DNA of 64,000 bases from Candidatus Kerfeldbacteria bacterium. GTDB taxonomy: Bacteria; Patescibacteriota; Patescibacteriia; SBBC01; CAIJZX01. The notes beneath the pieces are model-generated. The model had not been told where the DNA came from, searched no databases, and was given only the letters and a program-made list of their open reading frames with translations. The DNA is taken from positions 1,708-65,707 of the forward strand of contig JACPSJ010000004.1 in NCBI GenBank assembly GCA_016193315.1. Reading direction: 5' to 3'. Every line of letters begins with the position of its first letter. Positions within the stretch are counted from its first letter, which is position 1. The translations under genes and the position numbers were made by a program. This document shows positions 1-64,000 of the stretch, one piece after another.

Positions 1-3000
1 GATGGATTGCTGGAAAAGTCGTTATTGACTTGAATCGCCCCGCCGGCGGTGTAAGTATACCCGCCGCTGATGGTCGGGCTGAAAGTAAGATTGTAGTAGC
101 CATTCGTGCCGCCGGTACCGGTCAGCGACGTAATCGTCGTGTTGAACCCGCCGGTGCCGATGTATTCAACTGTGCCAGTCGAATAGGTGAAGGTTCCGCT
201 GACGGTGAAGACTGTACTATTCCCGGTCAGCGTCAGCGTGTTGGCACCATTTGCATCCAGTTCATGCGAGAGCGCGACCGTGACGGCGGTCGCTGAGACG
301 GACGAACCGAGCCGGATTTCCGGACTGGCAGAACCGCCACTGATTGAAATCCTGCCGAGGTCTTGTTTCGTCGTCGGGTTATTATCGGTCCACGTTTTGA
401 ATCCACTCGTGCTCCAAGTAATCGTATTGCTCCCATTTGTATAGGTCATCTGGTTCGAACAGGTCGCCGCGCAAACCGTGACGTTGCCTTTGAGCGTCAT
501 GGTGGGATTGTTCGTGCTGGCCGTGATGACAGTTGAAGCCGCGTTGCTATTCCCGCCAAGGTTCAAATCGCCATCAACCGCGATGGTCTGGCTGGCGGCG
601 GTGCCGAGGGTGTGCGTCACGGACGCCCCGCCCGGGTAGACATTCAAATTGTAATATGTGATGTCACCGGCAATGTTGGTGGCGCCGTTGCCGGTGTAGG
701 TAATGGTTCCATTCTGGTGGGTGTAGGTGCCGGTTTCCACCAATGGGGTGCCGGTCCCGCTGAGCGTATACGTTTCGCCGCCGGCGTTGAGGACGTGGCT
801 GGCGGTAATCGTCATGACGCCAGTGACGGTGATGTTACCAGCGCCGTTGCTGCCGGTGGTCGTTTCCGCCGTGCCGTTGCCGAAGGTCAGGCCGGAAAAA
901 GTCCAATTCGAGGACGAACCGCCCCAGTTACCGGTGCCGCGAAGTGTAAACGTCCCGCCGGTCAGGTTAATCATGCCGTTGCCCGTCGCGTCTCCACCCA
1001 GGACATCGATATTGGCGGTCCCTGACAGCGTGCCAGCAGTCATAGTCAAATCGACGTCAATGGTCGTGGCGTCCGCAAACGACCAGCCGCCACCGGTACC
1101 GTTATACGTGACGTTGTCAAAATTCTCGCCGCCATCGGTGACGGTATGACCGGTGGCGGTGGCCGTAAACGTCGTGGTTTGTGGATTCGTCTTGTTGAAC
1201 GTTCCCTCGTTGTTGAAATCGCCGCCGACGGAAAGGGCATTCGTAGCCATCGTTAGCACGCCAGTACCGTCGATGTGAATATCGCCGTCCTTGACCGTAT
1301 CGGTGCCGTCGTTGGAAACGTCGGTCGTCACCGTCCCGCCAGGAGTAAACGTGTCACCGGTCCAAACATGAAGCTCAATGCCGTCATCAACGACCAAGGT
1401 GTCGGGCGCGGCATCTTCGGCGTCGTAAAGCATGTTCGGAGCGTCCTGGTCGTTGTCGTAATCGTCCATATTGACGATCGCCAGCGGCCCGGCATTTTCA
1501 TGTCTGGCGGTCAGCGTATTGACGTAGAGGTCAATGCCGGCGTCATTGGTGGCGTCGCTGGTGTAGACTACGTTGCCTTTCTGCGAAGTCGTCAGATAGA
1601 GATAGACGGAGCTGCCCGATTCAACGTAGGTGTTAATCGAGAAAGTGGCGTCCGCGCCGGAACACGATCCGGTGTCGGTCGTCAACAGCGTCCCGGCGTC
1701 GTAGACTTTGATCGTCAGCTCGCTGGCGCCGTTGCACGGTCCCCCGTTGCCGACGGTCCCGGCGGTGGATTCATCGGATTTGAAGACCGTGCCGGCGACC
1801 GAGATCGGACAGCCAGTCTTAACCCAATTCGCCCCGACGTTGCTGAAGGTGCTGCTGTAGGTGGTGATCGTCGGCGTCGAGGTCATGTCGGTGACGTTTA
1901 GGTCATTGAGCGTGTACGTCCCCGCCCCCAACCAGTTTCGTTGCGTGCCGCCGACGGTCGAGGTAATGGCGATCTCGTCAGCTTCGCTGCAGGCCGTGGT
2001 GGTGCCCTGCAGCACGGCGGTCCCGGCATTATCGAACGTGCCGCCGAGGATGATGTCGCCGGTCGAAGTGTTGCTCCATTTGCCGGGCGAGGCGCCGCCT
2101 TCGATCACCACCGCGGCTGAACCTTGGGCGCGCACGTTAAGGGTTCCCTGGATCAGCTCGCCATCGGCGATGGTCAGCGTGTTGGTCACCCGGATGCCGT
2201 TCGTATCGAGGGTCAGGTTATCGTTCGCGTCGGACGCGTCGCTTTTATCAATCTTGAGGTTGTAGAAATTCTGGGTCGTACAGGTGGAAACATTGGTACA
2301 CCCCGAATCGAGTGTGACTGATGTGGCCCCATCAAACGTCACCGTTCCGGTTCCTTCGTTCAGTGTCCCGAGATTGGTCCAAGCCCCAGAAACGGCAAAG
2401 GATTGTGTTGATGAAGCAGTCAATGTATTGTTTGTTTCGATGGTTACATCGACGGCATCGATCGGATGGTCATTTGACGTGTCGTTATCAAGAACGACGA
2501 GTGCGGTCGTACCGTCACCGATTGACAGGATGCTGTCAACCTTGATGGTTGAACCGGTACCGGCATTCATTGAAATTGTCTTGGTGGTGGCCGCGACTGA
2601 ATTCGAAAAATTGAGATCGCTAAAAGTCCAGGTATTCGTGCCGGAACTGGCGCCGAAATTTTGATTGGCGGAGACTCGTTGTTGGAATGACCCGCCAGTC
2701 ATGGTAATAGTTCCGGCGCCGGTCACGTTTCCCTTGGCCGTGACATTATTTGATCCGTTGAGCGTGCCCGTAACGGTCAGGGTATTGTTGACCGTCAGCG
2801 CTGAAGCCACGGTCGTCGTCCCGCTTGATTGCGTCAGGGCATAGACCGTGGTCAGTGCGCCCCCGCCAAGGTTTCCTGTCCCTGACATGGTCAGCGTACC
2901 AGTTCCGGCATCAGTCGTGATTGAACCCGTGCCCGTCGACGTAAACGCACCGCCGTTGACCGTCGCCGTTGCGTTGACTTTGTACGTCGCACCGGTCGAG

Positions 3001-6000
3001 ACCGCGATGTCGCCGGTAACGGTGATGGTCTGGCCCTGGGTGAAGGTTCCGCCGGTAACCGCCACGTCGCCTTGGATCGAAGCGGTGTCGCCGAGTGACA
3101 CCGTGCCGCCGGAAACGGTAAAGCTAGAGAGACTGTTCCCTCCCGAGGTCAGCGTTTTTGAGGTGCCATTCATCACCAGCGTGGCGGCCGCGACGTAATA
3201 GACGCGCAGTTCGGGATCGTTGGCCGAATCGACTGAGGCAAAGCTGCCCGGGTCGTTGGCGGCGCCGTTGTGCCGCACGCCAAAGGCGATGATGTCGTCG
3301 CCGTCGGGCAGGGACGCCTCAACGTTGGCGTCGGCGGTTGTGCCAAGATCGTACAATTTCCAGCCGGTGGTCGTGTGATCGGTGACCGTCAGCAGGGTTG
3401 AGTTTTCCGCCAGCTTTTCGTACAGACTGCTGCCGGCCGAGGTGCAGGAGATGGTGTCAGGCGAATCGCTATTGACCGTGAACAAATCAAGGCTGTTCGC
3501 AGTCGTCGCAATCACGTTTAATCTCAGCTCGGTGTTCACCACTTTGGCCGTATTGGGGACGGTCGTCAGACTGAATTTCATCGCGTCCCGATAGTATTTG
3601 TCGTCGCTCGGGCCGCAACTTCCGAGTTCTACTGAAGTCAGTAAAGTGGCATCCGTCCCCGCCTCACAACTATACGTGGTGCCAATGATCTCGCACAGGC
3701 CGTCCAGGTCGACGGTTCGAACGGCGGTGATATCCCAGCTCGGCGTGAGGGTTTTGACCCCCTCGGCGTAGATACCGCTGGTCAGATCGACATTGCCGCT
3801 GACCGTCCAGCTATTCGTGCCGGCCAGGATAATTTCGTCACCTGCCGCGCCGCCAGTGAAATCCAGGTCGCCGGTGATGCTGACCGTTGGGTCGTTGGTA
3901 TCAGCATCAACGGTCAAGTCGCCGGTGTTGGCCGCGTTGAGCGTGAAATTGGAAGAGAAGCTGGGTGATCCGGCGTTGCCGGCGACCGTTCGGTCCGAAG
4001 TTGAGTTGCTGTAGACCTCGACCGTGCCGCCGTAGGGCGCGCCGGAGGTCCGGGTCCCGATGGTCTGGTCGTTGTTGGTGGCGTCGAAGCGCATGTTGGC
4101 GGTCAACACGCCGCTGGTCGGGAAGGCGGTTGCCGACTGGTAGACAAATAGACCCGAACCGGAATGCGCGATGGTGCCGTTCAGCGTTAGCGTCGCGCCG
4201 CTATGCGTTAGTGTGACGGATGCGAGGGTAATCACATCACTAGTATCAACATTCAGGGTTCCGGTCACGGTCGGATTGTTGGTTTGGATCGTGAAGCCCC
4301 CGGACCCATCCGAACCGGCAAAGGTGACGTTGGAAAAACTCGAGCTACCGGATTCAACCGTGTTGCCGCTGTCGGGCGCGTCAAACGTCAATGTTCCGGC
4401 GCCGGCCGTAAACAGATCATTGTTGTCCCAGTTCCCGCCGACGGTGATGTTGTTGCCGTTGGCGTCAAACGTGCCGTCCGTAATCGTGACATTATCATTC
4501 GCATCGAAGGCCGTGGTCAGCTGGAAAGTTACTTCCTGGGCGCCATCGTTGAAGATCACGCCATAAAAATCCGGGGCGGCCAGCCCGCGGGCGTCGATGG
4601 TCTTGGTGCCGGCGGCCGTGGCGTCGAAGGTGACGGTGCTGGTGCTGATCGTGAACGTATCGTCATTGTCCCAGTTCCCGCCGACGTTCAGATTATTGCC
4701 GTTGGCGTCGAGGGTGCCGCCGGTGATGGTGACGTTATTGTTGGCGTCAAAGGCGGTGGTCAGTTGGAAGGTGGCGGTTCCGCCGGCATCATTGAAGGTC
4801 ACGGCGTAGAAGTCCGGGGCGGCCAACCCGCGGGCATCAATCGTTTTGGTGCCGGAGGCGGCGTCGAAGGTGACGGTCGAGGTGCCGATGGTAAACGTCC
4901 CGTCGTTATCCCAGTTGCCGGCCAGATCGATGTTGTAGTTCGACCCGGTCACGTCGAGGGTCGCGCCGCTGGCGATCGTCAGGTTTCCTTCCAGGCCGTT
5001 GGTGCCGGTCATGTTGGCCGTCAGGTTATACGTTTCGCTACCAGCTAATTCCAGGCTGGCATAGGTCGTACCGCCGCTGTCCGAGGCCACGCTGATTGCG
5101 CCTCCGCTGTTCGTAGCGGAGTACTTAACTGTTGAACTCGTATTCGGCGTCAACGTGCCGGTGATCGTCAGGACGGTCGCCGTCGCGCCGGCGTTGGCCA
5201 GGGTGAGGGTGTAGCCGCTGTTGGCGAGATCAAGCGTGTCGCCGGTTTGGATATCCGCCGTATCCACGGTCATCGACGAAGCCAAGGTGACTTTGTCGTT
5301 GGCGCCGACGCCGCTGGTTTTATTGAAGACGACGGCGCCGATATTTTGCGGCGTCGAGGTTGAATCCGTGTACGTCGCGGCCGTCGTGCCGTCGAACGTC
5401 CAGGTGCCGGTGCCTTTGGTTACAAACGCGCTGGCGCCGATGGTCACGTCGCCGGCGGTGTTGACGGTCGGGTTGCCGGAATTGAGGATCAAATCGCCGT
5501 TGGTGATGTTGAAATTCCCGTCAACATTCAGGGCACCGGCACCGGCGATAGTGACATTGTCATCTGAGCCATCGGTGCCAGTGTTGTTCAGGGTGACATG
5601 GTAAAAGGCTGAGGTTCCGGTATTGAACGTTTGCGGGTCGCTGCCGTTGAAGGTCAGGGTGCTCGTGCTTGAGGTAAATGTCCCATCGTCGACAAAGTTA
5701 CCCGCCACGTAAATAAAGTTGTTATCCGTGGTAAAGGTCGAGGTATCAAATTTCAGATGGTGGGTGGTGACATCGGCGCCACCGCCAGAGCCAGGCCGGT
5801 ACGTATCTCCGTACATGATGTACAGCTGCTCGGTCTTGTTCGCCTCTTGGTCGACGGTCAGGTCGTTCGTGGCCACGCCGTAAATAACATCCTCATCGTT
5901 GGTATTGGTGTAGTCGTCGAGATCGGTATTGGCGATAGTTTGATCGCTGTTGTCGCTGTCGACACCAGTCCCAATGACCAGTTGCGATTGGTACAGTTGG

Positions 6001-9000
6001 ACAACGTCAACATTCCCCCCATCCCCGTCGTACTTCGTGACTGTCGTGGCTTCTTCGCTCTCGGTCGCCTCGCCGTTGATGAAGAAAATCATGGTCGCGC
6101 CGCTCGACGGCTTGTTGATCGTAAACGACCAAGCGCCGTCGACATCGGCGGCACTGGCGCTTTGGGGCACCCCATTGACCGCGACTTTGATTTCGTTCGC
6201 GCCATCGTCGGTGCAGGCTGTGATTTCGGTTTCGTCGGTGAAGCAACCGCCGCTGACCGTGATCGTCAGCACGGTCGTCAAACTCGGGTAGGTGCAGGTC
6301 GCGGTCGCGCAGTCATTGCTGCCGTCGTTATCCTGTTCTCGAAGCACGGCGCCATTTTGGTCGATATCGAACATGCGGAAATAGTAGGTCGTCCCTTGCG
6401 CGGCCGAGTTGGCTTCAACCGAAAATTCCAGCTCCCGCAGCTGGAGAGCGCTTTGATCCATGTTGCCGCAGTTGGCCGGGCAGGCGGCGTCTTTATCAAG
6501 CGTCCACCAACCGGCGGTCGGGCTGCCGCTCAGCGTGGTGCCGGCCAGTGCCGTATTATCATTGCAGACCGAACTGCCGCCGTTACAGTCGACGTACCGC
6601 CAGATCCCGCCGCCGGTCGGATCGTCAACGTCGGTCCAAGTGGCCGAGGTGGAATCGGGATCGTTGGTCGTGTATTGCAGCTTCTTGCGGGCGTCGGTCT
6701 GCCCCTCGCCGGAAAGCTCGGCCACCGAGAAGCGGAGTCGGAATTTCCCGGCCGCGTAGTCGAAGTCGGTCGGCACGGTGTTCTCGTTCGCCAGTTGAGT
6801 CGTCGGCGTGTCGGTCGTGTCCGCGCCGTCGAAGAATTTCCAGTTCCGCGACCAGGCCGAATACGGAATGTACTCGAAGGTGGCCGGGCGTGAATTATAG
6901 ATCGTGTTGTCGCCGGCGGCGCCGGAAATGTCCGTTTCCAAAGCGCAAGCGGCCGTGCTCTCCCAGGCCGACCCGCTCCAGTGCTGGGCCATCAAGTTGC
7001 GGTCGATGTCCGCCACCAGCAGCATGAGGTCGTCGCTGTTCGGCGAACGGAAGATGCGGTTGAACAGGGCGTCGTCGCCGGTACAGGTGGCCATGGTCGT
7101 GTCGATTGACGAGAAGGTGCAGCCGGTGCCGTTGCAGGTGGCGGTCTGATACTCCGGATCGGGCGCGCCGGCCGCGTTCTGCGCCGCCCACATGGCGACG
7201 GAATCGCCGCCGGCGTTGAATGTTTCCCAGATAACGTCGGTGTACTCCGGGCCGACCTCCTGGTTTTCCAGCGTGGCGTCTTCGTTGCCCATCGTCCAGC
7301 CGGCGGTCGAGCCGTCCGCCTTCCAAATCCCGAAGTTGCCGTCATTGAGGCTGTCGTTCGAGGCCCAGGCGATGCGATTTGATTTCGGATCGCGGGCCAG
7401 ATTCACTCCCTGCACGACCCCGTCTCCTCCGACCAGGGCCGGGCCGGTTTGCTCGCCGCCCCACGAGCCGGTGTAGAGTTGATACTTCGTTGACCCGGCG
7501 GACGTCGTGCCCCAGGCCACCAGCGCGTTCCCCGAATTGGTTTCCCAGGCCACGTCGAACACGCTGCCCTTCTCCAAGCCGAGCGTCGATGCATTCGTGG
7601 TCGAGGTAATGTTGGTGACCGTCCCCCAGGCCGAGCCGGACCAGATGGCGGCATCGACTTCGTGCGTGCCGGAGACGTCGACCGAAACGCCCAACAAAAT
7701 TTCATTCGAGTTCGGCTTCGCCTTCAACGAAACGAACGTCGGCCGGCCGTTCGAGGACAGCGTGATGTCGTTCGAACCGGTGGTGGCCGCGCAGTTGGAA
7801 ACCGGCCCCCAGTTCGCGCCGTCCCAATAGCAATAGAACAGCTTCTGGTTGTCGACGACCGTGCCGGCGTCCTGGCTGTCGGCGGAATAAACGACCATCG
7901 CCCGACCGGCCAGCGATTCGTAGTCGAGGTCGAAGGTCCGGGTGCAGTCGGCTTCGGTCCCGGAACAGGTCATGGCCGGATTGGCGTTAACGACGTTCCA
8001 GGCGGCGGCGAAATCCCCGGCCGCGTCCGAACCGTTCGTGCCGCGAACAGCGTCGAGCCGACCGTCTTCCTTAAGGTGAGCGATGATGATCTCGTCCCTG
8101 GTCGGCGCCGCCTTGGCCACGATGAAGGCGATGCGGCTGGACGATGACGTGGCGCTGCCAACGATCTCACCGCCGAAACTGAAGGTTGAGGTCAGAACCT
8201 GGGCATTGACTTGGCCAAGGCTCGTCACGTCGCCGTATAGCAGGCGACCATTGTTAGCGACCGCGTCCGACGCCAACTGCCACTGCCGCGGTTCCTGGTA
8301 GAGCGAGGCGGCCGTGAAGCTGCCGCCGATGCGCAACGGCCCGGTGCGAAACAGGGCCGGCGACACGTCCGGCGCATCGAACGTGTAGGACAGAAAGTAG
8401 GTTTCTCCTTTCGACCATTTCACTTCCCACTCGACCAGCTGGGACCGGCGGTCGTCAGGGGAGGCGCGGGTTTGCCCCTCCGGCAGCAATTTGCTGATGG
8501 CGAAATCGCGGGGCACGGTTTCTTGCACGGTGCCGATGTAGTCGCGGCGCGGCGTGACCGCAATCCGGACCGAGTAGTCGGCGACCGGGTAAATCCGAGT
8601 CGGATAGGTGGCGCGGTGGACATCGAAGGGAACGGCTTCCTCGACCGTAAAATTATCTTCCAGTACCCGCCGCCCAAAATCCGTGTCGGCTTCGAGACGC
8701 AGGTGGTAGACGCCCTGACGCTCGACCTTGAACATGGCGGCGTAGTCTGGCTTGTAGGTCACGCCTTTATCGACGCAGTCCGGATTCTTGGAAATAGTAT
8801 CGTCCGAGGTGCGGTACCGTTTCATCCGGCCGTCAGGGTCGGTGACCGCTAGGGTCAGATCGGCGTTGCAGATGGTGCGACCGTCGTCATCGAGAACGGC
8901 CATCGCCGCTACCTGTTCCTGGCCGAGCTGCGGCGTGGCCCGGGTGACGTTGAGGGCCACCACCCCCCACAGGAACTCTTTCTCGATCGTGGCCTCGGCC

Positions 9001-10286
9001 CCGTCGCTACGGACCATGGTCACTCGCAGGCGGTATTTGCCGGCGTGGAGCGAACCCATGTCGAGGTAGAGCGTCGAATCAAGGTCGTCTCCAGCCGGCG
9101 TATCCACCGCCCGGTAGGATACTGTCTGCTCCCGACCGCTGGCGTCAATCAACCGCAACCGTTCCAGCTCCCATCGCTCTTCGCCGGTGCGAAAAAAGAG
9201 GAAGCGGTTGACTTTCCGTTTCGGCACGGTCATCACCGGCTGCTCAACCGATCGGTACAATCGCTTCGACAAGGCCACCAGCCTCTCCAACCTCTGTTTC
9301 GCTTCCCGTTCTTCGGGCGTCAGCGCGGCTGAGGGCCGGCTGACTTCGGCTTCGATGCGCATGCCATCGAGGTGAATAACCGTCGGCGGAAGGCGAGGCG
9401 CAAATTCTAGGCGCAGCCGAAAGCGAGCCTGCCGGAGATCCTCGACGCGGCGAATGTCCGGCAGGTTGACCCGCCAATACTCGGCCGGGGGATCGTTCGC
9501 GGCCCGGGCCGCCAGGAGTTGCCACGGTCCGCCATTCAGGCTGGATTCCAGAATCACTGAATCGGTGCTGTCAGCCGCGCCGCTGCTGGTCAACGATAGT
9601 TCAGCGGTCGCGCCTGATACCTGCTCCTGGCCGCTGAGACCAGGGGCCAGAAACCGGCGACATAGCACATCTGGATTTGGTGTCTCCAGGCTCCCAGTCA
9701 GAATGCCAGTGCCCTGTCCAAGCGAGCCCTGCAAGAACAACCGGTCGCTACGGATGATGGCTGAGTTTTGGGGATTGAACGAACTGCGGCTACTGCCTGG
9801 ATTCAAATCAATGACTATGGCCCTCGACTCACCGACCCAGCCATGGCAGGATTCTGGGAGAAACGTCAGCTTGGATGGATCGCTACCGGCTTTGGCAATG
9901 GCCACCACCGACAGCCCGAACACCCCAACCACGATCGTGGTCAACGCCACCCCCCAAGCGCGACGGAAAACGGCACGCATCGGGCGCGCCCGATCGGGAG
10001 AGTTCCGGGGTTGCTGCCAGTGCGCTCGCACTGCCAACCGCTCGTAGCGGCGATCGCGCCGCGGGCCGATCCGCACCGCACGCAAGATCCCCCGCCGGTC
10101 CCAATCGCGGAGTGTGTTCGGGTGAACGCCAAGCAGTCTGGCCGTCAGGCGGAGACCAAGCAACCCGGGTAAATGCTCCCAGTCGGGTGGGGATGATTCC
10201 TGACCGGGCGGCAAACTCGTCTCCTCTAATGCCGAGAAGAGCCAGCGCGGTCGAGCTTTGGCTAATCGTTTTTGTGTTTTTCTCAT
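1..10286 (-). CDS. giant surface/secreted repeat protein, partial (3' end beyond window start; >3,428 codons). N-terminal excisionase/MerR-type HTH, then one TM helix, then huge beta-rich repeat ectodomain.
   Basis: Minus-strand ATG is the reverse complement of 10284-10286. I hand-translated the first ~300 codons (MRKTQKRLAKARPRWLFSALEE...LGLRLTARLLGVHPNTLRDWDRRGILRAVRIGPRRDRRYERLAV...MRAVFRRAWGVALTTIVVGVFGLSVVAIAKAGSDPSK...) and the last ~20 codons at the window edge; both read cleanly. None of the listed ORFs on either strand across 1-10,286 falls in this frame, consistent with one stop-free reading frame. All other-frame ORFs here are short, low-complexity antisense artefacts. An alternative internal start (ATG at 9980) would give a signal-peptide-like N-terminus. 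Confidence 0.6.
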   Translation of the reverse strand, partial: MRKTQKRLAKARPRWLFSALEETSLPPGQESSPPDWEHLPGLLGLRLTARLLGVHPNTLRDWDRRGILRAVRIGPRRDRRYERLAVRAHWQQPRNSPDRARPMRAVFRRAWGVALTTIVVGVFGLSVVAIAKAGSDPSKLTFLPESCHGWVGESRAIVIDLNPGSSRSSFNPQNSAIIRSDRLFLQGSLGQGTGILTGSLETPNPDVLCRRFLAPGLSGQEQVSGATAELSLTSSGAADSTDSVILESSLNGGPWQLLAARAANDPPAEYWRVNLPDIRRVEDLRQARFRLRLEFAPRLPPTVIHLDGMRIEAEVSRPSAALTPEEREAKQRLERLVALSKRLYRSVEQPVMTVPKRKVNRFLFFRTGEERWELERLRLIDASGREQTVSYRAVDTPAGDDLDSTLYLDMGSLHAGKYRLRVTMVRSDGAEATIEKEFLWGVVALNVTRATPQLGQEQVAAMAVLDDDGRTICNADLTLAVTDPDGRMKRYRTSDDTISKNPDCVDKGVTYKPDYAAMFKVERQGVYHLRLEADTDFGRRVLEDNFTVEEAVPFDVHRATYPTRIYPVADYSVRIAVTPRRDYIGTVQETVPRDFAISKLLPEGQTRASPDDRRSQLVEWEVKWSKGETYFLSYTFDAPDVSPALFRTGPLRIGGSFTAASLYQEPRQWQLASDAVANNGRLLYGDVTSLGQVNAQVLTSTFSFGGEIVGSATSSSSRIAFIVAKAAPTRDEIIIAHLKEDGRLDAVRGTNGSDAAGDFAAAWNVVNANPAMTCSGTEADCTRTFDLDYESLAGRAMVVYSADSQDAGTVVDNQKLFYCYWDGANWGPVSNCAATTGSNDITLSSNGRPTFVSLKAKPNSNEILLGVSVDVSGTHEVDAAIWSGSAWGTVTNITSTTNASTLGLEKGSVFDVAWETNSGNALVAWGTTSAGSTKYQLYTGSWGGEQTGPALVGGDGVVQGVNLARDPKSNRIAWASNDSLNDGNFGIWKADGSTAGWTMGNEDATLENQEVGPEYTDVIWETFNAGGDSVAMWAAQNAAGAPDPEYQTATCNGTGCTFSSIDTTMATCTGDDALFNRIFRSPNSDDLMLLVADIDRNLMAQHWSGSAWESTAACALETDISGAAGDNTIYNSRPATFEYIPYSAWSRNWKFFDGADTTDTPTTQLANENTVPTDFDYAAGKFRLRFSVAELSGEGQTDARKKLQYTTNDPDSTSATWTDVDDPTGGGIWRYVDCNGGSSVCNDNTALAGTTLSGSPTAGWWTLDKDAACPANCGNMDQSALQLRELEFSVEANSAAQGTTYYFRMFDIDQNGAVLREQDNDGSNDCATATCTYPSLTTVLTITVSGGCFTDETEITACTDDGANEIKVAVNGVPQSASAADVDGAWSFTINKPSSGATMIFFINGEATESEEATTVTKYDGDGGNVDVVQLYQSQLVIGTGVDSDNSDQTIANTDLDDYTNTNDEDVIYGVATNDLTVDQEANKTEQLYIMYGDTYRPGSGGGADVTTHHLKFDTSTFTTDNNFIYVAGNFVDDGTFTSSTSTLTFNGSDPQTFNTGTSAFYHVTLNNTGTDGSDDNVTIAGAGALNVDGNFNITNGDLILNSGNPTVNTAGDVTIGASAFVTKGTGTWTFDGTTAATYTDSTSTPQNIGAVVFNKTSGVGANDKVTLASSMTVDTADIQTGDTLDLANSGYTLTLANAGATATVLTITGTLTPNTSSTVKYSATNSGGAISVASDSGGTTYASLELAGSETYNLTANMTGTNGLEGNLTIASGATLDVTGSNYNIDLAGNWDNDGTFTIGTSTVTFDAASGTKTIDARGLAAPDFYAVTFNDAGGTATFQLTTAFDANNNVTITGGTLDANGNNLNVGGNWDNDDTFTISTSTVTFDATAAGTKTIDARGLAAPDFYGVIFNDGAQEVTFQLTTAFDANDNVTITDGTFDANGNNITVGGNWDNNDLFTAGAGTLTFDAPDSGNTVESGSSSFSNVTFAGSDGSGGFTIQTNNPTVTGTLNVDTSDVITLASVTLTHSGATLTLNGTIAHSGSGLFVYQSATAFPTSGVLTANMRFDATNNDQTIGTRTSGAPYGGTVEVYSNSTSDRTVAGNAGSPSFSSNFTLNAANTGDLTVDADTNDPTVSITGDLDFTGGAAGDEIILAGTNSWTVSGNVDLTSGIYAEGVKTLTPSWDITAVRTVDLDGLCEIIGTTYSCEAGTDATLLTSVELGSCGPSDDKYYRDAMKFSLTTVPNTAKVVNTELRLNVIATTANSLDLFTVNSDSPDTISCTSAGSSLYEKLAENSTLLTVTDHTTTGWKLYDLGTTADANVEASLPDGDDIIAFGVRHNGAANDPGSFASVDSANDPELRVYYVAAATLVMNGTSKTLTSGGNSLSSFTVSGGTVSLGDTASIQGDVAVTGGTFTQGQTITVTGDIAVSTGATYKVNATATVNGGAFTSTGTGSITTDAGTGTLTMSGTGNLGGGALTTVYALTQSSGTTTVASALTVNNTLTVTGTLNGSNNVTAKGNVTGAGTITMTGGSFQQRVSANQNFGASSGTNTWTFSDLNFSNSVAATTKTISMNAGTGSTIKVDSILSIGDGTTALVVLDNDTSNDHPIDAVDVTIETNNTLTASSTQSFAVSGAWTNLGTLNEGTGTVTFDGATSVTLDSGCTNVSTCTTQNFYNLKIDKSDASDANDNLTLDTNGIRVTNTLTIADGELIQGTLNVRAQGSAAVVIEGGASPGKWSNTSTGDIILGGTFDNAGTAVLQGTTTACSEADEIAITSTVGGTQRNWLGAGTYTLNDLNVTDMTSTPTITTYSSTFSNVGANWVKTGCPISVAGTVFKSDESTAGTVGNGGPCNGASELTIKVYDAGTLLTTDTGSCSGADATFSINTYVESGSSVYLYLTTSQKGNVVYTSDATNDAGIDLYVNTLTARHENAGPLAIVNMDDYDNDQDAPNMLYDAEDAAPDTLVVDDGIELHVWTGDTFTPGGTVTTDVSNDGTDTVKDGDIHIDGTGVLTMATNALSVGGDFNNEGTFNKTNPQTTTFTATATGHTVTDGGENFDNVTYNGTGGGWSFADATTIDVDLTMTAGTLSGTANIDVLGGDATGNGMINLTGGTFTLRGTGNWGGSSSNWTFSGLTFGNGTAETTTGSNGAGNITVTGVMTITASHVLNAGGETYTLSGTGTPLVETGTYTHQNGTITYTGNGATNIAGDITYYNLNVYPGGASVTHTLGTAASQTIAVDGDLNLGGNSNAASTVITASTNNPTMTLKGNVTVCAATCSNQMTYTNGSNTITWSTSGFKTWTDNNPTTKQDLGRISISGGSASPEIRLGSSVSATAVTVALSHELDANGANTLTLTGNSTVFTVSGTFTYSTGTVEYIGTGGFNTTITSLTGTGGTNGYYNLTFSPTISGGYTYTAGGAIQVNNDFSSNP
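4330..5050. repeat. intragenic tandem DNA repeat, period ~240-253 bp, at least 3 copies, inside the giant gene
   Basis: Near-identical blocks recur: ccggggcggcc at 4571 and 4814; gtcccagttcccgccgacg at 4425 and 4678, with atcccagttgccggcc at 4918. On the coding (minus) strand these give an ~80-aa unit with ...TFDANGNN-ITVGGNWDN... beta-helix-like motifs. Confidence 0.7.
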
Positions 10287-10489
10287 CTAAAGACTTATTG
10301 CATTGTACCACAAAATATCGATTTGGTCAAATCGAATTGAAACCTGATTCTTGGCTAACCTCAAACGAGCGGTGGGCTCAAGTTACCAATGGCTACGAAT
10401 GAGAAGTCGTGTACTCGCTGCCGAGTTCATGCGTCGCCCAACCGCGGCCCAGATCTTGCCAGGTCGAGCCGGGACGGACAAAACATTCA

Positions 10490-10518
10490 TTGTCCGGCCC
10501 CAAGAAAAAGCCTATACT
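10490..10518 (+). promoter_or_regulatory. sigma70-like promoter TTGTCC-N17-TATACT upstream of the LCP gene
   Basis: -35 hexamer at 10490-10495, 17-nt spacer, -10 TATACT at 10513-10518. The extended module gcctatacttctgac is also found upstream of dprA. Confidence 0.45.
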
Positions 10519-10529
10519 TCTGACTATCC

Positions 10530-12113
10530 GTGCGAACAGGCGCGGAGGTTCTGCCAACCATGTCAAGACCTCAACTTACGTCGACGAATTCTACGAATAC
10601 GGCCCAGCCGAGTCCGGCCACAACTCAAGTCCCCAAGCGCCATCACCGACTGCGCTGGACGCTGCTGACCGTCGGCGGGCTGCTGGCGGTCTTCATGATC
10701 GTCGCCGGCTGGCTGATTTACCGCGCCATTAGCATCGTCAATACGAGAAAACTCGACGGTTCCAGCGACAAGCTGTCGTTTTTCCAGCAGCTGACGCACC
10801 TCGTCGCCTCCTCGGACCAGCAGCTCCAAGGTGAACGGGAAGACCGGATCAATATCCTGCTCCTCGGCATCGGCGGCCCCGGTCATGAGGGACCGTACTT
10901 GACCGATACGATGATGGTGGCCAGCATCAAACCGTCGACTAAGCAGGTCGCGCTGCTGTCGATTCCGCGGGACCTGGTCGTCAACATTCCCGGTTATGAC
11001 TATCGCAAGATCAACAACGTCCTGGCCATCGGTCGCGAGCGGCACTATCCCGGCGGGGGCGACGCCTTGGCGGTCAAAGTGGTTAGTAGCACCCTCGACC
11101 TGCCGATTCAGTACTATGCCCGGATTGACTTCCGCGGTTTCGAGGAGATTATCGACCGCCTCGGCGGCATCAAGGTCGACGTCGCTCGAGCCTTCACTGA
11201 CCGGGAATACCCAACTACTAATTTTGGTTACCAGGCCATCCGTTTTAACGCTGGCTCGCAGACGATGAATGGTGACGCGGCTCTGAAATACGCCCGCTCA
11301 CGCCACGGGAACAATGGTGAAGGATCAGACTTCGCCCGGGCCGCCCGGCAGCAAAAAATCTTGCTGGCCACGCGAGACAAAGCGCTCAGCCTGGGCACCA
11401 TCATCAATCCGAAGAAGGTCGCCGACATCCTCGGCAGTCTCGGGGCCCATCACCAAACGAACCTGGAGGTGTGGGAAATGATTCGGCTCGCCAAGCTGGT
11501 CGGCGATGTCAACCAGGACACGGTGATCACGAAAGTGCTTGACAACAGTCCGACCGGGCTGCTGACCGCCGCGGTCGGGCAAGCCGGGGCCTACATCTTG
11601 GTGCCGAAAGACGACGGTCTGGGCGATATCAGGTTCCTAGCCCACCAGATCTTCCTGATCGGCCTGGCCGAGCGTGAACAGGTGACGGTGGTGGTGGCCA
11701 ACGCCACCCGCCTGACTGGATTGGCCGATGCGACTACCAAACGATTGGCTGGTTTCGGCATTACCGTGGCTTCACCCCTGTCCATCCGCGGCGCCACGAT
11801 CGGGCGGACCGTTCTCCTCGATCGTAGTCAGGGCCAAGCGGCCAAGACAATTGAACTTGTCGGCCTGTACGCCCGGGCTCAAGGCTCCATCAGCCTGGCC
11901 GAGTGGCAACAACAAACTGGCGATGAGACGCTAGCCGCCGCGTTGCAAACAGTGAACACCCCCGGCGAAGCCGGGTCCGGCTTGCCCGGCTCCCGCCGTG
12001 GCTCAGCCGGAAACACGCCGGTCAACGCTCCGCCCACCAAAACGGTGGTGCTCATTTTGGGGCAAGATCAACAGTCACAGGCTGCGGCCCGTCTCGACAA
12101 CAACCAGTCCTGA
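10530..12113 (+). CDS. LytR-CpsA-Psr (LCP) family cell-wall glycopolymer ligase, N-terminal TM anchor
   Basis: Listed ORF. TM segment LLTVGGLLAVFMIVAGWLIY, then LCP core (...NILLLGIGGPGHEGPYLTDTMMVASIKP...LLSIPRDLVVNIPGY...) and a LytR_C-like tail. First ATG at 10560 (MSRPQLTS) is the likelier start. Confidence 0.85.
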   Translation: MRTGAEVLPTMSRPQLTSTNSTNTAQPSPATTQVPKRHHRLRWTLLTVGGLLAVFMIVAGWLIYRAISIVNTRKLDGSSDKLSFFQQLTHLVASSDQQLQGEREDRINILLLGIGGPGHEGPYLTDTMMVASIKPSTKQVALLSIPRDLVVNIPGYDYRKINNVLAIGRERHYPGGGDALAVKVVSSTLDLPIQYYARIDFRGFEEIIDRLGGIKVDVARAFTDREYPTTNFGYQAIRFNAGSQTMNGDAALKYARSRHGNNGEGSDFARAARQQKILLATRDKALSLGTIINPKKVADILGSLGAHHQTNLEVWEMIRLAKLVGDVNQDTVITKVLDNSPTGLLTAAVGQAGAYILVPKDDGLGDIRFLAHQIFLIGLAEREQVTVVVANATRLTGLADATTKRLAGFGITVASPLSIRGATIGRTVLLDRSQGQAAKTIELVGLYARAQGSISLAEWQQQTGDETLAAALQTVNTPGEAGSGLPGSRRGSAGNTPVNAPPTKTVVLILGQDQQSQAAARLDNNQS

Positions 12114-12653
12114 TTGATGATCGTCGTTGGTCTCGGCAATCCCGGCCGGCGGTACGCTGGCACCCGCCACAGCGTCGGTTTCATGATCGTTGATCGGCTG
12201 GTGAAAGATCTCGGCGGCCGACCCTGGCGGTCGGAGTTTGGAGTCCGGTGGTCGAAAGTCGGGCCGCATTGGATCATCAAGCCTTGGGAGTTCATGAATC
12301 ATAGCGGGCCGGCACTGAAACGGTTCATGGCGGCGAAACGTCTTGGCTTCACCACGGCCAACATGGCCGAGTCGCTGATTGTCATCCACGATGACGTTGA
12401 CTTCCCCATCGGCACTGAGCGTCTGGTCCACCAACGCACCAGCGCCGGCCATCGAGGCGTGCAGTCAATCATTGATACGTTTGGCACCAAAGAGTTTGAT
12501 CGCCTGCGGATCGGGATTGGCGATAATCGAGCCGCCGGCCTGCCGGCCGAAGCGTACGTGTTGCAGCTGTTCAGCCGGGCTGAACGGCCGGTTATCGAGC
12601 AGTCCCTCCACCAAGCGGTGGAGTTAGTAAAAAGTCGCCTCGGGGTGACATAG
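12114..12653 (+). CDS. pth: peptidyl-tRNA hydrolase
   Basis: MMIVVGLGNPGRRYAGTRHSVGFMIVDRL... is the canonical Pth N-terminus. TTG/ATG start abuts the LCP stop. Confidence 0.9.
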   Translation: MMIVVGLGNPGRRYAGTRHSVGFMIVDRLVKDLGGRPWRSEFGVRWSKVGPHWIIKPWEFMNHSGPALKRFMAAKRLGFTTANMAESLIVIHDDVDFPIGTERLVHQRTSAGHRGVQSIIDTFGTKEFDRLRIGIGDNRAAGLPAEAYVLQLFSRAERPVIEQSLHQAVELVKSRLGVT

Positions 12654-12658
12654 AAAGA

Positions 12659-12676
12659 CCACCGCCGAAGCGGTGG
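12659..12676 (+). terminator. GC hairpin (ccaccgc-cgaa-gcggtgg) just after the pth stop; no U-tract
   Basis: 7-bp stem with a CGAA loop, 6 nt after the pth TAG. Confidence 0.3.
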
Positions 12677-12796
12677 CACATAAGGGCGGGCAACCATAAC
12701 CGACGGGGCCACGCCGATCGGATGGCCTTCATCGCCACGAATTCGTCCGTGTCGACCCAGACGGAACAGTTGCCCATAAAGAGCGTTGGGGTGAAC

Positions 12797-12909
12797 CCAG
12801 CACCACTTTTGCCTCCGAATTTCGCGGTGGCGATTTCGCCGCCGATATCGAAACGTGAAAATCAATTATCGCTGAGAGCGGAGTGGGCGGGGGGCAAAAG
12901 TGGTGCTGG
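12797..12909. repeat. perfect 17-bp inverted repeat (ccagcaccacttttgcc / ggcaaaagtggtgctgg) separated by 79 nt, in the pth-mfd intergenic region
   Basis: Arms at 12797-12813 and 12893-12909 are exact reverse complements. Confidence 0.6.
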
Positions 12910-12952
12910 ATGAACCGCCAGGCTACCATTGATCGCCAGCGGGGTCAACCCC

Positions 12953-12981
12953 TTGCCAGAAAACCGCCGATGCGCTATCAT
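12953..12981 (+). promoter_or_regulatory. sigma70-like promoter TTGCCA-N17-TATCAT upstream of mfd
   Basis: Hexamers at 12953-12958 and 12976-12981, 17-nt spacer. Confidence 0.4.
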
Positions 12982-13010
12982 AAGAGTAACAATCAGCCAA
13001 CAGTTTTTCT

Positions 13011-16000
13011 GTGCCTCCATCACGCCCAGGTGTGGTCGGCGGCCCTTTACCTCGTCGCCGTAGCCTCCCTCGACTGGCCGACGGGCGGCTGGCATCAACC
13101 CGCCAGACTCGCCATCGACCATCGACGGCCCAGCGGGGTTTCCGGCAGTTGACCGAACAGCTGATGTCCACCGGCGCCGGCCGGTTTTCCGGCGTGCCCC
13201 ACACGGTCGCCGAAAGTTTTGGCTTTGCCCGGTTATTCCCGCTCCTGCCGACGCCCTGGCAGATGATTTATCTGGTCGGGACGGAACGCGAACGTGAGGT
13301 CGTGGTTCAGGGACTTGAAACGTGGTACCAAGGTTCTGAGCGGCGACCAATTATGGCTGTTCCGCCACTGACGCCCGCTCTTCTCGACCGCCTGCTCCGC
13401 CACGAACCAATCATTCTTGTCTGTCAACAAGCCGTGTTTGCCGATTCGCTCCCCCACCCGGCGGAGTTACCAAACCAATGGCTTATCCTACGGCCCGGGC
13501 CGCTCCCCGATCCCCCCGTCCCCGATCCCCGCCTCCGCGGGGAAGTCGAGGGTGCGGAGGTTGGGGACGGTCCAACCGGCCTCACCCGTCGCTTGGTTGA
13601 ACTGGGGTATACGCCGGTCAGCAGCGTTGAGCAAGCCGGCCAGTGGGCCAAGCGGGGTGAGGTGGTTGACCTTTGGCCGGCGGGCACGACGGCGGCCGTG
13701 CGCGTAGTCTTCAACGGCGGCGCCATCGACCGGCTCCAGGAGTGGCAGCCCGGCCAGACAAATTCTGGTCGGCAGCTGACAGAAGTTCGCTGTGCTCCAC
13801 TGGACTTCACCGGTGTTGACCCGCGCATTAGCTTGCTGTCCTATTTTCAGCCGATGCGGACGCTGATCGTCGTGCCGCGGCTCTCCCTGCTCGACTCCTT
13901 GCCGCGCGGTCGGGAAGCCGCCAAGCAGTACAAACAGGTTCTCCTCGAGCCGTTCGGTGACGAGGGCGTGGTCAAGCTCGATTGGCGGGCGGCCACTTTT
14001 TACCATCGCCAGTGGACGCTGGTGGTGAAAGATGTGGCGCACTGGCAGGCCGCCGGCTACACGATTGCCATCCACACCAACCGTCAGGCCGAATTGGTCG
14101 GCTTGTTCGAACGGCATGGCTTGGCAACTGATGGGCTAACGTGGCTCAACACGCCGGCTCTGACGCAAGGATTTATCGCTCCGTCCGAGCGCTACGTCTA
14201 CCTGACCGATGAAGAGTTGTTCGGTCGCGATCTCCGGGCCAAACAGAACCGCCGCCGGGTGGAGGATGTTTTCCTCAGTGAGTTGACGACTGGTGACTAC
14301 GTGGTCCATCTCGACCACGGCATCGGTCGCTTCATTGGCATGCGACTGCAACAGGTCAACGGCCACGCCAAAGAGTACTTCGTCCTCGAATACGCTGGAA
14401 ACGATAAACTCTACGTCCCGGTCGAGACGGCCGACAAGATCAACCGCTACTTAGGCAGCCCAAACCCAAAACTCCACAGTCTGTCCAGTTCGAGTTGGGC
14501 GACGGTAACGAAGAAGATTCAGGCTGATACCAGCCGCGTGGCCCACGAGCTGCTCGAGCTCTATGCCCAGCGCGAGCTGGCCCAGGCGCCGCGCTTGCTA
14601 CCCCACGCCGAGGCGGAAGAACGCCTGGCCGACCAATTTCCGTACGAGCTGACCGCCGACCAGGCCCGCACGCTCCAGGAGACGATGGCTGACTTGGAAC
14701 GCGACACCCCGTCCGACCGTCTCATTTGCGGTGATGTCGGGTTCGGCAAGACGGAGGTGGCCATCCGGGCGGCTTGGCGCGTCGTCTTGAACAAGCGGCA
14801 GGTAGCGCTCCTGTCGCCCACCACCATCCTGACCCAGCAACACTTTGACACCTTCCGCAGCCGGCTCCGGGGACTCCCGGTCAGCATCGGTGTCCTGTCC
14901 CGCTTTGAGTCAAAAGAAGAACAGCAGGCGGTTCTGGCGCAGTTGGCTGCCGGCCAGTTGGACATCGTCATCGGCACCCATCGCCTGCTGTCGGCCGACG
15001 TGAAGTTTAAAACCCTCGGTCTGATCATCGTCGACGAGGAGCAGCGTTTCGGCGTCAAGCACAAAGAGAAACTGAAAGCGCTGCGGACCGAAGCCCACGT
15101 CCTAACGCTGACGGCCACGCCCATCCCGCGGACGCTCAATTTCGCCCTGGCCGGCTTACGTGATATCAGCGTGATTGAGACTCCGCCCGAGGGTCGGCAA
15201 CCGATTGAAACCGCTATCCAACCCTACGACGCCGATCTCGTTCGCGAGGCCATCCAACGTGAGCTGCACCGGCATGGGCAGGTCTACTACGTACACAACG
15301 ATGTCGAGACGATCGATGCCGCTCGCGATCGACTCCAAAAGTTGGTGCCCACGGCTCGCTTCGGCATCGCCCATGGCCAGCTTGATGAACAACAACTGTC
15401 GCGAGTGATGGAGCAATTCGACAACCAGCGTCTCGACGTCCTCGTCGCTTCGACCATCATCGAGAACGGTCTCGATTTGCCCAACGTCAACACCCTGATC
15501 GTCGATCAGGCCAGCAAGTTCGGCTTGGCCCAACTCTACCAACTGCGCGGGCGGATCGGCCGTGGTTTCCGCCAAGCCTACGCTTACTTCATGTACCGAT
15601 CAGGGCGGGTGGTCGGAAAGCCACACAAGCGCCTGCAAGCGTTGCTCGAAGCCAAGGAGCTCGGTAGCGGTTTCCGCCTGGCCATGCGCGATTTGGAAAT
15701 CCGCGGCACCGGCAACATCCTCGGCAAGAAGCAGCACGGCCACGTCACCGCCATCGGTCTCAACCTCTATGCCCGGCTGCTGGCCCAAGCAGTCGAAGAA
15801 CTCCGGACCGGAAAACCAGCCCGTCCCAGCCGCGATATCCTGATTGACCTGCCGCTGGCCATCGCCATCCCGCTAGCCTTCGTACCGAGCGAGCCGAAGC
15901 GGCTCCGTCTCTACCAGCGCTTGGCCGCCCTCGAAACGGTCGAAGAACTGCACGAATTTCGCCAGCAGGAGTTCAAGCACCGCCCGCTCCCCGACCCGCT

Positions 16001-16340
16001 GGTCAACCTGCTCGAGGCGCTGGAGTTGAAAATCCTGGCCCAGGACACGCCGATCACCTCCATTCAGCAAACGAAAGTTACGCTCGAGGGCGTGACCAGG
16101 GAGAAAATCGTCGTCACCTTCGAGCAGATGATTACGCCGGAACAAATCGGTCAACTACTGAAACGGAATCAGGCCTGGGATTTCACGCCCGAATTCGTCA
16201 AGATCGACCGCGACTTGCTGGGACCGAAATGGCTCCAGGAGTTGAAACAGGTAGTCAAGATTTTCCGGGCCGTCAAGGAAACGGCGGACGGAAACGGCGG
16301 GCCGAGCCGCCACGAGCGCTTGTCAAAACCAAAATCCTAG
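13011..16340 (+). CDS. mfd: transcription-repair coupling factor Mfd
   Basis: CGDVGFGKTEVAIRAA Walker A, IVDEEQRFGV, helicase motifs and a TRCF C-terminal domain. Listed GTG start at 13011; in-frame ATG at 13164 (MSTGAGRF) may be the true start. Confidence 0.9.
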   Translation: MPPSRPGVVGGPLPRRRSLPRLADGRLASTRQTRHRPSTAQRGFRQLTEQLMSTGAGRFSGVPHTVAESFGFARLFPLLPTPWQMIYLVGTEREREVVVQGLETWYQGSERRPIMAVPPLTPALLDRLLRHEPIILVCQQAVFADSLPHPAELPNQWLILRPGPLPDPPVPDPRLRGEVEGAEVGDGPTGLTRRLVELGYTPVSSVEQAGQWAKRGEVVDLWPAGTTAAVRVVFNGGAIDRLQEWQPGQTNSGRQLTEVRCAPLDFTGVDPRISLLSYFQPMRTLIVVPRLSLLDSLPRGREAAKQYKQVLLEPFGDEGVVKLDWRAATFYHRQWTLVVKDVAHWQAAGYTIAIHTNRQAELVGLFERHGLATDGLTWLNTPALTQGFIAPSERYVYLTDEELFGRDLRAKQNRRRVEDVFLSELTTGDYVVHLDHGIGRFIGMRLQQVNGHAKEYFVLEYAGNDKLYVPVETADKINRYLGSPNPKLHSLSSSSWATVTKKIQADTSRVAHELLELYAQRELAQAPRLLPHAEAEERLADQFPYELTADQARTLQETMADLERDTPSDRLICGDVGFGKTEVAIRAAWRVVLNKRQVALLSPTTILTQQHFDTFRSRLRGLPVSIGVLSRFESKEEQQAVLAQLAAGQLDIVIGTHRLLSADVKFKTLGLIIVDEEQRFGVKHKEKLKALRTEAHVLTLTATPIPRTLNFALAGLRDISVIETPPEGRQPIETAIQPYDADLVREAIQRELHRHGQVYYVHNDVETIDAARDRLQKLVPTARFGIAHGQLDEQQLSRVMEQFDNQRLDVLVASTIIENGLDLPNVNTLIVDQASKFGLAQLYQLRGRIGRGFRQAYAYFMYRSGRVVGKPHKRLQALLEAKELGSGFRLAMRDLEIRGTGNILGKKQHGHVTAIGLNLYARLLAQAVEELRTGKPARPSRDILIDLPLAIAIPLAFVPSEPKRLRLYQRLAALETVEELHEFRQQEFKHRPLPDPLVNLLEALELKILAQDTPITSIQQTKVTLEGVTREKIVVTFEQMITPEQIGQLLKRNQAWDFTPEFVKIDRDLLGPKWLQELKQVVKIFRAVKETADGNGGPSRHERLSKPKS

Positions 16341-16348
16341 CCTATACT
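16320..16348 (+). promoter_or_regulatory. sigma70-like promoter TTGTCA-N17-TATACT for dprA, embedded in the 3' end of mfd
   Basis: Hexamers at 16320-16325 and 16343-16348. The same extended -10 module (gcctatacttctgac) is seen at the LCP promoter. Confidence 0.45.
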
Positions 16349-16359
16349 TCTGACCATCG

Positions 16360-17568
16360 GTGGCTCGGTCTTCGACCCACCGTTTTGCGGTCATCCAAAT
16401 GACTTCATCCCGGCCAGGGTCGTCACCTAGAATTACCATGCCGGCATATTACTCCGCCACCTACCATCGCAAAACACCGCCCCTCGCGGCTGTTCGTTTA
16501 GCCGCCGTCCATCAGCTGCCGATGGTCAGTTGGAAAACGCTCCGTCTCCTGGTTGATCACCGGCTGTACGATCGTCCGCTCGCGGATTGGTCAGCAGCCG
16601 AACTGGTGACCATTGGCGTCGACCCCCGCCTCGCCGCTCGCGTTATCGAACGGGCCTGGCAGCTCGATCTTGACCGCGCCGAGCAACAACTGAATTATCT
16701 CAGCGTGACGATCATGACTATTCATGACTCGGACTACCCGGCCCAGCTGAAGGAAATCGCCAGTCCGCCGTCAGTGCTCTACCTTCGCGGCTCGGTTGAG
16801 GCGCTGCAGACGCCAGCCTTGGCTGTGGTTGGCACCCGGCAGCCGAGTCCGCACGGGCAGGTCATCACGGAACGGCTGGTCGGGCCGGTGGCCCAGGCCG
16901 GGGTAATCATCGTTTCCGGCTTGGCGATCGGCATTGACGCCTCGGCGCATCGCGCCGCCCTCGCCGCTGCCGGCCGGACCGTGGCCGTGCTCGGGACCGG
17001 CATTGACCTGACCTACCCGCCGGAGCACCGGTCGCTGGTCGAAGAGATAATCGCTGGGGGCGGGACGATCGTCTCCGAATTTCCGCTCGGCAGTCCGCCG
17101 GAACGACACCACTTCCCGCAACGCAATCGGGTCATCGCCGGGCTGGCCAGAGCGACCATGCTGGTCGAAGCCGGCGAACGGTCGGGTGCCCTCATCACCG
17201 CCAAGTTCGCGGTCGAGTCCAATCGGGAAGTGTTCGCGGTCCCAGGCTCAGTCCTATCGCCTACCTCGGTCGGTCCGAACAACTGGCTGAAGCTCGGCGC
17301 GCGGCCCACGACCTCCAGCGCCGATCTCTTAGAGATTTACGGAGCTGGTCAGGGCTCGTGGCTGACCGCGCCAGCCCGGATCGCGCCGGCGAACGAAATC
17401 GAGGCCACCCTCCTGTCACTCCTGACCGTCGAACCAGTCCATATTGACGAGTTGGTGGAAAAGAGTAGACTGGACACCAGTATTGTGTCGGCGACTTTGG
17501 CATTGATGGAAGTCAACGGCAAAGTTCGTCACCTGGGAGGAATGTTTTACACTCTTGAAGCCCCATGA
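16360..17568 (+). CDS. dprA: DNA processing protein DprA (Smf)
   Basis: N-terminal SAM-like region, Rossmann-like core (...VSGLAIGIDASAHRAAL..., GTGIDLTYP) and a C-terminal winged-helix tail. 4-bp overlap with topA; dprA-topA synteny is conserved. Confidence 0.8.
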   Translation: MARSSTHRFAVIQMTSSRPGSSPRITMPAYYSATYHRKTPPLAAVRLAAVHQLPMVSWKTLRLLVDHRLYDRPLADWSAAELVTIGVDPRLAARVIERAWQLDLDRAEQQLNYLSVTIMTIHDSDYPAQLKEIASPPSVLYLRGSVEALQTPALAVVGTRQPSPHGQVITERLVGPVAQAGVIIVSGLAIGIDASAHRAALAAAGRTVAVLGTGIDLTYPPEHRSLVEEIIAGGGTIVSEFPLGSPPERHHFPQRNRVIAGLARATMLVEAGERSGALITAKFAVESNREVFAVPGSVLSPTSVGPNNWLKLGARPTTSSADLLEIYGAGQGSWLTAPARIAPANEIEATLLSLLTVEPVHIDELVEKSRLDTSIVSATLALMEVNGKVRHLGGMFYTLEAP

Positions 17569-20162
17569 CCTCCGGCCTGGTCATTGTCGAATCACCAACC
17601 AAAGCGAAGAAGATCGCCGAGTTCCTCGGAACGAAGTACGACGTCCAGTCGTCGTACGGGCACGTCCGCGACCTGCCGAAGAGTGCGATGGGTATCGACA
17701 TCGACCACGGCTTCCAACCGGAGTACGTCGTCCTGGAGGAAAGTAAGAAAACGATTGCTGACCTCAAGCGCCGCGCCGCCCGGGCTTCAGCTGTCTTCTT
17801 CGCCACTGACGAGGATCGCGAGGGCGAGGCCATTTCTTGGCACCTGGCCGAACTCCTGAAGATTCCCCCGGACCACCTCAAGCGCATCGTCTTCCACGAA
17901 ATCACGTCGAAGGCCATTCTGGCTGCCATGGCCGAACCGCGCGGCATCGACCTCCGCCTGGTCAAAGCGCAGGAGGAACGCCGCCTGCTGGACCGGCTCT
18001 ACGGCTACGAAGTGTCGCCGATGCTGTGGCGGAAAATCCGTCCCGGCCTATCCGCTGGTCGGGTGCAGAGTGTCGCCACTCGGCTGCTGGTGGAACGAGA
18101 GCGCCAACGCCTGACCTTTCGCTCCAGCTCGTATTGGGACATTGTTGGACGCTTCGCCCCTAATGGCCAGTCGTTCGAAGCTCGCCTCCAAGCCATTGCC
18201 GGCCGAAGCGTAGCCACCGGCCAAGACTTTGATCCGACCAGCGGCCAGCTGAAGCACCAGCGCGTTCAGTGGCTCAAGGCGGATGAGGCCAAGCGACTAG
18301 CCGAGCAATGGCGCTCCTCGTCGGCCACCGTTGAGGGCGTTGACGAAAGCCCGTTTACCGAGCGCCCCTCGCCGCCGTTCACCACCAGCACGCTGCAACA
18401 AGAAGCCAACCGCAAACTCCGTTTCTCGGCCCGGCGGACCATGCAGCTGGCCCAGCAGCTATACGAAAACGGATACATCACCTATATGCGGACCGATTCG
18501 ACCATCCTGTCGGATGAAGCATTGACGGCGGCGCGGCAATGGATCAAACAACAATACGGCCCGCCGTATCTGACCGACCAGCCGCGGCAATTCACCACCA
18601 AAGTCAAGAATGTCCAGGAGGCGCATGAGGCTATCCGCCCGGCCGGTGAACAGTTCCAGCCATTGGAGAAAGTGAAATCTGAACTGGAGACGGATGTCTT
18701 CCGCCTTTACGAACTGATTTGGAAACGGACGGTCGCCTCGCAGATGACCGAGGCTCGCGGCCGACGGATGAAGGTGGCCGTCGCCCTCGGCACCGGACTG
18801 TTTGTAGCCCAAGGAAAAACCTACGATTTCGTCGGCTTCCGGCGGGCCTATGTTGAAGGCAGCGACGACCCCGCCGCCGAGTTAGCGGAACGAGAGATGG
18901 TCCTGCCGCCGGTCAAACCAGGCCGATCTCTGACGGTTGATGAGCTGGCGCCTACGGAACACATCACTCAGCCGCCGCCGCGGTTAACGGAGGCCACGCT
19001 GGTCAAAGAGCTGGAAACACGCAGCATCGGTCGGCCAAGCACATACGCGGCGATCATTGAGACGATTCTCCGCCGCGAGTACGTCTTCAAGCGCGGCCCG
19101 ACCCTGATCCCAACATTTACCGCCTTCGCCGTGGTCAACCTGTTGGAACAATACTTACCTTCTTTTGTCGACTATGCCTTCACGGCCACCATGGAAGATC
19201 GGCTCGATGCCATCGCCCTTGGCCAGGCAGACGATAAAGCTTACCTCCGGCAGTTCTACTTCGGCGACGGCATGCCTGGTTTGAAGCCGACGTTGGAACA
19301 CGTTCGGGATACGATCGACCCGCGCCTGACGAGCGGGGTGACGATTGGGACGCTCGAGGACCAGCCACTTGAAGTCAGAATCGGCCGCTATGGACCATTC
19401 CTCCGTTGGAACGGACAGACCGCCCGTCTGCCCGAGGACCTGCCGCCCGATGAGCTGACGATCGATCGAGCCTTGGCCCTACTGAAAGCCAGCCAGGCGG
19501 CTGACCAGCCGCTCGGCGTCGACCCCCACAGCGGGCAGAACGTCTACCTCAAACTCGGCCGCTTCGGGCCGTACGTTCAGCTGGGCGAAACACCATCCAC
19601 CCCAAAAGATGAAAACGGCCAGCCGACGAAGAAACGGCGACCGAAAAAGGACCAGTCCAGCGGGGCCAACAAACCGAAGATGGCTTCGCTTCTGCCCGGC
19701 ATGTCGGCCGAGACCGTGTCGCTCGAGCAGGCGCTCCAGCTGTTGTCATTACCCCGCACGGTCGGACTCCACTCACCAGATCAACAGCCGATTCTGGCCG
19801 CCAATGGCCGGTTCGGCCAATACATCAAGTGGGGCCAGGAGAGCCGAAGCATCCCCGACGGTCAAGACGCGTTAACCATCACGCTCGAGCAGTGCTTGGA
19901 ACTTCTGGCCCAAGAAAAGACTCGTGGGCGCGGGCGCCGCGTGTCTAAGACGCTGAAGGAACTTGGGTCGCATCCACAAACTGGCCTACCCATCAAGATC
20001 CTCGACGGTCGCTACGGCCCGTACGTTACTGACGGCACGGTCAATGCCACCATACCGTCCGGCACCGCACCGGAGTCATTGACCATGATCGAGGCCGTGA
20101 CTCTGTTGACCGAACGGGCCGCCCGGCCGAAGCGGCGCCGGACAATGCGTCGCGGCCGCTAG
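17565..20162 (+). CDS. topA: DNA topoisomerase I with a Lys-rich basic C-terminal tail
   Basis: TOPRIM N-terminus (VIVESPTKAKKIAEFLG), catalytic-Tyr region (YITYMRTDS) and a basic tail (KKRRPKKDQSSGANKPK) rather than Zn ribbons, as in actinobacterial TopA. Confidence 0.95.
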   Translation: MTSGLVIVESPTKAKKIAEFLGTKYDVQSSYGHVRDLPKSAMGIDIDHGFQPEYVVLEESKKTIADLKRRAARASAVFFATDEDREGEAISWHLAELLKIPPDHLKRIVFHEITSKAILAAMAEPRGIDLRLVKAQEERRLLDRLYGYEVSPMLWRKIRPGLSAGRVQSVATRLLVERERQRLTFRSSSYWDIVGRFAPNGQSFEARLQAIAGRSVATGQDFDPTSGQLKHQRVQWLKADEAKRLAEQWRSSSATVEGVDESPFTERPSPPFTTSTLQQEANRKLRFSARRTMQLAQQLYENGYITYMRTDSTILSDEALTAARQWIKQQYGPPYLTDQPRQFTTKVKNVQEAHEAIRPAGEQFQPLEKVKSELETDVFRLYELIWKRTVASQMTEARGRRMKVAVALGTGLFVAQGKTYDFVGFRRAYVEGSDDPAAELAEREMVLPPVKPGRSLTVDELAPTEHITQPPPRLTEATLVKELETRSIGRPSTYAAIIETILRREYVFKRGPTLIPTFTAFAVVNLLEQYLPSFVDYAFTATMEDRLDAIALGQADDKAYLRQFYFGDGMPGLKPTLEHVRDTIDPRLTSGVTIGTLEDQPLEVRIGRYGPFLRWNGQTARLPEDLPPDELTIDRALALLKASQAADQPLGVDPHSGQNVYLKLGRFGPYVQLGETPSTPKDENGQPTKKRRPKKDQSSGANKPKMASLLPGMSAETVSLEQALQLLSLPRTVGLHSPDQQPILAANGRFGQYIKWGQESRSIPDGQDALTITLEQCLELLAQEKTRGRGRRVSKTLKELGSHPQTGLPIKILDGRYGPYVTDGTVNATIPSGTAPESLTMIEAVTLLTERAARPKRRRTMRRGR

Positions 20163-22420
20163 CCACCGAGATCGTCAAGCGCCTCAAGCAGACTCGGCTG
20201 GTTCGGGATGGCTTCGAGGCCCCGGCGGAGAACATCCTTGGCTTGATCCAGCTGCTCCCGGCTGCGGTAGTGCTGACTAAACGCCAAGTAGCTCAGCACG
20301 TCTTTCGCCTCCAGCGACAAGGCCCGCTGGAACGCGTCGACTGCTTGGTCGTCATGCTTGAGGGCCGACTCCGCCGTGCCCAGCGCACGCCAGTACAGTG
20401 GGATACTCCTACTCTCGGGGCCAACCCGTTGCAGCTCATCGACTGCCGCCTGGGGTTGATTGCCTTCGGACAATGCTTGAGCTTTGGCCAGTCGGGCCTG
20501 ATCGTAATTCGGTTTCTTCCGCAAGGCCTGGTCGTAGGCGGCCAAGGCCTGGCGCCATAGTTCGTCGGCTTGTGACGGGCCGCTGCCGTCGACCGGTTGG
20601 CTAGCCAGCAGTTTTCGACGACTAACCATCAGCGTTTGGCCCCAGCCAACATCGTGAATCGGACTAGCTGGTTCGAGTTGGCGGAGGGCGGTGAAGTTCT
20701 GCCCGGCCACCGTTTCGGCATCGGCAATGAACGGACTGAGACGGTTGAGGAGGTTGTTGTAGGCTTCAAAGCTGCTCGGGTCGGACGCCCGTCGGCCAAT
20801 CATCTCGCTCATGACTTCAATGGCCAATCGCACGGCCGGCTCGATATCCGACTGGCGGTTAGCCTGGAATGCCAACTCGGCTTTGGTGGCGGCGGCGTGC
20901 GCTAGCAGCGTTGCCGCGTCGAGATTCGATTGGTCAAGTTGTCGCGCCGACTGCAATAGCCGCTCGACCGGCGGCAGCGGCGCGGCCTGAGCCGCCAGGA
21001 TTCGGGCTCGATGGGTCATGATCTGGCTAGCATAGGTCTTGACTGCCGGGTACCAGAAGAGAACGAGGATCAGACTGCTGATAATGAAGCTGGTCAGCAA
21101 ACCAAGGCCGACCGGTTTGGACCGTGGCGTGGCGGCCAGCCACCACGGCCGACTCAAGCCCAACACCGACCACCACAAGAATACCCACACCAACGACCAA
21201 GCCACGAAAAAACCGCTCAGCCCAAGGGCCAGGACCGCAAAGAACGCCAGCAACCGCAACGGTTCCGTCCGTTGCCGCCACCGTTGCCACAACAACCAGC
21301 TAGCCGCGCCGATCAATGCCCCCCAGCCAATCAACCCAACGACTCCGGTCGTCGTCGCCAACTGCCACCACTCCAGTCGGCCGCGCAAAAAACGGGTGCT
21401 CCACCAGGGCGTGTCGTTGGCGGACGTGGGCCGGAGACGTACAAAGGCGTCATACCACGTATTCGGTCCAGTCCCCAGAATCGGTCGATATTTGAGGGCC
21501 GACACCGTGATGGCCGCTGTGGTCGGGTAGTCGAGACGGACTTCTTGTGGCCGGGGCACTGACGACCAGCTGGCTAGATCGCTAAATTGAGCTACCAGGC
21601 CAGCCGCCGCCAAGGCGACCGCCACCCCGACCAGACCAAAACGAGACTGCTGACCACGGCTGGATTCGACGAACACTACCCCGATCATGCCCAGCGAAAA
21701 GAAAGCCCACGCCAGGGGCTGACCAATGAATAACAGCACCAGCCAGCTGACCGTCACGCCGGCGACGATCAACCATCGCTGCCAGCCTTGGGCCGTCCGG
21801 GACCAAAAAAACAGCAGGCTGGCGCCGAAAACGGCGGCCACCAATGCTGTTTCGGTCGGCGAGGCGCTGAGGACCGAGCTGAGCGGGTGGTCGGAAATCG
21901 CCGAGGGCAGGAGGGGAACCCGAGAAAGTTGAAAGACTTGAAGCAATAAGGCTAGGCCGAGACTGGTGGCTAAGGCCAGCCAGGCAATGATCCGCTGTCG
22001 TTCCTGGCGGAAGAGGTGGCCGAGGAGAAAATACCAGCTAGCCAAGCCGATGGTGATCGGCACCGTCTCGGTCACGGCCCCGCTTAATCCGGCCACGCTG
22101 ATCCAGCGATCAAGCGACCACAGCCCGCTCAGCAACGTCACCACCGCCAGGCCGACCACTAGTCCGTCAAACCAGTGCCATGACCAGTCGTGGTGGCGTC
22201 GCTGGAGGGCGGCGACAAAACTGAACAGCCAGCCCAGCGAGACGAGCCCTAGGAAAACGATACCTTTGTGAATCTCCCGGGCATCTTCGGTCCACGGGGC
22301 GACGAGCAGCGGCACCACCAACAAAGCCAGGACCGCCGCCGAGCGCGCCAAATTTTCCCAAACTAGACCCGGATCGGGTGGGAAACGTTTGAAGATTTGG
22401 CTGACCCGTAGGTTTGGCAT
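20159..22420 (-). CDS. polytopic membrane protein with C-terminal TPR-like repeats (O-antigen-ligase/Wzy-like architecture)
   Basis: About 12 predicted TM helices, then a soluble helical-repeat domain of about 250 aa. Convergent with topA; the stop codons overlap. Confidence 0.6.
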   Translation of the reverse strand: MPNLRVSQIFKRFPPDPGLVWENLARSAAVLALLVVPLLVAPWTEDAREIHKGIVFLGLVSLGWLFSFVAALQRRHHDWSWHWFDGLVVGLAVVTLLSGLWSLDRWISVAGLSGAVTETVPITIGLASWYFLLGHLFRQERQRIIAWLALATSLGLALLLQVFQLSRVPLLPSAISDHPLSSVLSASPTETALVAAVFGASLLFFWSRTAQGWQRWLIVAGVTVSWLVLLFIGQPLAWAFFSLGMIGVVFVESSRGQQSRFGLVGVAVALAAAGLVAQFSDLASWSSVPRPQEVRLDYPTTAAITVSALKYRPILGTGPNTWYDAFVRLRPTSANDTPWWSTRFLRGRLEWWQLATTTGVVGLIGWGALIGAASWLLWQRWRQRTEPLRLLAFFAVLALGLSGFFVAWSLVWVFLWWSVLGLSRPWWLAATPRSKPVGLGLLTSFIISSLILVLFWYPAVKTYASQIMTHRARILAAQAAPLPPVERLLQSARQLDQSNLDAATLLAHAAATKAELAFQANRQSDIEPAVRLAIEVMSEMIGRRASDPSSFEAYNNLLNRLSPFIADAETVAGQNFTALRQLEPASPIHDVGWGQTLMVSRRKLLASQPVDGSGPSQADELWRQALAAYDQALRKKPNYDQARLAKAQALSEGNQPQAAVDELQRVGPESRSIPLYWRALGTAESALKHDDQAVDAFQRALSLEAKDVLSYLAFSQHYRSREQLDQAKDVLRRGLEAIPNQPSLLEALDDLGG

Positions 22421-22424
22421 CCGA

Positions 22425-23333
22425 TCATCCTCCGCGGAGACGACTGAGAAGGTGCTGGAATTCCTCGTCGGAGTAAAACTCGATACTAACTGAGCCGCGG
22501 TGCTCCCGCTTGGTGATTTTCACTTTGGTCCCAAAACGTGACCGCAGTTCGTCTTCAATGGCGCGCACAGTTGGATCGATCACGCGCCGGAGATGACGAC
22601 GGACAGTCGTTTGCTGACCCAGGTGAGCGGCCGCTCGGACCGGCAGCTGCTGTTTGAGAATTTGATCGAAGAGTCGCTGTCGTTCCTCGGGTGTAATGGC
22701 CGTCAAAAGTATTTTCGCATGGCTGGCCGTAATCGTGCCTTGCCGCAGCGCCTGCTGCATGGCCGACGGTAAGGCTAGTAACCGGACCGCATTCGCAATG
22801 GTTGTGCGGCGCTTGCCTACTTGGCGGGCGATCTCATCTTGGGTCAAGCCAAACTCCTCGCTCAGCTGCTGGTAGGCCAACGCTTCCTCAATTGGGTTCA
22901 GATCCTGACGCTGGACATTCTCGACAATCGCTAATTCCAGCTTCTCCTGCTCCCGCGATTCGCGGATGATGGCCGGCACCGCCGCCAGCCCCAGCCGCTC
23001 GGCCGCCCGCAGGCGCCGCTCGCCCGCAATCAGTTGGTACCGATCGCCAACCCAGCTGACCACCAGCGGCTGGATGATGCCGTGTTGCCGAATGGAATCA
23101 ACCAGCTCGTCGAGCGTTTCATCGTGTGTACGACGACGAGGTTGGTGCGGGTTCGGATCGATCAGCTGCGGCGGGATGTCGAACAGCCGTGATCGATCGG
23201 GCCGATCGGTGCTGGTGGCAGTCGTGGTAGCTGGGGGCGGCTTGGCTGGTAGAACCGGTGGTGGCGTGGCCACCGCTGACTTGCGTGGGATCAGCGAGCT
23301 GAGGCCGCGGCCGAGTGGTCGTTCAGATATCAT
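22425..23333 (-). CDS. parB: chromosome partitioning protein ParB/Spo0J
   Basis: ParB box GIIQPLVV...YQLIAGERRLRAAERLGL, an HTH and a C-terminal dimerisation region. Confidence 0.9.
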   Translation of the reverse strand: MISERPLGRGLSSLIPRKSAVATPPPVLPAKPPPATTTATSTDRPDRSRLFDIPPQLIDPNPHQPRRRTHDETLDELVDSIRQHGIIQPLVVSWVGDRYQLIAGERRLRAAERLGLAAVPAIIRESREQEKLELAIVENVQRQDLNPIEEALAYQQLSEEFGLTQDEIARQVGKRRTTIANAVRLLALPSAMQQALRQGTITASHAKILLTAITPEERQRLFDQILKQQLPVRAAAHLGQQTTVRRHLRRVIDPTVRAIEDELRSRFGTKVKITKREHRGSVSIEFYSDEEFQHLLSRLRGG

Positions 23334-24097
23334 CGCGGCGTGCTGTGAATCTCGTCCGCGAGCTTGCGGTAGGCCTTGGCGCCGGGTGAGTTGGGGTCGT
23401 AGTGAAGGATCGGCTGACCGTAGGATGGCGCTTCGGCCAAGCGCACGTGCCGCGGGATGACCGAGCGAAAAATCTGGTGGGGTGGAAAGTAGTGGTACAA
23501 TTCAGCCAGCACCGCCTCGGCCAACCGGAGGTCGGGATCGTACATGGTCAGAACCAAGCCCAGAATACTCAATTCATCATGCAGGTTCTGTCTGACCAAG
23601 TCGATCGTCTCCATCAGCTGGCCCAATCCTTCCAGCGAGTAATATTCCGCTTGCACTGGGATGAGGACTTCGTCGGCCGCCGCCAAGGCGTTGATCGTTA
23701 GCACCCCGAGCGACGGCGGACAGTCGATAAAAACATAGTCGTAATCATTGAGGATCTCCTCCAGGTTATCACGGAGCAAGAATTCACGTCGCTCCAGCGG
23801 GACGAGTTCGACGTTGGCACCAGCCAAGGACAGCGTGGCTGGTACCAAGTGGTACCGTTCGATGTTGGTCGGGTGAATGACCTCGCGGATCGACACTGGC
23901 GAGACGAGCATTTCATACACGCCCTGGGTCAAGTTCTTATGATCCAGACCCAAACCGCTGGTGGCATTGGCCTGCGGGTCGAGATCAATCAGCAACACCC
24001 GATGCCCGGCCCGTGCCAGGTACGCGCCGAGGTTGATGGCGGTAGTCGTCTTGCCGACTCCGCCTTTCTGGTTGACCACCGCAATAATGCGCGCCAT
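23330..24097 (-). CDS. parA: ParA/Soj partition ATPase
   Basis: MARIIAVVNQKGGVGKTTTAINL deviant Walker A. Likely start ATG at 24097; the listed ORF extends to 24283 through a non-homologous leader. Confidence 0.9.
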   Translation of the reverse strand: MARIIAVVNQKGGVGKTTTAINLGAYLARAGHRVLLIDLDPQANATSGLGLDHKNLTQGVYEMLVSPVSIREVIHPTNIERYHLVPATLSLAGANVELVPLERREFLLRDNLEEILNDYDYVFIDCPPSLGVLTINALAAADEVLIPVQAEYYSLEGLGQLMETIDLVRQNLHDELSILGLVLTMYDPDLRLAEAVLAELYHYFPPHQIFRSVIPRHVRLAEAPSYGQPILHYDPNSPGAKAYRKLADEIHSTPR

Positions 24098-24197
24098 AGA
24101 GTGTCTGGACTGGATGAGTATACAATTTTCTCGACCGCTCGACAACTTGGTGCGTTGACAACCAGCCGCTCGTTGACTACACTGCATACTGATCTCC

Positions 24198-24281
24198 TGC
24201 CGCCGTGGTGGAACTGGCAGACACGCAGGACTCAAAATCCTGTGGGGGCAACCCCATGTCGGTTCGATTCCGACCGGCGGC
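24198..24281 (+). tRNA. tRNA-Leu(CAA), type II, long variable arm, no encoded CCA
   Basis: Hand-folded. Acceptor gccgccg/cggcggc, anticodon stem cagga/tcctg with loop CTCAAAA, variable arm gggggcaacccc, T-loop TTCGATT. Confidence 0.85.
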
Positions 24282-24332
24282 ACATCCTAAAACGGGTGCG
24301 TCGACATCAAGTAACAATGCTATACTCCTCCC

Positions 24333-24575
24333 ATGCCGAATCGTTTGGTTGAAATTATCGGTTGGTACGGTGCGGTCGCGATACTCGGCGGTTACGCTCT
24401 GATCAGCGCCGGCACCATTCCCGCCCGCGGCTATCTCTACCAACTACTGGTGCTGAGCGGCGCGCTCAGTCTGAGCTATGTTTCGCTGCGGAAGAAAGCG
24501 AATCAACCAGCCTTGGTAAATATCATCTCGGCCATCGTGGCGGTGATCACCATCTTCAGCTTGCTACGATCCTAG
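24333..24575 (+). CDS. small 3-TM membrane protein, unknown function
   Basis: Listed ORF; hydrophobic helices only. Confidence 0.4.
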   Translation: MPNRLVEIIGWYGAVAILGGYALISAGTIPARGYLYQLLVLSGALSLSYVSLRKKANQPALVNIISAIVAVITIFSLLRS

Positions 24576-24651
24576 CCACGGCGGTCACCGCGGTCATCAA
24601 AAACTAATCTCGGTCGATCCCGCATTCGGGGTGACGAAAGGAGGTGGTATC

Positions 24652-24921
24652 GTGTATATCGTTCGTGACGTGTTGATCGCTAAACCGGGCCTGGCTTCGA
24701 AACTAGCGGCGATGATGAAAGAGGCTTGGCCGGAGGCTAAGGTCATGACCGACATGACCGGCGTTTTTAACAAGGTGGTAATGGAAGCTGAATATCCTGA
24801 CCTGGCTGCCTTTGAGCGCCACTTGCAAGAATACATGGCGGGAAAAGCGGGCCAGCCGAAAATGACTGGTTACACAGAAATGTATAGCCAGGGCAAACGG
24901 GAAATTTATCGCGTTTGGTAG
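24652..24921 (+). CDS. small soluble protein, unknown function (possibly alpha+beta barrel-like)
   Basis: Strong SD aaaGGAGGTggtatc-GTG at 24652; the listed ORF starts at 24631. Confidence 0.4.
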   Translation: MYIVRDVLIAKPGLASKLAAMMKEAWPEAKVMTDMTGVFNKVVMEAEYPDLAAFERHLQEYMAGKAGQPKMTGYTEMYSQGKREIYRVW

Positions 24922-25059
24922 CCCGTGCCATCTGGACGTACACGAATTTCGGTTTCAGTAAGGCCGACAGATCGGCGCGCTATCATCGTGATAAGTATCT
25001 GTAGCCTGCCCATTTATGGGCTTCCTAAATGTACCACAATTCGCGTCCGTCCCGGTCAC

Positions 25060-25596
25060 ATGAAAACTGTCAATTCCAATCCAGCTATCCCGGACGTAGT
25101 CCGTAAGTTCGACGCCGCGCTCCCCCATTTTCCTGATGGGCGGATTGATTATCGCGGGTCAGGCCGGGCGGCGGTTATTAATGTCGTTGTCAGTGATGGG
25201 CATAAAATTCTTCTACTCAAGAGAAGTAGCCGGGTCGGTGCTTACCGCGGTTTGTGGGCCACGATCGATGGGTACTATGATCGTCTCGTGCCCGTGGAGA
25301 CGATGGCCTTGACAGAACTGACCGAAGAAGTTGGTGCCTCCCCGACCGATGTCGTTCAGGTTCAGACAAAGACGGCTTTTGAGATTTTCGATCCAGCCAT
25401 TCATCGGACTTGGATCGTTCACCCCGTCTACCTTGAAATCAAACACCGACCAAGAATACAGCTGGACTGGGAACACACGGAGTACCGTTGGGTTCAACCC
25501 CAAGACCTGGGTCAATATGATACCATTAAAGGACTCGACCAACTGATAACTCACGTATGGCCATCAAAACCGTCACCATCAAGCAGGGCGCAATGA
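25060..25596 (+). CDS. NUDIX hydrolase
   Basis: Nudix box GLWATIDGYYDRLVPVETMALTELTEEVGA. Listed ORF starts at 24925; first ATG at 25060. Confidence 0.65.
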   Translation: MKTVNSNPAIPDVVRKFDAALPHFPDGRIDYRGSGRAAVINVVVSDGHKILLLKRSSRVGAYRGLWATIDGYYDRLVPVETMALTELTEEVGASPTDVVQVQTKTAFEIFDPAIHRTWIVHPVYLEIKHRPRIQLDWEHTEYRWVQPQDLGQYDTIKGLDQLITHVWPSKPSPSSRAQ

Positions 25597-25652
25597 TGCC
25601 CGGCACGCCGCAGCAAATCAACGAAGCTCCCGGCAGCTGGAACACGCTCTGA
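25557..25652 (+). pseudogene. 31-codon remnant duplicating the 5' end of the SRPBCC gene (MAIKTVTIKQGAMMPGTP...)
   Basis: Contains a 50-bp copy identical to the start of the gene at 26254. It diverges immediately afterwards and stops at 25650-25652. Confidence 0.5.
25563..25612 (+). repeat. 50-bp perfect direct repeat, left copy (atcaaaaccgtcaccatcaagcagggcgcaatgatgcccggcacgccgca)
   Basis: Identical to 26263-26312, exactly 700 bp away. The pair flanks the hicBA-like cassette. Confidence 0.85.
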
Positions 25653-25712
25653 AAGTCCCAGTCGCCGGCACCGATTGACAAGTCAGTTTGTTTCTCGTAC
25701 GATAGTGACATT

Positions 25713-25991
25713 ATGGAATCACGCCGGGTGGAACTATCTGTAACTTTTTTGCGCGCCGGGAAACGTTACGTGGCATTCAGCCCGGCTTTGGATTTGTCGA
25801 CCTCCGGCAAAACGTTCGCCGAAGCGCGCCGACACTTCGAGGAGGCGGCCGACTTGTTCCTCACTGAGCTCGACGAGATGGGGACACTCGATCAAACCTT
25901 GACCGCGCTCGGGTGGCGGAAACTAGAGCGGCGTTGGACCCCGCCCGTCCTGGTCGCTCAGGAAAACAGCCAAGTCCGGATTCCGGCTTAA
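25713..25991 (+). CDS. HicB-like (UPF0150/RNase-H-like fold) antitoxin
   Basis: ...KRYVAFSPALDLSTSGKTFAEARRHFEEAADLFLTELDE... fits the HicB_lk pattern YxAxxPxLxxxxxGxTxEEAxxxxxEAxxLxLE. Confidence 0.6.
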   Translation: MESRRVELSVTFLRAGKRYVAFSPALDLSTSGKTFAEARRHFEEAADLFLTELDEMGTLDQTLTALGWRKLERRWTPPVLVAQENSQVRIPA

Positions 25992-25997
25992 CTGGCG

Positions 25998-26228
25998 ATG
26001 GCGAAACTGGCACCGATTCACTGGCGCCGGTTCGACAAATTTTTGATTTTTGTCGGCTGCCGACTGATGCGGGAACGCGGCGACCATCGGGTCTACCAAC
26101 GGCCTGGCCTGATTCGCCCGATTGTGGTGCCGCGTGATACCCAGCTCCCGGTATTTATTATCCGGAATAATTTGCGTTTGCTTGGTGTGGCGATTGAACA
26201 GTACCTAAAAATACTCGATCAGGTCTAA
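25998..26228 (+). CDS. HicA-like mRNA interferase toxin
   Basis: ...ERGDHRVYQRPGLIRPIVVPRDTQLPVFIIRNNLRLLGV... fits the HicA motif (G-[SD]-H...VP.H...L..G). Seven nt downstream of the HicB-like gene. Confidence 0.65.
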   Translation: MAKLAPIHWRRFDKFLIFVGCRLMRERGDHRVYQRPGLIRPIVVPRDTQLPVFIIRNNLRLLGVAIEQYLKILDQV

Positions 26229-26253
26229 TCAACTATACAAATCACAATACAAC

Positions 26254-26661
26254 GTGACTGGAATCAAAACCGTCACCATCAAGCAGGGCGCAATGATGCC
26301 CGGCACGCCGCACGAAGTTTTTGAGTTGTGGATGGACAGCACCAAGCATGCTGCTTTCACCGGCGGCGAGGCGAAGATCAGCCGTCAGGTCGGCGGCTCG
26401 TTCACCGTCTTCGACGGCTGGGCGACCGGCAAGAATGTGAAACTGGTGCCAGACACAACCATTGTTCAAACCTGGCGGGCCGACGATTGGCCAGCCGGCC
26501 ATTTTTCAACTATCACTGTCAGCCTGATCAAAGCCCCGAATGGCACGAAGTTTCTGTTCACTCAGACGGATGTGCCAGCCAGCAAAGCCAAGGACATCGC
26601 CCAGGGATGGCGTGATTACTATTGGGCGCCATTGAAAGCCGCCTTAGCCAAACCGAGTTAG
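26254..26661 (+). CDS. SRPBCC/AHSA1-domain protein (activator-of-Hsp90-ATPase homolog-like)
   Basis: MTGIKTVTIKQGAMMPGTPHEVFELWMDSTKHAAFTGGEAKI...; GTG start. Confidence 0.7.
   Translation: MTGIKTVTIKQGAMMPGTPHEVFELWMDSTKHAAFTGGEAKISRQVGGSFTVFDGWATGKNVKLVPDTTIVQTWRADDWPAGHFSTITVSLIKAPNGTKFLFTQTDVPASKAKDIAQGWRDYYWAPLKAALAKPS
26263..26312 (+). repeat. 50-bp perfect direct repeat, right copy (start of the intact SRPBCC gene)
   Basis: See left copy. Confidence 0.85.
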
Positions 26662-26675
26662 TTTTGGTGATTAAA

Positions 26676-27977
26676 ATGAAAGAAAAACCGACCATTGCCC
26701 CGCCGACCGGACGTCTAGGGGTCCTGCTCCCGGGTCTGGGCGCTGTGGCCACCACCTACATCGCCGGTCTCCTCCTCGCCCGTCGACAGCAAGGGAAACT
26801 ATTTGGTTCAGTCGCTGAACAAGCCCACATCCGTCTGGGCCCAAGAGCGGCAAAACGCAATCCGAAGATTCGCGACATCCTACCACTGGCGAATATCGAT
26901 GATGTGGTCTTTGGCGGCTGGGACATTTTCCCGGATAACGCTTTCGAAGCTGCAAGAAAAGCCGGCGTCTTGAGCGCCGAGCACCTGAAGGAGATCGAAT
27001 CAGAATTGTCGGCCATCAACCCCATGACCGGAGCTTTCGACCGCGATTTCGTCAAAAAACTTGACGGACCCCATGTCAAAGCCGGCGCCCGTAACCAGAT
27101 GGCCAAGGCTCTCTTCGACGATATCGAACGGTTCAAAGCGGAACACCGTTGCGATCGGCTGGTCATGGTTTGGTGCGGTAGCACTGAAGTCCACCATCAG
27201 GCAGAAGACGTCCACCAGTCACTGACAGCTTTTGAAGATAGTTTGGACTCGGACGACCGCCGGATCAGTCCGAGCATGCTTTACGCCTACGCCGCGCTGA
27301 AACTCGGCATCCCCTACGCCAACGGTGCGCCACATCTCAATAACGAAATCCCGGCCCTGCGCGAATTGGCGGACGCGACGAAAACGCCGATGATGGGCAA
27401 GGATTTCAAAACCGGCCAGACATTGATCAAAACGATCCTGGCTCCTGGATTGAAAGCTCGAATGCTCGGCGTCCACGGCTGGTTCTCCACCAATATCCTC
27501 GGCAACCGCGATGGTGAGGTGCTCGATGACCCGGGATCATTCCGGTCAAAGGAGGTTACCAAAAGCTCGGTCCTGGACACTATTTTCCAAAGCGATGTTT
27601 ACCCCGAACTGTACGGCGATATCTACCACAAGATTCGTATCAACTACTACCCACCGCGCGGTGATGAAAAAGAAGCCTGGGACAACATCGACCTTTTCGG
27701 CTGGCTCGGCTATCCGATGCAGCTGAAGGTTAACTTCTTATGTCGAGATTCCATCTTGGCCGCGCCGGTGGTCCACGATCTGGTGCTCTTTCTTGACCTG
27801 GCCAAGCGGGCCGGGCTAAGCGGCGTTCAAGAATGGCTCGGGTTCTATTTTAAATCACCCCTGACCATCGACCAATTGCCGCCCGAACACGACCTGTTCA
27901 TCCAACAGCTGAAGCTCAAGAACACGCTTCGCGAATTGGCCGGGGAAGTACCGATCACGCATTTGGAGGATCGGTAA
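26676..27977 (+). CDS. myo-inositol-1-phosphate synthase (MIPS/INO1 family)
   Basis: NAD-binding N-terminus, a catalytic core, ...NYYPPRGDEKEAWDNIDLFGWLGYPMQL...; ATG at 26676 (listed ORF from 26622). Confidence 0.8.
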   Translation: MKEKPTIAPPTGRLGVLLPGLGAVATTYIAGLLLARRQQGKLFGSVAEQAHIRLGPRAAKRNPKIRDILPLANIDDVVFGGWDIFPDNAFEAARKAGVLSAEHLKEIESELSAINPMTGAFDRDFVKKLDGPHVKAGARNQMAKALFDDIERFKAEHRCDRLVMVWCGSTEVHHQAEDVHQSLTAFEDSLDSDDRRISPSMLYAYAALKLGIPYANGAPHLNNEIPALRELADATKTPMMGKDFKTGQTLIKTILAPGLKARMLGVHGWFSTNILGNRDGEVLDDPGSFRSKEVTKSSVLDTIFQSDVYPELYGDIYHKIRINYYPPRGDEKEAWDNIDLFGWLGYPMQLKVNFLCRDSILAAPVVHDLVLFLDLAKRAGLSGVQEWLGFYFKSPLTIDQLPPEHDLFIQQLKLKNTLRELAGEVPITHLEDR

Positions 27978-28075
27978 GGGGTGCCGAGCAGGTCGCTGAC
28001 CAACGGCTATTGCCCTGAACACCGCGGGATTCAAGATTCCGGTGGCCGATTCTTTCTCCGTCCGAAGAGCTAGAT

Positions 28076-28104
28076 TTGACAAGTGTTCCCCTCGATGCTA
28101 GGAT
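28076..28104 (+). promoter_or_regulatory. near-consensus sigma70 promoter TTGACA-N17-TAGGAT
   Basis: Hexamers at 28076-28081 and 28099-28104 with an exact 17-nt spacer, in a locally AT-richer intergenic stretch. Confidence 0.5.
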
Positions 28105-28110
28105 GATTCC

Positions 28111-28238
28111 TAATTCTATGAATCGAAATTGTCTGAACAATTCGAACATCTATACGAACGCGACTTTTCCATGGCAGAAGTTGCGGCGCTGATGTAATTG
28201 TTATCCTACCCCTGGCCGCCTTCTGCAGGCGGTTTTTT
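28111..28238 (+). ncRNA. candidate ~125-nt orphan transcript (sRNA, or leader with 8-codon uORF MAEVAALM), bounded by promoter and intrinsic terminator
   Basis: Promoter ends at 28104. Terminator ccgcc-ttctgca-ggcgg + TTTTTT at 28216-28238. Tiny ORF at 28171-28197. Purely structural inference. Confidence 0.3.
28216..28238 (+). terminator. rho-independent terminator (5-bp GC stem, 7-nt loop, T6)
   Basis: ccgcc ttctgca ggcgg tttttt. Confidence 0.55.
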
Positions 28239-28328
28239 GATGTTCGTTACACTCCAATCGGCGGCATCGGCCGAAATCATCAGCTGCCGCGTTCGGTGCC
28301 AACGCGGCAATCCACCGGAGGATACACG

Positions 28329-28706
28329 ATGGAATTCAACGAGGTAGAGCAACGAGCAATTCTCGAGCATCTGCGCCGTGAATTGAACGACGTCATCCAC
28401 GATTCCGACCCCGGCTCCATTATTTTCCGGGAGGAAAGATTCGTCAGCCTATGGGGTGTGGCCGGATGCTTAAGGAATCACGGGATCAATCCGGCGTTCA
28501 TTGCCGCAACGTGCTCCTTCTTCCCGTTTCTTGGCATGATTCTCGATGCCAAGGATGAACTGTGGTGGAACTGGTCACGAGGCCACCAGCCGACGGTGGA
28601 TCGGCTCATGGGCTTGGCGGGAGAAGCCTTAGCTAACCCCAAGCTGGGAGTCACTGTACTGCCAAACGGACTGCTGCAGGCCATCAAAAACAAGACAGAG
28701 CCGTAA
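28329..28706 (+). CDS. hypothetical protein
   Basis: Listed ORF 28296..28706; ATG (MEFNEV) at 28329. No recognisable domain. Confidence 0.45.
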   Translation: MEFNEVEQRAILEHLRRELNDVIHDSDPGSIIFREERFVSLWGVAGCLRNHGINPAFIAATCSFFPFLGMILDAKDELWWNWSRGHQPTVDRLMGLAGEALANPKLGVTVLPNGLLQAIKNKTEP

Positions 28707-28721
28707 CGCCCTTTGACACAC

Positions 28722-28754
28722 GCCCGCGGGAGAGCTCTCGCGGCCTTTTTCTTT
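28722..28754 (+). terminator. near-palindromic hairpin (cgcgggagag|ctctcgcgg) followed by cTTTTTcTTT
   Basis: Sits 16 nt after the stop of the preceding ORF. Confidence 0.45.
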
Positions 28755-28915
28755 GGAGAGAGGGCCGGAACGAAAAGATCCGCCCCACATCTAACGATTC
28801 GAGCGGAGCTCTCCAACGCCTCGCGGCGGTCGGCCGCCACAACTGAAGCAGTTTAGTTGCTTTCGCTTCGCGAATTCGCCTCGACCCAGGCTAAGTTAGT
28901 GATTTGGTAGCAGGG

Positions 28916-28984
28916 GGCGGATTTTCCCGCGGAGCGGGATCCCGCCTACTTTTTTAGAACAACAGGAGCGGGAGAACCGCTGGC
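28916..28984 (-). repeat. GC-rich bipartite hairpin repeat, copy E1
   Basis: Part 1 ggcggattttcccgcggagcgggatcccgcc (hairpin tcccgc-n-gcggga); part 2 gagcgggagaaccgc (gcgg-gagaa-ccgc). Homologous to copies at 29090, 30764, 54485, 58113 and 62511. Confidence 0.6.
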
Positions 28985-29020
28985 ATGTGGCCCGTGTTCT
29001 AAAGTCACTTGTTTGTTACT

Positions 29021-29067
29021 GGTGGCAGGGGTGGGATTTGAACCCACGACTAAAGGCTTACCTGCCC
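29021..29067 (-). other. tRNA-like minihelix: 5' acceptor strand GGCAGGT + 12-nt linker + T-arm (GTGGG-TTCAAAT-CCCAC) + 3' acceptor CCCTGCC + encoded ACCA; D and anticodon arms absent
   Basis: Hand-folded from the reverse complement of 29021-29067; 6/7 acceptor pairs. Not the 3' end of the neighbouring tRNA-Met, which has a different T-loop and acceptor. Confidence 0.45.
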
Positions 29068-29089
29068 GCCGAGCCAACTGGTGCCAGAG

Positions 29090-29161
29090 GCCGGATTTTC
29101 CCGCCGCAGCGGGATCCCGCTAGTTTCTCATTGATCAATTGAGCGGGAGAACCGCCGACCC
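29090..29161 (-). repeat. GC-rich bipartite hairpin repeat, copy E2
   Basis: ggccggattttcccgccgcagcgggatcccgc ... gagcgggagaaccgccgacc. Lies between tRNA-Met and the minihelix. Confidence 0.6.
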
Positions 29162-29185
29162 GGGGCCTATCTGCCCGCCAGGCCG

Positions 29186-29257
29186 TACCAGGAGTGGGGA
29201 TCGAACCCACGACCTCGGGCTTATGAGTCCCACGCTCTACCACTGAGCTATCCTGGC
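29186..29257 (-). tRNA. tRNA-Met(CAT), elongator-type or Ile2-type; cannot be distinguished by eye
   Basis: Sense: GCCAGGA TA GCTC AGTGGTA GAGC G TGGGA CTCATAA GCCCG AGGTC GTGGG TTCGATC CCCAC TCCTGGT A; G1-U72 wobble. Confidence 0.8.
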
Positions 29258-29326
29258 CTGGCCTGGCGGGCGAATGAGTCCCCCCCCGCTGTTTGGCGGG
29301 ACTCTACCGGGCTGAGCTACTCTGGC
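29258..29326 (-). pseudogene. degenerate partial tandem copy of tRNA-Met (acceptor + D-arm GCCAGAG-TA-GCTC-AGCCCGGTA-GAGT, then a disrupted anticodon/T region) immediately 5' of the intact gene
   Basis: The reverse complement of 29258-29326 reads as a decayed copy of the tRNA-Met 5' two-thirds (D-arm, then ...ACTCATTC GCCCGCC...). Confidence 0.4.
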
Positions 29327-29409
29327 TCGTCTTGGCGGGCGGGGGCTGACCTAACCTAGCGCCTTTTGGCGGGAGAAACTGTAACCCGAATGAAAAGATA
29401 GCGCAAGTA

Positions 29410-30597
29410 TTATTTGCCGCGGGAATATTCCTGACTGACCGTGACGCCGTATTGTTCCAAGTCAAGGAGCACGGCTTTCCGGGCGGATGAATCGAGTGCT
29501 TCAGGCGGGTAGACCCCCTGTCGCATCAAGCCCGGCCGCCCATGCAACAGCGCAAAAGCGGCGGCGGCCACGCCGGTAGGGTAAGAAATGTAGGTCGCAC
29601 CGGGGAAAAGGCGCGAAATTTTCTTGAGGTCTGGATACCGGGCGACGGCGTTAATCCGTATGTGGCGACGACCGACCCGGCCCTCGGTTTCGACCACCGA
29701 CAGGAAAGTACCTTGTTCAACAATGCCCGAGCGAATCAGGCGGATCATGGTTTTGGGATCCGGCACGCGCGGGGCCAGCTTGGCGAACAACTCCACGGGC
29801 ACGACTGACCGGCCATGAACCGTGACCGGGCGACGATTGAATAGCCCCAGACGGTAGAGCGCTTTGGAAAAATCGACATCGGTGCCGCTGGCCTTATAAT
29901 CGACGTCGCGGCTGCTGATGTAGCGCGGAATCGTCGCCACCTCATCACCATAGATGCTAACCGCCAGTCGTCGGCCGAAGGGGGCCGGAAAATTGCACTG
30001 TTGTGCATCCGCAAAAGGTTTGGTCGATGTATATCGACCGTGACGGTAGACCAGTGGCGGCGAAGTCAACTCGCGGAGGGCCACGACCGGCGACCAGGTA
30101 AAGATGAGTTCACTGGCGATCTGCTCTTCCATGACGCGGATACCAATGTGGTCAACGCGGTCAAGTTTCTCGGCCGTCTGACGGGCCAGGAGATTAGTGA
30201 TGCCCGGAGACACGCCGGCGTTGATCAGCCCCATCAGTCCCGCCCGACGAAACTGACGGTCGAGGCGCAGTTGCTCGGGATGAACGTCATCCTGCAGGGC
30301 GGCGTCGAGATCTTGGTAATGACTGCCAATTTTCAAGGCGGCCCTCATAACGGCCAGGTTGAAATCTGGCAAGCTAGCGTTGATGATGAGTCGAGCGCCT
30401 CGGCCCGCGGCGACAATTGATCGTGGGTTGTTCGCCTCAACCCTAACCAGGCGAATTTTCTTATGGCCGGCAATAAACAATCGAGCTCGCCGCAGATCCC
30501 GGGCGCCACAACGAACTTCTTCGACTGCCGGCCGGCGGGCAAGAAGTTTCGTTAGGACAGAAGCAACTGCGCCAGCACCTACGACCAGTATTTTCAT
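29410..30597 (-). CDS. saccharopine-dehydrogenase-like NAD(P)-binding oxidoreductase
   Basis: MKILVVGAGAVASVL Rossmann N-terminus; Sacchrp_dh-type architecture. Confidence 0.7.
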   Translation of the reverse strand: MKILVVGAGAVASVLTKLLARRPAVEEVRCGARDLRRARLFIAGHKKIRLVRVEANNPRSIVAAGRGARLIINASLPDFNLAVMRAALKIGSHYQDLDAALQDDVHPEQLRLDRQFRRAGLMGLINAGVSPGITNLLARQTAEKLDRVDHIGIRVMEEQIASELIFTWSPVVALRELTSPPLVYRHGRYTSTKPFADAQQCNFPAPFGRRLAVSIYGDEVATIPRYISSRDVDYKASGTDVDFSKALYRLGLFNRRPVTVHGRSVVPVELFAKLAPRVPDPKTMIRLIRSGIVEQGTFLSVVETEGRVGRRHIRINAVARYPDLKKISRLFPGATYISYPTGVAAAAFALLHGRPGLMRQGVYPPEALDSSARKAVLLDLEQYGVTVSQEYSRGK

Positions 30598-30722
30598 GTG
30601 CTTAGTATACCAAACATTTCGGTCTCGATCACTGTTCAGCCGAACTGCCAGGGAGCCACGTAAGATGGAATTAACATAACCAGAATTCTGCCCACGACCC
30701 GTGTCTTGGGTACAACCCTGGT

Positions 30723-30748
30723 TGCAGGAGGGGGAGTCGACCCTGGCC
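30723..30748 (-). pseudogene. degenerate duplicate of the 3' end (T-arm + acceptor) of the adjacent tRNA-Met(CAT) gene; has acquired ...TCCTGCA-ACCA
   Basis: tgcaggagggggagtcga-ccctggcc versus the intact tgcgggagggggagtcgaaccccctgcc. Confidence 0.45.
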
Positions 30749-30763
30749 AGCGGCGACCCGCCA

Positions 30764-30803
30764 CCGGCGGCTCGCCGGACGTTCTCCCGCCATGCGGCGG
30801 GAC
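30764..30803 (-). repeat. GC-rich hairpin repeat, copy E5 (part 1 only)
   Basis: ccggcggctcgccggacgttctcccgccatgcggcgggacc. Confidence 0.5.
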
Positions 30804-30884
30804 CACTTCTGGCCTTCTCCTCCCCTCGAACTTATGTCCAAGCAAAGTCCTCTCCATGAACACCCTTCCTGGAGAAAACCTTAC

Positions 30885-30956
30885 TTGCGGGAGGGGGAGT
30901 CGAACCCCCTGCCTGCGGATTATGAGCCCGCCGTGCATCCGTTACACTTCCCCGCG
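30885..30956 (-). tRNA. tRNA-Met(CAT) with initiator-like features (C1xA72 mismatch; GGG/CC in the anticodon stem)
   Basis: Sense: CGCGGGG AA GTGT AACGGAT GCAC G GCGGG CTCATAA TCCGC AGGCA GGGGG TTCGACT CCCCC TCCCGCA A. Confidence 0.7.
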
Positions 30957-31059
30957 ATGTGAATGCTCGTTCTGAGCCACCGTAGTGTAGGCGCTAACCT
31001 CGGCCCTGTCAAGAACCAAGAACATTGGTGCAATCGAGAAACATTGGTACACTACCAGC

Positions 31060-31599
31060 ATGTTCCTGACCACCCACGCCGCTGCCGGTTTAGCCATCAG
31101 CCGCATCGTCAATGATCCGCTGGCCGTCTTTAGCCTATCGTTCGCCTCGCACTTCGTTCTCGATTTCATCCCGCACGGCGATGAACATCTCTATGGTGAC
31201 TATCTCCAGCCCAGCCCTCATCGCTTCCGCCGCGCCGTGGCGGTCAACGCGGTCGACCTGATAGCGCTTATCGGTTTGGCGGTCTGGGCGGTCCGACAAC
31301 CACTCAGTCCGAGCACCCAGCTGATGCTCATCGGCATCCTGGGCAGTATCGTACCGGATTTCTTGAGCCACTTCTTCCCACTCCTTCATCAGCGATTGTC
31401 GTGGTTATTTCTGGTCCGCTGGATCTACGCCGCGACCAAACCGACCGGCCTGCGTTACGTCGTCCGTGGTCAAGATTGGCTGCATCGAATTTCTCATCAC
31501 CGAATTATCAGAACCGACGTCCCACTGACTGTCGGCGTGGTGATGCAAATCGGATTGGTGGCCGCCTTCTTTGCCCTGGTACGATCTTCGCCTCCGTAG
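31060..31599 (+). CDS. membrane-bound metal-dependent hydrolase (YdjM/DUF457-like)
   Basis: ...HFVLDFIPHGDEH... His-rich motifs on a 4-5 TM scaffold. Confidence 0.65.
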   Translation: MFLTTHAAAGLAISRIVNDPLAVFSLSFASHFVLDFIPHGDEHLYGDYLQPSPHRFRRAVAVNAVDLIALIGLAVWAVRQPLSPSTQLMLIGILGSIVPDFLSHFFPLLHQRLSWLFLVRWIYAATKPTGLRYVVRGQDWLHRISHHRIIRTDVPLTVGVVMQIGLVAAFFALVRSSPP

Positions 31600-31606
31600 C
31601 CCTGGC

Positions 31607-32299
31607 CTAGGGCCCGCTGTCCAAGAGCAGCGACGGCTGAGTCCAAACAAAACTCCGTTCGGCGATATCTCCCACCCCGCGACTGACGAGCGTCAGGTCT
31701 CTTAGTTCACTCCAGTTGATGGTCCGGTTGGCCTGGAAAACCGCCAAGCCGGCTTGCGGTGAGACTACCACCGCCGTGTTGCTGAGTCGGGCCGGACGGA
31801 TCATGGGGTGCCAGTCGAGCAATTGGAAGATGGGGCCTCTTTCAGCTGCCAGGGTTAAACTGTTTTTGACGTTGTCGTCGGGAATCGGTCCGGCCACGCT
31901 GTCGAGCGTCAGGAAGATCGCTATCGCTTTCGCCGGCAAATCAACCAGCTGTCGGTAGAGTTGATCTTCAGTCTCCGACCGTTGCTGGTCTTCGCCCAGG
32001 GCGGCGATCGCTGGGGGCAGCAGCACCGTGGCGGTCATCAGCACCGACCCCTGAGCCTGATCTTGACGCCAAGCCGCTTCGTAGAACGCGGCGTAACGCT
32101 CACGGGCTTGGTTGGAGCTGGCGTCGTTCGAACCACCAGTCTGGAGAGAGCCGCGAACCACAGAAAATCCCACCACCACAACCAGCGCGGCTAGGGCCGC
32201 CGTACTTCCCCCCACCAACCACAGCTTAGCGGGGGCTAAAAATAGCATTGTTGCCTGGCCGAACCGACGAGCTGGGGCGGAAACACAACCAGCCCTCAC
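31607..32299 (-). CDS. membrane-anchored hypothetical protein, last gene of the blaI-blaR1 cluster
   Basis: N-terminal TM then an extracytoplasmic domain. Overlaps the M56 gene end; the start may be MLFLAPAK. Confidence 0.4.
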   Translation of the reverse strand: MRAGCVSAPARRFGQATMLFLAPAKLWLVGGSTAALAALVVVVGFSVVRGSLQTGGSNDASSNQARERYAAFYEAAWRQDQAQGSVLMTATVLLPPAIAALGEDQQRSETEDQLYRQLVDLPAKAIAIFLTLDSVAGPIPDDNVKNSLTLAAERGPIFQLLDWHPMIRPARLSNTAVVVSPQAGLAVFQANRTINWSELRDLTLVSRGVGDIAERSFVWTQPSLLLDSGP

Positions 32300-33236
32300 G
32301 TTCGAGGCAGACCATCGATGGCGTGTCGGCAGAGCGGATCAGGCCGTGGCACATCCGGATCGTTTCCTGGCACAGACTCCGCGGAGCCGACGGAAAACTC
32401 TGGGCGGTGGCTGCGCTCCAGCGGGCGAACAGAACAACGAAGCCAATCACCGCCAGGGCGCTGAGCACGGCCGGCCAGCGCCAGAGGAAAAGTTTTGGCT
32501 GCCAACGGCGATCGAGCAACCGTTCGATCCGATCATGATTCGGGGAAAACGTCGGCAGCGGGCCGGTTTCAACGATCGCCAACTTCAGAAAGGCCCCCCC
32601 GAGCGCCCGGTGCTGTTGGTTACCCGCCGTCACCACGGCATCAGCGGCCAGTTCGCGAAGCCGAAAAGCCGCCCCCACCCATGTCCGCAACCACGGCAAC
32701 CAGAACCAGGCCGTGCCCAAGCTGTCGAGCGCCGCCGACCACAGCGGGTCACGGGCCCGGCAGTGGGCCTGTTCATGACGGATGACCGCGGTCAGTTCCG
32801 ACTTCGTCAGCCGCCGAACCAGTCCGGCGGTAATCACGATCATCGGTCGCCAGAGCCCAATAGTCATTGCTTTTGGCTGCCGGTCCGGCGTCACCGTGAT
32901 GGTCAGGCCAGTGGGCTGATGGTGAACCTGCCGGCCGGTGGCCGCCAGCCGACGTTGCCAGCGCTGCTGACCGAACAGGTGACGACCAAAAAACCAGGCC
33001 CACCGGCCGGCCACGGTGGTGGCCGCGACCAGGGCCAGGAAGGAAACGATGACGGATGAGCTGGTTAAGCCCATGGCCACGGTGCCACAGCCGCAGTTCA
33101 CCAGTTGCGGTTGCAGATAGGGAGCCACACTTAACCACTGCCGCCAAGCCAGGAACAGAGCCGTGACCACCAGCCCGAGACCAAAACTAGCCACGGTCCA
33201 ACGAATGGCCTGGTAGCGACGGTGATCGGCGTTCAT
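32226..33236 (-). CDS. M56-family (BlaR1/MecR1-like) membrane metalloprotease lacking the C-terminal penicillin-binding sensor domain
   Basis: HEQAH zinc motif in ...TAVIRHEQAHCRARD...; 4 TM helices; only 336 aa. Confidence 0.8.
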   Translation of the reverse strand: MNADHRRYQAIRWTVASFGLGLVVTALFLAWRQWLSVAPYLQPQLVNCGCGTVAMGLTSSSVIVSFLALVAATTVAGRWAWFFGRHLFGQQRWQRRLAATGRQVHHQPTGLTITVTPDRQPKAMTIGLWRPMIVITAGLVRRLTKSELTAVIRHEQAHCRARDPLWSAALDSLGTAWFWLPWLRTWVGAAFRLRELAADAVVTAGNQQHRALGGAFLKLAIVETGPLPTFSPNHDRIERLLDRRWQPKLFLWRWPAVLSALAVIGFVVLFARWSAATAQSFPSAPRSLCQETIRMCHGLIRSADTPSMVCLEREGWLCFRPSSSVRPGNNAIFSPR

Positions 33237-33312
33237 CCCGTTAGACAGTCAGCCAGCAAATGAGATGGCCTGATCTGATGTTCGCGCATGGTTGAAGGGC
33301 GGTCTAACGGGA

Positions 33313-33699
33313 TCATGGCTGCCGGTCCGTCCGGAGGCGATGACGCAACCGCTGTGCCTTGGCGGCGGGAATTCGGTCGACGGTGCTGAGAAACTGGGCC
33401 AGTGCCAGGTCGCCGTACTGGCGGATGAGGGTGGTAATTTCCTGACGCGTGGCCGCCTGGGCGTGCGCTTCGCGGCTCTGGGTCGGCGCGTACCGAAAAG
33501 CGCCGCTGGTTGTCGGCCGCCTTTTTAACCACCCTTGCTCAGTCAGTCGATTCATCACCGTCATGACCGTGGTGTAGGCCACCCGGTGTCGGGGCCGCAG
33601 AAAGCCGAGTACCTGTCTGACCGTCACTGACCCTTGTTGCCAAGCCACATCCATGATTGCTTGCTTCAGTCGGCCGAAGATTGTCTTCCGGTAGACCAT
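33313..33699 (-). CDS. BlaI/MecI/CopY-family winged-helix repressor
   Basis: ...VTVRQVLGFLRPRHRVAYTTVMTVMNRLTEQGWLKRR...; a typical Penicillinase_R fold, directly upstream of the M56 gene. Confidence 0.8.
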   Translation of the reverse strand: MVYRKTIFGRLKQAIMDVAWQQGSVTVRQVLGFLRPRHRVAYTTVMTVMNRLTEQGWLKRRPTTSGAFRYAPTQSREAHAQAATRQEITTLIRQYGDLALAQFLSTVDRIPAAKAQRLRHRLRTDRQP

Positions 33700-33754
33700 A
33701 ACGAATGCCTTTACGACAGACTGTAGCAGAGATGGGCCGGCTCAGCAAGAGGGG

Positions 33755-35311
33755 TTAGATGAGCAGCAGGCTGACCGTCAGGTAGAGAACCATCAGGGTG
33801 CCAACGATGGTCGGATGATGCTGCCGCTCGAGGTGGATAATGACGTTCAGCACGGCCACAATTAGCATGGCCACCAAGAAGGCCATCAAGAAGTTACGGG
33901 AGTAGGTGACAACGTTAAGGGCTTTGACGACCGGGCCCGACTTGGCGGCCGCCACGCCGGCGGTGAAGAGATCGGTATCGACCAGGCCCACCCGGGCTTC
34001 ATTCCCGACTTGGTCGCTGACCACCACCGACAGCACCGATGAAGGATTCTGGCGGCTATTCACCCTCACCTGACCGACAAAGGCCCCACCCTGTCGGGTC
34101 AAGAAGCTGAGATTGGATCCGCAGCTACACCGGACGCTCACCACATCCGCGCTGGTGGCCACCGCTACATCGTAGGTATCGGGCTCAACGGCTGAAATGA
34201 GTGCGTAGCTCTGTTCCTGATCGACTGTGGGCGGGGTCGTGTCGACCGTCACTAGTCGAGCGGTCTCGTTCGGGCTGGTCAATCCACGAGCCACGGCGCG
34301 GACCGTCAAGCGGTGCGGTCCGTCAGCCATGGTTTGTTCGGGACTGAGGCTGTAGACTCCATCCTGACCGGCGATCGTAGCCCCCACGACCCGACCATCG
34401 ATTAACAGTTCAACCCGGCTAGCCGCTTCGGCCTGCCCCACCACGGTCGGCGTCTTAGTCCGCAGCAGCGCTTCTGGGTCGGGCGTGGCGATCGAAGGTG
34501 TGGCCGGGGGTACGGGCGGCGGGGGCGGAGCAGGCGCCGGCGGTGTTGGAGATACCGGCGCTGGCGCCGGCGGTGGGGAGGTGGACGGCGCCGGGGACGT
34601 GTCGGTCGCCGAGGCCACTCTCGACAGTTCCTCCTTGACCACCGTTGGGTTCGGTGTCTGGGCTGGTTGGGCCGCCAGGCGGGTGGTGGTTTTCGGGAGC
34701 GGCGTGCCGAACATCTGGACCACCAGGATGGACTGGGCGCCTTGGAACTTGCCGCTGACTACGGCCACGCCGAGGTCGCGAAACTTGGGGCTCAGCAGGT
34801 TGGTCCGGTGAGACGGTGAGGCCAGCCAGGCCGCCATCACATCTTCGCTTTCGACATAGTCAATCGCCAGATTCTCACCGGCGTACCGGTAGGCGTAACC
34901 GGCTCTCTTGAACCAGTGCCACGGCGTCAAATTACTCGGGCTGACATGGGCAAAATATTGCTCGCGCAACATGTTGTCGGCCTTGCTTTGGGCGGCGCGG
35001 TTGAGCAAACTGTTAACGGTCAGCGTGGCCACCTGATTTTTCTGGCGAGTCTTGTTTGTCAAATTGATGATGTTGCTGGCCGTGACATCAGACAGTCGGA
35101 CCGGAGTCGAGTAAAATCCGACCACACCAATAGCCACGATTTTCACCAGCACGATCGCCGCCGCATACACCCCCAGCCAGTGGTGGCGGATAGCGTGTGG
35201 ACGATAATCATTGCCTTCATGAGGGATGAAGGCATTCTTCAGGTGGTGTTTGACGCGATGGAGGTGACGCTGCATAGAATCGCTCAACGACTTACGATGA
35301 AGGAGAAACAT
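33755..35311 (-). CDS. membrane-anchored CAP/SCP (YkwD-like) domain protein with Pro-rich linker and Ig-like region
   Basis: CAP core ...LNRAAQSKADNMLREQYFAHVSP...YAGENLA...AWLASPSHRTNLLSPKFRDLGVAV...; linker PAPSTSPPPAPAPVSPTPPAPAPPPPP; C-terminal TM. Confidence 0.7.
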   Translation of the reverse strand: MFLLHRKSLSDSMQRHLHRVKHHLKNAFIPHEGNDYRPHAIRHHWLGVYAAAIVLVKIVAIGVVGFYSTPVRLSDVTASNIINLTNKTRQKNQVATLTVNSLLNRAAQSKADNMLREQYFAHVSPSNLTPWHWFKRAGYAYRYAGENLAIDYVESEDVMAAWLASPSHRTNLLSPKFRDLGVAVVSGKFQGAQSILVVQMFGTPLPKTTTRLAAQPAQTPNPTVVKEELSRVASATDTSPAPSTSPPPAPAPVSPTPPAPAPPPPPVPPATPSIATPDPEALLRTKTPTVVGQAEAASRVELLIDGRVVGATIAGQDGVYSLSPEQTMADGPHRLTVRAVARGLTSPNETARLVTVDTTPPTVDQEQSYALISAVEPDTYDVAVATSADVVSVRCSCGSNLSFLTRQGGAFVGQVRVNSRQNPSSVLSVVVSDQVGNEARVGLVDTDLFTAGVAAAKSGPVVKALNVVTYSRNFLMAFLVAMLIVAVLNVIIHLERQHHPTIVGTLMVLYLTVSLLLI

Positions 35312-35356
35312 TGTAGTTTAGCAGAAAATAGGCCAAAAGTCAAGTGCTTGTGCGTC

Positions 35357-36034
35357 CTAGTCGACAATTGGTTCGCCGGCTTGGCGTTCAACCGCCAGAA
35401 TCTTTCGCCGCTGGCGGCCATCGTGGAACGTGCCAACATAGTGCGGCTCCGCACCACGTGTCCACGAGTAGGATGCTGGCCAGTTGGAAAACGCCAAACC
35501 CGTTTTGAAATGCTTGGTCGGTAAACCGACCGTCACCCGCGAAACATCACCGGAAATAATCAGTTCCTGGTGTGACGACACCATCGACCACAAATCTTGA
35601 TGAAGAGTGTCCTCAATATTCTTGATAACCACGACTCGTTCCCGCCAGTCGGTCAGCGCTCGGAGGAGGCGCCCGAGCTGCCGGCTGGATCGATGGAAAA
35701 TCGTCACCAGCCGACTGTCCGCCAGGGCGGGAACATCGCGCCCGGTCACCTGATCAGTTTTTATAGCCGGTCGTTGCAAACCGAGTTCGTGTTGGAGTGA
35801 TCGAACGGCCTGGCCCCGGCTACACAAAAAGACGACCGATTCGCCGCGTCGGACCAAGTTAGCGGTGATGATGATGGTTGCAAACGAGGCGCCACTCCCG
35901 GCTTGACCATGGATCAAGCAGGGTAATTGGCGAACATGGAGCCCCCAGGGCCGGCCGGTGGCGACCTCGTTCAGTTGCCAAGACATGGTTCGGTCGACTG
36001 GCTCAATCTGACAGTCGTGGTAGAATGGGAACAC
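35357..36034 (-). CDS. hypothetical protein with degenerate P-loop (GQAGSGAS, no Lys), RecA/KaiC-like?
   Basis: Listed ORF; weak Walker-A-like motif only. Confidence 0.4.
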   Translation of the reverse strand: MFPFYHDCQIEPVDRTMSWQLNEVATGRPWGLHVRQLPCLIHGQAGSGASFATIIITANLVRRGESVVFLCSRGQAVRSLQHELGLQRPAIKTDQVTGRDVPALADSRLVTIFHRSSRQLGRLLRALTDWRERVVVIKNIEDTLHQDLWSMVSSHQELIISGDVSRVTVGLPTKHFKTGLAFSNWPASYSWTRGAEPHYVGTFHDGRQRRKILAVERQAGEPIVD

Positions 36035-36060
36035 CTAATCCCAGGTAACGCCATGGTACT

Positions 36061-36645
36061 ATGAAATACTCCTTGCCACCACTCCCGTACCCCTACGACG
36101 CCCTCGAGCCGTCGATCGACGAGCGGACAATGGAGATCCATCATACCAAACACCATCAGACGTATGTCGATAAGTTGAATGCGGCGCTCGACAAACACCC
36201 AGCGATCGCTGACCGTCCGCTCGAACAGCTGCTCGGTTCGCTGGCCGACCTGAACATCCCCGCGGCCGACAAAATGATGATTCGCAACCACGGGGGCGGT
36301 CACTCCAACCACCGCTTCTTCTGGCAGATCATGGGGCCGAACAAGTCCGTCGATAAAACGCTCGTCAGCGACATCACGAGTGAGTACGGTTCGGTTGAAG
36401 CCTTCAAGAAAACCTTCAGCGACATGGCGGCCAACTTGTTCGGTAGCGGCTGGGTCTGGTTGGCGCGCGACGAAAATGGCAAGCTCCACCTCCACCAGAT
36501 GGCCAATCAGGATTCGCCTCTTCTCCACGGCCATGAACCAGTCATCGGGCTCGACGTCTGGGAACATGCCTATTACTTGAAGTACCAGAATCGCCGGGCT
36601 GACTACATCAAGGCTTGGTGGAGCGTCTTGAAAATACTACCCTAG
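36061..36645 (+). CDS. sodA: Fe/Mn superoxide dismutase
   Basis: MKYSLPPLPYPYDALEPSIDERTMEIHHTKHHQTYV... and the DVWEHAYY metal ligands. Confidence 0.9.
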   Translation: MKYSLPPLPYPYDALEPSIDERTMEIHHTKHHQTYVDKLNAALDKHPAIADRPLEQLLGSLADLNIPAADKMMIRNHGGGHSNHRFFWQIMGPNKSVDKTLVSDITSEYGSVEAFKKTFSDMAANLFGSGWVWLARDENGKLHLHQMANQDSPLLHGHEPVIGLDVWEHAYYLKYQNRRADYIKAWWSVLKILP

Positions 36646-36669
36646 CCCGACCGACTCCCGCCGCGTTTG

Positions 36670-36728
36670 AACCACCAACTAGGTGGTTCTTTGGTCATTA
36701 CCGGGCCCTCTCCTTTCCAAGAGAGGGC
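36670..36728. terminator. two GC hairpins (aaccacc-aacta-ggtggtt; gccctctc-ctttccaa-gagagggc) between convergent sodA and sufU
   Basis: 7-bp and 8-bp perfect stems at 36670-36688 and 36705-36728. Confidence 0.5.
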
Positions 36729-36760
36729 TGCCTCCGAGCTTGCCGAGGGGCTGGGTGAGG

Positions 36761-37132
36761 TCAGTGATGGCCCAGGGCTTGCTGGACCGCTTCTAAACTC
36801 AACGTGGCGCATCTTAGTCGCGCCGGGTTCACCTCGACGCCGAGAAGTTTCAGTACGTCGTCCTTCGTCAACTTCTCTGATTCAGCCCGCGACAGACCCT
36901 TGATTTTTTCAGACAGCATTGAGGCGCTGGCTATCGAGATGGTGCAACCTTGGCCGGTGAACTTGACCGCGGCGATTTTTTCTTGCTCATCAAACTTCAG
37001 AAAAAAATCCAACTCATCGCCGCAGAGAGGATTGGCCACGTGGGCATGATGTTGCGCGCCAAGAAGTGGTCCGAAGTTTCTTGGGTATTTATAGTGATCC
37101 AGAATATTTTGCTGATACATCGCTAGCGACAT
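36761..37132 (-). CDS. sufU: SufU/IscU-type Fe-S assembly scaffold / sulfur acceptor
   Basis: ...NPLCGDELDF...GQGCTISIAS...LRCATLS... Cys/His ligand pattern. Confidence 0.85.
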   Translation of the reverse strand: MSLAMYQQNILDHYKYPRNFGPLLGAQHHAHVANPLCGDELDFFLKFDEQEKIAAVKFTGQGCTISIASASMLSEKIKGLSRAESEKLTKDDVLKLLGVEVNPARLRCATLSLEAVQQALGHH

Positions 37133-37181
37133 AGCTCGTTTTCTTTATTCCTCCCCCGCCTGGGGGGGTGGGGGTGGTGGG

Positions 37182-38522
37182 TCATGCAAACATCCCCTGA
37201 ATCTTGATTATCCCCTTTACCAGCTGATCGATATCTTTCTTGGAGTTATATAGATAGCACGACGCCCGCGCCGTGGCCGGTAGCCCGAACTTGCGATGCA
37301 GAATCATAGCGCAGTGGTGGCCGGCTCGGATCGCGACCCCCTGCTCGTCGAGGATCGATCCGATGTCGTGGGGATGCACGCCGTCGATGGTAAACGCGAA
37401 GATAGCACCACGACCCGCTCCCCCTGCCCTGCCTATCCCGAGCTTGCCGAGGGAAGGGCGAGCATCCGCCGTAGGCGGAGGGGAGGTCACCCCTCCTTGT
37501 AAAGGAGGGGTCGCGGCGGGGGTGGTGGGAGCACCCAGCACTTTTACACCGCTGATCTGGGATAGCTGTTCCAGCCCATACCTCGTCAACTCCTGTTCAT
37601 GCTGCCAGACATTATCCATGCCGATTTTTTGCAAGTAATCAATCGCTGCGCCTAATCCAATCGTCCCAGCGATGTTCGGCGTCCCCGCCTCGAATTTCCA
37701 GGGCAATTCATTCCACTGCGCTCCCTCTTTCGTCACTTCCAGAATCATGTCGCCGCCGCGCAGGAATGGCGGCAAGTCTTGGAGAATTTCCTGTTTCGCA
37801 TACAGCGCCCCAATCCCGGTCGGCGCCAGCATTTTATGTCCGGAGAACACCAGGAAATCCGCATCGAGATCCTGCACATCAACTGGCATGTGCGGTGTCG
37901 ATTGTGCAGCGTCAACCAGTATTTTCGCGCCGACCGAATGTGCTTTTTTAGCGATCATTTTTACATCGTTCACCATGCCCAACACATTCGACATCTGAGT
38001 AATCGCCACCAGCTTCACGCCTTTCAGCAACTCACCAAGATTCGACAAATCAAGCTCACCGTTATCCGTTACCCGAATCCACCGTAATTCCGCTCCCCCT
38101 TGATTAGGGGGAGCTGCGCGTAGCGCTGAGGGGGTGGGGGGTGGAAGCCACGGCACGATATTCGAATGGTGCTCCATCTCCGTCGTCAGGATCGCGTCAC
38201 CCCTTCCAATACTCTTCCCAAATGTGTTGGCCACCAGATTGATCGCCTCGGTCGCGTTGCGAGTAAAAATAATTTCCTTCGTCGATTTTGCATTGATAAA
38301 CTTCCGCACCTTTTCACGCGCACCTTCGTACGCATCCGTGGCTCTCACCGACAAAGCATACACACCGCGATGCACGTTCACCCCATACTGTTCGTAATAT
38401 TCTCGCTCCGCATCAATCACCGCCTGCGGTTTCAAGCTGGTGGCGGTGGAATCTAAATAGACCAGCTTCGGATTGGCCTTGAACATCGGGAAGTCGTTCT
38501 TGATCGTTTCAGTAGACAGCAT
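37182..38522 (-). CDS. sufS: cysteine desulfurase SufS (class V aminotransferase) with two low-complexity in-frame insertions
   Basis: SGHKMLAPTGIGALY (PLP Lys), RAGHHCA and a C-terminal Cys loop. Extra segments LPPPTPSALRAAPPNQG and TTPAATPPLQGGVTSPPPTADARPSLGKLGIGRAGGAG are inserted relative to canonical SufS. Confidence 0.9.
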   Translation of the reverse strand: MLSTETIKNDFPMFKANPKLVYLDSTATSLKPQAVIDAEREYYEQYGVNVHRGVYALSVRATDAYEGAREKVRKFINAKSTKEIIFTRNATEAINLVANTFGKSIGRGDAILTTEMEHHSNIVPWLPPPTPSALRAAPPNQGGAELRWIRVTDNGELDLSNLGELLKGVKLVAITQMSNVLGMVNDVKMIAKKAHSVGAKILVDAAQSTPHMPVDVQDLDADFLVFSGHKMLAPTGIGALYAKQEILQDLPPFLRGGDMILEVTKEGAQWNELPWKFEAGTPNIAGTIGLGAAIDYLQKIGMDNVWQHEQELTRYGLEQLSQISGVKVLGAPTTPAATPPLQGGVTSPPPTADARPSLGKLGIGRAGGAGRGAIFAFTIDGVHPHDIGSILDEQGVAIRAGHHCAMILHRKFGLPATARASCYLYNSKKDIDQLVKGIIKIQGMFA

Positions 38523-38524
38523 GG

Positions 38525-38911
38525 TTAGCGATAAACTATTTCAACGACTATCTTGTCAGGGTCTTCGAAATAAAGGGCATAGTAATTCTTAGAATATTGT
38601 GGAAACCTCTTGGGGCCGCCGTAAAGATAAGATAGTTTATGCTTCAAAACAAACTTCTGTAAGAAGGCATCAACTTGCTTAGCGCTCGAAACCCTAAGCG
38701 CCAGATGATGTAGCCCCTTGCCACGTCGGCGATACCTTTGACCTCTAAATTTCTTATCGATTTGAAAAATCCACAGGTCGATCGTTCCGGCATTGACCCC
38801 GAACCATGTCCGACCCGAATCGATTGTTTTGAATTGCAAAAACTTGCATAGTTTTCTGTAAAACTTAAGATCAGAAGTGTTGAGTTGAAGGTGATACGCG
38901 CTGGCTTTCAT
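38525..38911 (-). CDS. VOC/glyoxalase-bleomycin-resistance family protein; markedly lower GC than its neighbours
   Basis: Listed ORF, wedged between sufD (4-bp overlap) and sufS (2-nt gap); visibly AT-rich codon usage. Confidence 0.65.
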   Translation of the reverse strand: MKASAYHLQLNTSDLKFYRKLCKFLQFKTIDSGRTWFGVNAGTIDLWIFQIDKKFRGQRYRRRGKGLHHLALRVSSAKQVDAFLQKFVLKHKLSYLYGGPKRFPQYSKNYYALYFEDPDKIVVEIVYR

Positions 38912-39534
38912 CCTTCTTTTAGCAGAAACTTTTCTCGTACTGATTTTTGGATCTTATCGCGCCAGCCACGATCGTCGATTTTTTTTATCAGCATACTTAA
39001 AAACCCTTGCACAATCATACGCTCCGCCTGCTCTTCCGACAACCCCCGCGACATCAAATAAAACTTCTGTTCCGGATCGACCGGCTTGGCGGTGGCGCCA
39101 TGCGAGGCTTTCACCTCATTGGCCTCAATCTCCAGGCCGGGAACGGCGTTGGCTTTAGCGTCGGAAGAAAGCAGGAGCGAATCTTGCTGTAGGAAATCAT
39201 TACTGCCTTGTGCGCCTTTGAGGATTTTGATCATCCCGTTGAACTCCAGCTGCGCCCGGTCGGCCAAGACCGCTCGAAACTCGGTTCGGCCGCGAGTGCG
39301 CGGCGCGGCGTGAGTCGTGTCGAGCTTGAGATTGAGAACATCATCACCATGACCCAGGAACAGCCCGATAATTTCCGCTTCCGCGCCCTCGCCAGCCAAG
39401 ACAATTTCGCGCTGGCGGGGTTCGGCTACCGATCCCAAGATTGGCACGATGTAGGTGATCTTCTGGCCGGCCTCAACTGTGACCCGTTCAGAGGGCTCGA
39501 TCAACGTGTCGGTAATTGTCTGTCTCTTATTCAT
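38908..39534 (-). CDS. sufD: short SufD-like protein (SufB/SufD C-terminal core only)
   Basis: ...LEIEANEVKASHGATAKPVDPEQKFYLMSRGLSEEQAERMIVQGF... Confidence 0.75.
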   Translation of the reverse strand: MNKRQTITDTLIEPSERVTVEAGQKITYIVPILGSVAEPRQREIVLAGEGAEAEIIGLFLGHGDDVLNLKLDTTHAAPRTRGRTEFRAVLADRAQLEFNGMIKILKGAQGSNDFLQQDSLLLSSDAKANAVPGLEIEANEVKASHGATAKPVDPEQKFYLMSRGLSEEQAERMIVQGFLSMLIKKIDDRGWRDKIQKSVREKFLLKEG

Positions 39535-39767
39535 CCCCGATGGTTCCAGAGACCCCTCGCCCGCGGCTCGGGGAAACGTATTCCTGAACGCAGCGGAGTC
39601 GCGTCGGACGCGGCGGAGCGGAGTGAAGGATCTCTGGTGCCAGAAGGCTCCTTAGTGTATGAGGGATAAATCACCATTCAATATCACCGACCAAGACAAT
39701 TTCCCGCTGCCGCGGCCCTCTAGGATATCGACATATCCCTGTCGGGTAGTGATTGTTAGTTCCATAA

Positions 39768-40199
39768 TCACAGATGTTCAGCCAGTGGTTTGTCGTGCCG
39801 CAGCCTGGAAAAGAATGTTCTGGCTTCTTGCATTCGGTCTTCTTCCCGGTTGCGAACCTTATTGGTAATGAATTGGAATTTCTTCGTCTGGCCGGCAAAG
39901 CCCGCATCCCCTGCAGTCGGCAGTGATTCCTGGTAGCGTTTGATAAAATCGGCCTCTTCCTGGCTGACAAAGATACCCAATGACGTATAAGCCAGCCTCA
40001 GCCGGTCCATGATTTCCAGTCCTAACTTTTTTTCTACCTTCAGCCAGGTGGCAAAGACCTTGATGGCTTCCTTGATTATCGCTTCCGGATACGGTAATAA
40101 CTTGGATGGAAATACCATTCCATATTTCTTTTTTTCTGAATTTAACACCGCATCGTATTCCTTATAGATTTGTTCGGCTTCTGTGTGCTGCATGGTCAA
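39768..40199 (-). CDS. hypothetical protein, low GC, no recognisable domain
   Basis: Listed ORF inside the suf cluster. Confidence 0.45.
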   Translation of the reverse strand: MTMQHTEAEQIYKEYDAVLNSEKKKYGMVFPSKLLPYPEAIIKEAIKVFATWLKVEKKLGLEIMDRLRLAYTSLGIFVSQEEADFIKRYQESLPTAGDAGFAGQTKKFQFITNKVRNREEDRMQEARTFFSRLRHDKPLAEHL

Positions 40200-40225
40200 A
40201 AATCCTGAGTTATTGATTTGAAATA

Positions 40226-40654
40226 TTAATTGTCGGATGAGCGGGCGTGTTCATGAGACTTTGTCACCTCTTGACGAATCAGCCCGCTCATGTGGTCTAA
40301 CGCTTCCGGTTTGGCTACCTTCACGCGATCCGGATCTAATTCACGCCGACCGTGTAGCGGCACGACATGCAAATGCGCATGCCGTACTCCCAGGCCCTCA
40401 ACCACCAACCCGATTCTGATCGCTCCCGAGACTCGCCGCAGGACCGGCTCAAGTCTCCGCGCTCGCTCAAACAAGCCGTTGTAATCTGCGATACTCATGT
40501 CGTAGATCGAGTCGGCGTGATTTTTGGGAATAATCAGCAAATGCCCAGCGTTGAGAGGCTGGCGATCAAGAAACGCCGTAAACCGGTCATCTTCCCATAT
40601 GTGGTATCGATGATCTTCACCAGACGCAATCCGGCAAAAGGGGCATTCCTTCAT
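40226..40654 (-). CDS. HIT-family (histidine triad) nucleotide hydrolase
   Basis: ...GVRHAHLHVVPL... is an HxHxHxx motif; N-terminal CPFCRI zinc-ribbon-like start. Confidence 0.8.
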   Translation of the reverse strand: MKECPFCRIASGEDHRYHIWEDDRFTAFLDRQPLNAGHLLIIPKNHADSIYDMSIADYNGLFERARRLEPVLRRVSGAIRIGLVVEGLGVRHAHLHVVPLHGRRELDPDRVKVAKPEALDHMSGLIRQEVTKSHEHARSSDN

Positions 40655-41160
40655 CCCACGCTCCCCGGCTCAGTTTCTTCTTCTTGGAAGTAGGCGGCTT
40701 GTTTGCTTTGAATTGCCCGCAGCAGGATTGTGAGGCGCGGTCCGAATTGCTTGACCGTGAGCTTCGGTACCTCGTCGACCGAGACGAACTGGTACGAATC
40801 TAGTTCATCGGCTTGAAGATCTAGTTTGATGTCGTCTGGTAATGTTCCGCCGTAGAAGAAGAAATGCATCACGTCATCGTTATCGGTTGGGCGTGGTGCG
40901 TGCACAACACCGATAAACTCGGGTTTCTCGATTCTTAGTCCGATCTCTTCCCGTGTCTCTCGAATGCACCCGTCTCGAGGTGACTCATATTGACCAACCA
41001 CTCCGCCCGGGATAACCCAGACTTTCTTGTACGAAGGCTTCACGAGCAGCACTTCGTTCCTACTATTCAGAAATACCATTCCTGCCGAAATCCGTTTCTT
41101 CGGCATTCGACGTAAATATTCCTCACGCGGCAGCCAGTCTTTATCACCGGGTTTGCTCAT
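40651..41160 (-). CDS. NUDIX hydrolase
   Basis: GGVVGQYESPRDGCIRETREEIGL Nudix box. Confidence 0.8.
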   Translation of the reverse strand: MSKPGDKDWLPREEYLRRMPKKRISAGMVFLNSRNEVLLVKPSYKKVWVIPGGVVGQYESPRDGCIRETREEIGLRIEKPEFIGVVHAPRPTDNDDVMHFFFYGGTLPDDIKLDLQADELDSYQFVSVDEVPKLTVKQFGPRLTILLRAIQSKQAAYFQEEETEPGSVG

Positions 41161-42566
41161 CCAACCGACCCCTCCATCTCCAACTGAATTAACTTATTCA
41201 ATTCCACCGCATACTCCAATGGTAATTCCCTGACAATCGGCTCAATAAACCCGCTGACAATCAACCCCGTCGCCGTCGGCTCATCAAGACCACGCGACAT
41301 CAGATAGAATAACTGCTCCTCACCCACTTTGGACACCGTGGCTTCATGGCCCAGGCTGACGTCTTTGGCTTTGATTTTCATGGTCGGATAGGTGTCTGAA
41401 CGTGACTGCGGATCAAGGATCAGGGCATCACAGCGGACGTTGGACTTAGAGAAACGTGCTTCCGGTCGAATATCAATGAGCCCGCGATACGACGTCCGAC
41501 CGCCATCTTTGGAAATAGACTTCGAGGTAATGATTGACGACGTTTCCGGAGCGAAATGAAGCGCCTTACCGCCGGCATCTTGGTGCTGCCCCTGACCGGC
41601 AAACGCGATCGACAGCACTTCGCCATGCGCTTTCCGGCCGACCAGATAGACCGACGGATATTTCATCGTCACCCGCGAACCTAAATTGCCGTCGATCCAT
41701 TCCATCGTCCCCTCCTCGTGGACCTGTGCCCGCTTGGTCACGAGATTGTAGACGTCTTTCGACCAGTTTTGAATGGTCGTATATCGTACCCGCGCGCCGG
41801 GTTTGACGAAAATCTCGACCACCGCCGCGTGCAATGAATCGCTGGCATACACCGGCGCCGTGCAGCCCTCAACGTAATGGACAAAGCTGCCTTCCTCGAC
41901 GACGATCAGCGTTCGCTCGAACTGGCCCATGTTTTTGGCGTTGATGCGGAAGTACGCTTGGAGCGGCATTTCAACTTTCACCCCTTTCGGCACATAGACG
42001 AACGACCCGCCAGACCAGACCGCACTGTTCAGAGCAGCAAACTTGTTATCGTGCGGCGGAATCAACGTGCCTAAGTACTGCTTCACAATTTCTGGATATT
42101 CACGCAGTCCGGAATCCATGTCGGTAAAGACTACGCCCTGCTTCTCTAATGAACTAATTAACGAATGATAAATAACCTCGCTATCATACTGGGCCCCAAC
42201 CCCGGCCAAAAACTTCTTTTCCGCTGCTGGGATGCCTAGCCGATCAAACGTTTTTTTCATCGAATCCGGCACATCGTTCCATGTCCGCCCCTGTTCTTTC
42301 ACCGGCTTCAGGTAGTAGTAAATATCGTCGAACAAAATCTCATTCAAATTCGCCCCCCACTGCGGCATCGGTTTTTGGAGAAACGTTTGGTAGGCCCGCA
42401 AACGAAACTCCGTCATCCACTTCGGCTCGCGTTTGTGTTTCGATATTTGTCCGACCACGGCCGCTGACAATCCCTTGCCCGTCTTAAACACCCCCTCTTC
42501 GGGCATGCTAAATCCAAAACGGTAGGTGTCGAGCGTTTGCGTGGCTTGTTGAGCTTTGAGGGTCAT
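41157..42566 (-). CDS. sufB: Fe-S cluster assembly protein SufB
   Basis: 469 aa. The C-terminus ...VSKVGEEQLFYLMSRGLDEPTATGLIVSGFIEP... is highly characteristic of SufB. Confidence 0.9.
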   Translation of the reverse strand: MTLKAQQATQTLDTYRFGFSMPEEGVFKTGKGLSAAVVGQISKHKREPKWMTEFRLRAYQTFLQKPMPQWGANLNEILFDDIYYYLKPVKEQGRTWNDVPDSMKKTFDRLGIPAAEKKFLAGVGAQYDSEVIYHSLISSLEKQGVVFTDMDSGLREYPEIVKQYLGTLIPPHDNKFAALNSAVWSGGSFVYVPKGVKVEMPLQAYFRINAKNMGQFERTLIVVEEGSFVHYVEGCTAPVYASDSLHAAVVEIFVKPGARVRYTTIQNWSKDVYNLVTKRAQVHEEGTMEWIDGNLGSRVTMKYPSVYLVGRKAHGEVLSIAFAGQGQHQDAGGKALHFAPETSSIITSKSISKDGGRTSYRGLIDIRPEARFSKSNVRCDALILDPQSRSDTYPTMKIKAKDVSLGHEATVSKVGEEQLFYLMSRGLDEPTATGLIVSGFIEPIVRELPLEYAVELNKLIQLEMEGSVG

Positions 42567-42738
42567 GTATTCCTGAGCGTGAGCGAAGGATCTCTGGAAA
42601 CGTAAACGCGGATTGTTGGCAAGCGTCCTTTAGCCACCGGCATATCCGGTTTTTTCTAATTCCACCGCCAACTCCGGTCCGTCCCCTCCTCTGATGAGGC
42701 GGGGTGGCCCGACGCGCTTCGCCGTCGGGACAGGGTGG

Positions 42739-43476
42739 TCAAGAAACACGGGTTGGCTCATACCCACTTTTTTCTAATTGTACGGCAAGATCAGGTCCTC
42801 CCCTCTTCACAATACGACCCCCCACCAACACCTGCACCACGTCCGGCTTGACGTAATCCAGCAACCGCTGATAGTGCGTGATGATCAAAAAACCGCGGTC
42901 CGGCGAGCGCATGGCATTGACCCCTTTGGCCACGATTCTAAGCGCATCAATATCCAGTCCCGAATCCGTCTCGTCGAGAATGCACATCGACGGCTGGAGA
43001 ACCATCAGCTGCAGAATTTCCGCCCGCTTTTTTTCGCCGCCGGAAAAACCTTCATTGATGCCGCGAGTGATGAAATCTTCGTTCATCCCCATGGCGCTCG
43101 TTTTCTGTTTCATCAACTCGAAAAACTCCGGCACCGGCATTGATTCTCGGCGCCGAGCATTCATCGCCGTCCGCAAGAAGTTTCCCATTGACACTCCCGC
43201 CACTTCTTGCGGGTATTGGAACGAAAGGAACAAGCCGAGTTTCGATCGCTCATCTGGTTTGAGACTCAAGACATTATGACCTTTATACCGAATACTTCCT
43301 CCTGTTACCTGGTACTTCGGGTGGCCCATCAATGCGGCGGCCAAGGTTGACTTTCCTGATCCGTTCGGGCCCATGATGGCGTGGACCTCGCCCTGAGAGA
43401 CGCGAAGGCTCAGGCCACTGAGTATTTCTTTCCCTTCAACTTTCACCCGAAGATCATGAATGTCCAACGTCTTCAT
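42739..43476 (-). CDS. sufC: Fe-S cluster assembly ATPase SufC
   Basis: MKTLDIHDLRVKV...GPNGSGKSTLAAALMGHPKY Walker A; ABC signature LSGGEKKR (FSGGEKKR here). Start ATG at 43476; listed ORF to 43518. Confidence 0.9.
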   Translation of the reverse strand: MKTLDIHDLRVKVEGKEILSGLSLRVSQGEVHAIMGPNGSGKSTLAAALMGHPKYQVTGGSIRYKGHNVLSLKPDERSKLGLFLSFQYPQEVAGVSMGNFLRTAMNARRRESMPVPEFFELMKQKTSAMGMNEDFITRGINEGFSGGEKKRAEILQLMVLQPSMCILDETDSGLDIDALRIVAKGVNAMRSPDRGFLIITHYQRLLDYVKPDVVQVLVGGRIVKRGGPDLAVQLEKSGYEPTRVS

Positions 43477-43958
43477 GTTGTTGAAAGTTCCTGCTGGAGA
43501 TGCTGAATGACGGGCCAAGCCACGGGGTGAAACTTTTCAGGCCCCAATGATACGAATAATTCCCAGTGTGGGTGTTTAGCCTCACGGTCATTGGTCACAT
43601 GACCTACCGGGATTTTTTGGTTAGTCACTCGAAAAAGATGGAACTCATTCCGGCAGTGATAAACTTTACCTGAAGGATTGTATAGAAAATAATATTCGTT
43701 CCGGTCGAAATTCTCTCCACTTCCTATCCGTAATCCTGCTTCCTCTTGAACCTCTCGCCTGGCGGCCTGCAAAGCGTCCTCTCCATCCTCGACCTTACCG
43801 CCGGGAAACCAAAGGAGTCCGGTGCTCTTTGTCGTCATCAGTAAAATCTGGTCTTTCTGTAGCACTAAAGCGTACGCTCCGCGACGCTCGATAGTTTTGA
43901 TAGGATCTACGTGAATTTTCCTGCCGAAAATGTCGTAGCCTTCAGTTGTGGTGCTCAT
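43473..43958 (-). CDS. NUDIX hydrolase
   Basis: GGKVEDGEDALQAARREVQEEAGL Nudix box. Confidence 0.8.
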   Translation of the reverse strand: MSTTTEGYDIFGRKIHVDPIKTIERRGAYALVLQKDQILLMTTKSTGLLWFPGGKVEDGEDALQAARREVQEEAGLRIGSGENFDRNEYYFLYNPSGKVYHCRNEFHLFRVTNQKIPVGHVTNDREAKHPHWELFVSLGPEKFHPVAWPVIQHLQQELSTT

Positions 43959-43977
43959 AACTTGTAGTTAGGGTCAC

Positions 43978-44433
43978 TCATTCCTTCACCGCCCGCACAT
44001 CGGCCTTGATGTTCCGCTCATTGCCGTCGAACCACATTTCGGCTTCGAACTTCTGCCCGGAGATGACATAGGGCAACCACTGATCATCGCCACTCCACAT
44101 CTGGGCATAGGGGATCTGATCGACGGGAAACCACTGGGGTTTCATTTCGTCAGTCTCCACCGGCTGGCCTTCGAACTCCTCCGTGCGAAAGACCGTCACT
44201 TTCCAGTCCCCGACTTTCGAATCATGGTACAAAATCGTGCCCAGGGATTTGTCGAGCGTGGGCGTCAACCCAATTTCTTCTTTCGTCTCACGGATTCCGG
44301 CCAGGCGGGCGTTCTCGCCAAACTCAACCTTGCCGCCGGTCCCGTTCCACCGCCCAACGCCAAAGCCGCGCTTCTTCATGGCCAACAGAATGTGCGCCCC
44401 TTTCAGGATATAGACGAGCACCCCGTTGGTCAT
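43978..44433 (-). CDS. NUDIX hydrolase (MutT-like)
   Basis: GGKVEFGENARLAGIRETKEEIGL Nudix box. Confidence 0.8.
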   Translation of the reverse strand: MTNGVLVYILKGAHILLAMKKRGFGVGRWNGTGGKVEFGENARLAGIRETKEEIGLTPTLDKSLGTILYHDSKVGDWKVTVFRTEEFEGQPVETDEMKPQWFPVDQIPYAQMWSGDDQWLPYVISGQKFEAEMWFDGNERNIKADVRAVKE

Positions 44434-44831
44434 GCGAGCGAGCGCTTCAATTGCCGCTGGCAGTCACGGCACAATCCTTGCACCAGCAAGCGCGATGCGA
44501 AAACGTGTTGCCGCGGCCAGGCACGCTGAAGCCAGACCGCCAAGTCGATGTGCTTGAGAACCGAACGGCGGCCACAGCGCTGGCAGCGGAATGTTTGCTC
44601 GTGGAAAGCGTGACCAAAGTATTGCCGGATGCCGTCGTCGCCCTCCACCACCACTACCTCGCCGCGATCGCCTAAGAGCTTCAAGTTCCGGTAGACGGTC
44701 GCTTGACCGATGGTTGGCTGAAGTTGCTGCACGCGGGTAAAAACCTGTTCGGCGGTTAAGCCCGCGGCGGCGCTTTTGACGATCCACAGGACAAGTTGGC
44801 GCTGCTTGGTATGTCGGGAAGACGAGATCAC
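44430..44831 (-). CDS. Fur-family metalloregulator (Fur/PerR/Zur; subtype not resolvable)
   Basis: ...ATVYRNLKLLGDRGEV... winged helix plus C-terminal H...CxxC...CxxC metal sites. Heads the NUDIX-suf cluster. Confidence 0.8.
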   Translation of the reverse strand: MISSSRHTKQRQLVLWIVKSAAAGLTAEQVFTRVQQLQPTIGQATVYRNLKLLGDRGEVVVVEGDDGIRQYFGHAFHEQTFRCQRCGRRSVLKHIDLAVWLQRAWPRQHVFASRLLVQGLCRDCQRQLKRSLA

Positions 44832-44855
44832 TGTTGAGAGTCGTTCTCAGTAGTG
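44829..44855. promoter_or_regulatory. imperfect 12-bp inverted repeat (cactgttgagag-tcg-ttctcagtagtg) overlapping the Fur-family start codon; candidate autoregulatory operator
   Basis: 9/12 arm complementarity by eye. Confidence 0.3.
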
Positions 44856-44961
44856 TTTCCATTCTATCCCACGTCCTTGGTCGCCGTCAACTGAAGAGCT
44901 TGGATAAAACTAAAAAGCGCCGTGGTTGCCAACACGCTTCATCATGGCGGGTTTATGGCTC

Positions 44962-45099
44962 TATTTGGCCGGGCCGGAAAAAAGATACATCCAGCCAAGG
45001 ATGGCCGCCACGATAACCCCGACAGACAGCACCAGGAAGGTTGTCACCGCCGTTCGGCGTTTCGTCTCGACAGTCGTGGCGGTTCGTTTCTCGGGCATG
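44962..45099 (-). CDS. possible 45-aa single-TM membrane peptide (MPEKRTATTVETKRRTAVTTFLVLSVGVIVAAILGWMYLFSGPAK)
   Basis: Hand-found; below the ORF-track size cutoff. One hydrophobic helix. Sits between the Fur-family gene and the peptidase gene. Confidence 0.3.
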
Positions 45100-45155
45100 A
45101 AGATACTATACCATCAGTCTCGATGCCGTCCAGCTGAAACAGCTCGTCCGGGGCG

Positions 45156-46220
45156 CTATGGCCGCGAGACAACCAACATCACCGGCTGGCCCCTGACCGC
45201 ATCGCGACGGCTCAGCGCTACGCCACGTCCATTAGACACTAGGTCGTGCATGGCCGCCATAATCCGCGTTTCGTCGTAGAGGTAGTTTTCGCCAAAGCGG
45301 GTGCCCGGGTCATTGACGATGAAGCGGCCGTTTTCCGCGTACCCTTTGATAACCACCATGTGATAGATCGGCCCGCCATTACGGAAGTTAGGGTTATTCA
45401 GCAGGCTGCCGGCCAGCGGTACGATAACTGGCTGGCCTTGGTCGAGAAAATCGTGGATTTGCGCAATCGATGGATTCCTGACCAGTTCGACCCGGAGGCC
45501 GTAATTGGCCCGCAGCATGGCGGCGGTCTCGGCCGCCGAGGTATCCTTGTGGTAGCCAAACGTGGCCAGTTCCCACGCTTTCAAACGCTGCAGCGCTTGC
45601 TCGGCATCCGACGGGCCGGCGATCTCCCGTCGCTGGAAGTACCGACCGACCATCAGCACTGAAGCCTCCTCACAAAAATTGTCGTGATCAAAGTCCCAGA
45701 GGCCATGTGGCGCCTGGGCGGTAAACGGCACCGCCAGCCGGTGCGTTGACGCCAGCTCCGCGAGGGCCCGATTACTGATCCCCAGGCCAAGGGCGGTCAT
45801 GATCTGAAAAGCGTCGGCTGGGCGACCGAGAAAGTGACGTTGCAGCGTACCGGGATAGACGTACCACGCTTCACCATTCCGCTCTACCTGGATGAGAACA
45901 CGCCCTGACATGCGGCGTCGCAGGTTAGGATCGCCGGCCTGGCTGCTGCCAGCCACAGGAATCTTCGCCAGGTTAGCATTGCTAATGCCTAAACCATGTT
46001 GCCGCATGATGAAGAACGCGTCGGCCGGGCGACCGAGGTACACGCGGAGCAGCGTATCCGGATGGACGTACCAGGCCTCGCCGTTCCGTTCGACCTGCAG
46101 CACGATCATGCCGCGGACGCGGCTAGCCACGTCCGCTTGGAGATGTCCGGGCCACAGCCACCATGCCGCCAAAAGCAAAAATGGGGCCGCGCCCCACCTG
46201 ATCGACCGCTGACTGCTCAT
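45156..46220 (-). CDS. secreted C39-like (papain-fold) cysteine peptidase with two N-terminal copies of a ~46-aa repeat
   Basis: Signal/TM at the N-terminus. Repeats GR(V/I)LIQVERNGEAWYV.P.TL.R.FLGRPADAF.IM..LGLGISN..LA x2. Catalytic region ...NFCEEASVLMVGRYF...YHMVVIKGY...NDPG. Confidence 0.7.
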   Translation of the reverse strand: MSSQRSIRWGAAPFLLLAAWWLWPGHLQADVASRVRGMIVLQVERNGEAWYVHPDTLLRVYLGRPADAFFIMRQHGLGISNANLAKIPVAGSSQAGDPNLRRRMSGRVLIQVERNGEAWYVYPGTLQRHFLGRPADAFQIMTALGLGISNRALAELASTHRLAVPFTAQAPHGLWDFDHDNFCEEASVLMVGRYFQRREIAGPSDAEQALQRLKAWELATFGYHKDTSAAETAAMLRANYGLRVELVRNPSIAQIHDFLDQGQPVIVPLAGSLLNNPNFRNGGPIYHMVVIKGYAENGRFIVNDPGTRFGENYLYDETRIMAAMHDLVSNGRGVALSRRDAVRGQPVMLVVSRP

Positions 46221-46278
46221 CTTCCCCTAAGCATACCACAATCAACGCTAAAAATCAAGCTCGCCGGGACCGTTATAG

Positions 46279-47106
46279 TTATTGTTCCGCGACGATCAAG
46301 ACTACTTTTTGACCGTCCCGAACATCGCCGTTGCGGGGGACGGTCCGATCGCCGCTCGGTACCCAATCATGGATCGCGTTCATGACTACCTCTTGATCAT
46401 AGACGTATTCCTCGCCATTGCGAGTGCCCGGGTCGTTGGTAATAAACTGGCCATCGTCGGTGTAACCACGGATAACTAGCATGTGGTAAATCGGCCCCGG
46501 CGATCGGAAGTTGGGGTTACCAAGTTCGCGGCCAGCGGCCGGGACGATGACCGGCTGGCCGCTGGCCACTGCCCGTTTGATGTCATCGACCGTCGGATTG
46601 GTTATGGCTTCCACCCTGAGTTCGTAAAAATCCACCAGCATCTGAGCTGTTTCGGCGGCGGTCGTGTCATAGTAAAAGCCCAGCTGGTCCAATTCCCAGG
46701 CCTTCAGCTGCTGCAGCGCCGCTTCGGCATCGTCTCGATCGCGGATTGGCCGCCGCTGGAAATACCGTCCGACCATCAGCACGGCCGCTTCTTCGCAGAA
46801 CTCGTTGTGGTCAGTGTCCCAGTTGGCGTGGGGGGCTTGCGAGGTGAACGGAATGGCCAGATTCTTCTCCGCGGGGAAATCTGGAACATGCGCCGATTCA
46901 TTCAGGTTCAGTATCTGGCGGCGGTTGGCGGCGGCATTCAGAGCCGGCGCGGCAATCGATTCAGCAATCTGCTCAGCTGGAGGCAGGCGGCTCTTTTGCC
47001 GGTCCAGTAGCCAGTCTTGAACGCGGCTGGTATGCCAAACTCTCCAGCTCCCATAGCCGAGGCCAGCCACGACAACCAGCCAAACAAACAGTTTCTGAAT
47101 GGTCAC
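46279..47106 (-). CDS. C39-like cysteine peptidase paralog without the N-terminal repeats
   Basis: ...EFCEEAAVLMVGRYF...YHMLVIRGY...NDPG...; N-terminal TM. Confidence 0.7.
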   Translation of the reverse strand: MTIQKLFVWLVVVAGLGYGSWRVWHTSRVQDWLLDRQKSRLPPAEQIAESIAAPALNAAANRRQILNLNESAHVPDFPAEKNLAIPFTSQAPHANWDTDHNEFCEEAAVLMVGRYFQRRPIRDRDDAEAALQQLKAWELDQLGFYYDTTAAETAQMLVDFYELRVEAITNPTVDDIKRAVASGQPVIVPAAGRELGNPNFRSPGPIYHMLVIRGYTDDGQFITNDPGTRNGEEYVYDQEVVMNAIHDWVPSGDRTVPRNGDVRDGQKVVLIVAEQ

Positions 47107-47115
47107 CGGAACGAC

Positions 47116-48627
47116 CTACACCTTGAATCTTGAATCCGCCACCCGCCTGGCCAACTCGACCAGCCAGCGCACCCCGGTACCGGTGGCACCCTTGGTGAGA
47201 TAATCACCTTCGATCGAGGTCATGGTGGGAGCAATATCGAGGTGGACCCACGGCGTGTGCGGATCGACAAACTGCTGGAGGAACTTGGCCCCATTGATCG
47301 CTCCGCCGTAGCGGGTCTTACTGGCATTGGCCACGTCGCCGAAGGTACCTTTGACCTCACTATCGTACTCTTCCCACATGGGCAGTGGCCAGACGTAGTC
47401 ACCGCTGGTCTCGCCGATCGCCCGCCCCTCGGCTTCGAAATCTCCGCGGTTGGTAAACATAACGATCGCTCGCTGGCCAAGCGCGACCACGGCGGCGCCG
47501 GTCAATGTCGCGACATCAACGATCATCCGGGGCTTGAAGAACTTTTGGGCGTAGGTAATGGCGTCGGCTAAGATAACTCGCCCTTCAGCGTCGGTATTGG
47601 CGATTTCGATTACTTTTCCGGACAGCGAGTGCAGCAAGTCCCCGGGACGATAACCTGATCCGGAAGGCATATTCTCAACGGCCGGCACGAGCGCCACCGC
47701 GTTGAGCGGCAGCTTGAGCTTGGCCATGGCGGTCATGGCGCCGATAGCCGCCGCTCCGCCGGACATGTCCAGATGCATGTCCGACATCGCCGGCTCGGGT
47801 TTTAAGTTCAACCCGCCAGAATCGAACGTCACGCCTTTGCCGATGATGGCCAGGGGCGGCTGGATCTTGCGACCACCGTGGTACTCGAGGATAATAAACT
47901 TCGGTTCTTCGCTGCTGCCGCGGGCCACACCCAGAATCGCACCCATGCCAAGCCTTTTCATCTGTGGCTGACTTAAGATCTTGACCGTCAGTCGGGCCTC
48001 TTTCGCCACCCGCCGAGCTTCGGCCGCCAGCATCGTTGGCGTCATCTTGCCACCGGGGGTATTGGCCAGATCGCGGCTGGCGTTGATCGATTGGCCGATC
48101 ATGAAGCCACGCCGAATCGCTGCCTCCCAGCCAGGTTTCGTTTCCCGTGCTAGGAACGTCAATCGATCGACGCTTGGCCAGCCGCCAGGCGGGGCGGTTC
48201 GCCAGCGGTGGAATTCATAATCGGCCATGGCGTAGCTGATTGTTCGTTGCTCGATGGTGGTCTCGTCCACCTCGACGCCGCGCCGGTGGATGATCGGCAT
48301 AATCATCGACCGCCAGCGGTGTTGCCGGGCGAGGCTGACCATGTGACGGGCTAGCAATCGGCCGCGGCGACCGGTCCATTCCGGCCACTTGCCCAAGCCA
48401 AGGAGTAGCGCTCCTTTTACTCGGCCGGTCGGGCTACGGAGAACATAGCTGTTACCCCAGTCCATCCGCAGATCCGGCTGGCCGAGCCGGGTCCGGATCA
48501 GATGTCGGATCGGAGTGGGGAAAGTCGACCACCAGGGGTGATCGTTCGGTTTCATGTCGGCGAAGTAGCCAAGAACCAGGACGTCAGCCGACGGCAAAAC
48601 TCCTGTTCTCTTGATCGACACCTTCAT
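47116..48627 (-). CDS. pepA: leucyl aminopeptidase (M17)
   Basis: NTDAEGRVILADAITYA and other M17 metal-site motifs. Confidence 0.85.
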   Translation of the reverse strand: MKVSIKRTGVLPSADVLVLGYFADMKPNDHPWWSTFPTPIRHLIRTRLGQPDLRMDWGNSYVLRSPTGRVKGALLLGLGKWPEWTGRRGRLLARHMVSLARQHRWRSMIMPIIHRRGVEVDETTIEQRTISYAMADYEFHRWRTAPPGGWPSVDRLTFLARETKPGWEAAIRRGFMIGQSINASRDLANTPGGKMTPTMLAAEARRVAKEARLTVKILSQPQMKRLGMGAILGVARGSSEEPKFIILEYHGGRKIQPPLAIIGKGVTFDSGGLNLKPEPAMSDMHLDMSGGAAAIGAMTAMAKLKLPLNAVALVPAVENMPSGSGYRPGDLLHSLSGKVIEIANTDAEGRVILADAITYAQKFFKPRMIVDVATLTGAAVVALGQRAIVMFTNRGDFEAEGRAIGETSGDYVWPLPMWEEYDSEVKGTFGDVANASKTRYGGAINGAKFLQQFVDPHTPWVHLDIAPTMTSIEGDYLTKGATGTGVRWLVELARRVADSRFKV

Positions 48628-48647
48628 GGCTCTAGTATACGGCCAAT

Positions 48648-49418
48648 TCAGCCACCGGGGAAGACCTGCCCGACCCCAATGATGGTCAGGATGCCGAGGA
48701 CGAGCAGACCAAGCTGGACGACCGTCTTGGCTAGGCTCTTCTCGCGGTGAATCTCTGGTACCAAGTCAGCCGCGGCAATATAAATGAACGCTCCAGCCGC
48801 CAAGGCCACCAGCGGCAACACCAGGCCATCGATCAGTCCGGCGGCGAGGAGAGTGACCATCGTCCCAACTGGGCTGACGAGAGCCCCGAAGAGATTCCAG
48901 CCAGCCACGGCCCGGCGACGCATGCCGCCGTGAATGAGGATGCCGAAATCGCCGATTTCCTGTGGCAGCTCGTGAGCCAAGACAGCGGTCGCGGTCGAAA
49001 CTCCGAGCGCTGGACTGACGAGGAAAGCGGCGGCAATAATCGTGCCATCCAGAAAGTTGTGGACCGCGTCACCGACAATGATCAGCGGCCCGAGGGCCTG
49101 GTGTTCGTGAACGTCGTCATGACGCTCGTGGCCGTGGCCATGGTGGTGCCAAAGCAGAAACTTCTCGATCAAGAAGAATAACAAAAAACCAACCAGCAGC
49201 CAGGTGAAGACGGCGCCCAATCGACCGGCACTTTCACTCACCGCCTCAGCCAGCAAATCAAAAAAAGCCGCCCCGAGCATGGCCCCGGCGGCAAAACTGA
49301 CCAGGTAGGAAGACAGCCGCTGCACGCCGCGGTATTGGGCCAGGAGCAGAAAGCCGCCGGCCAGGCCGAGCAGGCTCGACAAGGTGCTGGCGATCAGGGC
49401 TTGGATAGCTGGGCTCAT
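48648..49418 (-). CDS. ZIP-family divalent metal transporter (ZupT-like)
   Basis: ...AVLAHELPQEIGDFGILIHGG... signature; 8 TM helices. Confidence 0.8.
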   Translation of the reverse strand: MSPAIQALIASTLSSLLGLAGGFLLLAQYRGVQRLSSYLVSFAAGAMLGAAFFDLLAEAVSESAGRLGAVFTWLLVGFLLFFLIEKFLLWHHHGHGHERHDDVHEHQALGPLIIVGDAVHNFLDGTIIAAAFLVSPALGVSTATAVLAHELPQEIGDFGILIHGGMRRRAVAGWNLFGALVSPVGTMVTLLAAGLIDGLVLPLVALAAGAFIYIAAADLVPEIHREKSLAKTVVQLGLLVLGILTIIGVGQVFPGG

Positions 49419-49421
49419 GGT

Positions 49422-49961
49422 TTAGGTCACGAATCGTTTCTCCCCGGCTTCAATCCGGACGGTCAAAACATTGTCACGCGGTGGGATGGGACACGAGTAG
49501 TGTTGATTATAGGCACAGTAGGGATTGTAGGCCAAGTTAAAATCGACTTCGAGTAAGCCATCAGCGCCGGTGGCCGGCTCCAAGTAGCGCCCGGCCGGAT
49601 AGGTCTCGTCCTCGCCGGTGGCATCGCGGAAAGGCAAAAAATATCCGTGTTCATCTTTGAAGACTGACGGTTTAGCCGGTTGGTCTTGAACCGCAAAAAG
49701 AATTTTGCCGGCCCGAACGTATCGCCGTTGGCCGCTCCTCGAGTCTGAGCCTCGGAGTCGAAGACCGGTGCTTAACATCATGATCGGATCAGGCGGAACA
49801 TTTTCGTCGAGCGGCAATCGAAGCCGGAGAGCCGGGTCTTCCGGATAGTGATGCAAACCGGAAAATGAAGTTTGCTGCTCCGGAGTTAACGGCGAATCCG
49901 GGCCCCGAAAAAAATCGTCTTTCTCGTTCCGGAATGTTTGCAGGTCAGCGCCCACGCTCAA
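49422..49961 (-). CDS. DUF1684-family protein
   Basis: ...YNPYCAYNQHYSCPIPPRDNVLTVRIEAGEK... Confidence 0.55.
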   Translation of the reverse strand: MSVGADLQTFRNEKDDFFRGPDSPLTPEQQTSFSGLHHYPEDPALRLRLPLDENVPPDPIMMLSTGLRLRGSDSRSGQRRYVRAGKILFAVQDQPAKPSVFKDEHGYFLPFRDATGEDETYPAGRYLEPATGADGLLEVDFNLAYNPYCAYNQHYSCPIPPRDNVLTVRIEAGEKRFVT

Positions 49962-51337
49962 GCGGGAACAATTACAATCGAGTTCGGCAACCCTCGGCCG
50001 GGACCCAGGATATAACGACCATTCAAGTAGAGAGCGGTCGAACCACCGCCGTCGAGATTGAGAGCGTAGTCGAGACCGAGGCCGTCCATGGCCGCCGCCG
50101 AATCGGTGACTGTTGCCCCACGGACGATGAGCAAGAAGATGGTGTCTCCTTTCCAGCCGATGGCGCCGCGGTATGATTTGACCGTCGCCTGTTTACTATC
50201 AAGCTGGTACTGCCCGACCACATTCTGACCAGCAATGACCAGCGGTGGGCCGTTACTCAGCGCCGCCCGCAGGATCCCGCTGCCGCCCTTGGCTAACGAG
50301 TCGGCCCGGAACCCATCAAGAAACTTCTGGTAGCTGCCGAAAGTCTTTGACTGGCGGTAAAAAAATGGCCGATTGCTGGTGTCAAAGGCAAGCAGCGGCT
50401 CGACCGTATACTTGATCCGGCCGGCGTTGATCATGGTGCGGGTAAAAGAGTTGTAGACCGGCGCAAAATAGTGACCGGTTTGCCCGACGCAACTGGCATA
50501 TTCGGCCGGGCAGAAGTAGGTGCCGTGGATGCCAGCGATGCCGGCCCGCCGGCCGACATAGGTCGACAACGAGTAGACCGGACAGTTGTTCGCGCAATCC
50601 CCGTTGGTGGCAGTATCAGTCATCAGTTTGACCGCCGGGTTCTTGCGGTCGAACGTCAAGTAGTCAACCAGAAACGTGCCGCGGCTGGTGGCGACGTTCT
50701 TCTGGCCGAGGGCGACGCCGCTATCGACCGGAATCTGGCTTAGGTTGGCGTTAGTGATGCCCAATCCCAACCGCCGCATTAAGGTAAAAGCGTCCGCCGG
50801 GCGTCCGAGGAAGTAGCGCTGCTGGGTCTTGGGATAGACGTACCACGCTTCGCCGTTCCGTTCGACTTGGATTAGGATCCGGCCGGCCAGACGTCGACGA
50901 AGCGCCAGGTCGCCTTCTGACGCGCTGCCGGCCACCGGGATTTTGGCCAGGTTGGCGTCGGAAATTCCCAGTCCCAGTCGACGCATGATATCAAAAGCAT
51001 CCGCGGGACGACTGAGGAAAAACCGGGTCAGCGTCACCGGATGGACGTACCACGCCTCGCCGTTCCGTTCGACCTGGATCAGAATGTAACCTGATACGCG
51101 TTCGGCCACCGTCGCCAAGGACCCGGTGTTTGGCCAGAGCAGAGCCAACCAGATGATAGCCGCGATGGTAACAGAAATCTTACGCATCGATATTGCCATT
51201 ATACCATAGGCCGCCGAGACGGCTGCACGTGCGACCGCTCTCAAAAAATACTGATAATGACCAGGATGCCGAAGGCATTGGCCAAAAACGACAGGCCGAG
51301 AAAACGCGCGGGCGTGACATCCGAGAAGCCAAACCAT
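49958..51337 (-). CDS. secreted phosphodiester-glycosidase (NAGPA-like) domain protein with the same N-terminal ~46-aa tandem repeat (x2)
   Basis: Repeats as in 45156..46220. C-terminus ...DYALNLDGGGSTALY..., typical of the phosphodiester glycosidase family. Confidence 0.7.
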   Translation of the reverse strand: MVWLLGCHARAFSRPVVFGQCLRHPGHYQYFLRAVARAAVSAAYGIMAISMRKISVTIAAIIWLALLWPNTGSLATVAERVSGYILIQVERNGEAWYVHPVTLTRFFLSRPADAFDIMRRLGLGISDANLAKIPVAGSASEGDLALRRRLAGRILIQVERNGEAWYVYPKTQQRYFLGRPADAFTLMRRLGLGITNANLSQIPVDSGVALGQKNVATSRGTFLVDYLTFDRKNPAVKLMTDTATNGDCANNCPVYSLSTYVGRRAGIAGIHGTYFCPAEYASCVGQTGHYFAPVYNSFTRTMINAGRIKYTVEPLLAFDTSNRPFFYRQSKTFGSYQKFLDGFRADSLAKGGSGILRAALSNGPPLVIAGQNVVGQYQLDSKQATVKSYRGAIGWKGDTIFLLIVRGATVTDSAAAMDGLGLDYALNLDGGGSTALYLNGRYILGPGRGLPNSIVIVPA

Positions 51338-51753
51338 CCAGCTGCCAGTTCATCGGGTAACGGCGAGGCCACAATCAGAATCCCCAGCCCATAGCGCATC
51401 CAGCGCGGCAGGTGCTCTCGATGTGGCATCCGTTCAACCAGGGCCTGGATGAAGTGCCAATGGATGCTCTGGCGGAAAACGGTAAAGGCCAGCAGGTCAT
51501 ACAAAGCGGCCCCCATCCCACCGATCAATGTCACTGCCAAAGGATTGAGTGATTCTGGTAATTGAGCAAAAATCACGGACGCGAGCGGCGAGGTCAGACT
51601 TAATCCATACAAAATGCCGCTAACAAATGCAGCTACGTACCCGGATCGTTCGACGTCGGTCACCAGCTCCCGGAGCGGGGGTACGCTGATAATCAAAGCT
51701 GCCCCGACGACGCCGATCGCGAAACCGAGCCAGCCGACGTTATGACGACTCAT
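51241..51753 (-). CDS. small polytopic membrane protein (SPLPDEL-motif family), translationally coupled to the upstream FRD-Rieske gene
   Basis: ATG at 51753 overlaps the upstream TGA (ATGA). Paralog of 59285..59815, sharing ...TSPL..V.F..LP.S.NP......GG.G.A.YDL...I.ASPLPDEL..G.S... Confidence 0.55.
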   Translation of the reverse strand: MSRHNVGWLGFAIGVVGAALIISVPPLRELVTDVERSGYVAAFVSGILYGLSLTSPLASVIFAQLPESLNPLAVTLIGGMGAALYDLLAFTVFRQSIHWHFIQALVERMPHREHLPRWMRYGLGILIVASPLPDELAAGWFGFSDVTPARFLGLSFLANAFGILVIISIF

Positions 51754-52796
51754 GTTTTGACTTCGACGCTCTGGCCTTGGACGCGGACTTGATAGACTGG
51801 TTGCGGATCGAGCGCGGGGCCGCGCAGCACGGCTCCAGTCTGGACGTTGAATCGTGATCCGTGCAGCGGGCACTCAACGACGCTGCCTTCTACAAATCCT
51901 TCACATAGGGGGCCTGCGGCGTGGTTACAACGGTTATCGAGCGCAAAGACTTCGTTCCCGAGCCGAAACAGAGCTAGCTGTTTGCCGTTGACCGTCGCGC
52001 AAAACGGTTTCCCGTCGGCCAGTTGATCAAGTGCGGCCACGCGAACAAAGCCCGCTTCACTACTTGCGGCGCTGGTTTGGTGGATCGGCACAGGCGGCTC
52101 AGTCACGGGTTGAGGAATCGACGGTTCAACCACGCGCTCAGCTCGTTGGCGGGCTCCGGTCAGACGCAGGAAGGTCGCGACGATCGCCGATACTCCGAAC
52201 ACCAACCACAACCACCGCAAATTCGTGCCTTGAACATCGCTGCCGATGTTCCATGAGTGCAGCCAAACGAGAGCAAAAACTAGGTAATTGAGAACGTGGA
52301 CCCTCCGCCACCACCGCTTGACGGACACCAATTTTCGCAGCAGCGCCGCGCCGACCGTCATGTACAACAACGCCAGAGCCGTATACCCCAGCCAGATGTA
52401 CTTGACGTTTTCCGGGGCCACGAAATCCCGTCGTAAATAACTTTGGATGCCCACGCCTACAAATAACAGCGCGGGGTGAGTGGTGGCGAATAGCAAAACG
52501 AAGATGCCTTGCCAGCGATGGTAGCGCTCAATACCGGTGTAAATTCGCCGCAGGTGGGGCATCAGCGAACCGATCATCAACTGCATCCAGAGCAAGGTAA
52601 AGGCGTACAGGCCGAACAATGGAAACATCAATTTCGACCAGGTCTTCGCGTCGGCTCCGGATAAGAATGACGCCCCGCCGCGGAGGCTAAAAAACATCTG
52701 GCCTGGCAGCCATAGCAAGAAAATGGCTGCCAATGGCAAGAGCCAACTGCCAAGTGTGATCATGACTGACCGCTGGTTTGATTGTTTTTCAGTCAT
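51750..52796 (-). CDS. ferric-reductase-like (YedZ/MsrQ-type, heme-binding 6-TM) domain fused to a C-terminal Rieske [2Fe-2S] domain
   Basis: TM region with conserved His pairs; C-terminus ...CNHAAGPLCEG...CPLHGSRF... is the Rieske CxH...CxxH motif. Confidence 0.75.
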   Translation of the reverse strand: MTEKQSNQRSVMITLGSWLLPLAAIFLLWLPGQMFFSLRGGASFLSGADAKTWSKLMFPLFGLYAFTLLWMQLMIGSLMPHLRRIYTGIERYHRWQGIFVLLFATTHPALLFVGVGIQSYLRRDFVAPENVKYIWLGYTALALLYMTVGAALLRKLVSVKRWWRRVHVLNYLVFALVWLHSWNIGSDVQGTNLRWLWLVFGVSAIVATFLRLTGARQRAERVVEPSIPQPVTEPPVPIHQTSAASSEAGFVRVAALDQLADGKPFCATVNGKQLALFRLGNEVFALDNRCNHAAGPLCEGFVEGSVVECPLHGSRFNVQTGAVLRGPALDPQPVYQVRVQGQSVEVKT

Positions 52797-52885
52797 CTAT
52801 AATGATAGCCTATGGGAAACCACGGAGGACCGCAACTAGGGCTTGCTCTATACAAATCGAGAATCAAAAAAGAGTGATCCGCAGA

Positions 52886-53458
52886 TCACCCGTTGGTATC
52901 ACCACCCAATCGCGGCTCGCCCTCGGTCAGTTCGTCGGGTGCCGGCTGGCCGGTTATGAAAGACGCGAGTTGGGCGCCCCAGTGCACCCCGACGACCCCG
53001 GCGACATTGCCGACCAGATGGAGTCGATACGAGCTTTGCTCACCGTACAGTCTGAAGAACGGCTCGAGGTCTGACGGCCGGAAGGAGGCTTCGGCCAAGG
53101 TGACGAACTCGATCGTCTCGTCCCTGATGCGGTTGGCCAAATGCCGGCCAATCATTGCCGGCACCATGGTGGCCAGGAGATCGATTGCTACCGGCTTCAG
53201 CTGAAACAAAACCACGACGTCCGTCTCGTCCCCGGTCAGGTCAATGTATACCTCTGGAAAATGGCGGCGCTGCTCCATCTCCCCAGCCACCGCCAGCATC
53301 GTCGGCAGGACATCGCTGGCATAGGTCAAGTCGATCGCTGGATATGGCGCCCGAGTCCGCCGGTTGATGCCGACGCCAACTTGGATGTGGTCAACGACGG
53401 CGTTGCAGATTACCCGAACCCCATGGCCGGGCTGCCCGTGCTTGAAAAGGACATGCAA
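52886..53458 (-). CDS. hypothetical protein
   Basis: Listed ORF; no recognisable motif. Confidence 0.4.
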   Translation of the reverse strand: MHVLFKHGQPGHGVRVICNAVVDHIQVGVGINRRTRAPYPAIDLTYASDVLPTMLAVAGEMEQRRHFPEVYIDLTGDETDVVVLFQLKPVAIDLLATMVPAMIGRHLANRIRDETIEFVTLAEASFRPSDLEPFFRLYGEQSSYRLHLVGNVAGVVGVHWGAQLASFITGQPAPDELTEGEPRLGGDTNG

Positions 53459-53541
53459 GATTTCACCTCCTTGCCGAAGGTCCGGTTCTGAAGATGCACA
53501 CTCGCTTGAGGTACAGCGCTCCAGCCTAACCCTCAGCCACG

Positions 53542-54375
53542 GTGAATGTCAAGCCTGAAGTGCATCGCAGTCGCCATTGGTCAACTTCCACCAGACAGAG
53601 CCAAGCGGCATGTTATAGTGGATTAATGAGAGTCAAAACAACGACCGCCCTAGTTGGCCTAGTGGCCGTCGTTACCGCGACCGTCGTCATCTGGCAATAC
53701 GCCAGGCCGCGAATAGCCAATCAGAACCGTCCTTTATTGAATACCAACCGTGTCGTCAATTCATCAACCCCTGCTGCCACCAACCACAACGCCCCACCCA
53801 CCAATTCGGCTCGATCAAATGCAAACCGCAACATGAATACAGTGCAGGAAGCTGAGAAACCAACAATCGTTGTTCCGATCCGCGGTTTCTTCAACCGCAT
53901 TACCAAGAAACCATTCGGGGTCTACATCACGCCGAAAAATTCGCCGGTCCAGCCGGAGCGGTTCACTGGTTATCACACCGGCGCTGATGCTGAAACGACA
54001 CCTGACGAACAAAGCGTCGATCTACCAATCTACTCCGTGGCCTCCGGCACCGTTGTTTTCGCCGGCCCCGTCAACGGCTATGGCGGCGTGGTCATGATTC
54101 GGCATGAGGTTGAAGGTCAAACCTTGACTGCGCTTTACGGTCATGTCCGGATTTCATCGATCAGCGTGGCGGTCAATCAAGCAGTCAAAGCCGGCCAGCA
54201 GATCGCCGTTCTTGGGACCGGATTCGGTTCGGAAACCGACGGCGAACGCAAACATCTGCACTTCGGGCTGATCAAGGACGCGACCATCAACTTCCGCGGC
54301 TATGTCAGCCAGCAAAGTCAGTTGTCGGTCTGGTGGGATCCGGCAGCGTGGTTGAAGGATCAGGGAGCGAAATAG
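53542..54375 (+). CDS. M23/LytM-family peptidoglycan endopeptidase
   Basis: ...GYHTGAD...ALYGHV...RKHLHFGLIKD... M23 metal ligands; N-terminal TM. Possible later start at MRVKTT (about 53626). Confidence 0.8.
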   Translation: MNVKPEVHRSRHWSTSTRQSQAACYSGLMRVKTTTALVGLVAVVTATVVIWQYARPRIANQNRPLLNTNRVVNSSTPAATNHNAPPTNSARSNANRNMNTVQEAEKPTIVVPIRGFFNRITKKPFGVYITPKNSPVQPERFTGYHTGADAETTPDEQSVDLPIYSVASGTVVFAGPVNGYGGVVMIRHEVEGQTLTALYGHVRISSISVAVNQAVKAGQQIAVLGTGFGSETDGERKHLHFGLIKDATINFRGYVSQQSQLSVWWDPAAWLKDQGAK

Positions 54376-54484
54376 CGTGGCCCGCGCGCCCTTGTGGTGC
54401 CGGGGACGGCCCGCCTGCCTTCGCCTGGGGCGACATGCCAGTAATGACTTCGTCATTGCGAAGTCAGGCGGGAGCCCTAGCGGG

Positions 54485-54512
54485 CAGGCCGGAGTTCATC
54501 CCGCCGAACCCG
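54485..54512 (+). repeat. GC-rich hairpin repeat, copy E6 (partial)
   Basis: caggccggagttcatcccgccgaacccg. Confidence 0.4.
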
Positions 54513-54529
54513 TCCTGAGCCGGCTAGGT

Positions 54530-54598
54530 ATTAGAACCCATCCTAAAAATCCATTCCGGCGCGGCGGCTCGAAAGCGATTTTTAGGATGGGTTCTAGT
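54530..54598. repeat. perfect 20-bp (extended ~22-bp) inverted repeat hairpin (tagaacccatcctaaaaatc ... gatttttaggatgggttcta) with a 25-nt GC loop
   Basis: Arms at 54532-54551 and 54577-54596 are exact reverse complements. Confidence 0.7.
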
Positions 54599-54661
54599 GA
54601 TGTATGGCCAGGCTGGCGCAATGAGCTTTTCTCCGTGTGACACAAGAGCGCGATTGTATTA

Positions 54662-54925
54662 TTGGTCGCATGGTGGGAGTACTTCGTGAAGAATCTAACT
54701 GAACAGTCATTTCGCATTCTGCTTAAAGTCAGAGCGTCGCACGACGCGATACCAAATAAAGTCATGGTCCTAGCCCCAAAGACGCTTCGTGATGATCCAG
54801 ACCGATCAAAGATTTGGGATCTTGCGAGCGATGGGTTGAGAAAAGTACTAAAAGTTCACAAGAAGGATGTGTTGTTAAAACACGTCGATGCCTTGGTTGA
54901 ACGTAGGAATCGGAAAAAGATTTAA
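54662..54925 (+). CDS. hypothetical small protein in a low-GC patch
   Basis: Listed ORF; Lys-rich, AT-rich codons. Followed by a tRNA-3'-end-like fragment (...gttcgaatcctactcccaggcca) near 54945-54971. Confidence 0.3.
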   Translation: MVAWWEYFVKNLTEQSFRILLKVRASHDAIPNKVMVLAPKTLRDDPDRSKIWDLASDGLRKVLKVHKKDVLLKHVDALVERRNRKKI

Positions 54926-55124
54926 ATAGGTACCCAAAAACAAGTAGCACGGCCCTAGTTCGAATCCTACTCCCAGGCCACTTGCACTGACAAGATTCGC
55001 GAATAAATCGGGTGTCTTGTCTTTCTTGGCTTAGGACTGGCTTTTCTGCTGACCTTGAGGCAGCTCGAAGTGGGGTCCCCGTAACTGTGGGACCCACCCC
55101 CCACCAGAACAGACTCGTGTCCAG

Positions 55125-57866
55125 TTACCGTTTCAAAATCTCCCCTAAGCGCTTGATGGCTTCGCCGTAGGCCGCCCAGTTTCCTTCCCGTTGCGCGCGC
55201 AGCGCTTCTTCATAGACTTCGCTCGCCCTTTTCGTCAGCTCTTGAAGATCTTGGGTCGGTACCGACGGCGCGACGGCCGCCGGTCTTTTTTGATCCTCCG
55301 GCTTGGCGACCGCTCCGAACAGTTTTGCCAAGCCCATTTCTAGTGTTTCCTCCATGGCGATTCTGTTTTCATACGCAACAATCACCCGTTTCAACTCAGG
55401 AATTTTTCCGGCTTCGGCTTTCAGGTAGAGCGGCCGGACATACAGCAGGGATTCCTCGATGGGGATGACGAGCAGCGGTCCTTGGATGACCTGTGATCCG
55501 CCTTGGTCCCAGAGTGAAATCTGTCGGCTAATGTCCGGATCTTGGTTGATGCGACCAATAACCTGTTTCGGCCCGAACACCAGCTTGTCTTTTGGAAAAC
55601 GGTAGATCATCACTTTGCCGTAGTTGGCGCCGTCGCTACGGGCAACCATCCAGGCGGACAGGTTGTCTTTGCCCCGCGGTGTGAATGGAAGCATCAAGAT
55701 GAATTCTTCCTGTTTCTCGCCGGGCAATTTCATAATAATATGCCGGGGCGACATGCCAGCCACGGAACTGGCCGACGTTCCTTCACCTTCCGACGGAATA
55801 GCCGGAATATCCCACTGGTCTTCTTTGTTGTAGAACACCTGCGGATCGTCCATCTGGTAGGTCGAGTACATCGCCGTCTGTAAAGTAAAGATGTCTTCCG
55901 GATAGCGCAGGTGCGGCACCAATCCCACCGGCATCTCGGCCAGCGGGCGGAAGGCGTGGGGGTAGATCTTGGCGTAGGTAGTCAAGATGGGATCTTGGGC
56001 GTCCGCCTGGTAGAACGTTACGCTGCCGTGGTAGGCGTCGACCACCACCTTGACGGAGTTCCGGATGTAATTGACGCTCCGTCCGTTCAACAGCGACGGC
56101 TGGGCATACGGGTAGCGATTGCTCGTCGTGTAGGCGTCGGCAATCCAGTACACCTGGCCGTTAGAAATGACGATGTACGGATCTTGGTCAAAGATCAGGA
56201 ACGGCGCGATCTTCGCCACCCGCTCCCGAATCGTGCGGTAGTAAAGAATGCGACTGGCGCTGGTCACATCATTAGACAAGAGGAGCTTCAGCGATTGAAA
56301 TCGCAGCGCGAACATCGCCCGCTTGAGGAAGGAGTTGATCTCGACGCCGCCCTTGCCAGCGTAGGTCGCGTAGACGTTTTCCTCACCCCTGGGGTAATCG
56401 AACTCGCGCGATTTCGTTTTCGCGATGACGTAGTCGTTCGCCAACGCGCCGTAGTAGATCTCCGGGCGCGTCACCTCCAGCTCTTTGACGTCCGATTTGG
56501 GCGGTACATCCTTGACGAACAAGACGGGCAATCCTTCCGGCGTGACCTGATTGACCGGACCGGCCGCCACGCCGTACCCGTGCGTGAAGGTTAGCCGTTC
56601 GTTGATCCAATTCTTGTTCGGCAAGCTGTCCGACGCCAACTCGCGCGGCGATAGCATGATTTGGCGGATCTTCCCGTCAATCACGTAACGGTCATTATCG
56701 ACCTCGGTGAATTCGTAGTAGGTTCGAATTTCCTGAATCTGCGAAAAGGTTGAGAGCAGCGGCTGCCGATCCCAGAGACGGACGTTCTTGATCGTCAGAT
56801 CGTTCGCCAAGATATCCGCCGCGATGATCGGCTTGTCTCCCGAAATATCCCGCTCTTCGATTGCGTCTAGGGCATATGCCCGACGCGTGGCAGCAATATT
56901 CCGCTTAATGTAAGGGGTTTCCTTGACCAGCTCATTCGGGTCGACCATAAGTTTTTGGACCGCCAGCGGGACCAGCGCAGAGGCGATACCGACGACCAGG
57001 TACAATCCGATGGCCGCGATCAGCGGTGTCGCCTTTCCCCGCGCCGCCCAGACCGCAGCCGCGACTGCCGCCAGGACGGCGGTTGTGACCGATGCCCACA
57101 GCATCGGTATTCGAACCGTCACGTCCGTGAACACAGCTCCGGCCACCGGGCCGGTTTGATTCATGACTAACCGAAAGAGCGACAAATACGCTCCAGCGGC
57201 GACCGTTATCATGAATAATGCTAGCAAGACACCGAGATGGGTTTTCGCCCGCTCCTCCGGCTTTAATTGTTTGAGCGCTCGCAGCCCCCGGAAGTTCAGC
57301 ATGCCCCGCGAGACGTAGATCACGACGCAGCCAATCGTGGTCAGCACAATCAGCGCCTTGATCAGACCTAGCCCCAACTGCCAGATGGGCAATGTGAATA
57401 TATAAAAGCTGATATCCTTATTGAAGACCGGATCGGCTGCCCCAAAATCGGTCTGCGCGAAATAATTAAGCACCGCCTGCCAGTTCCCGGCGGCCACCAG
57501 ACCAAAAATGAGCGCGATCGCGGCACCGACGACCGCCATGAACTTTCTGACCACGCGATGATCTAGGTTTACTAGCTTGCCGAACAACGCCGCGGGCATG
57601 GTGATGGTCCACGGAATGGCTGAGCCCATCGCCAAAGAAAAATTGACGAGCAGCCAAACGGCGGCCACGACTGCTACGCCCGCCGTCAGCAATATTTTTG
57701 CGACCAGGGATTTAATAAAAATCTGGGTATACCCGACTTCGGAGAACCACCACCAGTCAGTCACCATCGAGATCGCGTTCGAAAAAACTACCAGAACAAT
57801 GAACGCGACAAGAATGAACTTCCGGATAGGGAACTTTTTTCTGGTCACGGGATTCAATGCGGCCAT
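55125..57866 (-). CDS. UPF0182-family large membrane protein
   Basis: 913 aa; N-terminal multi-TM region (...VTDWWWFSEVGYTQIF...) and a large extracytoplasmic domain. Confidence 0.85.
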   Translation of the reverse strand: MAALNPVTRKKFPIRKFILVAFIVLVVFSNAISMVTDWWWFSEVGYTQIFIKSLVAKILLTAGVAVVAAVWLLVNFSLAMGSAIPWTITMPAALFGKLVNLDHRVVRKFMAVVGAAIALIFGLVAAGNWQAVLNYFAQTDFGAADPVFNKDISFYIFTLPIWQLGLGLIKALIVLTTIGCVVIYVSRGMLNFRGLRALKQLKPEERAKTHLGVLLALFMITVAAGAYLSLFRLVMNQTGPVAGAVFTDVTVRIPMLWASVTTAVLAAVAAAVWAARGKATPLIAAIGLYLVVGIASALVPLAVQKLMVDPNELVKETPYIKRNIAATRRAYALDAIEERDISGDKPIIAADILANDLTIKNVRLWDRQPLLSTFSQIQEIRTYYEFTEVDNDRYVIDGKIRQIMLSPRELASDSLPNKNWINERLTFTHGYGVAAGPVNQVTPEGLPVLFVKDVPPKSDVKELEVTRPEIYYGALANDYVIAKTKSREFDYPRGEENVYATYAGKGGVEINSFLKRAMFALRFQSLKLLLSNDVTSASRILYYRTIRERVAKIAPFLIFDQDPYIVISNGQVYWIADAYTTSNRYPYAQPSLLNGRSVNYIRNSVKVVVDAYHGSVTFYQADAQDPILTTYAKIYPHAFRPLAEMPVGLVPHLRYPEDIFTLQTAMYSTYQMDDPQVFYNKEDQWDIPAIPSEGEGTSASSVAGMSPRHIIMKLPGEKQEEFILMLPFTPRGKDNLSAWMVARSDGANYGKVMIYRFPKDKLVFGPKQVIGRINQDPDISRQISLWDQGGSQVIQGPLLVIPIEESLLYVRPLYLKAEAGKIPELKRVIVAYENRIAMEETLEMGLAKLFGAVAKPEDQKRPAAVAPSVPTQDLQELTKRASEVYEEALRAQREGNWAAYGEAIKRLGEILKR

Positions 57867-58112
57867 AATTTCAACTGCATTGTCTCAAAAAGAAAGGGAA
57901 AAATCAAGTCAGCCCCGTTTAGAGACGAGACTGGTTTGCGTTCTCGGAAGGGATGATTCAGGATACTGGATACATCATCCGTTTTTCTGGTATCAGCTTT
58001 CGCCACTAACGGGGTCAGCGGTCAGCAAACTAACGTCACGACGGCGGGACGACCAACCCCGCACCATTTTCGGACAGTCTCCATCAATACCAAAAACGCT
58101 GGTGGCTCCCAG

Positions 58113-58206
58113 GGTCGGACTCTCCCGCCTCGATGGCGGGGTCCCGCCTGCCTCACCCTAGATTCATAGGGGCGGGAGAACCGACAACCATTGCCTTAAT
58201 CCCGCC
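58113..58206 (-). repeat. GC-rich bipartite hairpin repeat, copy E3
   Basis: ggtcggactctcccgcctcgatggcggggtcccgcc ... gggcgggagaaccgacaaccattgccttaatcccgcc. Part 2 is near-identical to copy E4. Confidence 0.55.
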
Positions 58207-58398
58207 CCAGTTCGGGAACGCACATCAAGCAAAGCGCTCGTGGCTCGCCACTCCGGTCTAGAACCAACCCTTTGAAGGGTTTTGTGAGACTTTAGCGATT
58301 TTCAGGAGGAATTGAGACAAATGAGACACTACCTAAGGGGTCTGTCTTGTGTCTCAAAACCCAAGCACTTTAAACAATTTTACTCGGGTGGACAACTC

Positions 58399-59307
58399 TT
58401 AACTCGGCCTGAGCGTCCCGCTGAATATCTCCCAGGCCAGCAGAGACTTAGCTACCAGACTCAAGATCATATATGCCCGTTCCCCGTAGAGATAATCCCG
58501 CCACGGACCAACTTTTTTATACTGCAAGACCATGTTCAGCGCAAAGATAGAAAAGGTGGCAAAGATCGTAAAGACAATGGCATAGACGAATCCTGGAACA
58601 TTTACGCCCGCGCTGCTGATGGCCTTCCCGAAGTATGTAAAAATCACCAACCACGGTATTGCACCCGCAAAGACGCCAATCCAATATGCCAGCCAGCTCG
58701 TTTTCGTTGTGGACTGATTGTGCACCTCCATGACCAGTCCCATCAGATTCATGATCGCATTGAGCGAGAACAGGGCGGTCAGCAACCAGAAATCATAGAC
58801 GCCGCAGAGCATCGCGATGATCCAGATCATGACCGACGAAGACAGCATGTATTCAATCCAGCGCAGCTTGTTCATGCCTTTGGCAAGATTCGCTTCATAC
58901 CAATGGCGGAGTGGTCCGGCTAACAGGAAATGAGCGAGGGCTGAGAGAAAAAGAAAGACCGCGACGGCCGGTCCAATGCGCAGGTCAAACCAATGTTCCG
59001 GCGTTGGGGCGATGCCAAACGTCGGATTCGTCGGATCAATCCGCAGGTACGACGTGACCACGGGTAAAGACGAATCATTGCTGATTGCTACCATAACCAC
59101 GCCTTGAATAAAGTGCAGGGCGGCCATTGACCAGTTCCAGGCCCGTAAGGAGTGAAACCGCAATTCAGCAGGTGTGCTCGTGCCCATCGTGTTCATATGG
59201 TCGTAATTACTGTTTGTTTCATAGTCCGATTGTAGCATGTTTGCCACGCATTGAGCATCCGCTGTCGCTTGCGCCCTGGCGCCACTATTGATGAATGCTC
59301 CGCCCAA
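58399..59307 (-). CDS. heliorhodopsin (inverted-topology 7-TM retinal protein)
   Basis: Strong match to heliorhodopsin hallmarks: ...NKLRWIEYMLSSSVMIWIIAMLCGV..., ...PGFVYAIVFTIFATFSIFALNMVLQYKKVGPWRDYLYGERAYMILSLVAKSLLAWEIFSGTLRPS (Schiff-base Lys in SLVAKS). True start is probably downstream of the listed one (MNTMG...). Confidence 0.85.
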   Translation of the reverse strand: MGGAFINSGARAQATADAQCVANMLQSDYETNSNYDHMNTMGTSTPAELRFHSLRAWNWSMAALHFIQGVVMVAISNDSSLPVVTSYLRIDPTNPTFGIAPTPEHWFDLRIGPAVAVFLFLSALAHFLLAGPLRHWYEANLAKGMNKLRWIEYMLSSSVMIWIIAMLCGVYDFWLLTALFSLNAIMNLMGLVMEVHNQSTTKTSWLAYWIGVFAGAIPWLVIFTYFGKAISSAGVNVPGFVYAIVFTIFATFSIFALNMVLQYKKVGPWRDYLYGERAYMILSLVAKSLLAWEIFSGTLRPS

Positions 59308-59815
59308 TCAACGTAATCGCCAGAATGCCGGCGGTGTTGAGAGCAAATGACAAGAGGAGGAACCACCTCGTTGACATCTTTGAAAAACCAATCATGGCAA
59401 TGCCGAGTTCATCCGGCAGCGGCGAGGCAATCACGATGCCGCCCAGGATCACCGACGCCCAGGTCCGGTAGCGGTTGTGATTCAACCAGGCGGTGAAGTG
59501 CTCCACAATGGAAACATGCGAGGCGCGGCCAAGTAGACGGTAAATGATCAGGTCATACGAGGCCGAACCAATGCCACCCAGAATTGCCGCCCCGATCGGA
59601 TTGACGGAGACTGGCAATTCAAAAAACATCACGGCCGAGAGTGGCGACGTAACCACATTTGCATACATCGTCCCAGCCATGAACGGTGCAAGGTATCCGA
59701 CTCCGGCGATAGCCAGAAGTGCAGACCGCCAGCTTGGGATAGCCAGAACAAGGATGGCGATCGCCACTCCAGCGGCGAATGCGATGTAGGTTATTTTTTT
59801 ATCGAGATGCATCAA
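59285..59815 (-). CDS. small polytopic membrane protein (SPLPDEL-motif family), paralog of 51241..51753, immediately upstream of the heliorhodopsin
   Basis: ...VVTSPLSAVMFFELPVSVNPIGAAILGGIGSASYDL...IVIASPLPDELGIAMIGFS... Confidence 0.55.
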   Translation of the reverse strand: MMHLDKKITYIAFAAGVAIAILVLAIPSWRSALLAIAGVGYLAPFMAGTMYANVVTSPLSAVMFFELPVSVNPIGAAILGGIGSASYDLIIYRLLGRASHVSIVEHFTAWLNHNRYRTWASVILGGIVIASPLPDELGIAMIGFSKMSTRWFLLLSFALNTAGILAITLIGRSIHQ

Positions 59816-60098
59816 TTAATGAGTTATTCCTGATTGCCGTTTGGTAATTAAGTATACCACTTGGCTTAAAAAATGAATCTCCACGCCTTTACAGGTGTGG
59901 AACTCCCGCTAAAAATTAGACCCTCGCTTCTGCACAGTCTGTGCGACGCTTGGCTCAACCTAATCCGCCCATCGATTAATCACATCAAAATAATGATGAA
60001 CAACTGATGGCAAAATAAGAACTGAGGTTAACAAAAAAAACAGTTTTCTACCTCACCTACATCGGCTGTAACCCTGAATAGTCGCTTCAGATTGGCAC

Positions 60099-62423
60099 TT
60101 ACTCGGGCAATGTTATTCGCCCTGATCGAACGTTCACCGCCGCAGTCCCGACGTATCCACCAGTGGTATTCGCCATGACTGCAATAATGTGAGGACCGAG
60201 GACGCGTGGCACCCGCCAGCTGGCCGTGCACGTGTCAGCCAAGCAGGTTTGCAGGGGGGCTCCATCGACATAGACATCAAGTGATTGGAGAGTCGGGATG
60301 GGGGCCGTCGCGCTGGTTGAAATGGTAACCGTGCTTGGCGTACCGACCGTTTGCCCCGCGACCGGAGAAGCGATGGTCACCGCTGGGTTATGGCTGGCGT
60401 CATATGCCCCGTCGACGTCGATGATTTGGACGACAGATCCTTGCAATGTTGTGTCTTCGGCGTTGGCCACACCGACTGAAAAACTGTAGAAGCCAGTGGC
60501 GATATCGGATGGTGTGATGACTGTGAAAGCGACGTTCTGTTGCGTTAGGGCTGGTACCGAAACAGTCAGTTTCTCCGGCGAAACTGACCAGCCGCTCGGC
60601 ATCGTCGGGGTGATGGTGAATTTTGCCGGGTCGCAGGCTAGGGAGTCAGCATTGAGCATCCGGAACCCGACCGTACCTCCCGTCGTAGGGATCGCTTGAA
60701 ACGAATACTTTTTGAAGATTCGGGGTGCTCGATGAGTACAGTTCGACAAGGCCACGTTGACCTGAGCATTCGATGTCGTTACGGACTGGGTGGTGATGGC
60801 GATGCCATTGTCCGCATCGGTAAACGTTTGACTTGACCCGAGCGCGATATTTCCAGATACAGCGACGTCCGCATCGATCAGATTGGAAAGGTTGGGCGGT
60901 GTGGTGGCCATATAATTAGACAAACGAATTTGTACCCCATTCACGTTTGGATCGGTGGGGGCGTAATTGTCGAACGGGGGGAACGGTTGGCGGTACTCAA
61001 GATGGTAGTAGGTAATCTGTCCGCCACTATTGACGTTCCGAGGGATACGCAATGTCTTGAGACCGGTCCCGGGGGCTCCTAACGGTTCGATAGTGCATGG
61101 TTGGACAGCTGGGCAATCGTTATTCGAACCAACATCCTGAGTATGTGAAGCCTGAAACCAACTCAGCTGATCGCGATGGTAGGCGTGCATCAGACCGGGA
61201 TTAGAATTGCCCATCACCTCCAGTGAATCTCCGTATTCGCTCGTGGTACAGGTGCCGCCAATCGGTTGTTTGTTGCCCGAACCGTCACGACAGGTAATGC
61301 TGCCTGAGTGATTGACGCCAAATGCGTGTCCCAGTTCGTGGCCGAGAACTAGTACTTCCTGACCACTCCAGAGGTCATAAATACGGATGTTCTTGGCATT
61401 GATCAATGTTGCCCCACCGACTCCAGAATAGCATCCCGAGGGCATGGGCGTGTAATAAACGACTTTGTCATAGCTATTGAGGTCTACTCCGGGCGCGTCA
61501 AGAGGACCGTATGAACAATTGGTTGTGTTGAAGGTGGTCGTGTAGTAACCATAGACCTCCCCCGTCAGGGTCAGTTGACCGTTGGAAGCGTCGAGATAGT
61601 ATTGTTTTACAGAATTACTATTGGTGAACATGTAGCCATTCATCTGGCTAGTGGATACTGGTTGTCCACGACCCGGATACGTAAACATCAAGACCGCGAC
61701 CCGCTTGGTACCGACTGCCGCCAGCGACTGAATAGGTTCACCAATCACCTGGAGGCCAAGCGAACCCTGTGTCGACGGCGACTCGGTATTCCCCACCGGC
61801 AGTGTCATGGTGTCGTCAAGTTGCAGGCCAGTGACTTCAACCACGGTGCCCGGCTGGATGTTTGGTATCGGCCCAGCAAAATAAATTCTAAACGAATCTT
61901 CATGGCCCTCTGCTTTCACAGCGTAAAAGTACGTCGCCACCCCGAGGCGAAAGTTATCAGTATGCCCAATCCCAAACTGCCCCCTGACCGTCCTCTTCTT
62001 TTCAACGAACGACTGAACGGCCGCCGGTAAAGATCGTTGTTGGCTGTCGTTTAAACTTGTGCGTAAAAACGATGTTGGATCGTGCTTGACTAACGACAGT
62101 GCAGCGTTTTTTCTCCGCTCGGCCAGCAAGCGCAACTGATTGAGTTTTCCTGGTTTGGCCGAGGCCGTCGCTTTCTTATATTCTTCATTCAGTTTGAGAA
62201 GTTCAGTGGTCAACGATTGGAAGGTGGACAAGGTTTGTTTCTCGGTCACAAAGATATTTTTCCAAACTAAAAAACCGCCTGCCGCCAGGATACCGGCCCC
62301 AAAAATGAGTAATGCGACCGGGGCGACGGTCCAGATATGTATTTTTTGTCTTGTTTCTGCCACTTTACTTTTCATTACTGTCCGACTTTTCGGAAGTATA
62401 GCACTTCTTGATCCAAAAATCAA
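60099..62423 (-). CDS. membrane-anchored metzincin-type zinc metalloprotease with C-terminal beta-sandwich domains
   Basis: HELGHAFGVNH (HExxHxxGxxH); N-terminal TM; long Thr/Ser/Gly-rich C-terminal domains. Probable start MKSKVAETRQK at 62375. Confidence 0.75.
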   Translation of the reverse strand: MIFGSRSAILPKSRTVMKSKVAETRQKIHIWTVAPVALLIFGAGILAAGGFLVWKNIFVTEKQTLSTFQSLTTELLKLNEEYKKATASAKPGKLNQLRLLAERRKNAALSLVKHDPTSFLRTSLNDSQQRSLPAAVQSFVEKKRTVRGQFGIGHTDNFRLGVATYFYAVKAEGHEDSFRIYFAGPIPNIQPGTVVEVTGLQLDDTMTLPVGNTESPSTQGSLGLQVIGEPIQSLAAVGTKRVAVLMFTYPGRGQPVSTSQMNGYMFTNSNSVKQYYLDASNGQLTLTGEVYGYYTTTFNTTNCSYGPLDAPGVDLNSYDKVVYYTPMPSGCYSGVGGATLINAKNIRIYDLWSGQEVLVLGHELGHAFGVNHSGSITCRDGSGNKQPIGGTCTTSEYGDSLEVMGNSNPGLMHAYHRDQLSWFQASHTQDVGSNNDCPAVQPCTIEPLGAPGTGLKTLRIPRNVNSGGQITYYHLEYRQPFPPFDNYAPTDPNVNGVQIRLSNYMATTPPNLSNLIDADVAVSGNIALGSSQTFTDADNGIAITTQSVTTSNAQVNVALSNCTHRAPRIFKKYSFQAIPTTGGTVGFRMLNADSLACDPAKFTITPTMPSGWSVSPEKLTVSVPALTQQNVAFTVITPSDIATGFYSFSVGVANAEDTTLQGSVVQIIDVDGAYDASHNPAVTIASPVAGQTVGTPSTVTISTSATAPIPTLQSLDVYVDGAPLQTCLADTCTASWRVPRVLGPHIIAVMANTTGGYVGTAAVNVRSGRITLPE

Positions 62424-62510
62424 TTCAAAATTTCCTAGTCTCCCTTTCGAAGGTCGACCTGCCCCGCACTACAACGAAATGATTTTGGGCAGGGATCTCG
62501 TGGCTCCGGA

Positions 62511-62650
62511 GGTCGGATTCTCCCGCCGTAGCGGCATCCCGCCAGTATTACTATTTTCTTTTTGGGGCCGGAGAATTCTCGCCCGAACCCAAGTTTATCC
62601 TGAGCATAGCGAAGGATGGTTCGGGAGACAACCATCGCCTTAATCCCGCC
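62511..62650 (-). repeat. GC-rich bipartite hairpin repeat, copy E4 (part 1 62511-62543, 79-nt insert, part 2 62623-62650), abutting a tRNA-Asn 3'-half fragment
   Basis: ggtcggattctcccgccgtagcggcatcccgcc ... gggagacaaccatcgccttaatcccgcc. Confidence 0.55.
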
Positions 62651-62652
62651 AG

Positions 62653-62722
62653 CTCCGAGGGCGAGATTCGAACTCGCAACCAATCGGTTAACAGCCGATT
62701 GCTCTCCCTGGGCGCCGCGGCT
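62653..62722 (-). pseudogene. tRNA-Asn(GTT) fragment: intact anticodon arm + T-arm + 3' acceptor, degenerate 5' acceptor/D-arm
   Basis: Sense 3' portion ATCGG CTGTTAA CCGAT TGGTT GCGAG TTCGAAT CTCGC CCTCGGA G; the 5' part (CCGCGGCGCCCAGGGAGAGC) cannot form a D-stem. Confidence 0.5.
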
Positions 62723-62835
62723 CCTGCGGAGCATCGCGTCACCCGTTCGCGCGGCCGCACGTGAAGCAGTTCACGTGCTAGCTTGCAGCTGCCGCGCGAA
62801 CCCATTTCGCTACCCAGAAGCCTAAGCCCACCCAG

Positions 62836-62907
62836 CTCCGGGGGCGAGATTCGAACTCGCAGCCAATGGATTAACAGTCCACTGCTCTACCGTTGAGCTA
62901 CCCCGGA
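62836..62907 (-). tRNA. tRNA-Asn(GTT)
   Basis: Sense: TCCGGGG TA GCTC AACGGTA GAGC A GTGGA CTGTTAA TCCAT TGGCT GCGAG TTCGAAT CTCGC CCCCGGA G. Flanks extend acceptor complementarity to about 15 bp (cacccagctccgggg / ccccggagctgggtg). Confidence 0.85.
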
Positions 62908-63100
62908 GCTGGGTGGTCCAAGCCCAGAAAACAGATGAGAACGCCGGCAGTATAGACTCTTTTCTGTCGCCCGTCCAGACCCTGGCCGATCCAGTTGCCT
63001 CCCAAAACAGATATGGTATACTCGATTCTGCTGTACAGCTAACGAGTCTTCCTCTCGTAGGTTCAGGCCGGTAAGCGTGGTCGAGTACAGCTCTTAGTAA

Positions 63101-63412
63101 GTGACTCGTAAGCAGTACATGGCAAGCAAACTCTACGTTGGCGGTCTGTCCTACGACACCACCCAGGAGTCGTTGCAGCAAACGTTCTCCCAGGCTGGAT
63201 CCGTCGTCTCGGCGACCATCATTACCGATAAGATGAGCGGTCGGTCGCGCGGCTTTGGCTTCGTCGAAATGTCGACCGAGGCCGAGGCGAACAAGGCCAT
63301 TGAAATGTTCAATGGCCAGGAGCTCGATGGACGACGATTGACCGTCAACATCGCCCGCCCGATGGCTGAACGCCCGCCTCAACGAGGCGGCGGATTCCGG
63401 AATCGGTACTAA
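63101..63412 (+). CDS. RRM-type glycine-rich RNA-binding protein
   Basis: RNP-2 LYVGGL and RNP-1 RGFGFVEM motifs; RGG tail. Confidence 0.8.
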   Translation: MTRKQYMASKLYVGGLSYDTTQESLQQTFSQAGSVVSATIITDKMSGRSRGFGFVEMSTEAEANKAIEMFNGQELDGRRLTVNIARPMAERPPQRGGGFRNRY

Positions 63413-63490
63413 GCGATAAAACCAAAGAGCCCGCTCATCAGAGTGGGTTTTTTGGGGCTGGAGATGGCGGTTGGCGGAACCTGTCGGTCG

Positions 63491-64000
63491 CTAGTAATCC
63501 TTCAGCTTCGGCATGTGAGCGTGCTGCTTGATTTTGTCCAGCGCCTTCGATTCGATCTGCCGAATCCGCTCGCGGGTGACGCCGAATTCCTGACCAACTT
63601 CTTCCAGGGTGTGCGCCACGCCGTCGTGAAGCCCAAACCGCATCTCCAGAATTTTCTGTTCTCGCGGCGTCAGATCACGAATAATCGCCTGGACGTGGTC
63701 GCGAAGCAACTGTGAAGCTGCCACCTTGTCCGGGGTGACAGTCTTGACGTCCTCGATGAAGTCGCCGAGGTTTGAGTCTTCGTCATCCTCGCCGACTGGC
63801 GTCTCCAAACTGACCGTGTCTTGCGAAATCTTGATGATCTGACGAATTTTGTCGACCGTCTCACCCATCTCGGCGGCAATCTCTTCCGGCAACGGTTCGC
63901 GACCCAGGTCCTGAATCAGCTGCCTTTCCACTTGCTGGAACTTGTTGATCGTCTCAACCATGTGGACCGGGATGCGGATGGTCCGCGACTGGTCGGCCAG
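63491..64000 (-). CDS. sigma-70 family factor (RpoD/SigA-like), 3' portion only; the gene start lies beyond the window end
   Basis: Regions 3-4: ...[15 protein letters not shown]...[24 protein letters not shown]... Confidence 0.8.

Follow-up and report, generated by a model that had tools for sequence, protein, structure and literature searches.

A candidate autoregulatory DNA-binding module within the export signal of a giant Candidatus Kerfeldbacteria surface protein

Closest described systems

Transmembrane transcription regulators of the ToxR, CadC and TcpP type place an N-terminal DNA-binding domain in the cytoplasm, followed by one membrane helix and a C-terminal part beyond the membrane, and for VtrA/VtrB tethering of the locus to the membrane (transertion) has been reported (PMC9977878). 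The giant protein described here, encoded at one end of a stretch of 64,000 nucleotides from Candidatus Kerfeldbacteria (contig JACPSJ010000004.1; the whole stretch is called the window), shows the same order of parts, and the candidate sites of its gene are located upstream of the promoter as in these membrane-bound activators. However, its DNA-binding domain is of the MerR/Xis/BldC type and not of the OmpR/PhoB type, the extracytoplasmic part is, instead of a small sensor domain, a surface protein ranging in size from about 3,900 to over 6,000 aa, and the helix, a homolog of cleavable signal peptides, comes with a conserved signal-peptidase motif. The architecture is that of a transmembrane transcription regulator with new features, and the combination is unannotated.

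At the level of the DNA-binding domain, Streptomyces BldC and the phage/ICE excisionases Xis and RdfS, all minimal MerR-like winged helices, are the best structure and sequence matches, and they share with the giant protein the lack of a coiled coil or effector domain. BldC binds to 9-bp direct repeats in head-to-tail orientation (PMC5859096); candidate direct repeats in relatives of the giant gene show a 9-nt register as well, and the two sites in the window are 30 nt apart. In contrast to BldC and the excisionases, which are free-standing, soluble proteins of about 55–70 aa, the domain forms here the N-terminus of a giant exported, membrane-tethered protein, and its DNA binding is predicted. 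The classical MerR family (MerR, CueR, SoxR) shares the N-terminal winged helix, a MerR_1 score above the cutoff and the signature TLRxW..G.L...R....R.Y, but the giant protein has neither the dimerisation helix nor the effector-binding domain, seven loci have a promoter spacer of 17 bp instead of 19–20 bp and the sites lie upstream of the −35 element and not inside the spacer. A further parallel is offered by the controller (C) proteins of restriction-modification (R-M) systems, as genes for small stand-alone homologs of the helix-turn-helix (HTH) immediately precede R-M/defence genes and have repeats that cover their own −10/TSS. By analogy, the giant gene may use a C-protein-like autoregulatory logic in cis, although C proteins are Xre-type HTH dimers on inverted repeats, whereas we find a MerR/Xis-like fold, direct repeats and a regulated product which is fused to the regulator.

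Other giant adhesins possess unusually long signal peptides, e.g. about 90 aa in Gram-positive serine-rich repeat adhesins or the ESPR in autotransporters. Like these adhesins, the giant protein has an unusually long extension in front of the hydrophobic core (h-region), but the long signal peptides of bacteria do not contain a folded DNA-binding domain. Such an extension is also present in mouse mammary tumor virus (MMTV) Rem/Env with its functional 98-aa signal peptide (PMC5371415) and in iRhom2, which is cleaved by signal peptidase (PMC7618786). In both cases the N-terminal fragment freed by the cut has a role that is related to nucleic acids or to gene regulation, as could be the case here; both systems are eukaryotic or viral, whereas cleavage of the giant protein is only predicted.

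CPR bacteria (Patescibacteria) are ultrasmall, live attached to other cells and encode few recognisable regulators; prime candidates for mediating their attachment to a host are the giant surface proteins. The proposed wiring of secretion to gene expression by an HTH in an export signal appears to be confined to these bacteria. With regard to the surface attachment of the giant protein, the WxL clusters of Lactobacillales and Bacillales, which encode large WxL, small WxL and WxLIP proteins (PMC10599100), are the closest described system. The gene order in three related loci (L089–L091) mirrors this succession; however, the Pfam WxL model misses the C-terminal domain, WxLIP_PGBD scores only reach 19–23 bits compared to a cutoff of 27.3, and the motifs are Y-x-L instead of W-x-L.

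The giant gene, its start codon and the winged helix

The minus-strand frame from 10286 to 1 is free of stop codons over 3,428 codons in the translation of the window, and the deduced sequence matches residues 1–3,428 of a public protein (P0001/MBI2984867.1, “hypothetical protein, partial”, Candidatus Kerfeldbacteria) without any difference. This entry comprises 3,998 aa and is itself labelled partial, which indicates that the giant product has a length of at least 3,998 aa. A preliminary description, made from the DNA letters, had already noted a stop-free frame leaving the window, an N-terminal HTH, a basic linker, one hydrophobic helix and a giant adhesin-like ectodomain. All of this was confirmed: a search for an overlooked stop codon found none, the public copy, still partial, extends the known length to 3,998 aa, and each quoted peptide could be located (HTH stretch at aa 42–86, ALTTIVVGVFGLSVVAIA at aa 114–131 and TFDANGNNITVGGNWDN). 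The linker precedes a helix that is the only one in the 3,998 residues, and macroglobulin (MG)-like Ig and lectin-like domains were found in the ectodomain. The combination was also not recognised there as a described family, and indeed it is unannotated and we found no description of it: neither a CPR giant protein with an N-terminal HTH nor a bacterial signal peptide with a DNA-binding domain turned up in the literature, both being weak negatives at incomplete coverage. The features of the locus are compiled in Table 1.

Table 1. Features of the giant gene and its upstream region (window coordinates; aa numbering from the ATG at 10286)
Feature	Position	Strand	Basis
Giant gene, 5' part, 3,428 codons	1..10286	-	Stop-free frame; identity to P0001/MBI2984867.1
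Start codon ATG	10284..10286	-	In-frame TAG directly upstream; aligned in orthologs
K/R-rich N-terminal segment, poorly conserved, aa 1-30	10197..10286	-	Alignment A1; low AF2 pLDDT
BldC/Xis-type MerR-like winged HTH (beta-alpha-alpha-beta-beta-alpha), aa 31-93	10008..10196	-	Pfam, PDB sequence matches, AF2, Foldseek, conservation
Arg-rich linker (proximal n-region, fits positive-inside rule), aa 94-108	9963..10007	-	Sequence; charge count
Hydrophobic helix and c-region AWGVALTTIVVGVFGLSVVAIAKA, signal-peptide-like h/c-region or signal anchor, aa 109-133	9888..9962	-	Sole hydrophobic 19-mer; alignment to signal peptides in homologs that lack the HTH
Candidate signal peptidase I site A-I-A-K-A (AIA/K or AKA/G), aa 129-133	9888..9902	-	[A/V]-x-[A/G] conservation
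CHGW (invariant C-x-G-W, marks start of mature ectodomain), aa 147-150	9837..9848	-	Invariant in A1, A4, A7; in HTH-bearing and HTH-less members
Conserved ectodomain head, beta-sandwich string (lectin/CBM-like N-terminal domain, then macroglobulin-like Ig domains), aa 134-692	8211..9887	-	
T/G/N/D-rich putative beta-repeat region (stalk-like), aa ~1500-3428	1..5786	-	Sequence
Sigma-70-type promoter TTGACC-17-(TG)gTACAAT	10302..10330	-	Scan, 10/12 matches with TG extension
Upstream site 2 TTAGCCAA, A-rich tract next, about -63 to -56 from inferred TSS	10351..10358	-	Invariant in 4-way alignment
Upstream site 1 TGGTAACT (TGGTAAGT-type), putative HTH binding site, about -93 to -86 from inferred TSS	10381..10388	-	Top de novo 8-mer
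LytR_cpsA_psr gene, divergent, same intergenic region	10530..12113	+	Pfam LytR_cpsA_psr 5e-41

An in-frame TAG immediately 5' of the ATG excludes an earlier start. In the alignment of orthologs the start codon column reads ATG/ATG/ATG/GTG, followed in all of them by a K/R-rich N-terminus, and the promoter as well as the start codon can be aligned across seven loci. As an alternative, it had been proposed that translation starts at the internal ATG 9980 (codon 103) with a classical signal peptide and that the HTH-like stretch is a fortuitous extension. The start at 9980 has to be rejected, because Met103 is missing in the orthologs L001 and L002, the HTH represents the best-conserved N-terminal block in the syntenic orthologs L001–L003 (alignable from residue 2–5) and promoter and start align at 10286 in seven loci; the signal-peptide part of this proposal was retained.

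A Pfam search with aa 1–162 revealed MerR_1 with 25.3 bits (cutoff 21.6), while MerR (26.4, cutoff 28.2) and HTH_17 (24.2, cutoff 27) remained just below their cutoffs, all at aa 49–92; the expected HTH_17/MerR assignment was therefore essentially borne out, and Trans_reg_C, the OmpR/PhoB-type model, had no match in the Pfam search of the N-terminus. Sequence matches in the PDB are Pukovnik Xis (4j2n), the N-terminal domain of CarA and BldC. The structure prediction is in line with this, as AF2 modelled the winged helix with a pLDDT above 92 over aa 31–93, and Foldseek superimposed it on Pukovnik Xis with a TM score of 0.85 at 1.5 Å and 40% identity, and on BldC (6amk) with 0.84. Further matches are the N-domains of NmlR, SoxR and CarH as well as RacA. 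An alignment of 24 representatives contains 15 invariant columns, the most conserved residues (VHPNTLRxWD...G.R.DRRY) are common to small homologs and MerR/BldC, and related sequences carry PF12728, PF00376 and PF13411. Hence, aa 31–93 form a genuine BldC/Xis-type MerR-like winged helix. A dimerisation coiled coil or effector domain is absent behind the winged helix, where a 15-aa Arg-rich linker leads directly to the hydrophobic helix, and at the domain level the modelled structure is a BldC/Xis-like minimal winged HTH. A second copy of this HTH was not found within the window.

An exhaustive HMMER search retrieved 2,513 relatives of the giant protein. Single-sequence searches with aa 1–500 against a word-indexed protein database, GTDB genomes and metagenome contigs yielded no relatives, which has to be regarded as a sensitivity limit in view of the HMMER result. 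Among the best 150 of the 2,513 relatives, taken as representatives, 25 combine HTH and helix (343–6,524 aa), and the fusion of HTH and giant protein recurs in no fewer than 25 representatives and, across different assemblies, in 15 or more loci; the representatives are related to one another and therefore not countable as independent events. Stand-alone genes for the HTH are very common in these genomes, and 66 of 80 related loci encode such versions of about 60 aa. There are also small stand-alone proteins of the same HTH subtype with a transmembrane (TM) helix (L071, P0160, P0162, P0163 and P0177). Several database entries of the giant-protein family begin within the HTH or within the h-region.

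Hydrophobic helix, ectodomain and surface attachment

The K/R-rich N-terminus, the basic linker and the single helix, which is the only hydrophobic 19-mer, argue that the HTH should face the cytoplasm. RR or R directly precedes the helix, and the 12 preceding residues have a median net charge of +3 in HTH-bearing and HTH-less members alike. Behind the helix, all 19 HTH-bearing representatives analysed show [A/V]-x-[A/G] (background 0.23–0.34 per window), with Ala at position −1 in 18 and Ala or Val at position −3 in all 19 of them; in 13 of the 19 the AxA motif is located exactly 14 aa ahead of the invariant Cys, and the A131 column is nearly invariant in alignment A3. HTH-less homologs possess ordinary short N-terminal signal peptides, which end with AxA at the same distance to the invariant CxGW. 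Judged by this alignment, the helix is homologous to the h/c-region of the cleavable signal peptides of the HTH-less relatives. The position is different, as the h-region of the giant protein begins at residue 109, while it lies at the N-terminus in the HTH-less homologs, as is usual for a signal peptide (about the first 20–40 aa). Also the uncharged h+c stretch is longer, with 22 aa in the window protein and 22–29 aa in HTH-bearing members (median 23–24) versus a median of 20 in HTH-less ones, and this surplus of about 4 aa places the stretch, by sequence, on the border between signal peptide and signal anchor.

The conserved AxA behind the helix makes cleavage of the precursor by signal peptidase likely, and a permanent anchor of the ToxR kind is improbable. 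Predicted cleavage would leave a stub of about 131–133 aa with HTH and membrane helix. Accordingly, the ToxR-like topology claimed in the preliminary description holds for the precursor as encoded, with an N-terminal DNA-binding domain, one helix and an ectodomain, but probably not for the permanent anchor, as the helix resembles cleavable signal peptides with AxA, and not for the domain type, which is MerR/Xis/BldC instead of OmpR. With a helix of the cleavable type, this topology may only apply to the precursor and the stub. A bacterial precedent for a folded N-terminal extension of about 100 aa in front of a signal peptide was not found in the literature covered. Some HTH-less relatives carry 50–90-aa K/R-rich n-extensions without HTH (P0091, P0105, P0112 and P0118). 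A Pfam scan of aa 1–162 at E<=1 gave no match to ESPR or KxYKxGKxW.

The ectodomain bears extracellular binding folds, i.e. MG-like Ig and lectin-like domains. The T/G/N/D-rich repeat region behind them has no match to a Pfam or NCBIfam family, and a tandem repeat of 243 nt (81 aa, 2.1 copies, 78% matches, TRF) is located at 4423–4920. Complete family members lack any other TM helix and an LPXTG motif and have a C-terminal domain in common, which contains Y-x-L instead of W-x-L motifs and ends with ...TYVLTxTF. In L089, L090 and L091 three genes resembling a WxL cluster follow downstream of the giant gene: a small secreted protein with the C-terminal domain of the giant, a protein with signal peptide, WxLIP_PGBD-like domain and C-terminal TM helix (22.9, 19.4 and 22.1 bits in the three loci, all below the cutoff) and another surface protein. 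An identity of the C-terminal domain with the WxL domain was considered and dropped, as none of 15 C-terminal domains matched Pfam WxL at E<=10 and a PDB profile search gave no support either. We therefore keep the WxL likeness as an architectural resemblance, drawn from the loci of relatives.

Upstream site array, proposed mechanism and alternatives

The −10 element ends 15 nt in front of the ATG, which implies a very short leader, and the pattern TTGACn-17-nAnnnT is kept in seven loci 13–19 nt ahead of the start codon. Upstream of this promoter the window shows the order site, 30 nt, site, 28 nt, −35, 17 nt, −10. The distance of 30 nt between sites 1 and 2 is exact in seven loci, and the distance of 28 nt between site 2 and −35 is so too (27 in one of them); this spacing is rigid although the sequence between the sites is unconserved. 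TGGTAAGT was the top de novo 8-mer and is present in 15 of 15 upstream regions of giant genes, compared to 8–10 for the best k-mer of shuffled sequences. Moreover, it occurs upstream of 49 of 77 HTH genes versus 29 of 249 control genes in the same loci, which is five times as frequent, but at up to one mismatch in none of the three HTH-less giant genes, i.e. all such loci examined. For small HTH genes, whose motif-bearing loci were picked by a recognition-helix pattern, the count is 38 of 62 versus a background of 0.16 per 200 nt. The window as a whole contains no exact match to TGGTAAGT, and one-mismatch matches are at background level. A loosely similar upstream element is present at the HTH-less giant gene L091.

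Upstream of small HTH genes, adjacent direct repeats were observed. In L009, L010, L011 and L015 tandem copies of TGTTAAGT are 9 nt apart, and these tandem copies of the relatives lie directly downstream of a separate consensus −10. In the small stand-alone genes directly upstream of R-M/defence genes the motif covers the own −10/TSS, which by analogy is the position of an autoregulator. Sites that overlap −10/TSS in the relatives would be placed as for a repressor, whereas the −60/−90 placement in the window resembles that of an activator site. A different role is suggested by TGnTAAGTT, which fits an extended −10, since TGnTAAnTT contains the key bases T-12, A-11 and T-7; in the group of the window it could serve as an upstream promoter rather than as an operator. 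The enrichment of TGGTAAGT upstream of HTH genes rules out that it is simply a widespread form of extended −10 element in these genomes. We also dropped TTGGTAAC...GTTAGCCAA as inverted repeat or RNA hairpin, with a null result for Rfam at E<=1 in 10200–10700. The intervening 22 nt are unconserved without an obvious compensatory pattern and, in the group of the window, a conserved promoter follows downstream of the element; for these reasons an RNA leader was abandoned in favor of protein-binding DNA sites. A second copy of TTAGCCAA in the coding region (10258–10265) is not conserved in orthologs and is taken as chance. From the pattern as a whole it is quite probable that the TGGTAAGT-type and TTAGCC sites are bound by the HTH.

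Taken together, we consider it moderately probable that the export signal of this giant, Sec-exported surface protein contains an autoregulatory DNA-binding module. According to this model, a BldC/Xis-type winged HTH of about 60 aa was inserted into the n-region of the signal peptide. Translation would start at ATG 10286 on a near-leaderless mRNA, so that the HTH emerges first and remains cytoplasmic, while the Arg-rich linker and the h-region (aa 109–131) would bring the nascent chain to the membrane, N-terminus inside, and the 3,900 or more residues behind the h-region would be translocated. A cut by signal peptidase I is probable behind A131 or A133 and would free the mature protein, which is possibly held on the cell wall by products of the WxL-cluster-like accessory genes, the C-terminal domain being conserved in relatives. 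The stub of about 131–133 aa would stay in the membrane, and the HTH, as precursor and/or stub, would bind to two sites of its own gene, the TGGTAAGT-type one about 90 bp and the TTAGCC one about 60 bp ahead of the TSS. The location of the putative target just upstream of the own promoter suggests that making or exporting this costly protein may feed back on its own transcription. As one regulator molecule would arise per exported giant protein, the production of the regulator would be tied to transcription of the same gene, and the tether may additionally keep the locus at the membrane by transertion. More tentatively, the signal peptide itself might be the transcription factor: each export event would leave one stub (1:1), maybe released by intramembrane proteolysis, which binds its own two-site array and couples export to transcription and/or holds the locus at the translocon. 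If this is true, bacteria would have their own equivalent of the functional MMTV Rem signal peptide, and secretion and gene expression would be wired together in a way not described before; even cleavage and binding alone, if both are true, would represent a new bacterial way of coupling secretion to transcription.

The model has to be weighed against an uncleaved signal anchor, which would make the protein a bitopic one-component regulator similar to ToxR or CadC, with the giant ectodomain as sensor (e.g. of host-cell contact or mechanical load) that controls HTH binding, possibly by regulated proteolysis. The predicted N-in topology with a single helix, an uncharged stretch of 22–29 aa that can span the membrane (about 4 aa more than in HTH-less homologs), the stand-alone HTH+TM proteins, which indicate that a tethered form is viable, and the activator-like positions at about −60 and −90 are in agreement with such an anchor, and transmembrane transcription regulators are no rarity: a survey reports 50,302, of which 56% are single-pass (PMC10269533). 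We nevertheless regard it as unlikely, as small residues at −3/−1 are kept at a fixed register in all 19 members despite unconserved surroundings, homologous ectodomains lack an anchor and are preceded by ordinary cleavable signal peptides, the common C-terminal domain together with the WxLIP-like accessory genes offers another route of surface attachment, and a known sensor or ligand-binding signalling domain was not found. An uncleaved form would exceed all other transmembrane transcription regulators in size and be the most unusual of them. Alternatively, the HTH could bind DNA elsewhere, for example as a RacA-like tether between nucleoid and membrane or by acting on other genes, and the TGGTAAGT/TTAGCC array would be an extended −10 or the site of another factor. 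The −10 bases in TGnTAAnTT, RacA among the structural matches together with parAB at a distance of about 12 kb, and the element before the HTH-less gene of L091 fit this idea. It seems rather improbable in view of a motif that precedes HTH genes so much more often than the other genes of these loci, is missing from the three HTH-less giant genes (<=1 mismatch), occurs in tandem 9-nt copies downstream of a separate consensus −10, which is unlike −10 usage, and reaches only background level in the window.

A loss of DNA binding, with the HTH-like domain serving export as an extended n-region that slows or targets the translocation of a very large substrate, would match the long signal peptides of other giant adhesins (ESPR or the ~90-aa serine-rich repeat type) and the K/R-rich n-extensions of the four HTH-less relatives. 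We consider it very improbable, because the top-conserved residues are those common to the DNA-binding small homologs and MerR/BldC, the fold is intact at high confidence in AF2 and Foldseek, a specific cis motif travels with the domain, and Pfam finds neither ESPR nor KxYKxGKxW. Finally, stand-alone HTH genes are frequent in these genomes and ATG 9980 lies just ahead of the hydrophobic helix, so one could think of an error in sequencing or assembly that joined a separate small HTH gene to the giant one, or of a fortuitous extension with the real start at 9980. The recurrence of the fusion in at least 25 representatives and at least 15 loci of different assemblies, the unconserved Met103, the conserved promoter and start codon upstream of the HTH and a frame without stop or frameshift effectively refute such an artefact, and the chance left for it is negligible.

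For the preferred model of a DNA-binding module in the export signal, the candidate target with its fixed promoter geometry makes the question of regulation directly testable. Independent of cleavage, a recurrent unannotated architecture is now defined, a BldC/Xis-like HTH within the export signal of surface proteins of 2,000–6,500 aa, and gene callers and signal-peptide predictors, which consider the first ~70 residues only, will systematically mis-start or misclassify such proteins.

With respect to the gene neighborhood, an exact-sequence look-up of the divergent LytR_cpsA_psr gene gave no match. The gene is a conserved syntenic neighbor, as the same arrangement is present in L001–L003 and L089, and parAB is located about 12 kb from the giant gene.

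Reading frame and N-terminal HTH of the giant protein

The minus-strand frame from 10286 to 1, which had been described as stop-free, comprises 3,428 codons with zero stops in translation, and all peptides quoted in the preliminary description were found in it. The ATG at 10286 is the earliest possible start, because an in-frame TAG lies directly 5' of it. The frame was also said to continue off the window, and this is borne out by an identical protein of 3,998 aa (GenBank MBI2984867.1), which was retrieved by exhaustive HMMER search and whose residues 1-3,428 equal the window translation. Due to the length of this entry, the CPR/Patescibacteria genome encodes a giant protein of at least 3,998 aa without annotation, and the 3' end of the gene falls outside the window. 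Beyond the N-terminal HTH, the 3,428 aa gave no match in Pfam or NCBIfam. The giant gene sits among chromosomal housekeeping genes: next to it is a divergent LytR_cpsA_psr gene, followed by Mfd, DprA, TopA, ParB/ParA, the SUF operon and others. At 70% identity, Mfd matches a MAG of Candidatus Kerfeldbacteria, and it also matches two MAGs with equal synteny, L002 (CAYGGC010000001.1) and L003 (CAYLHT010000002.1), which are titled "uncultured Gammaproteobacteria". These labels look wrong, because in Mfd (65-66% identity) and in the arrangement of LytR and the giant gene both MAGs match the Kerfeldbacteria window.

The N-terminus had been compared to HTH_17/excisionase domains, and profile searches with residues 1-162 are in line with this: MerR_1 of Pfam scored 25.3 bits (cutoff 21.6), while MerR (26.4, cutoff 28.2) and HTH_17 (24.2, cutoff 27) remained below their cutoffs, all at residues 49-92. 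The nearest solved structures by sequence are mycobacteriophage Pukovnik Xis, the MerR-type domain of CarA and BldC. An AF2 model built from 94 homologs confirmed the fold with pLDDT >92 over residues 31-93 and a beta-alpha-alpha-beta-beta-alpha topology; it matched Pukovnik Xis with a TM score of 0.85 (1.5 A, 40% identity) and BldC with 0.84, followed by RacA, gpNu1 and N-domains of the MerR family.

All three syntenic relatives (L001-L003) have an ortholog of the giant gene, oriented away from LytR; tblastn alignments to them start at query residue 2-5, and no N-terminal segment is better conserved than the HTH. The promoter TTGACn-17-TAnAAT is kept in the aligned upstream DNA and an ATG or GTG start follows only 13-19 nt past the -10, which implies a very short leader. 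Furthermore, 25 of the top 150 among 2,513 family representatives from the exhaustive HMMER search (each at most 50% identical to any other) combine the HTH with a single hydrophobic helix, in proteins of up to 6,524 aa. The recurrence of the fusion in these representatives and in the three orthologs excludes a misassembly, and the conservation of the HTH block, together with a promoter and start ahead of it, excludes a fortuitous upstream extension. The alternative start at the internal ATG 9980 (codon 103), considered in the preliminary description, has to be dropped for the same conserved promoter and start and because Met103 is lacking in L001 and L002. The HTH is therefore genuine and part of the giant protein.

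Public gene calls of the family proteins P0013, P0029, P0048, P0079 and P0089 begin within the HTH or the h-region, therefore automated annotation truncates these N-termini; P0013 is called from MLRAVRLG because its actual start is a GTG. A GC hairpin that resembles a terminator and has a weak T-run, located on the minus strand inside the coding sequence between the HTH-coding and helix-coding parts, is probably meaningless, as one was found in the region versus 1.5 expected by chance.

Probable export signal and C-terminal domain

The single TM helix proposed earlier was found as one hydrophobic helix, but it is probably not a permanent anchor, as it resembles a signal peptide with a small-x-small motif. 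HTH-less relatives carry ordinary N-terminal signal peptides (e.g., MKGRFRLLFVLSIVCIGLFSMGMVLA|AGNTT...), which end in small-x-small at about equal distance from the invariant C-x-G-W motif at the start of the ectodomain. Among HTH-bearing members, [A/V]-x-[A/G] follows the helix in 19/19, against a background probability of 0.23-0.34 for the pattern at any place in comparable windows of the proteins. Ala occupies position -1 in 18/19, and the candidate cleavage site lies exactly 14 residues ahead of the invariant Cys in 13/19. Arg or Lys immediately precedes the helix in both groups. A second hydrophobic helix or an LPXTG signal was not found in complete family members.

Complete members with or without HTH share a C-terminal domain ending in ...TEAGxYSTxLTYVLTxTF, to which the Pfam WxL model gave no match. 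In three relatives (L089, L090 and L091), three conserved genes follow 3' of the giant gene: a small secreted protein sharing the C-terminal domain of the giant at its end, a ~334-aa protein that combines a signal peptide with a C-terminal TM helix, and a Big/dockerin protein. The second had sub-threshold WxLIP_PGBD matches in 3/3 orthologs (22.9, 19.4 and 22.1 bits). A corresponding layout is seen in the WxL clusters of Firmicutes, which have been reported almost exclusively from Lactobacillales and Bacillales (PMC10599100), and by analogy the set may be a distant CPR counterpart. Taken together, the AxA-type motif, the HTH-less signal peptides, the shared C-terminal domain and the WxL-like genes suggest that the N-terminal helix serves as an export signal that is cleaved, and that accessory proteins together with the C-terminal end keep the mature protein at the wall. 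Regarding cleavage by signal peptidase after the helix, the sequence pattern tips the balance in its favor.

The HTH-less proteins P0091, P0105, P0112 and P0118 have K/R-rich non-HTH extensions of 50-90 aa ahead of an otherwise normal signal peptide, and long n-regions seem to be recurrent in the giant surface-protein family. P0274 is a fragment with homology to the head module of the ectodomain, and its annotated source is a MAG of Candidatus Aenigmarchaeota (a DPANN archaeon); this could indicate that ultrasmall bacteria and archaea share surface-protein modules, or that the sequence was binned wrongly.

Upstream element and relatives of the HTH

When 8-mers were searched de novo in the 200 nt upstream of HTH-bearing giant genes, TGGTAAGT (at most 1 mismatch) was found on the coding strand in 15/15 regions, with the best k-mer of the shuffles reaching 8-10; as the representatives are phylogenetically related, motif and HTH counts overstate independence. 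The element is located at -100 to -106 relative to the start codon in the group of the window. A more distant group has tandem copies at -48 to -88, whose 9-nt register fits the 9-bp direct repeats that BldC protomers occupy head-to-tail (PMC5859096). None was present upstream of HTH-less giant genes in 3/3 loci inspected. The window and six other loci share the fixed layout TG[GT]TAA[GC]T, 30 nt, TTAGC[CG], 28 nt (27 nt in one locus of seven), TTGACn, 17-nt spacer and -10, with 13-19 nt from the -10 to the start codon. Conservation is lacking in the sequence between the elements, and the encoded proteins share only ~40% identity. An Rfam search of the upstream region of the giant gene returned no RNA family. 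From these comparisons, the two sites upstream of the giant gene are likely to be the target of the HTH.

The pattern VHxNTLRxWD of the recognition helix was found at >568 metagenome loci; the best 80 include 66 stand-alone proteins of ~60 aa, 11 N-terminal fusions to giant ORFs and a single HTH+TM protein of 126 aa. The small HTH genes are placed as those of controller proteins are: 0-10 nt further downstream follow genes of restriction-modification or defence type (MTase, SNF2-helicase and C5-MTase signatures). By analogy, the small genes look like a BldC/Xis-fold counterpart of R-M controller (C) proteins. TGGTAAGT precedes 38/62 small HTH genes (background 0.16 per 200 nt), which have adjacent direct repeats, TTGTAAACT-AATGGTAAGTT or ATGTTAGCAA-ATGGTAAGTT, across their own -10/TSS region. 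As TGnTAAGTT could also be an extended -10 element, other genes of the same loci were used as controls, and the motif was present at 49/77 HTH genes versus 29/249 control genes. Short HTH+TM proteins of 93-169 aa, with one TM helix on the C-terminal side of the HTH and little else, can be regarded as natural equivalents of the predicted post-cleavage stub. A second copy of the HTH was not found within the 64-kb window. TTAGCCAA occurs four times in the window versus 0.78 expected; an extra copy at codons 8-10 of the giant gene is unconserved in orthologs and two copies fall within unrelated ORFs.

Coordinates of features in the window and at related loci
Feature	Location	Remark
Candidate HTH sites	10381-10388; 10351-10358	window, upstream of giant gene
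Extra TTAGCCAA copy	10258-10265	window
TTAGCCAA in unrelated ORFs	26644-26651; 50289-50296	window
GC hairpin	9972-9990 (-)	window
Longest ParA ORF	23330-24283 (-)	window
tRNA-Leu gene	24199-24283 (+)	window
GC dip	37000-44000	window
Stand-alone ~60-aa HTH genes	L016-L087, e.g., L021:5998-6180, L053:5998-6180	66 loci
Short HTH+TM proteins	L071:5977-6357	also P0159, P0160, P0162, P0163, P0177
Three-gene downstream set	L089:22358-26260; L090:9746-12656; L091:9951-12499

Proposed mechanism and further observations

All functional statements here are based on comparative genomics, sequence and predicted structure. In the best-supported reading, the signal peptide of a giant surface protein has taken up a BldC/Xis-like HTH of the controller type in its n-region. 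This HTH would remain cytoplasmic and tethered through the h-region, signal peptidase would probably free the ectodomain and leave an HTH stub of ~131-133 aa, and binding of the HTH to both sites upstream of its own gene could result in feedback and possibly in tethering of the locus at the membrane. The -60/-90 placement of the window's sites is similar to that of activators, and the sites over the -10/TSS in the relatives are placed like those of repressors.

The strongest competing reading is a ToxR-like sensor that stays uncleaved, to which the single helix behind a DNA-binding domain would also correspond, but with the small-x-small motif after the helix we regard it as less likely; the uncharged h+c stretch (median 24 aa with HTH versus 20 aa without) is ambiguous taken alone. 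That the HTH has its DNA target elsewhere is a minor alternative to the sites upstream of its own gene, with the loosely similar upstream element of the HTH-less locus L091 as a caveat to the latter. An export-only role of the domain carries minor weight next to the upstream element of the HTH-bearing genes, and so does an artefact, given the recurrence of the fusion.

Transmembrane transcription regulators form a large known group (50,302; PMC10269533), and the main text of that study mentions no MerR-type, Patescibacteria, excisionase or signal-peptide cases. A preprint on giant genes of Omnitrophota describes C39 and S8 domains near the N-termini and reports no DNA-binding domain, and a signal peptide with a DNA-binding domain inside it was not found for bacteria in the literature searched. 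Among the nearest analogies are the functional 98-aa signal peptide of MMTV Rem (PMC5371415) and the cleavage of iRhom2 by signal peptidase (PMC7618786). If cleavage and autoregulation were both demonstrated, the HTH-signal-peptide fusion of the giant protein would be a new mechanism.

Elsewhere in the window, the longest ParA ORF begins with GTG and shares sequence with a tRNA-Leu gene of the opposite strand; as the Pfam match begins only at residue ~64, the true ParA start probably lies downstream. Across the SUF Fe-S cluster operon (SufS, SufD, SufB, SufC), the GC content falls from ~0.60 to ~0.51.

Follow-up and report, generated by a model that had tools for sequence, protein, structure and literature searches.

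A segment of ~650 bp, comprising a promoter followed by hicB-like antitoxin and hicA toxin genes, was probably inserted in evolutionarily recent times into the chromosome of a Candidatus Kerfeldbacteria strain, an uncultured groundwater bacterium represented by a metagenome-assembled genome (MAG). The insertion would have been at the overlap of a NUDIX hydrolase gene and an SRPBCC-family gene, with duplication of 50 bp of target sequence. Events of this class have already been described for restriction-modification systems, and in that sense this one is not new; the long-target-duplication footprint is rare, and was previously reported for restriction-modification genes. The window referred to below is the whole 64-kb stretch of DNA that was analyzed, and coordinates are positions within it. 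The MAG includes a contig of 130,167 bp, and the proteins in question are MBI2984879–81.

The 50-mer ATCAAAACCGTCACCATCAAGCAGGGCGCAATGATGCCCGGCACGCCGCA is found exactly twice in the window by exact match search, both times on the forward strand, at 25563–25612 (left copy) and 26263–26312 (right copy). The initial annotation had described identical copies 700 bp apart, and this is accurate: the start-to-start spacing is 700 bp, and the identity 50/50. There is no third copy in the window even with three mismatches permitted, and this is the sole long perfect direct repeat within it; 100 dinucleotide shuffles yielded no matches to the 50-mer, and only ~1e-21 pairs of identical 50-mers would be expected by chance. 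Identity breaks off sharply at the ends of the repeat, with 6/20 bases shared upstream and 5/20 downstream, and local alignments of the 40–60 bp flanking the two copies are not significant (p = 0.15–0.49). Possible extensions of the repeat, upstream via ACGT..TGG and downstream via QQINE vs. HEVFE (CGAAG..TGGA), were rejected, these similarities being nonsignificant. Three CCGGCA motifs are clustered at the left junction, the only such cluster in the window; this is a post hoc observation.

The NUDIX hydrolase gene (25060..25596, forward strand; PF00293, E = 1.3e-10) has its stop codon (25594–25596) inside the left copy. That this ORF runs into the repeat had not been remarked upon before. In alignment with the NUDIX protein of a distant Patescibacteria genome (L012), similarity stops at residue 166–167, so the last 11 codons represent a non-conserved tail. 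The final 40 nt of the gene overlap an orphaned SRPBCC 5' end (25557..25652, forward strand), an ORF made up of ATG GCC, the 50-mer, 13 unrelated codons, and TGA, which bears out the earlier description of the left copy as a 31-codon dead-end remnant. The first 18 residues of this remnant match the N-terminus of the SRPBCC family, with 81% identity by tblastn over residues 4–24. The intact SRPBCC/AHSA1-family gene (26254..26661, forward strand; PF08327, E = 2.2e-22), whose product is identical to NCBI MBI2984881.1, starts at an insert-derived GTG ACT GGA and continues with the right copy; its start in the window is GTGACTGGA, and the spacer after hicA is 34 bp long. SRPBCC homologues open with MKT..., MAVKT..., or MTIKT..., so both repeat copies encode a genuine family N-terminus.

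The right copy had been taken in the initial annotation as the true SRPBCC start. It does belong to the currently intact gene, but judging from the sequence the displaced original start is more likely the ATG of the left copy, because this is homologous to the SRPBCC start/NUDIX overlap in L012 and the GTG of the right copy comes from the insert. L012 lacks hicBA at this point, and the stop codon of NUDIX and the start codon of SRPBCC share the sequence ATGA; at 43% identity to the window for NUDIX and likewise 43% for SRPBCC, this is a distant analogue only of an empty site. The order TPR–ParB–ParA...SRPBCC...M56 peptidase is syntenic with another Kerfeldbacteria MAG (L001), so the SRPBCC gene is resident at this location.

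Between the repeat copies is a segment of 650 bp (25613..26262, forward strand), laid out as a 62-bp left flank, a promoter, the hicB-like gene, hicA, and a 34-bp right flank with the new GTG start. As had been noted previously, the only genes between the copies are a HicB-like one (25713..25991, 92 aa) and a HicA-like one (25998..26228, 76 aa), both on the forward strand. A sigma-70-like promoter, TTGACA-17-TACGAT (25675..25703, forward strand), matches the consensus at 10/12 positions. It is predicted to end 9 nt 5' of the hicB ATG, so that the mRNA would be almost leaderless, and the TTGACA and TAnnnT boxes are kept in four of five aligned cassettes, the window's own included. This promoter-like site was missing from the initial annotation. 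No second copy of the insert or its flanks, and no donor copy, was found in the window by blastn or tblastn. The insert lacks terminal inverted repeats, its borders match no Rfam element, and the 34-bp flank, the 62-bp flank, and the repeat form hairpins no better than shuffled sequences do (z = -1.1, +0.84, and +0.55, respectively).

The 76-aa protein can be identified from its sequence as a HicA toxin, by the PF07927 profile (E = 5.4e-6) and by its G-x-H motif. The profile score of 26.9 bits is 0.1 bit below the 27-bit gathering score; PF07927 is carried by nearly all of the 120 listed HicA homologues, and the NCBI name for the window protein is HicA family toxin. The motif, G28-D29-H30, is invariant across 26 homologues. 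In published studies of HicA, the G-x-H histidine is catalytic.

The 92-aa protein is designated HicB-like from the position of its gene before hicA and from weak fold matches. Unlike known HicB proteins, neither it nor any of 24 homologues has a Pfam or NCBIfam HicB match. Profile comparison to the PDB gave statistically weak matches to 2yzt (E = 0.0016) and to the HicB3 structure 4p78 (E = 0.52). An AF2 model (pLDDT 79.5) has the topology E-E-E-H-H, for which the best Foldseek match, again with weak statistics, is 2yzt (prob 1.00, E = 0.06, rmsd 1.1 over 45 columns); the antitoxin 3k6q was also found (prob 0.97). Fold and profile results are mutually consistent yet statistically weak, and the likeness to the HicB fold is limited to the N-terminal ~55 residues. 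There is no recognizable C-terminal RHH or HTH domain, another difference from known HicBs: residues 66–92 are modeled at low confidence, without predicted secondary structure or a domain match. In the relatives examined, the HicB-like gene is always directly 5' of hicA, with a homologous 91–99-aa gene 3–9 bp upstream of hicA in L004–L009 and L150–L154. This antitoxin-first order matches that of pneumococcal hicBA. As in known hicAB/hicBA cassettes (Makarova et al., 2006; S. pneumoniae HicBA; Y. pestis HicB3, PDB 4p78), a small HicA with a G-x-H motif is accompanied by an antitoxin, in the window a putative one with a possible HicB fold, under its own promoter, with a patchy distribution and in varied genomic contexts.

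Elsewhere, the hicBA pair is found as a discrete unit in unrelated neighborhoods. Homology among related cassettes begins with the -35 box and ends with the stop codon of hicA, and they adjoin ADH, gyrB/secE, ABC transporter, RibD_C, and other genes. Comparison with the nearest relatives of the pair had been proposed in the initial annotation; these are 80% (HicA) and 73% (HicB) identical, the nearest SRPBCC relative is 74% identical, and all three window proteins are singletons at 90% clustering. No comparable flanking repeat was found in 11 related hicBA loci (12 cassettes), where the longest were 7–10 bp, L153/L154 aside, so the footprint is not a recurrent signature of the cassette family. 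The repeat at L153/L154 is a different thing, a terminator-like palindrome plus promoter between tandem cassettes. L150 vs. L151 was considered as a second insertion site and rejected: the two differ only by a breakpoint at the strain level, 150 bp before hicB, and share their right flank. In L007–L009, hicBA is preceded by a RibD_C fragment; as this is the C-terminal end of the domain, it does not represent a gene split by the cassette.

The initial annotation had read the locus as the footprint of an insertion, and this is indirectly supported by the NUDIX–SRPBCC adjacency in L012, the varied contexts of the cassette, and the sharply bounded perfect repeat. Its remark that typical transposases do not make duplications as long as 50 bp is fair. 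Insertion with long target duplication is known from restriction-modification units (Nobusato et al., 2000, Gene 259:99; Furuta, Abe and Kobayashi, 2010, PMC2853133), which have target duplications of >30 bp and lack mobility genes; in two H. influenzae cases the repeats are 46 bp long, with 44/46 identity, and overlap the 3' end of a gene (PMC2853133). Like these, the hicBA cassette is a small self-contained “addiction” unit that has neither a transposase or integrase nor inverted repeats, and its >30-bp direct repeats, a probable target duplication, overlap the end of a host gene. By the features with which Furuta et al. (2010) define the class, it has a flanking direct repeat longer than 30 bp (50 bp, 50/50) and an insert of less than 20 kb (650 bp) without mobility genes: no integrase or transposase domain is present in the larger flanking ORFs checked (~17.5–35.3 kb), which have domain matches to TopA, TPR, ParB, ParA, and others. 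In the class the repeat is also otherwise unique in the genome; here two copies occur within the 64-kb window. The cargo is hicB-like and hicA genes, a type II toxin-antitoxin (TA) pair, where the published units carry restriction and modification genes, and it resembles the class in its mode of insertion, not in its cargo. It differs also in its host, a CPR/Patescibacteria MAG, and in that the defining evidence in published restriction-modification cases is an empty-site genome (PMC2853133), of which there is none for the window. No paper applying long-target-duplication insertion to TA cassettes was found in a full-text literature search.

The mechanism by which restriction-modification units insert with long duplications is unresolved in the literature too (PMC2853133), and since HicA is a predicted RNase, not a DNA nuclease, the idea that a restriction enzyme induces the break is not transferable to the hicBA cassette. 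If the direction of the event is as we infer, the chromosome may have suffered a staggered break, from opposite-strand nicks ~50 nt apart, or a stalled fork. Between the two ends, a linear piece of DNA with hicBA would then have been joined; it would have had no recombination machinery of its own, and was probably taken up by the cell or derived from another part of the genome. Two identical copies could have been produced either by filling in both 50-nt overhangs or by a template switch 50 nt back. The left copy would have retained the NUDIX stop, with the old ATG stranded as a 31-codon dead end, and the right copy would have left the SRPBCC gene intact, with translation starting in frame from a GTG that lies 9 nt within the insert. 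The presence of an in-frame start codon within the last 9 nt of the insert would be a matter of luck or of selection, and is a point against this explanation. The cassette promoter may now also be directed into the SRPBCC gene and an inositol-phosphate synthase gene. Precise loss of the cassette could occur by homologous recombination between the 50-bp repeats; HicA toxicity upon loss of the antitoxin would select against it.

It is conceivable, if rather unlikely, that the cassette was instead captured by homology. DNA in which it already stood beside the 50-bp SRPBCC 5' sequence, whether a 700-bp circle from a sibling chromosome or a transforming fragment with a native hicBA–SRPBCC arrangement, could have recombined via that sequence by a Campbell-type single crossover or by homology-facilitated illegitimate recombination, leaving the homologous segment on both sides. 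The repeat copies are 100% identical and, at 50 bp, exceed the minimal length generally needed for RecA-dependent recombination, and the right junction (GTG ACT GGA, then the conserved N-terminus) resembles a workable native start. Campbell-type integration of a circle with short homology is familiar from laboratory insertion-duplication mutagenesis. It has the same topology of homologous segment, insert, and homologous segment, but presupposes a circle on which the 50 bp of host sequence were already present, and a donor of this kind is not known. Long-duplication insertions are, moreover, concentrated in naturally competent species, from which most of the published cases come (PMC2853133). 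Against capture, none of the 84 SRPBCC tblastn matches across the fetched loci has hicBA upstream, and identity stops exactly at codon 3, with no divergence gradient. Such capture also merely shifts the problem back, since an earlier event must have made the first junction between cassette and 50-mer.

A decayed prophage or integrative element seems improbable. An integrase would have inserted it at the SRPBCC 5' end, using the 50-bp block of identity and carrying a replacement gene start, and later deletions would have left hicBA between attL and attR in a CIME-like arrangement. Direct repeats at the end of a gene, together with a terminus supplied by the element, are typical of integrase insertion, TA modules are common cargo, and there is a tRNA-Leu gene 1.3 kb upstream. 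The tRNA gene is outside the repeat, however, and the insert is just 650 bp long, the conserved core reaching to within 62 and 34 bp of its borders. The flanking ORFs listed above include no recombinase domain either; the HicA family has no match in phage, plasmid, or viral-contig collections; and an att core does not usually show perfect identity over 50 bp of a protein-coding target, down to the synonymous sites.

Elements of two other kinds were considered and rejected. A DNA transposon, IS, or MITE does not fit the lack of inverted repeats and of any other copy in the window, or a duplication of 50 bp vs. 2–14 bp. Some transposons, such as IS1634 and IS1549, do create long direct repeats. 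A Mycoplasma transposon does so as well (PMC2853133), and the locus is like these in having a target duplication of tens of base pairs or more, but the insert lacks both a transposase and terminal inverted repeats, and is present only once in the window. For an integron gene cassette, there is no attC-like palindrome, the flanks folding like shuffles and without inverted repeats.

An assembly artefact, in which the contig mis-joins strain variants or a small circle through the common 50-bp sequence, is quite improbable. The source is a MAG, there is no independent assembly with these proteins, and a loop of 700 bp closed by an exact repeat about as long as a k-mer has the topology of a de Bruijn cycle; but to build such a path both junctions need to be present in real reads, and 50 bp is less than the normal read length, so that reads span the repeat. 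The frames are also coherent at both junctions, with the NUDIX stop in the left copy and the in-frame GTG before the right one, and GC content is continuous across the region. Finally, although “chance insertions between repeated sequences” are among the classes of repeat-flanked units discussed by Furuta et al. (PMC2853133), it is very improbable that the SRPBCC 5' end was doubled first and hicBA inserted later by chance, since this requires two rare events at one site, only the cassette and 96 bp of flanks lie between the copies, and these are 100% identical though the last 16 bp of the left one are under no evident constraint.

Insertion with target duplication, the explanation preferred here, bears on the movement of small chromosomal TA modules without visible mobile-element machinery, which is poorly understood. 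The footprint is an unusually clean one: its borders can be placed at single-base precision, the duplicated copies do not differ, and the overlapping genes have both been preserved. It would extend a little-studied restriction-modification insertion mode to a TA pair with a predicted non-DNA-cutting toxin, and to a lineage of ultra-small episymbionts believed to depend heavily on the uptake of DNA. Much more speculatively, TA cassettes in the CPR/Patescibacteria might spread as naked promoter-to-stop units via a transposase-free long-target-duplication route. Such a route would depend on host break repair or DNA uptake, not on a cargo nuclease, and the 50-bp repeats would offer a reversible cycle of excision and re-capture, policed by the cassette's own toxin. 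This is a single case and not by itself a discovery; its value is as a lead toward TA and defence cassettes that are flanked by long target duplications.

No same-species single-copy empty site is present in the databases. Neither the predicted ancestral 134-aa empty-site allele nor the 31-aa remnant is in a collection of 15 billion proteins, and the exact SRPBCC and HicA proteins have no record in the contig index. Scans of genome contigs for NUDIX (relatives at most 47% identical, mostly archaeal) and of metagenome contigs for SRPBCC (relatives at most 68% identical) yielded no empty site. The predicted empty-site junction would read ...CTCACGTATGGCC + 50-mer + CGAAGTTTTTGAG..., and the predicted junction of a circle or tandem ...CAACGTGACTGGA + 50-mer + GCAAATCAACGAAGC....

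The 50-mer ATCAAAACCGTCACCATCAAGCAGGGCGCAATGATGCCCGGCACGCCGCA occurs in the window at 25563–25612 and 26263–26312, on the same strand, 100% identical, and 700 bp apart from start to start. A search tolerating up to three mismatches gave these two copies and no more in the 64 kb, with none in shuffled sequence, and the pair is the sole long perfect direct repeat of the window. Its identity is sharply bounded: the bordering bases match at 6 of 20 positions upstream and 5 of 20 downstream, which is chance level, and gapped local alignments of the 40–60 bp flanks gave no significant similarity beyond the 50-mer (p = 0.15–0.49). The initial annotation, which described two identical copies at this spacing, was thus accurate. 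A post hoc observation concerns the left repeat/insert junction (25599–25670): across it CCGGCA occurs three times within 70 bp (at 25600, 25630, and 25665), a clustering seen nowhere else in the window. Of the window's nine CCCGGCA heptamers, three fall at 25599, 25629, and 26299.

A NUDIX hydrolase gene (25060–25596; PF00293, E = 1.3e-10) enters the left copy and stops at 25596. Within its 3′ end, an ATG at 25557 begins a 31-codon ORF encoding MA, then IKTVTIKQGAMMPGTP from the repeat, then 13 unrelated codons and a stop. The left repeat is followed by 62 bp of unassignable sequence, a promoter-like site (TTGACA-17-TACGAT, 25675–25703) separated by 9 nt from the following ATG, a 92-aa ORF (25713–25991), and, six bases past it, a 76-aa HicA ORF (25998–26228; PF07927, E = 5.4e-6, 26.9 bits against a 27-bit cutoff). 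Another 34 bp lead from the hicA stop to the right repeat. The intact SRPBCC/AHSA1 gene (26254–26661, 135 aa; PF08327, E = 2.2e-22) starts, as called by both NCBI and an ORF finder, at an in-frame GTG ACT GGA just ahead of the right repeat; a myo-inositol-1-phosphate synthase gene is next. The 92-aa, HicA, and SRPBCC proteins are the same as MBI2984879-81, encoded on a 130,167-bp contig of a Candidatus Kerfeldbacteria MAG (Patescibacteria). Among GTDB species representatives, the nearest relatives of the NUDIX protein (25060–25596) are mostly from DPANN and Thermoplasmata archaea, at ≤47% identity, with few from Patescibacteria, which suggests inter-domain transfer among small-celled groundwater organisms.

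The G-D-H motif of HicA is invariant. The 92-aa protein has no Pfam or NCBIfam match and no recognizable C-terminal DNA-binding domain. With a profile of 24 homologues, the HicB-fold protein 2yzt matched at E = 0.0016 and HicB3 weakly, at E = 0.52; the top Foldseek matches of its AlphaFold model (pLDDT 79.5; three strands and a long helix) are 2yzt (prob 1.00) and the antitoxin 3k6q (prob 0.97). Given these statistically weak matches and the conserved pairing with HicA, “HicB-like” seems a reasonable label. The hicB start codon is 9 nt past the −10 box in the window (25703–25715) and in three of four related cassettes aligned (L004, L005, L007), a spacing so short as to imply that the hicBA mRNA of this family would be leaderless or nearly so.

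A search for nearest relatives, suggested by the initial annotation, found homologues of HicA at ≤80% identity and of the 92-aa protein at ≤73%, adjacent as a pair in every locus examined. Their neighbors are unrelated: ADH, gyrB/secE, an ABC transporter, a RibD_C fragment, a cupin-like gene, and other toxin-antitoxin genes. In a DNA alignment of five cassettes, homology spans the −35 box to the hicA stop, with nothing outside, defining a conserved mobile core of ~555 bp (25675–26228); the window insert has a further 62 bp on its left and 34 bp on its right. No flanking repeat like that of the window was found in 11 related hicBA loci (12 cassettes), where the longest exact repeats are 7–10 bp. 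A longer repeat (27 bp exact; 57 bp at 96% identity) in two contigs (L153, JGI Ga0172369_10000100, and L154) was set aside as a probable terminator-plus-promoter element that recurs where cassettes stand in tandem. The array there (L153:2400–5200, same in L154) consists of a HigB-like gene, two tandem hicBA pairs, and a ParE gene, and its spacers repeatedly contain a GC-rich palindrome of ~50 bp with a T-run (near 2595–2648, 3355–3385, 3966–4031, and 4522–4552); the 57-bp repeat is directly upstream of both hicB genes, and may be a terminator-plus-promoter module or a boundary element of the array. Elsewhere, an orphan HicA C-terminal fragment (L004:5074–5139; residues 48–69, 68% identity) lies 2.2 kb downstream of a complete hicBA pair and is apparently what remains of another, decayed copy. 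Two contigs from sibling samples (L150:2550, L151:306) share 99% identity starting 150 bp upstream of hicB but have nothing in common ahead of that point, marking either a strain-level breakpoint or a contig chimera beside the cassette.

SRPBCC homologues begin with MKTxTIKQG... (a few with MAVKT... or MTIKT...), so the repeat encodes a conserved stretch, in which T6, Q11, M14, P16, and G17 are nearly invariant in the homologue alignment. From sequence alone, a start in either copy is plausible. One of 149 fetched loci, in a distant Patescibacteria genome (L012, JBIOWE010000004.1), has NUDIX (4980–5471) and SRPBCC (5468–5866) genes overlapping at ATGA, with no hicBA between; each protein is 43% identical to its window counterpart. 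The L012 NUDIX ends one residue beyond the position aligned to window residue 166, the site of the left-copy ATG. Since the window has GTATGG where L012 has TTATGA (window 25555–25596, L012:5460–5471), its NUDIX gene has lost the overlapping stop and gained 11 non-conserved codons from the SRPBCC 5′ region in another frame. With its ATG at the equivalent of this overlap, the left copy looks like the displaced native SRPBCC start, translationally coupled to NUDIX, and the right copy like the same segment rejoined to a start codon that came with the insert. The right copy had been taken as the true start and the left as a remnant; the right does head the intact gene, but the native start is more likely the ATG of the left copy. 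A neighborhood common to the window and another Kerfeldbacteria MAG, L001 (TPR protein, ParB, ParA ... SRPBCC ... M56 peptidase), indicates that SRPBCC is a resident gene here.

Insertion in one step with target duplication is the probable origin, and a model making both junctions at once fits best. A cassette fragment could have been ligated into a break with 50-nt staggered ends, whose overhangs would then be filled in to give two 50-bp copies; alternatively, a replicative template switch could have copied the cassette and resumed 50 nt behind its departure point. Homology-driven capture, whether a 700-bp circle integrated by the Campbell route or incoming DNA underwent homology-facilitated illegitimate recombination, would yield the same topology, but it presupposes a donor with the cassette already abutting the 50-mer, and none of 84 SRPBCC tblastn matches across the fetched loci had hicBA upstream; it is rather unlikely. 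A decayed remnant of an integrase-borne integrative element is possible but unsupported, and of low probability. The insert has no terminal inverted repeats; neither the repeat nor either flank has a hairpin or attC-like structure (fold energies are within those of shuffles); the only Rfam element is a tRNA-Leu 1.3 kb upstream; the larger flanking ORFs checked between window positions of about 17.5 and 35.3 kb gave no integrase or transposase domain; the insert and its flanks occur only once in the window; and plasmid, phage, and viral-contig collections gave no match to HicA of this family. An assembly artefact is likewise of low probability: both repeat/insert junctions must exist in reads, and reading frames are coherent across both. 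The insertion-footprint reading is supported, on indirect evidence, by the perfect repeat with its unrelated flanks, the mobility of the cassette family between contexts, and the L012 gene adjacency, and an older duplication unrelated to the cassette is hardly credible.

The closest precedent is insertion with long target duplication, recognized by Kobayashi's group first in H. pylori genome comparison and later in many bacteria (Furuta et al., 2010, PMC2853133; reviewed in PMC3874152). There, target duplications >30 bp surround restriction-modification units of <20 kb that carry no mobility genes, most of the cases being in naturally competent species; two H. influenzae cases have 46-bp repeats overlapping a gene 3′ end. 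As the mechanism, the authors suspected double-strand breakage by the restriction enzyme (PMC2853133). The present case agrees in the length of its repeat, the size of its insert, and the lack of mobility genes in the ORFs checked; it carries hicBA rather than a restriction-modification unit, and no same-species genome with an empty site was found in the databases. In the searchable library, the papers naming both the phrase and toxin-antitoxin systems apply it to restriction-modification systems only. Event and cassette are both of known kinds, and the case is a single example. It is doubtful that toxin-antitoxin cassettes of CPR bacteria generally spread in this transposase-free way; if they do, the route would be decoupled from restriction-enzyme cleavage.

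By such an insertion, the duplication would have allowed both genes to survive a hit at their overlap. SRPBCC, which now follows hicA at a distance of 26 nt and has the cassette promoter upstream, would be uncoupled from NUDIX. The 50 bp of perfect direct homology would permit precise deletion, restoring the ancestral junction and releasing a 700-bp circle; the more stable toxin should counter-select cassette loss.

Also in the window are two tRNA-Asn(GTT) genes 183 bp apart with 82% identity (62652–62907) and two tRNA-Met(CAT) genes 1.7 kb apart (29185–30957). Diverged repeat families of 158 nt (45738–51081; four copies, two pairs 4.8 kb apart) and 68/169 nt (4361–5703; period about 243) are probably repeated domains within large surface-protein genes.

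Follow-up and report, generated by a model that had tools for sequence, protein, structure and literature searches.

In Archaea, tRNA genes that are disrupted, nested or fragmented present a familiar puzzle, which bears on arguments about tRNA evolution and about the targeting of tRNA genes by mobile elements. In Bacteria, to our knowledge, the only generally recognised interruptions of tRNA genes are self-splicing introns and the att duplications of integrases. The bacterial tRNA-Met locus described here, which lies in a stretch of 64,000 nt (the window), raises a key question: are the tRNA-like pieces crowded around its intact tRNA-Met gene the wreckage of older genes, the scars of repeated integration or a set of functional RNAs?

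Read 5′ to 3′ on the minus strand, to which all coordinates below refer, the locus comprises two decayed tRNA-Met 5′ fragments (copy 0 and copy 1), the intact tRNA-Met(CAT), an element named E2, a 47-nt minihelix ending in ACCA and an element named E1, which, copy 0 apart, is the order given in the preliminary description. The intact gene (29257..29185) was called by ARAGORN and scored 66.4 bits with Rfam RF00005; its acceptor is GCCAGGA/TCCTGGT, its discriminator is A, and no CCA is encoded. A perfect 12-bp inverted repeat (I1), overlooked earlier, abuts the gene on both sides, with the left arm GCCCGCCAGGCC at 29271..29260 and the right arm GGCCTGGCGGGC at 29184..29173. This perfect core was read directly from the sequence, and the MFE fold of the whole locus pairs the two flanks. 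The left arm also overlaps a stretch that can be read as the anticodon-stem 3′ strand of copy 1. Directly behind the upstream gene (395 aa), past its stop codon, a possible sigma-70-type promoter, TTGCGC-17 nt-TACAGT (29406..29378), was read by eye; it is weak, agreeing with the consensus at 8 of 12 positions and falling under the promoter-scan cut-off.

All four units of the locus (the intact gene, copy 1 plus E2 with their inserts removed, the minihelix, and E1 with its insert removed) align to tRNA-Met. When the alignment was placed on the cloverleaf, 88.5% of the cells were paired versus 77.5% in shuffles, a value that none of 500 shuffles reached; six pairs were changed on both sides, a number seen in 4 of the 500. 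At the gathering thresholds, no Rfam family other than tRNA was found across the window, and a permissive Rfam search (E ≤ 10) of the locus and of related loci returned only tRNA plus chance-level matches; neither ARAGORN nor Rfam reported a tmRNA at the locus. Judged by these alignments, the locus is one apparently working tRNA-Met gene amid broken copies of its own family, all of its parts being paralogous tRNA-Met pieces.

The degenerate tRNA-Met copy that had been proposed upstream of the intact gene is real. Copy 1 (29326..29274; repeat families D4 and D14, alignments) contains the acceptor 5′ strand GCCAGAG, a D arm and an anticodon arm with CAT (stem GGGGA, then CTCAT), and it is interrupted at 29300..29285 by a 16-nt palindrome, CCCGC-CAAACA-GCGGG. 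Farther upstream, the strongly decayed copy 0 (29377..29341; D4), in which the leader CCCGCCA and the 5′ sides of an acceptor stem and of a D arm can be made out, is 77% identical to the matching part of copy 1 over 31 nt. Downstream of the intact gene, E2 (29172..29079; repeats, nhmmer, alignment and fold) consists of a decayed anticodon loop, the stem 3′ strand GCCCC, the variable region GGGTC, the T-stem strand GGCGG, TTC, a 50-nt insert (29148..29099), AAAT, CCGGC, the acceptor strand CTCTGGC (29089..29083), A and CCA (29081..29079).

The acceptor strand of copy 1 pairs with that of E2 at 7 of 7 positions. Compared with the intact gene, pairs 6-67 and 7-66 are changed on both sides, giving two compensatory differences, and pair 27-43 is G-C instead of U·G. 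The acceptor strand of the minihelix, in contrast, pairs with copy 1 at only five of seven positions, and that of E1 at four plus a wobble (counted by hand). Most simply, copy 1 and E2 would be the 5′ and 3′ halves of one older, CCA-encoding tRNA-Met gene. The interruption of this outer gene, close to its anticodon loop, would amount to ~110 nt and consist of the intact tRNA-Met between the 12-bp GC-rich inverted repeats. The same layout could possibly have been produced by a tandem duplication and two deletions, which is less parsimonious; since the GCCCG within copy 1 is readable as the 3′ strand of that copy's anticodon stem, the split is not clean and this route has to be kept in view. ARAGORN calls the reconstructed outer gene tRNA-Met, but it also calls control joins, and the call therefore does not discriminate. 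A third level of nesting, formed by copy 0 and the minihelix, gained no support: in the ungapped alignment, the copy 0 acceptor GCTAGGT pairs poorly with CCCTGCC.

Is the minihelix a separate kind of structure? The minihelix unit (29078..29020; Rfam, D1, D2, alignment and fold) corresponds to the 3′ two-thirds of a tRNA-Met paralogue, and the 47-nt minihelix proper (29066..29020) reads GGCAGG-13 nt-GTGGG TTCAAAT CCCAC-CCCTGCC-A-CCA. Its T arm (29047..29031) is intact and canonical and is followed by the acceptor CCCTGCC, A and CCA. The fold previously proposed for it holds, with an MFE of -16.5 kcal/mol (z = -2.64; 3 of 200 shuffles were equally good), and tRNA search tools do not turn it into a conventional tRNA: the Rfam model aligned its D and anticodon arms as deletions and gave 21.8 bits, below the curated RF00005 threshold of 29 bits, and ARAGORN made no call. 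The preliminary description held that it was not a copy of the tRNA-Met 3′ end. It has indeed diverged from that end, yet it is still a tRNA-Met paralogue, matching the gene at 14 of 17 positions in the T arm, 4 of 7 in the acceptor and 17 of 21 from the 3′ side of the anticodon loop to the T-stem; this collinear homology, together with stems that still pair, identifies it as a tRNA fragment. The idea that the D and anticodon arms had been deleted needs amending, because the alignment shows the 22 nt before the T arm to be a decayed anticodon arm and variable loop; truly absent from the unit are the acceptor 5′ strand and the D arm. Similarly, GGCAGG does pair with the 3′ end, as was claimed for an own 5′ complementary strand, but it derives from the decayed anticodon-stem region. 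We also observed that the T arm of the minihelix is flawless and that its acceptor-like stem still has 6 bp, which counts against plain decay.

E1 (28996..28905; repeats, nhmmer, alignment and fold) is a third 3′ fragment, with the T-stem AGCGG/CCGCC, a T-loop TTC/AAAT split by a 49-nt insert (28973..28925), the acceptor CCCTGCT, A and CCA (28907..28905). The view of E1 and E2 as hairpin repeats survives in part: they are genuine repeats (D5, D6, D9 and D11; nhmmer E = 4e-11 and 5e-13, respectively), but they are tRNA fragments with a T-loop insert and not plain repeats, and the acceptor 3′ strand, A and CCA with which both end had been missed. E2 and the minihelix share 72% identity in their left flanks (36 nt; D1) and 17 of 21 positions in their right flanks (hand count), and the two differ by a block located precisely between TTC and AAAT, the T-loop of the minihelix being the canonical TTCAAAT; this kinship, too, had been missed.

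Related structures, likewise not recognised earlier, turn up at three more sites of the window. In the region 30814..30719 (D2, D3 and D12), downstream of the tRNA-fMet gene (30956..30885), a hairpin block rich in GC precedes 23 nt that repeat the 3′ end of this tRNA, plus CCA. The copy, GGG-TCGACTCCCCCTCCTGCAA, is a direct repeat with one deletion and one substitution that matches the acceptor at 7 of 8 positions, and it represents a variant without the T-loop insert. EAsn (62651..62501; ARAGORN, Rfam and repeats), a tRNA-Asn-derived 3′ fragment with the T-loop insert and the ending CTCCGGA-G-CCA, adjoins pseudo-tRNA-Asn2 (62721..62652), past tRNA-Asn1 (62907..62835), which is itself flanked by analogous inverted arms, CCACCCAGC/GCTGGGTGG, with two compensatory changes. 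E58 (58210..58103; repeats, alignment and fold) is an orphan Asn-type copy that ends in CCTGGGA-G-CCA and has no intact tRNA upstream. The tRNA-Leu gene of the window is not followed by such an element. None of the five called tRNA genes of the window encodes CCA (tRNA-Asn2 being a decayed pseudogene), versus all six fragments, which fits descent of the fragments from older CCA-encoding genes; across lineages, CCA is present at 8 of 10 fragment ends.

Another important question is whether the element type is confined to this genome. Scans of genome and metagenome collections with the E pattern yielded only two true tRNA-linked relatives, L006 and L012; the element type occurs in at least two other uncultured lineages, one of them CPR-like, and close relatives differ in having it. 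Two scans of viral contigs gave either nothing or chance matches inside coding regions. A 30-mer of the insert arms is shared with an Armatimonadota MAG, which has four dispersed copies. Between L006 and the related locus L016, whose flanking gene is 88% identical in amino acids, a clean 227-nt indel contains the E core, and a further locus, L024, has a single tRNA-Asn with an encoded CCA and no trailing element; both observations indicate that the element is dispensable. L006 carries three fragment ends, only the last of which has CCA (it is missing from L006(i) and L006(ii)), and the displaced ends match the tRNA-Asn allele of L016. The Asn-type 5′ module TTAAGGCGATGGTT-GTCGG also matches the L016 tRNA-Asn, from the anticodon loop onward. 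The L012 acceptor 3′ strand agrees with its neighbouring tRNA at 8 of 8 positions, and the E2 acceptor with the 3′ end of the current tRNA-Met at 5 of 8. For the gene that flanks the tRNA-Met locus itself, the closest homologue reaches no more than 53% identity.

What, then, is the insert that splits the T-loops? It comprises ~50 nt placed between C56 and R57, in the order TCCCGC(C)-spacer-GCGGGA, then TCCCGC(C)-3..7 nt-GCGGGA. When it is removed, the T-loop of each E copy is again 7 nt long and of a type usual for the tRNA family concerned: TTC/GAAT in EAsn and L006, TTC/GAGT in E58, and TTC/AAAT in the Met and fMet copies. The inverted arms TCCCGC(C)/(G)GCGGGA are shared by E1, E2, E58, EAsn, L006, L012, copy 1 and a sequence near fMet, and the pattern CCCGC-N2-9-GCGGG matches the window 8 times versus 2.7 expected, with five of the eight matches at these tRNA-derived loci. 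The arms are 100% identical between E1 and E2 and almost so in the copies of other organisms, and the spacers are unrelated. Such a combination points to purifying constraint, which is unexpected for dead DNA, and the unrelated spacers argue against recent transposition. Pairing is maintained where the sequence varies: pair 2-73 of the base helix is UA, CG or GC, CCCCGCA/TGCGGGG replaces TCCCGCC/GGCGGGA in L006(ii), and the internal hairpin is preserved by a compensatory change between L006 and L016. The folds are more stable than those of shuffles (z -1.9 to -2.95). Covariation in the E core did not exceed the shuffle control because the arms hardly vary. At the TTC/RAAT junctions we found no target-site duplication, and no transposase was found for the proposed insertion element. 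The insert that keeps reappearing in tRNA-derived sequence is, in our reading, probably a small insertion element of palindromic structure or else a hairpin module under sequence constraint.

Several other identities of the E elements were considered and rejected. An acceptor 5′ strand is not a family feature, being present in L006(i), weak in E58 and absent from E2, E1 and L012. The hairpins are not intrinsic terminators: no U-run follows them, and the T-run before and A-run after are the reverse of a terminator, the only terminator-scan matches at the elements being a weak 5-bp E1 hairpin on the tRNA strand and GCGGGATCCCGC on the opposite strand. A role as an external guide for RNase P on the neighbouring tRNA was set aside as speculation, as the complementarity stops short of the leader and RNase P acts on the tRNA in any case. 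The stretch TCCCGCC-AAA-GGCGGGA-AAATCCG bears what we take to be a resemblance to type I-E CRISPR repeats, but it has no array structure.

Taken together, these data suggest, with a probability that we put at about 60%, that the locus consists of relics of tRNA-gene rearrangement and of a small palindromic insert, a working tRNA-Met being left among the wreckage of older paralogues; the same family would also have supplied the 3′ fragments seen in the minihelix and E1. The paralogy of the pieces, the place of the insert, the match between the two halves, the presence in other lineages and the want of recombinase genes nearby are direct observations; the order of events and any mobility of the insert are what we infer. 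The entire cluster is probably co-transcribed with the tRNA, and RNase P and 3′ processing enzymes would release the intact tRNA-Met, to which CCA must be added post-transcriptionally; the fragments would be by-products with no decoding role. Against wreckage speaks the Asn-type module GGCGGGATTAAGGCRATGG, which is invariant in four copies from three lineages though the stems of the real tRNA-Asn differ.

That invariance, with insert arms kept across lineages while the spacers vary freely, is what would be expected if the minihelix and the E elements belonged to a family of structured, CCA-ended RNAs that derive from tRNA, are cut from tRNA transcripts and have a function, an explanation that we nevertheless regard as doubtful. 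Such RNAs could act as processing punctuation for RNase P or RNase III, as decoys for enzymes of the acceptor end or, in the case of copy 1 and E2, as a split tRNA. An acceptor/T-arm minihelix with a 3′ RCCA is the classic minimal substrate of bacterial RNase P, and the bias of CCA towards fragments (8 of 10 ends, against 0 of 5 called genes), acceptor 3′ strands that track the neighbouring tRNA (8/8 in L012, 7/8 for fMet in the window), the preserved pairing of the base helix and internal hairpin, and the folding scores can all be counted on this side. On the other side, a consistent acceptor 5′ strand is missing from most E copies, the E core shows no covariation above the control, two of the L006 ends lack CCA, the insert destroys the T-loop motif, and no Rfam family matches; moreover, the element is patchy among close relatives (the L024 tRNA is plain) and absent after tRNA-Leu. 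It seems rather less plausible that CPR may keep a family of CCA-ended acceptor/T-arm RNAs behind their tRNAs, with a GC-rich, conserved double hairpin in place of the T-loop, for processing or quality control, a bacterial split tRNA being conceivable. Here the acceptor could be matched to the neighbouring tRNA, and the split tRNA could be held together by the GC-rich leader-trailer helix with a complete tRNA in its anticodon loop.

Could the fragments instead be attR-type scars of repeated site-specific integration, whether into the anticodon loop, into the T-loop or into the 3′ end, with the element bodies later deleted? Each event would push the resident 3′ part, with its CCA, aside in favour of an incoming one, as in accretion by cis-mobilisable elements. 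The att relic envisaged in the preliminary description fits in its geometry, a CCA-bearing 3′ fragment lying downstream of a CCA-less tRNA; the fragments in general lie downstream of a complete tRNA whose identity and orientation they share, often several in a row, and they start in or near the anticodon loop or break the T-loop, the classic crossover sublocations of integrases in tRNA genes. CCA occurs only on displaced ends (in L006, on the last of three), a direct repeat of 23 nt links the fMet fragment to the 3′ end of its tRNA, and the match of the displaced L006 ends to the L016 allele suggests that a resident gene was replaced. However, no integrase, excisionase, transposase, reverse transcriptase, cargo or other element DNA was detected within ~15 kb (Pfam scans, 20 flanking ORFs, which are ordinary chromosomal and housekeeping genes), nor an integrase, transposase or reverse transcriptase around L006, whose neighbours are likewise housekeeping genes. 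The gap between tRNA and first fragment is only 5-40 nt, the fragments have diverged strongly from the 3′ end of the present tRNA, and all three fragments of the Met cluster carry CCA. No 7-nt overlap is repeated at the two edges of the T-loop insert, a 5′ fragment such as copy 1 upstream of a complete tRNA does not arise from simple attL/attR geometry, and the viral-contig scans yielded nothing related. We therefore consider this origin unlikely. As the source is a MAG, in which repeats can mis-join, an assembly artefact also has to be weighed; with copies that are mutually diverged and not identical, a position inside a 130-kb contig between ordinary genes, and the same element type in independent assemblies from other samples, it is hardly credible.

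The interpretation as rearrangement relics invites comparison with known systems. In Archaea, tRNAs with multiple introns (Thermoproteales), split tRNAs (Nanoarchaeum) and scattered Caldiarchaeum fragments attributed to a mobile element have been reviewed (PMC4390854). As in those disrupted tRNAs, the breaks lie near 25/26, in the anticodon loop and at T-loop 56/57, GC-rich complementary sequences adjoin the halves, and orphan fragments lie near intact genes. Unlike them, the present host is bacterial (sigma-70 domains; an initiator tRNA with a C1xA72 mismatch), the junction helices are long and continuous with one bulged U and form no bulge-helix-bulge, one interruption holds a complete tRNA gene, and any rejoining of the halves would be hypothetical. 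We know of no splicing endonuclease in Bacteria. Tyrosine-integrase attL/attR duplications share the partial tRNA 3′ copies downstream, sometimes tandem and variable among relatives, but differ in possessing an integrase and element body, whereas the copies here are spaced by tens of nucleotides, are diverged, include an upstream 5′ fragment and have no duplicated overlap.

Small palindromic elements of bacteria include REP/REPIN, MITEs, palindrome-associated IS200/IS605 elements and cyanobacterial small dispersed repeats, which nest in hairpins. The insert resembles them in being short (17-50 nt), with GC-rich inverted arms, a variable middle and a fixed context (TTC^RAATCC), and in the recurrence of the same arms at several junctions of one locus and in unrelated genomes; it differs in that the arms cluster at tRNA-derived loci in the window and in having no target duplication, transposase or RAYT. 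The minihelix, with an acceptor-like stem on a canonical T arm and an RCCA end, recalls the tRNA-like domain of tmRNA, YrlA, mascRNA and RNase P minihelix substrates; unlike tmRNA and YrlA, it is a fragment of a tRNA-Met paralogue, with no ARAGORN tmRNA, no YrlA match in Rfam, no tag reading frame at the locus and no Ro60 gene among the flanking genes scanned.

What is new here is, first, a tRNA gene of a bacterium that a second, complete one, set between inverted repeats, has apparently split and, second, a recurrent palindromic insert of conserved sequence that occupies position 56/57 of the T-loop in fragments from three tRNA families and from at least three uncultured lineages. If functional, the fragments would represent a new class of tRNA-derived RNA. 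If they are relics, they would record a process of rearrangement and insertion that targets tRNA loops without a recognisable recombinase, and they would caution that CCA-bearing, tRNA-like matches in CPR genomes can be wreckage.

The window belongs to a metagenome-assembled genome (MAG) that carries the label Candidatus Kerfeldbacteria (CPR/Patescibacteria). The elements listed for the tRNA-Met locus in the preliminary description were all found on the minus strand. The intact tRNA-Met(CAT) gene (29257..29185), identified by ARAGORN and scoring 66.4 bits in Rfam, has no encoded CCA. The minihelix (29066..29020, minus strand), a 47-nt acceptor/T-arm unit between the 3' tRNA fragments E2 and E1, reads GGCAGG, 13 nt, GTGGG-TTCAAAT-CCCAC, CCCTGCC, A, CCA, and its computed fold (-16.5 kcal/mol, z = -2.64) exactly matches the structure first described. 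ARAGORN called no tRNA at this position, and the Rfam tRNA model gave 21.8 bits, under the threshold of 29 bits, with the D and anticodon arms both aligned as deleted. Neither tool folded the minihelix into a full tRNA, the outcome that had been named beforehand as a refutation of the description. The proposal that the minihelix is a tRNA lacking these two arms was not sustained, because GCGGGC-AGGTAAGCCTTTAGTC, which precedes its T arm, aligns with GTGGGACTCATAAGCCCGAGGTC of the intact gene, i.e., with the anticodon arm and variable loop; the sequence before the T arm of E2 aligns likewise. By this alignment, the minihelix is a tRNA-Met paralogue reduced to its 3' two-thirds, with a decayed anticodon arm, and GGCAGG, the partner of its 3' end, sits in the decayed region.

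E1 and E2 had been described as repeats, which repeat families and nhmmer confirmed; what had been missed is that both finish with the 3' strand of a tRNA-like acceptor and then A and CCA (CTCTGGC-A-CCA in E2, CCCTGCT-A-CCA in E1; family D5). E2 and the minihelix, 72% identical over the left 36 nt (family D1) and matching at 17 of 21 nt on the right side, are paralogous units. What sets them apart is a block of 50 nt that E2 carries exactly between TTC and AAAT; at this site, the T-loop of the minihelix is the canonical TTCAAAT. The block is arranged as TCCCGC-spacer-GCGGGA followed directly by TCCCGC-3..4 nt-GCGGGA, and that of E1 has identical arms and an unrelated spacer. With the insert removed, every E copy restores the T-loop of its own tRNA family: TTC-GAAT for Asn (TTC-GAGT in the orphan copy E58) and TTC-AAAT for Met and fMet. 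Arms of the CCCGCC...GGCGGG type also occur in the flanks of the intact tRNA-Met, in a 16-nt palindrome in copy 1 and beside the fMet fragment. The pattern CCCGC-N2-9-GCGGG has eight matches in the window versus 2.7 expected, five of them at tRNA-derived loci; by this count it is not dispersed genome-wide.

The degenerate upstream tRNA-Met copy (copy 1, 29326..29274, minus strand; families D4 and D14) proved real, and a more decayed second copy lies just before it. Its acceptor strand GCCAGAG pairs 7/7 with CTCTGGC of E2, the minihelix and E1 strands fitting less well. Since the acceptor of the intact gene is GCCAGGA/TCCTGGT, pairs 6-67 and 7-66 differ on both sides, and the anticodon-stem pair 27-43 is U·G in the intact gene and G-C in copy 1/E2. 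Three interruptions lie in or between copy 1 and E2: the 16-nt palindrome that follows the D arm, the block holding the intact tRNA-Met, and the insert in the T-loop. Once these are taken out, copy 1 and E2 join into a complete cloverleaf that has a CAT anticodon and encodes CCA; the ARAGORN call on this rejoined gene serves as illustration only, as control joins were also accepted. A perfect 12-bp inverted repeat, GCCCGCCAGGCC/GGCCTGGCGGGC (family I1), flanks the intact tRNA-Met between the two halves, and its two arms pair with each other when all 501 nt of the locus are folded for minimum energy (z = -4.7). In the reading that we favour, a tRNA cassette with inverted repeats on either side inserted into an older tRNA-Met paralogue and is now nested in it. 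Alternatively, two deletions may have followed a tandem duplication, since GCCCG in copy 1 could be the 3' strand of an anticodon stem of its own.

Related elements lie elsewhere on the minus strand of the window. EAsn (62651..62501), ending CTCCGGA-G-CCA, directly follows intact tRNA-Asn1 and decayed tRNA-Asn2; E58 (58210..58103) ends CCTGGGA-G-CCA; and the fMet fragment (30814..30719), which lies after tRNA-fMet, starts with a GC-rich hairpin block and continues with 23 nt copied from the tRNA-fMet 3' end, with CCA. The tRNA-Leu of the window has no trailing element of this type. CCA is encoded by none of the five called tRNA genes (four intact and tRNA-Asn2) versus all six fragment ends. 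E58 lies ~190 nt downstream of a heliorhodopsin gene (58399-59307, minus; Pfam PF18761, E = 3e-96). tRNA-Asn2 (62652-62730, minus) is a pseudo-tRNA of 40 Rfam bits with a destroyed D arm. GCGGCGCCC, just upstream of it, matches the anticodon-stem 5' strand of tRNA-Asn of the type found at locus L016, and its continuation TTAAGGCGATGGTT sits in EAsn; tRNA-Asn2 may thus be a second tRNA gene nested within another. The interval between tRNA-Asn1 and tRNA-Asn2 contains a long GC-rich hairpin with perfect pairing (62750-62815, minus), in which GTTCGCGCGGC...GCCGCGCGAAC encloses CACGTGAA...TTCACGTG. Leader/trailer pairing lengthens the acceptor stem of intact tRNA-Asn genes by 9-10 bp (CCACCCAGC/GCTGGGTGG, window 62835-62925, minus; AGCGCAaTGC/GCAgTGCGCT, locus L006 2100-2215), the sequences being unlike and the pairing preserved.

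L006 came from a pattern scan in which each species was represented by a single genome. It is labelled Gammaproteobacteria but is probably CPR, as the flavodoxin-like gene beside it has its closest matches in Daviesbacteria and Microgenomates. Three units stand in tandem after its tRNA-Asn; all end in ATCCGA(N)-CTCCGGA, with CCA on the last only. Contigs of relatives, L016 and L017, were found through the flanking gene (protein 88% identical); their tRNA-Asn has the T arm and acceptor of the L006 E ends, and the 5' module is retained on these contigs, but a clean 227-nt segment with the E core is absent. The Asn-type 5' module GGCGGGA-TTAAGGCGATGGTT-GTCGG equals L016-type tRNA-Asn from the anticodon loop onward. 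At L024, a single tRNA-Asn almost identical to tRNA-Asn1 encodes CCA and has no trailer. Three independent short-read assemblies (L016, L017 and L018, from relatives of L006) break inside or just past the tRNA-Asn trailer region, suggesting that it is repetitive or variable in these populations. In L012, from an AT-rich organism in a metagenome scan, tRNA-fMet is followed by an E element with CCA, GC-rich arms and an AT-rich spacer, whose last eight acceptor positions are identical to those of tRNA-fMet. Its insert shares an identical 30-mer with three contigs of an Armatimonadota MAG, with no tRNA nearby. The near-palindromic motif TTTTCCCGC-N-GCGGGATCCCGC-N-GCGGGAAAATCCG also occurs away from tRNAs in MAGs of Armatimonadota (L002, L004, L005 and L001, all under MAG DATKXU01; within AAATCCG-type short repeats), Omnitrophota, Uhrbacteria and Staskawiczbacteria (L007, L009, L011, L008 among the loci).

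The common pattern is a tRNA 3' fragment, usually CCA-bearing, that closely follows an intact gene with matching identity but no CCA; the fragment CCA is also encoded by single tRNA genes of related lineages, and a palindromic insert of conserved sequence often interrupts the fragments at T-loop position 56/57. In our reading, the locus is the wreckage left by repeated tRNA gene rearrangements in which a small palindromic element, rich in GC, took part; the intact tRNA is presumably its sole decoding product. The earlier view of the parts as tRNA gene relics is partly right, but their anatomy is different (3' two-thirds pieces, not tRNAs short of two arms) and no integrase was found. Genes within ~15 kb are those of an ordinary chromosome (mfd, dprA, topA, parA/parB, inositol-phosphate synthase, a BlaR1-like protein) and include no integrase, transposase or reverse transcriptase; the 395-aa gene directly upstream is matched exactly on a contig of 130 kb, and its next-best homologue is only 53% identical. 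parA/parB adjoin tRNA-Leu, with topA/dprA/mfd nearby (22425-24283, minus; 13011-20162, plus); this is a normal part of the chromosome and may lie near the origin. The closest analogues do not fit as a family: archaeal tRNA genes that are disrupted, split or scattered as fragments (reviewed in PMC4390854) differ in that this locus has no bulge-helix-bulge motif, integrase att duplications in that it has no integrase or element body, and REP/MITE-like elements in that the scanned window has no target duplication or dispersed copy set. No Rfam family matches the motif here or at the related loci, and the literature searched contained no description of it.

Several features look like constraint: the insert arms are perfectly conserved around unrelated spacers, even between E1 and E2, the 30-mer is shared, four copies of the Asn-type module show no variation and the minihelix T arm is flawless. 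These signs leave room for a functional CCA-ended RNA family, which we consider rather unlikely, or for a possible sequence-specific protein or recombination site; an E-core covariation test says little because the arms hardly vary. The locus adds to the disrupted tRNA genes a bacterial form in which a T-loop insert recurs, and its interest would be far greater if small-RNA data showed that CCA-ended products exist.
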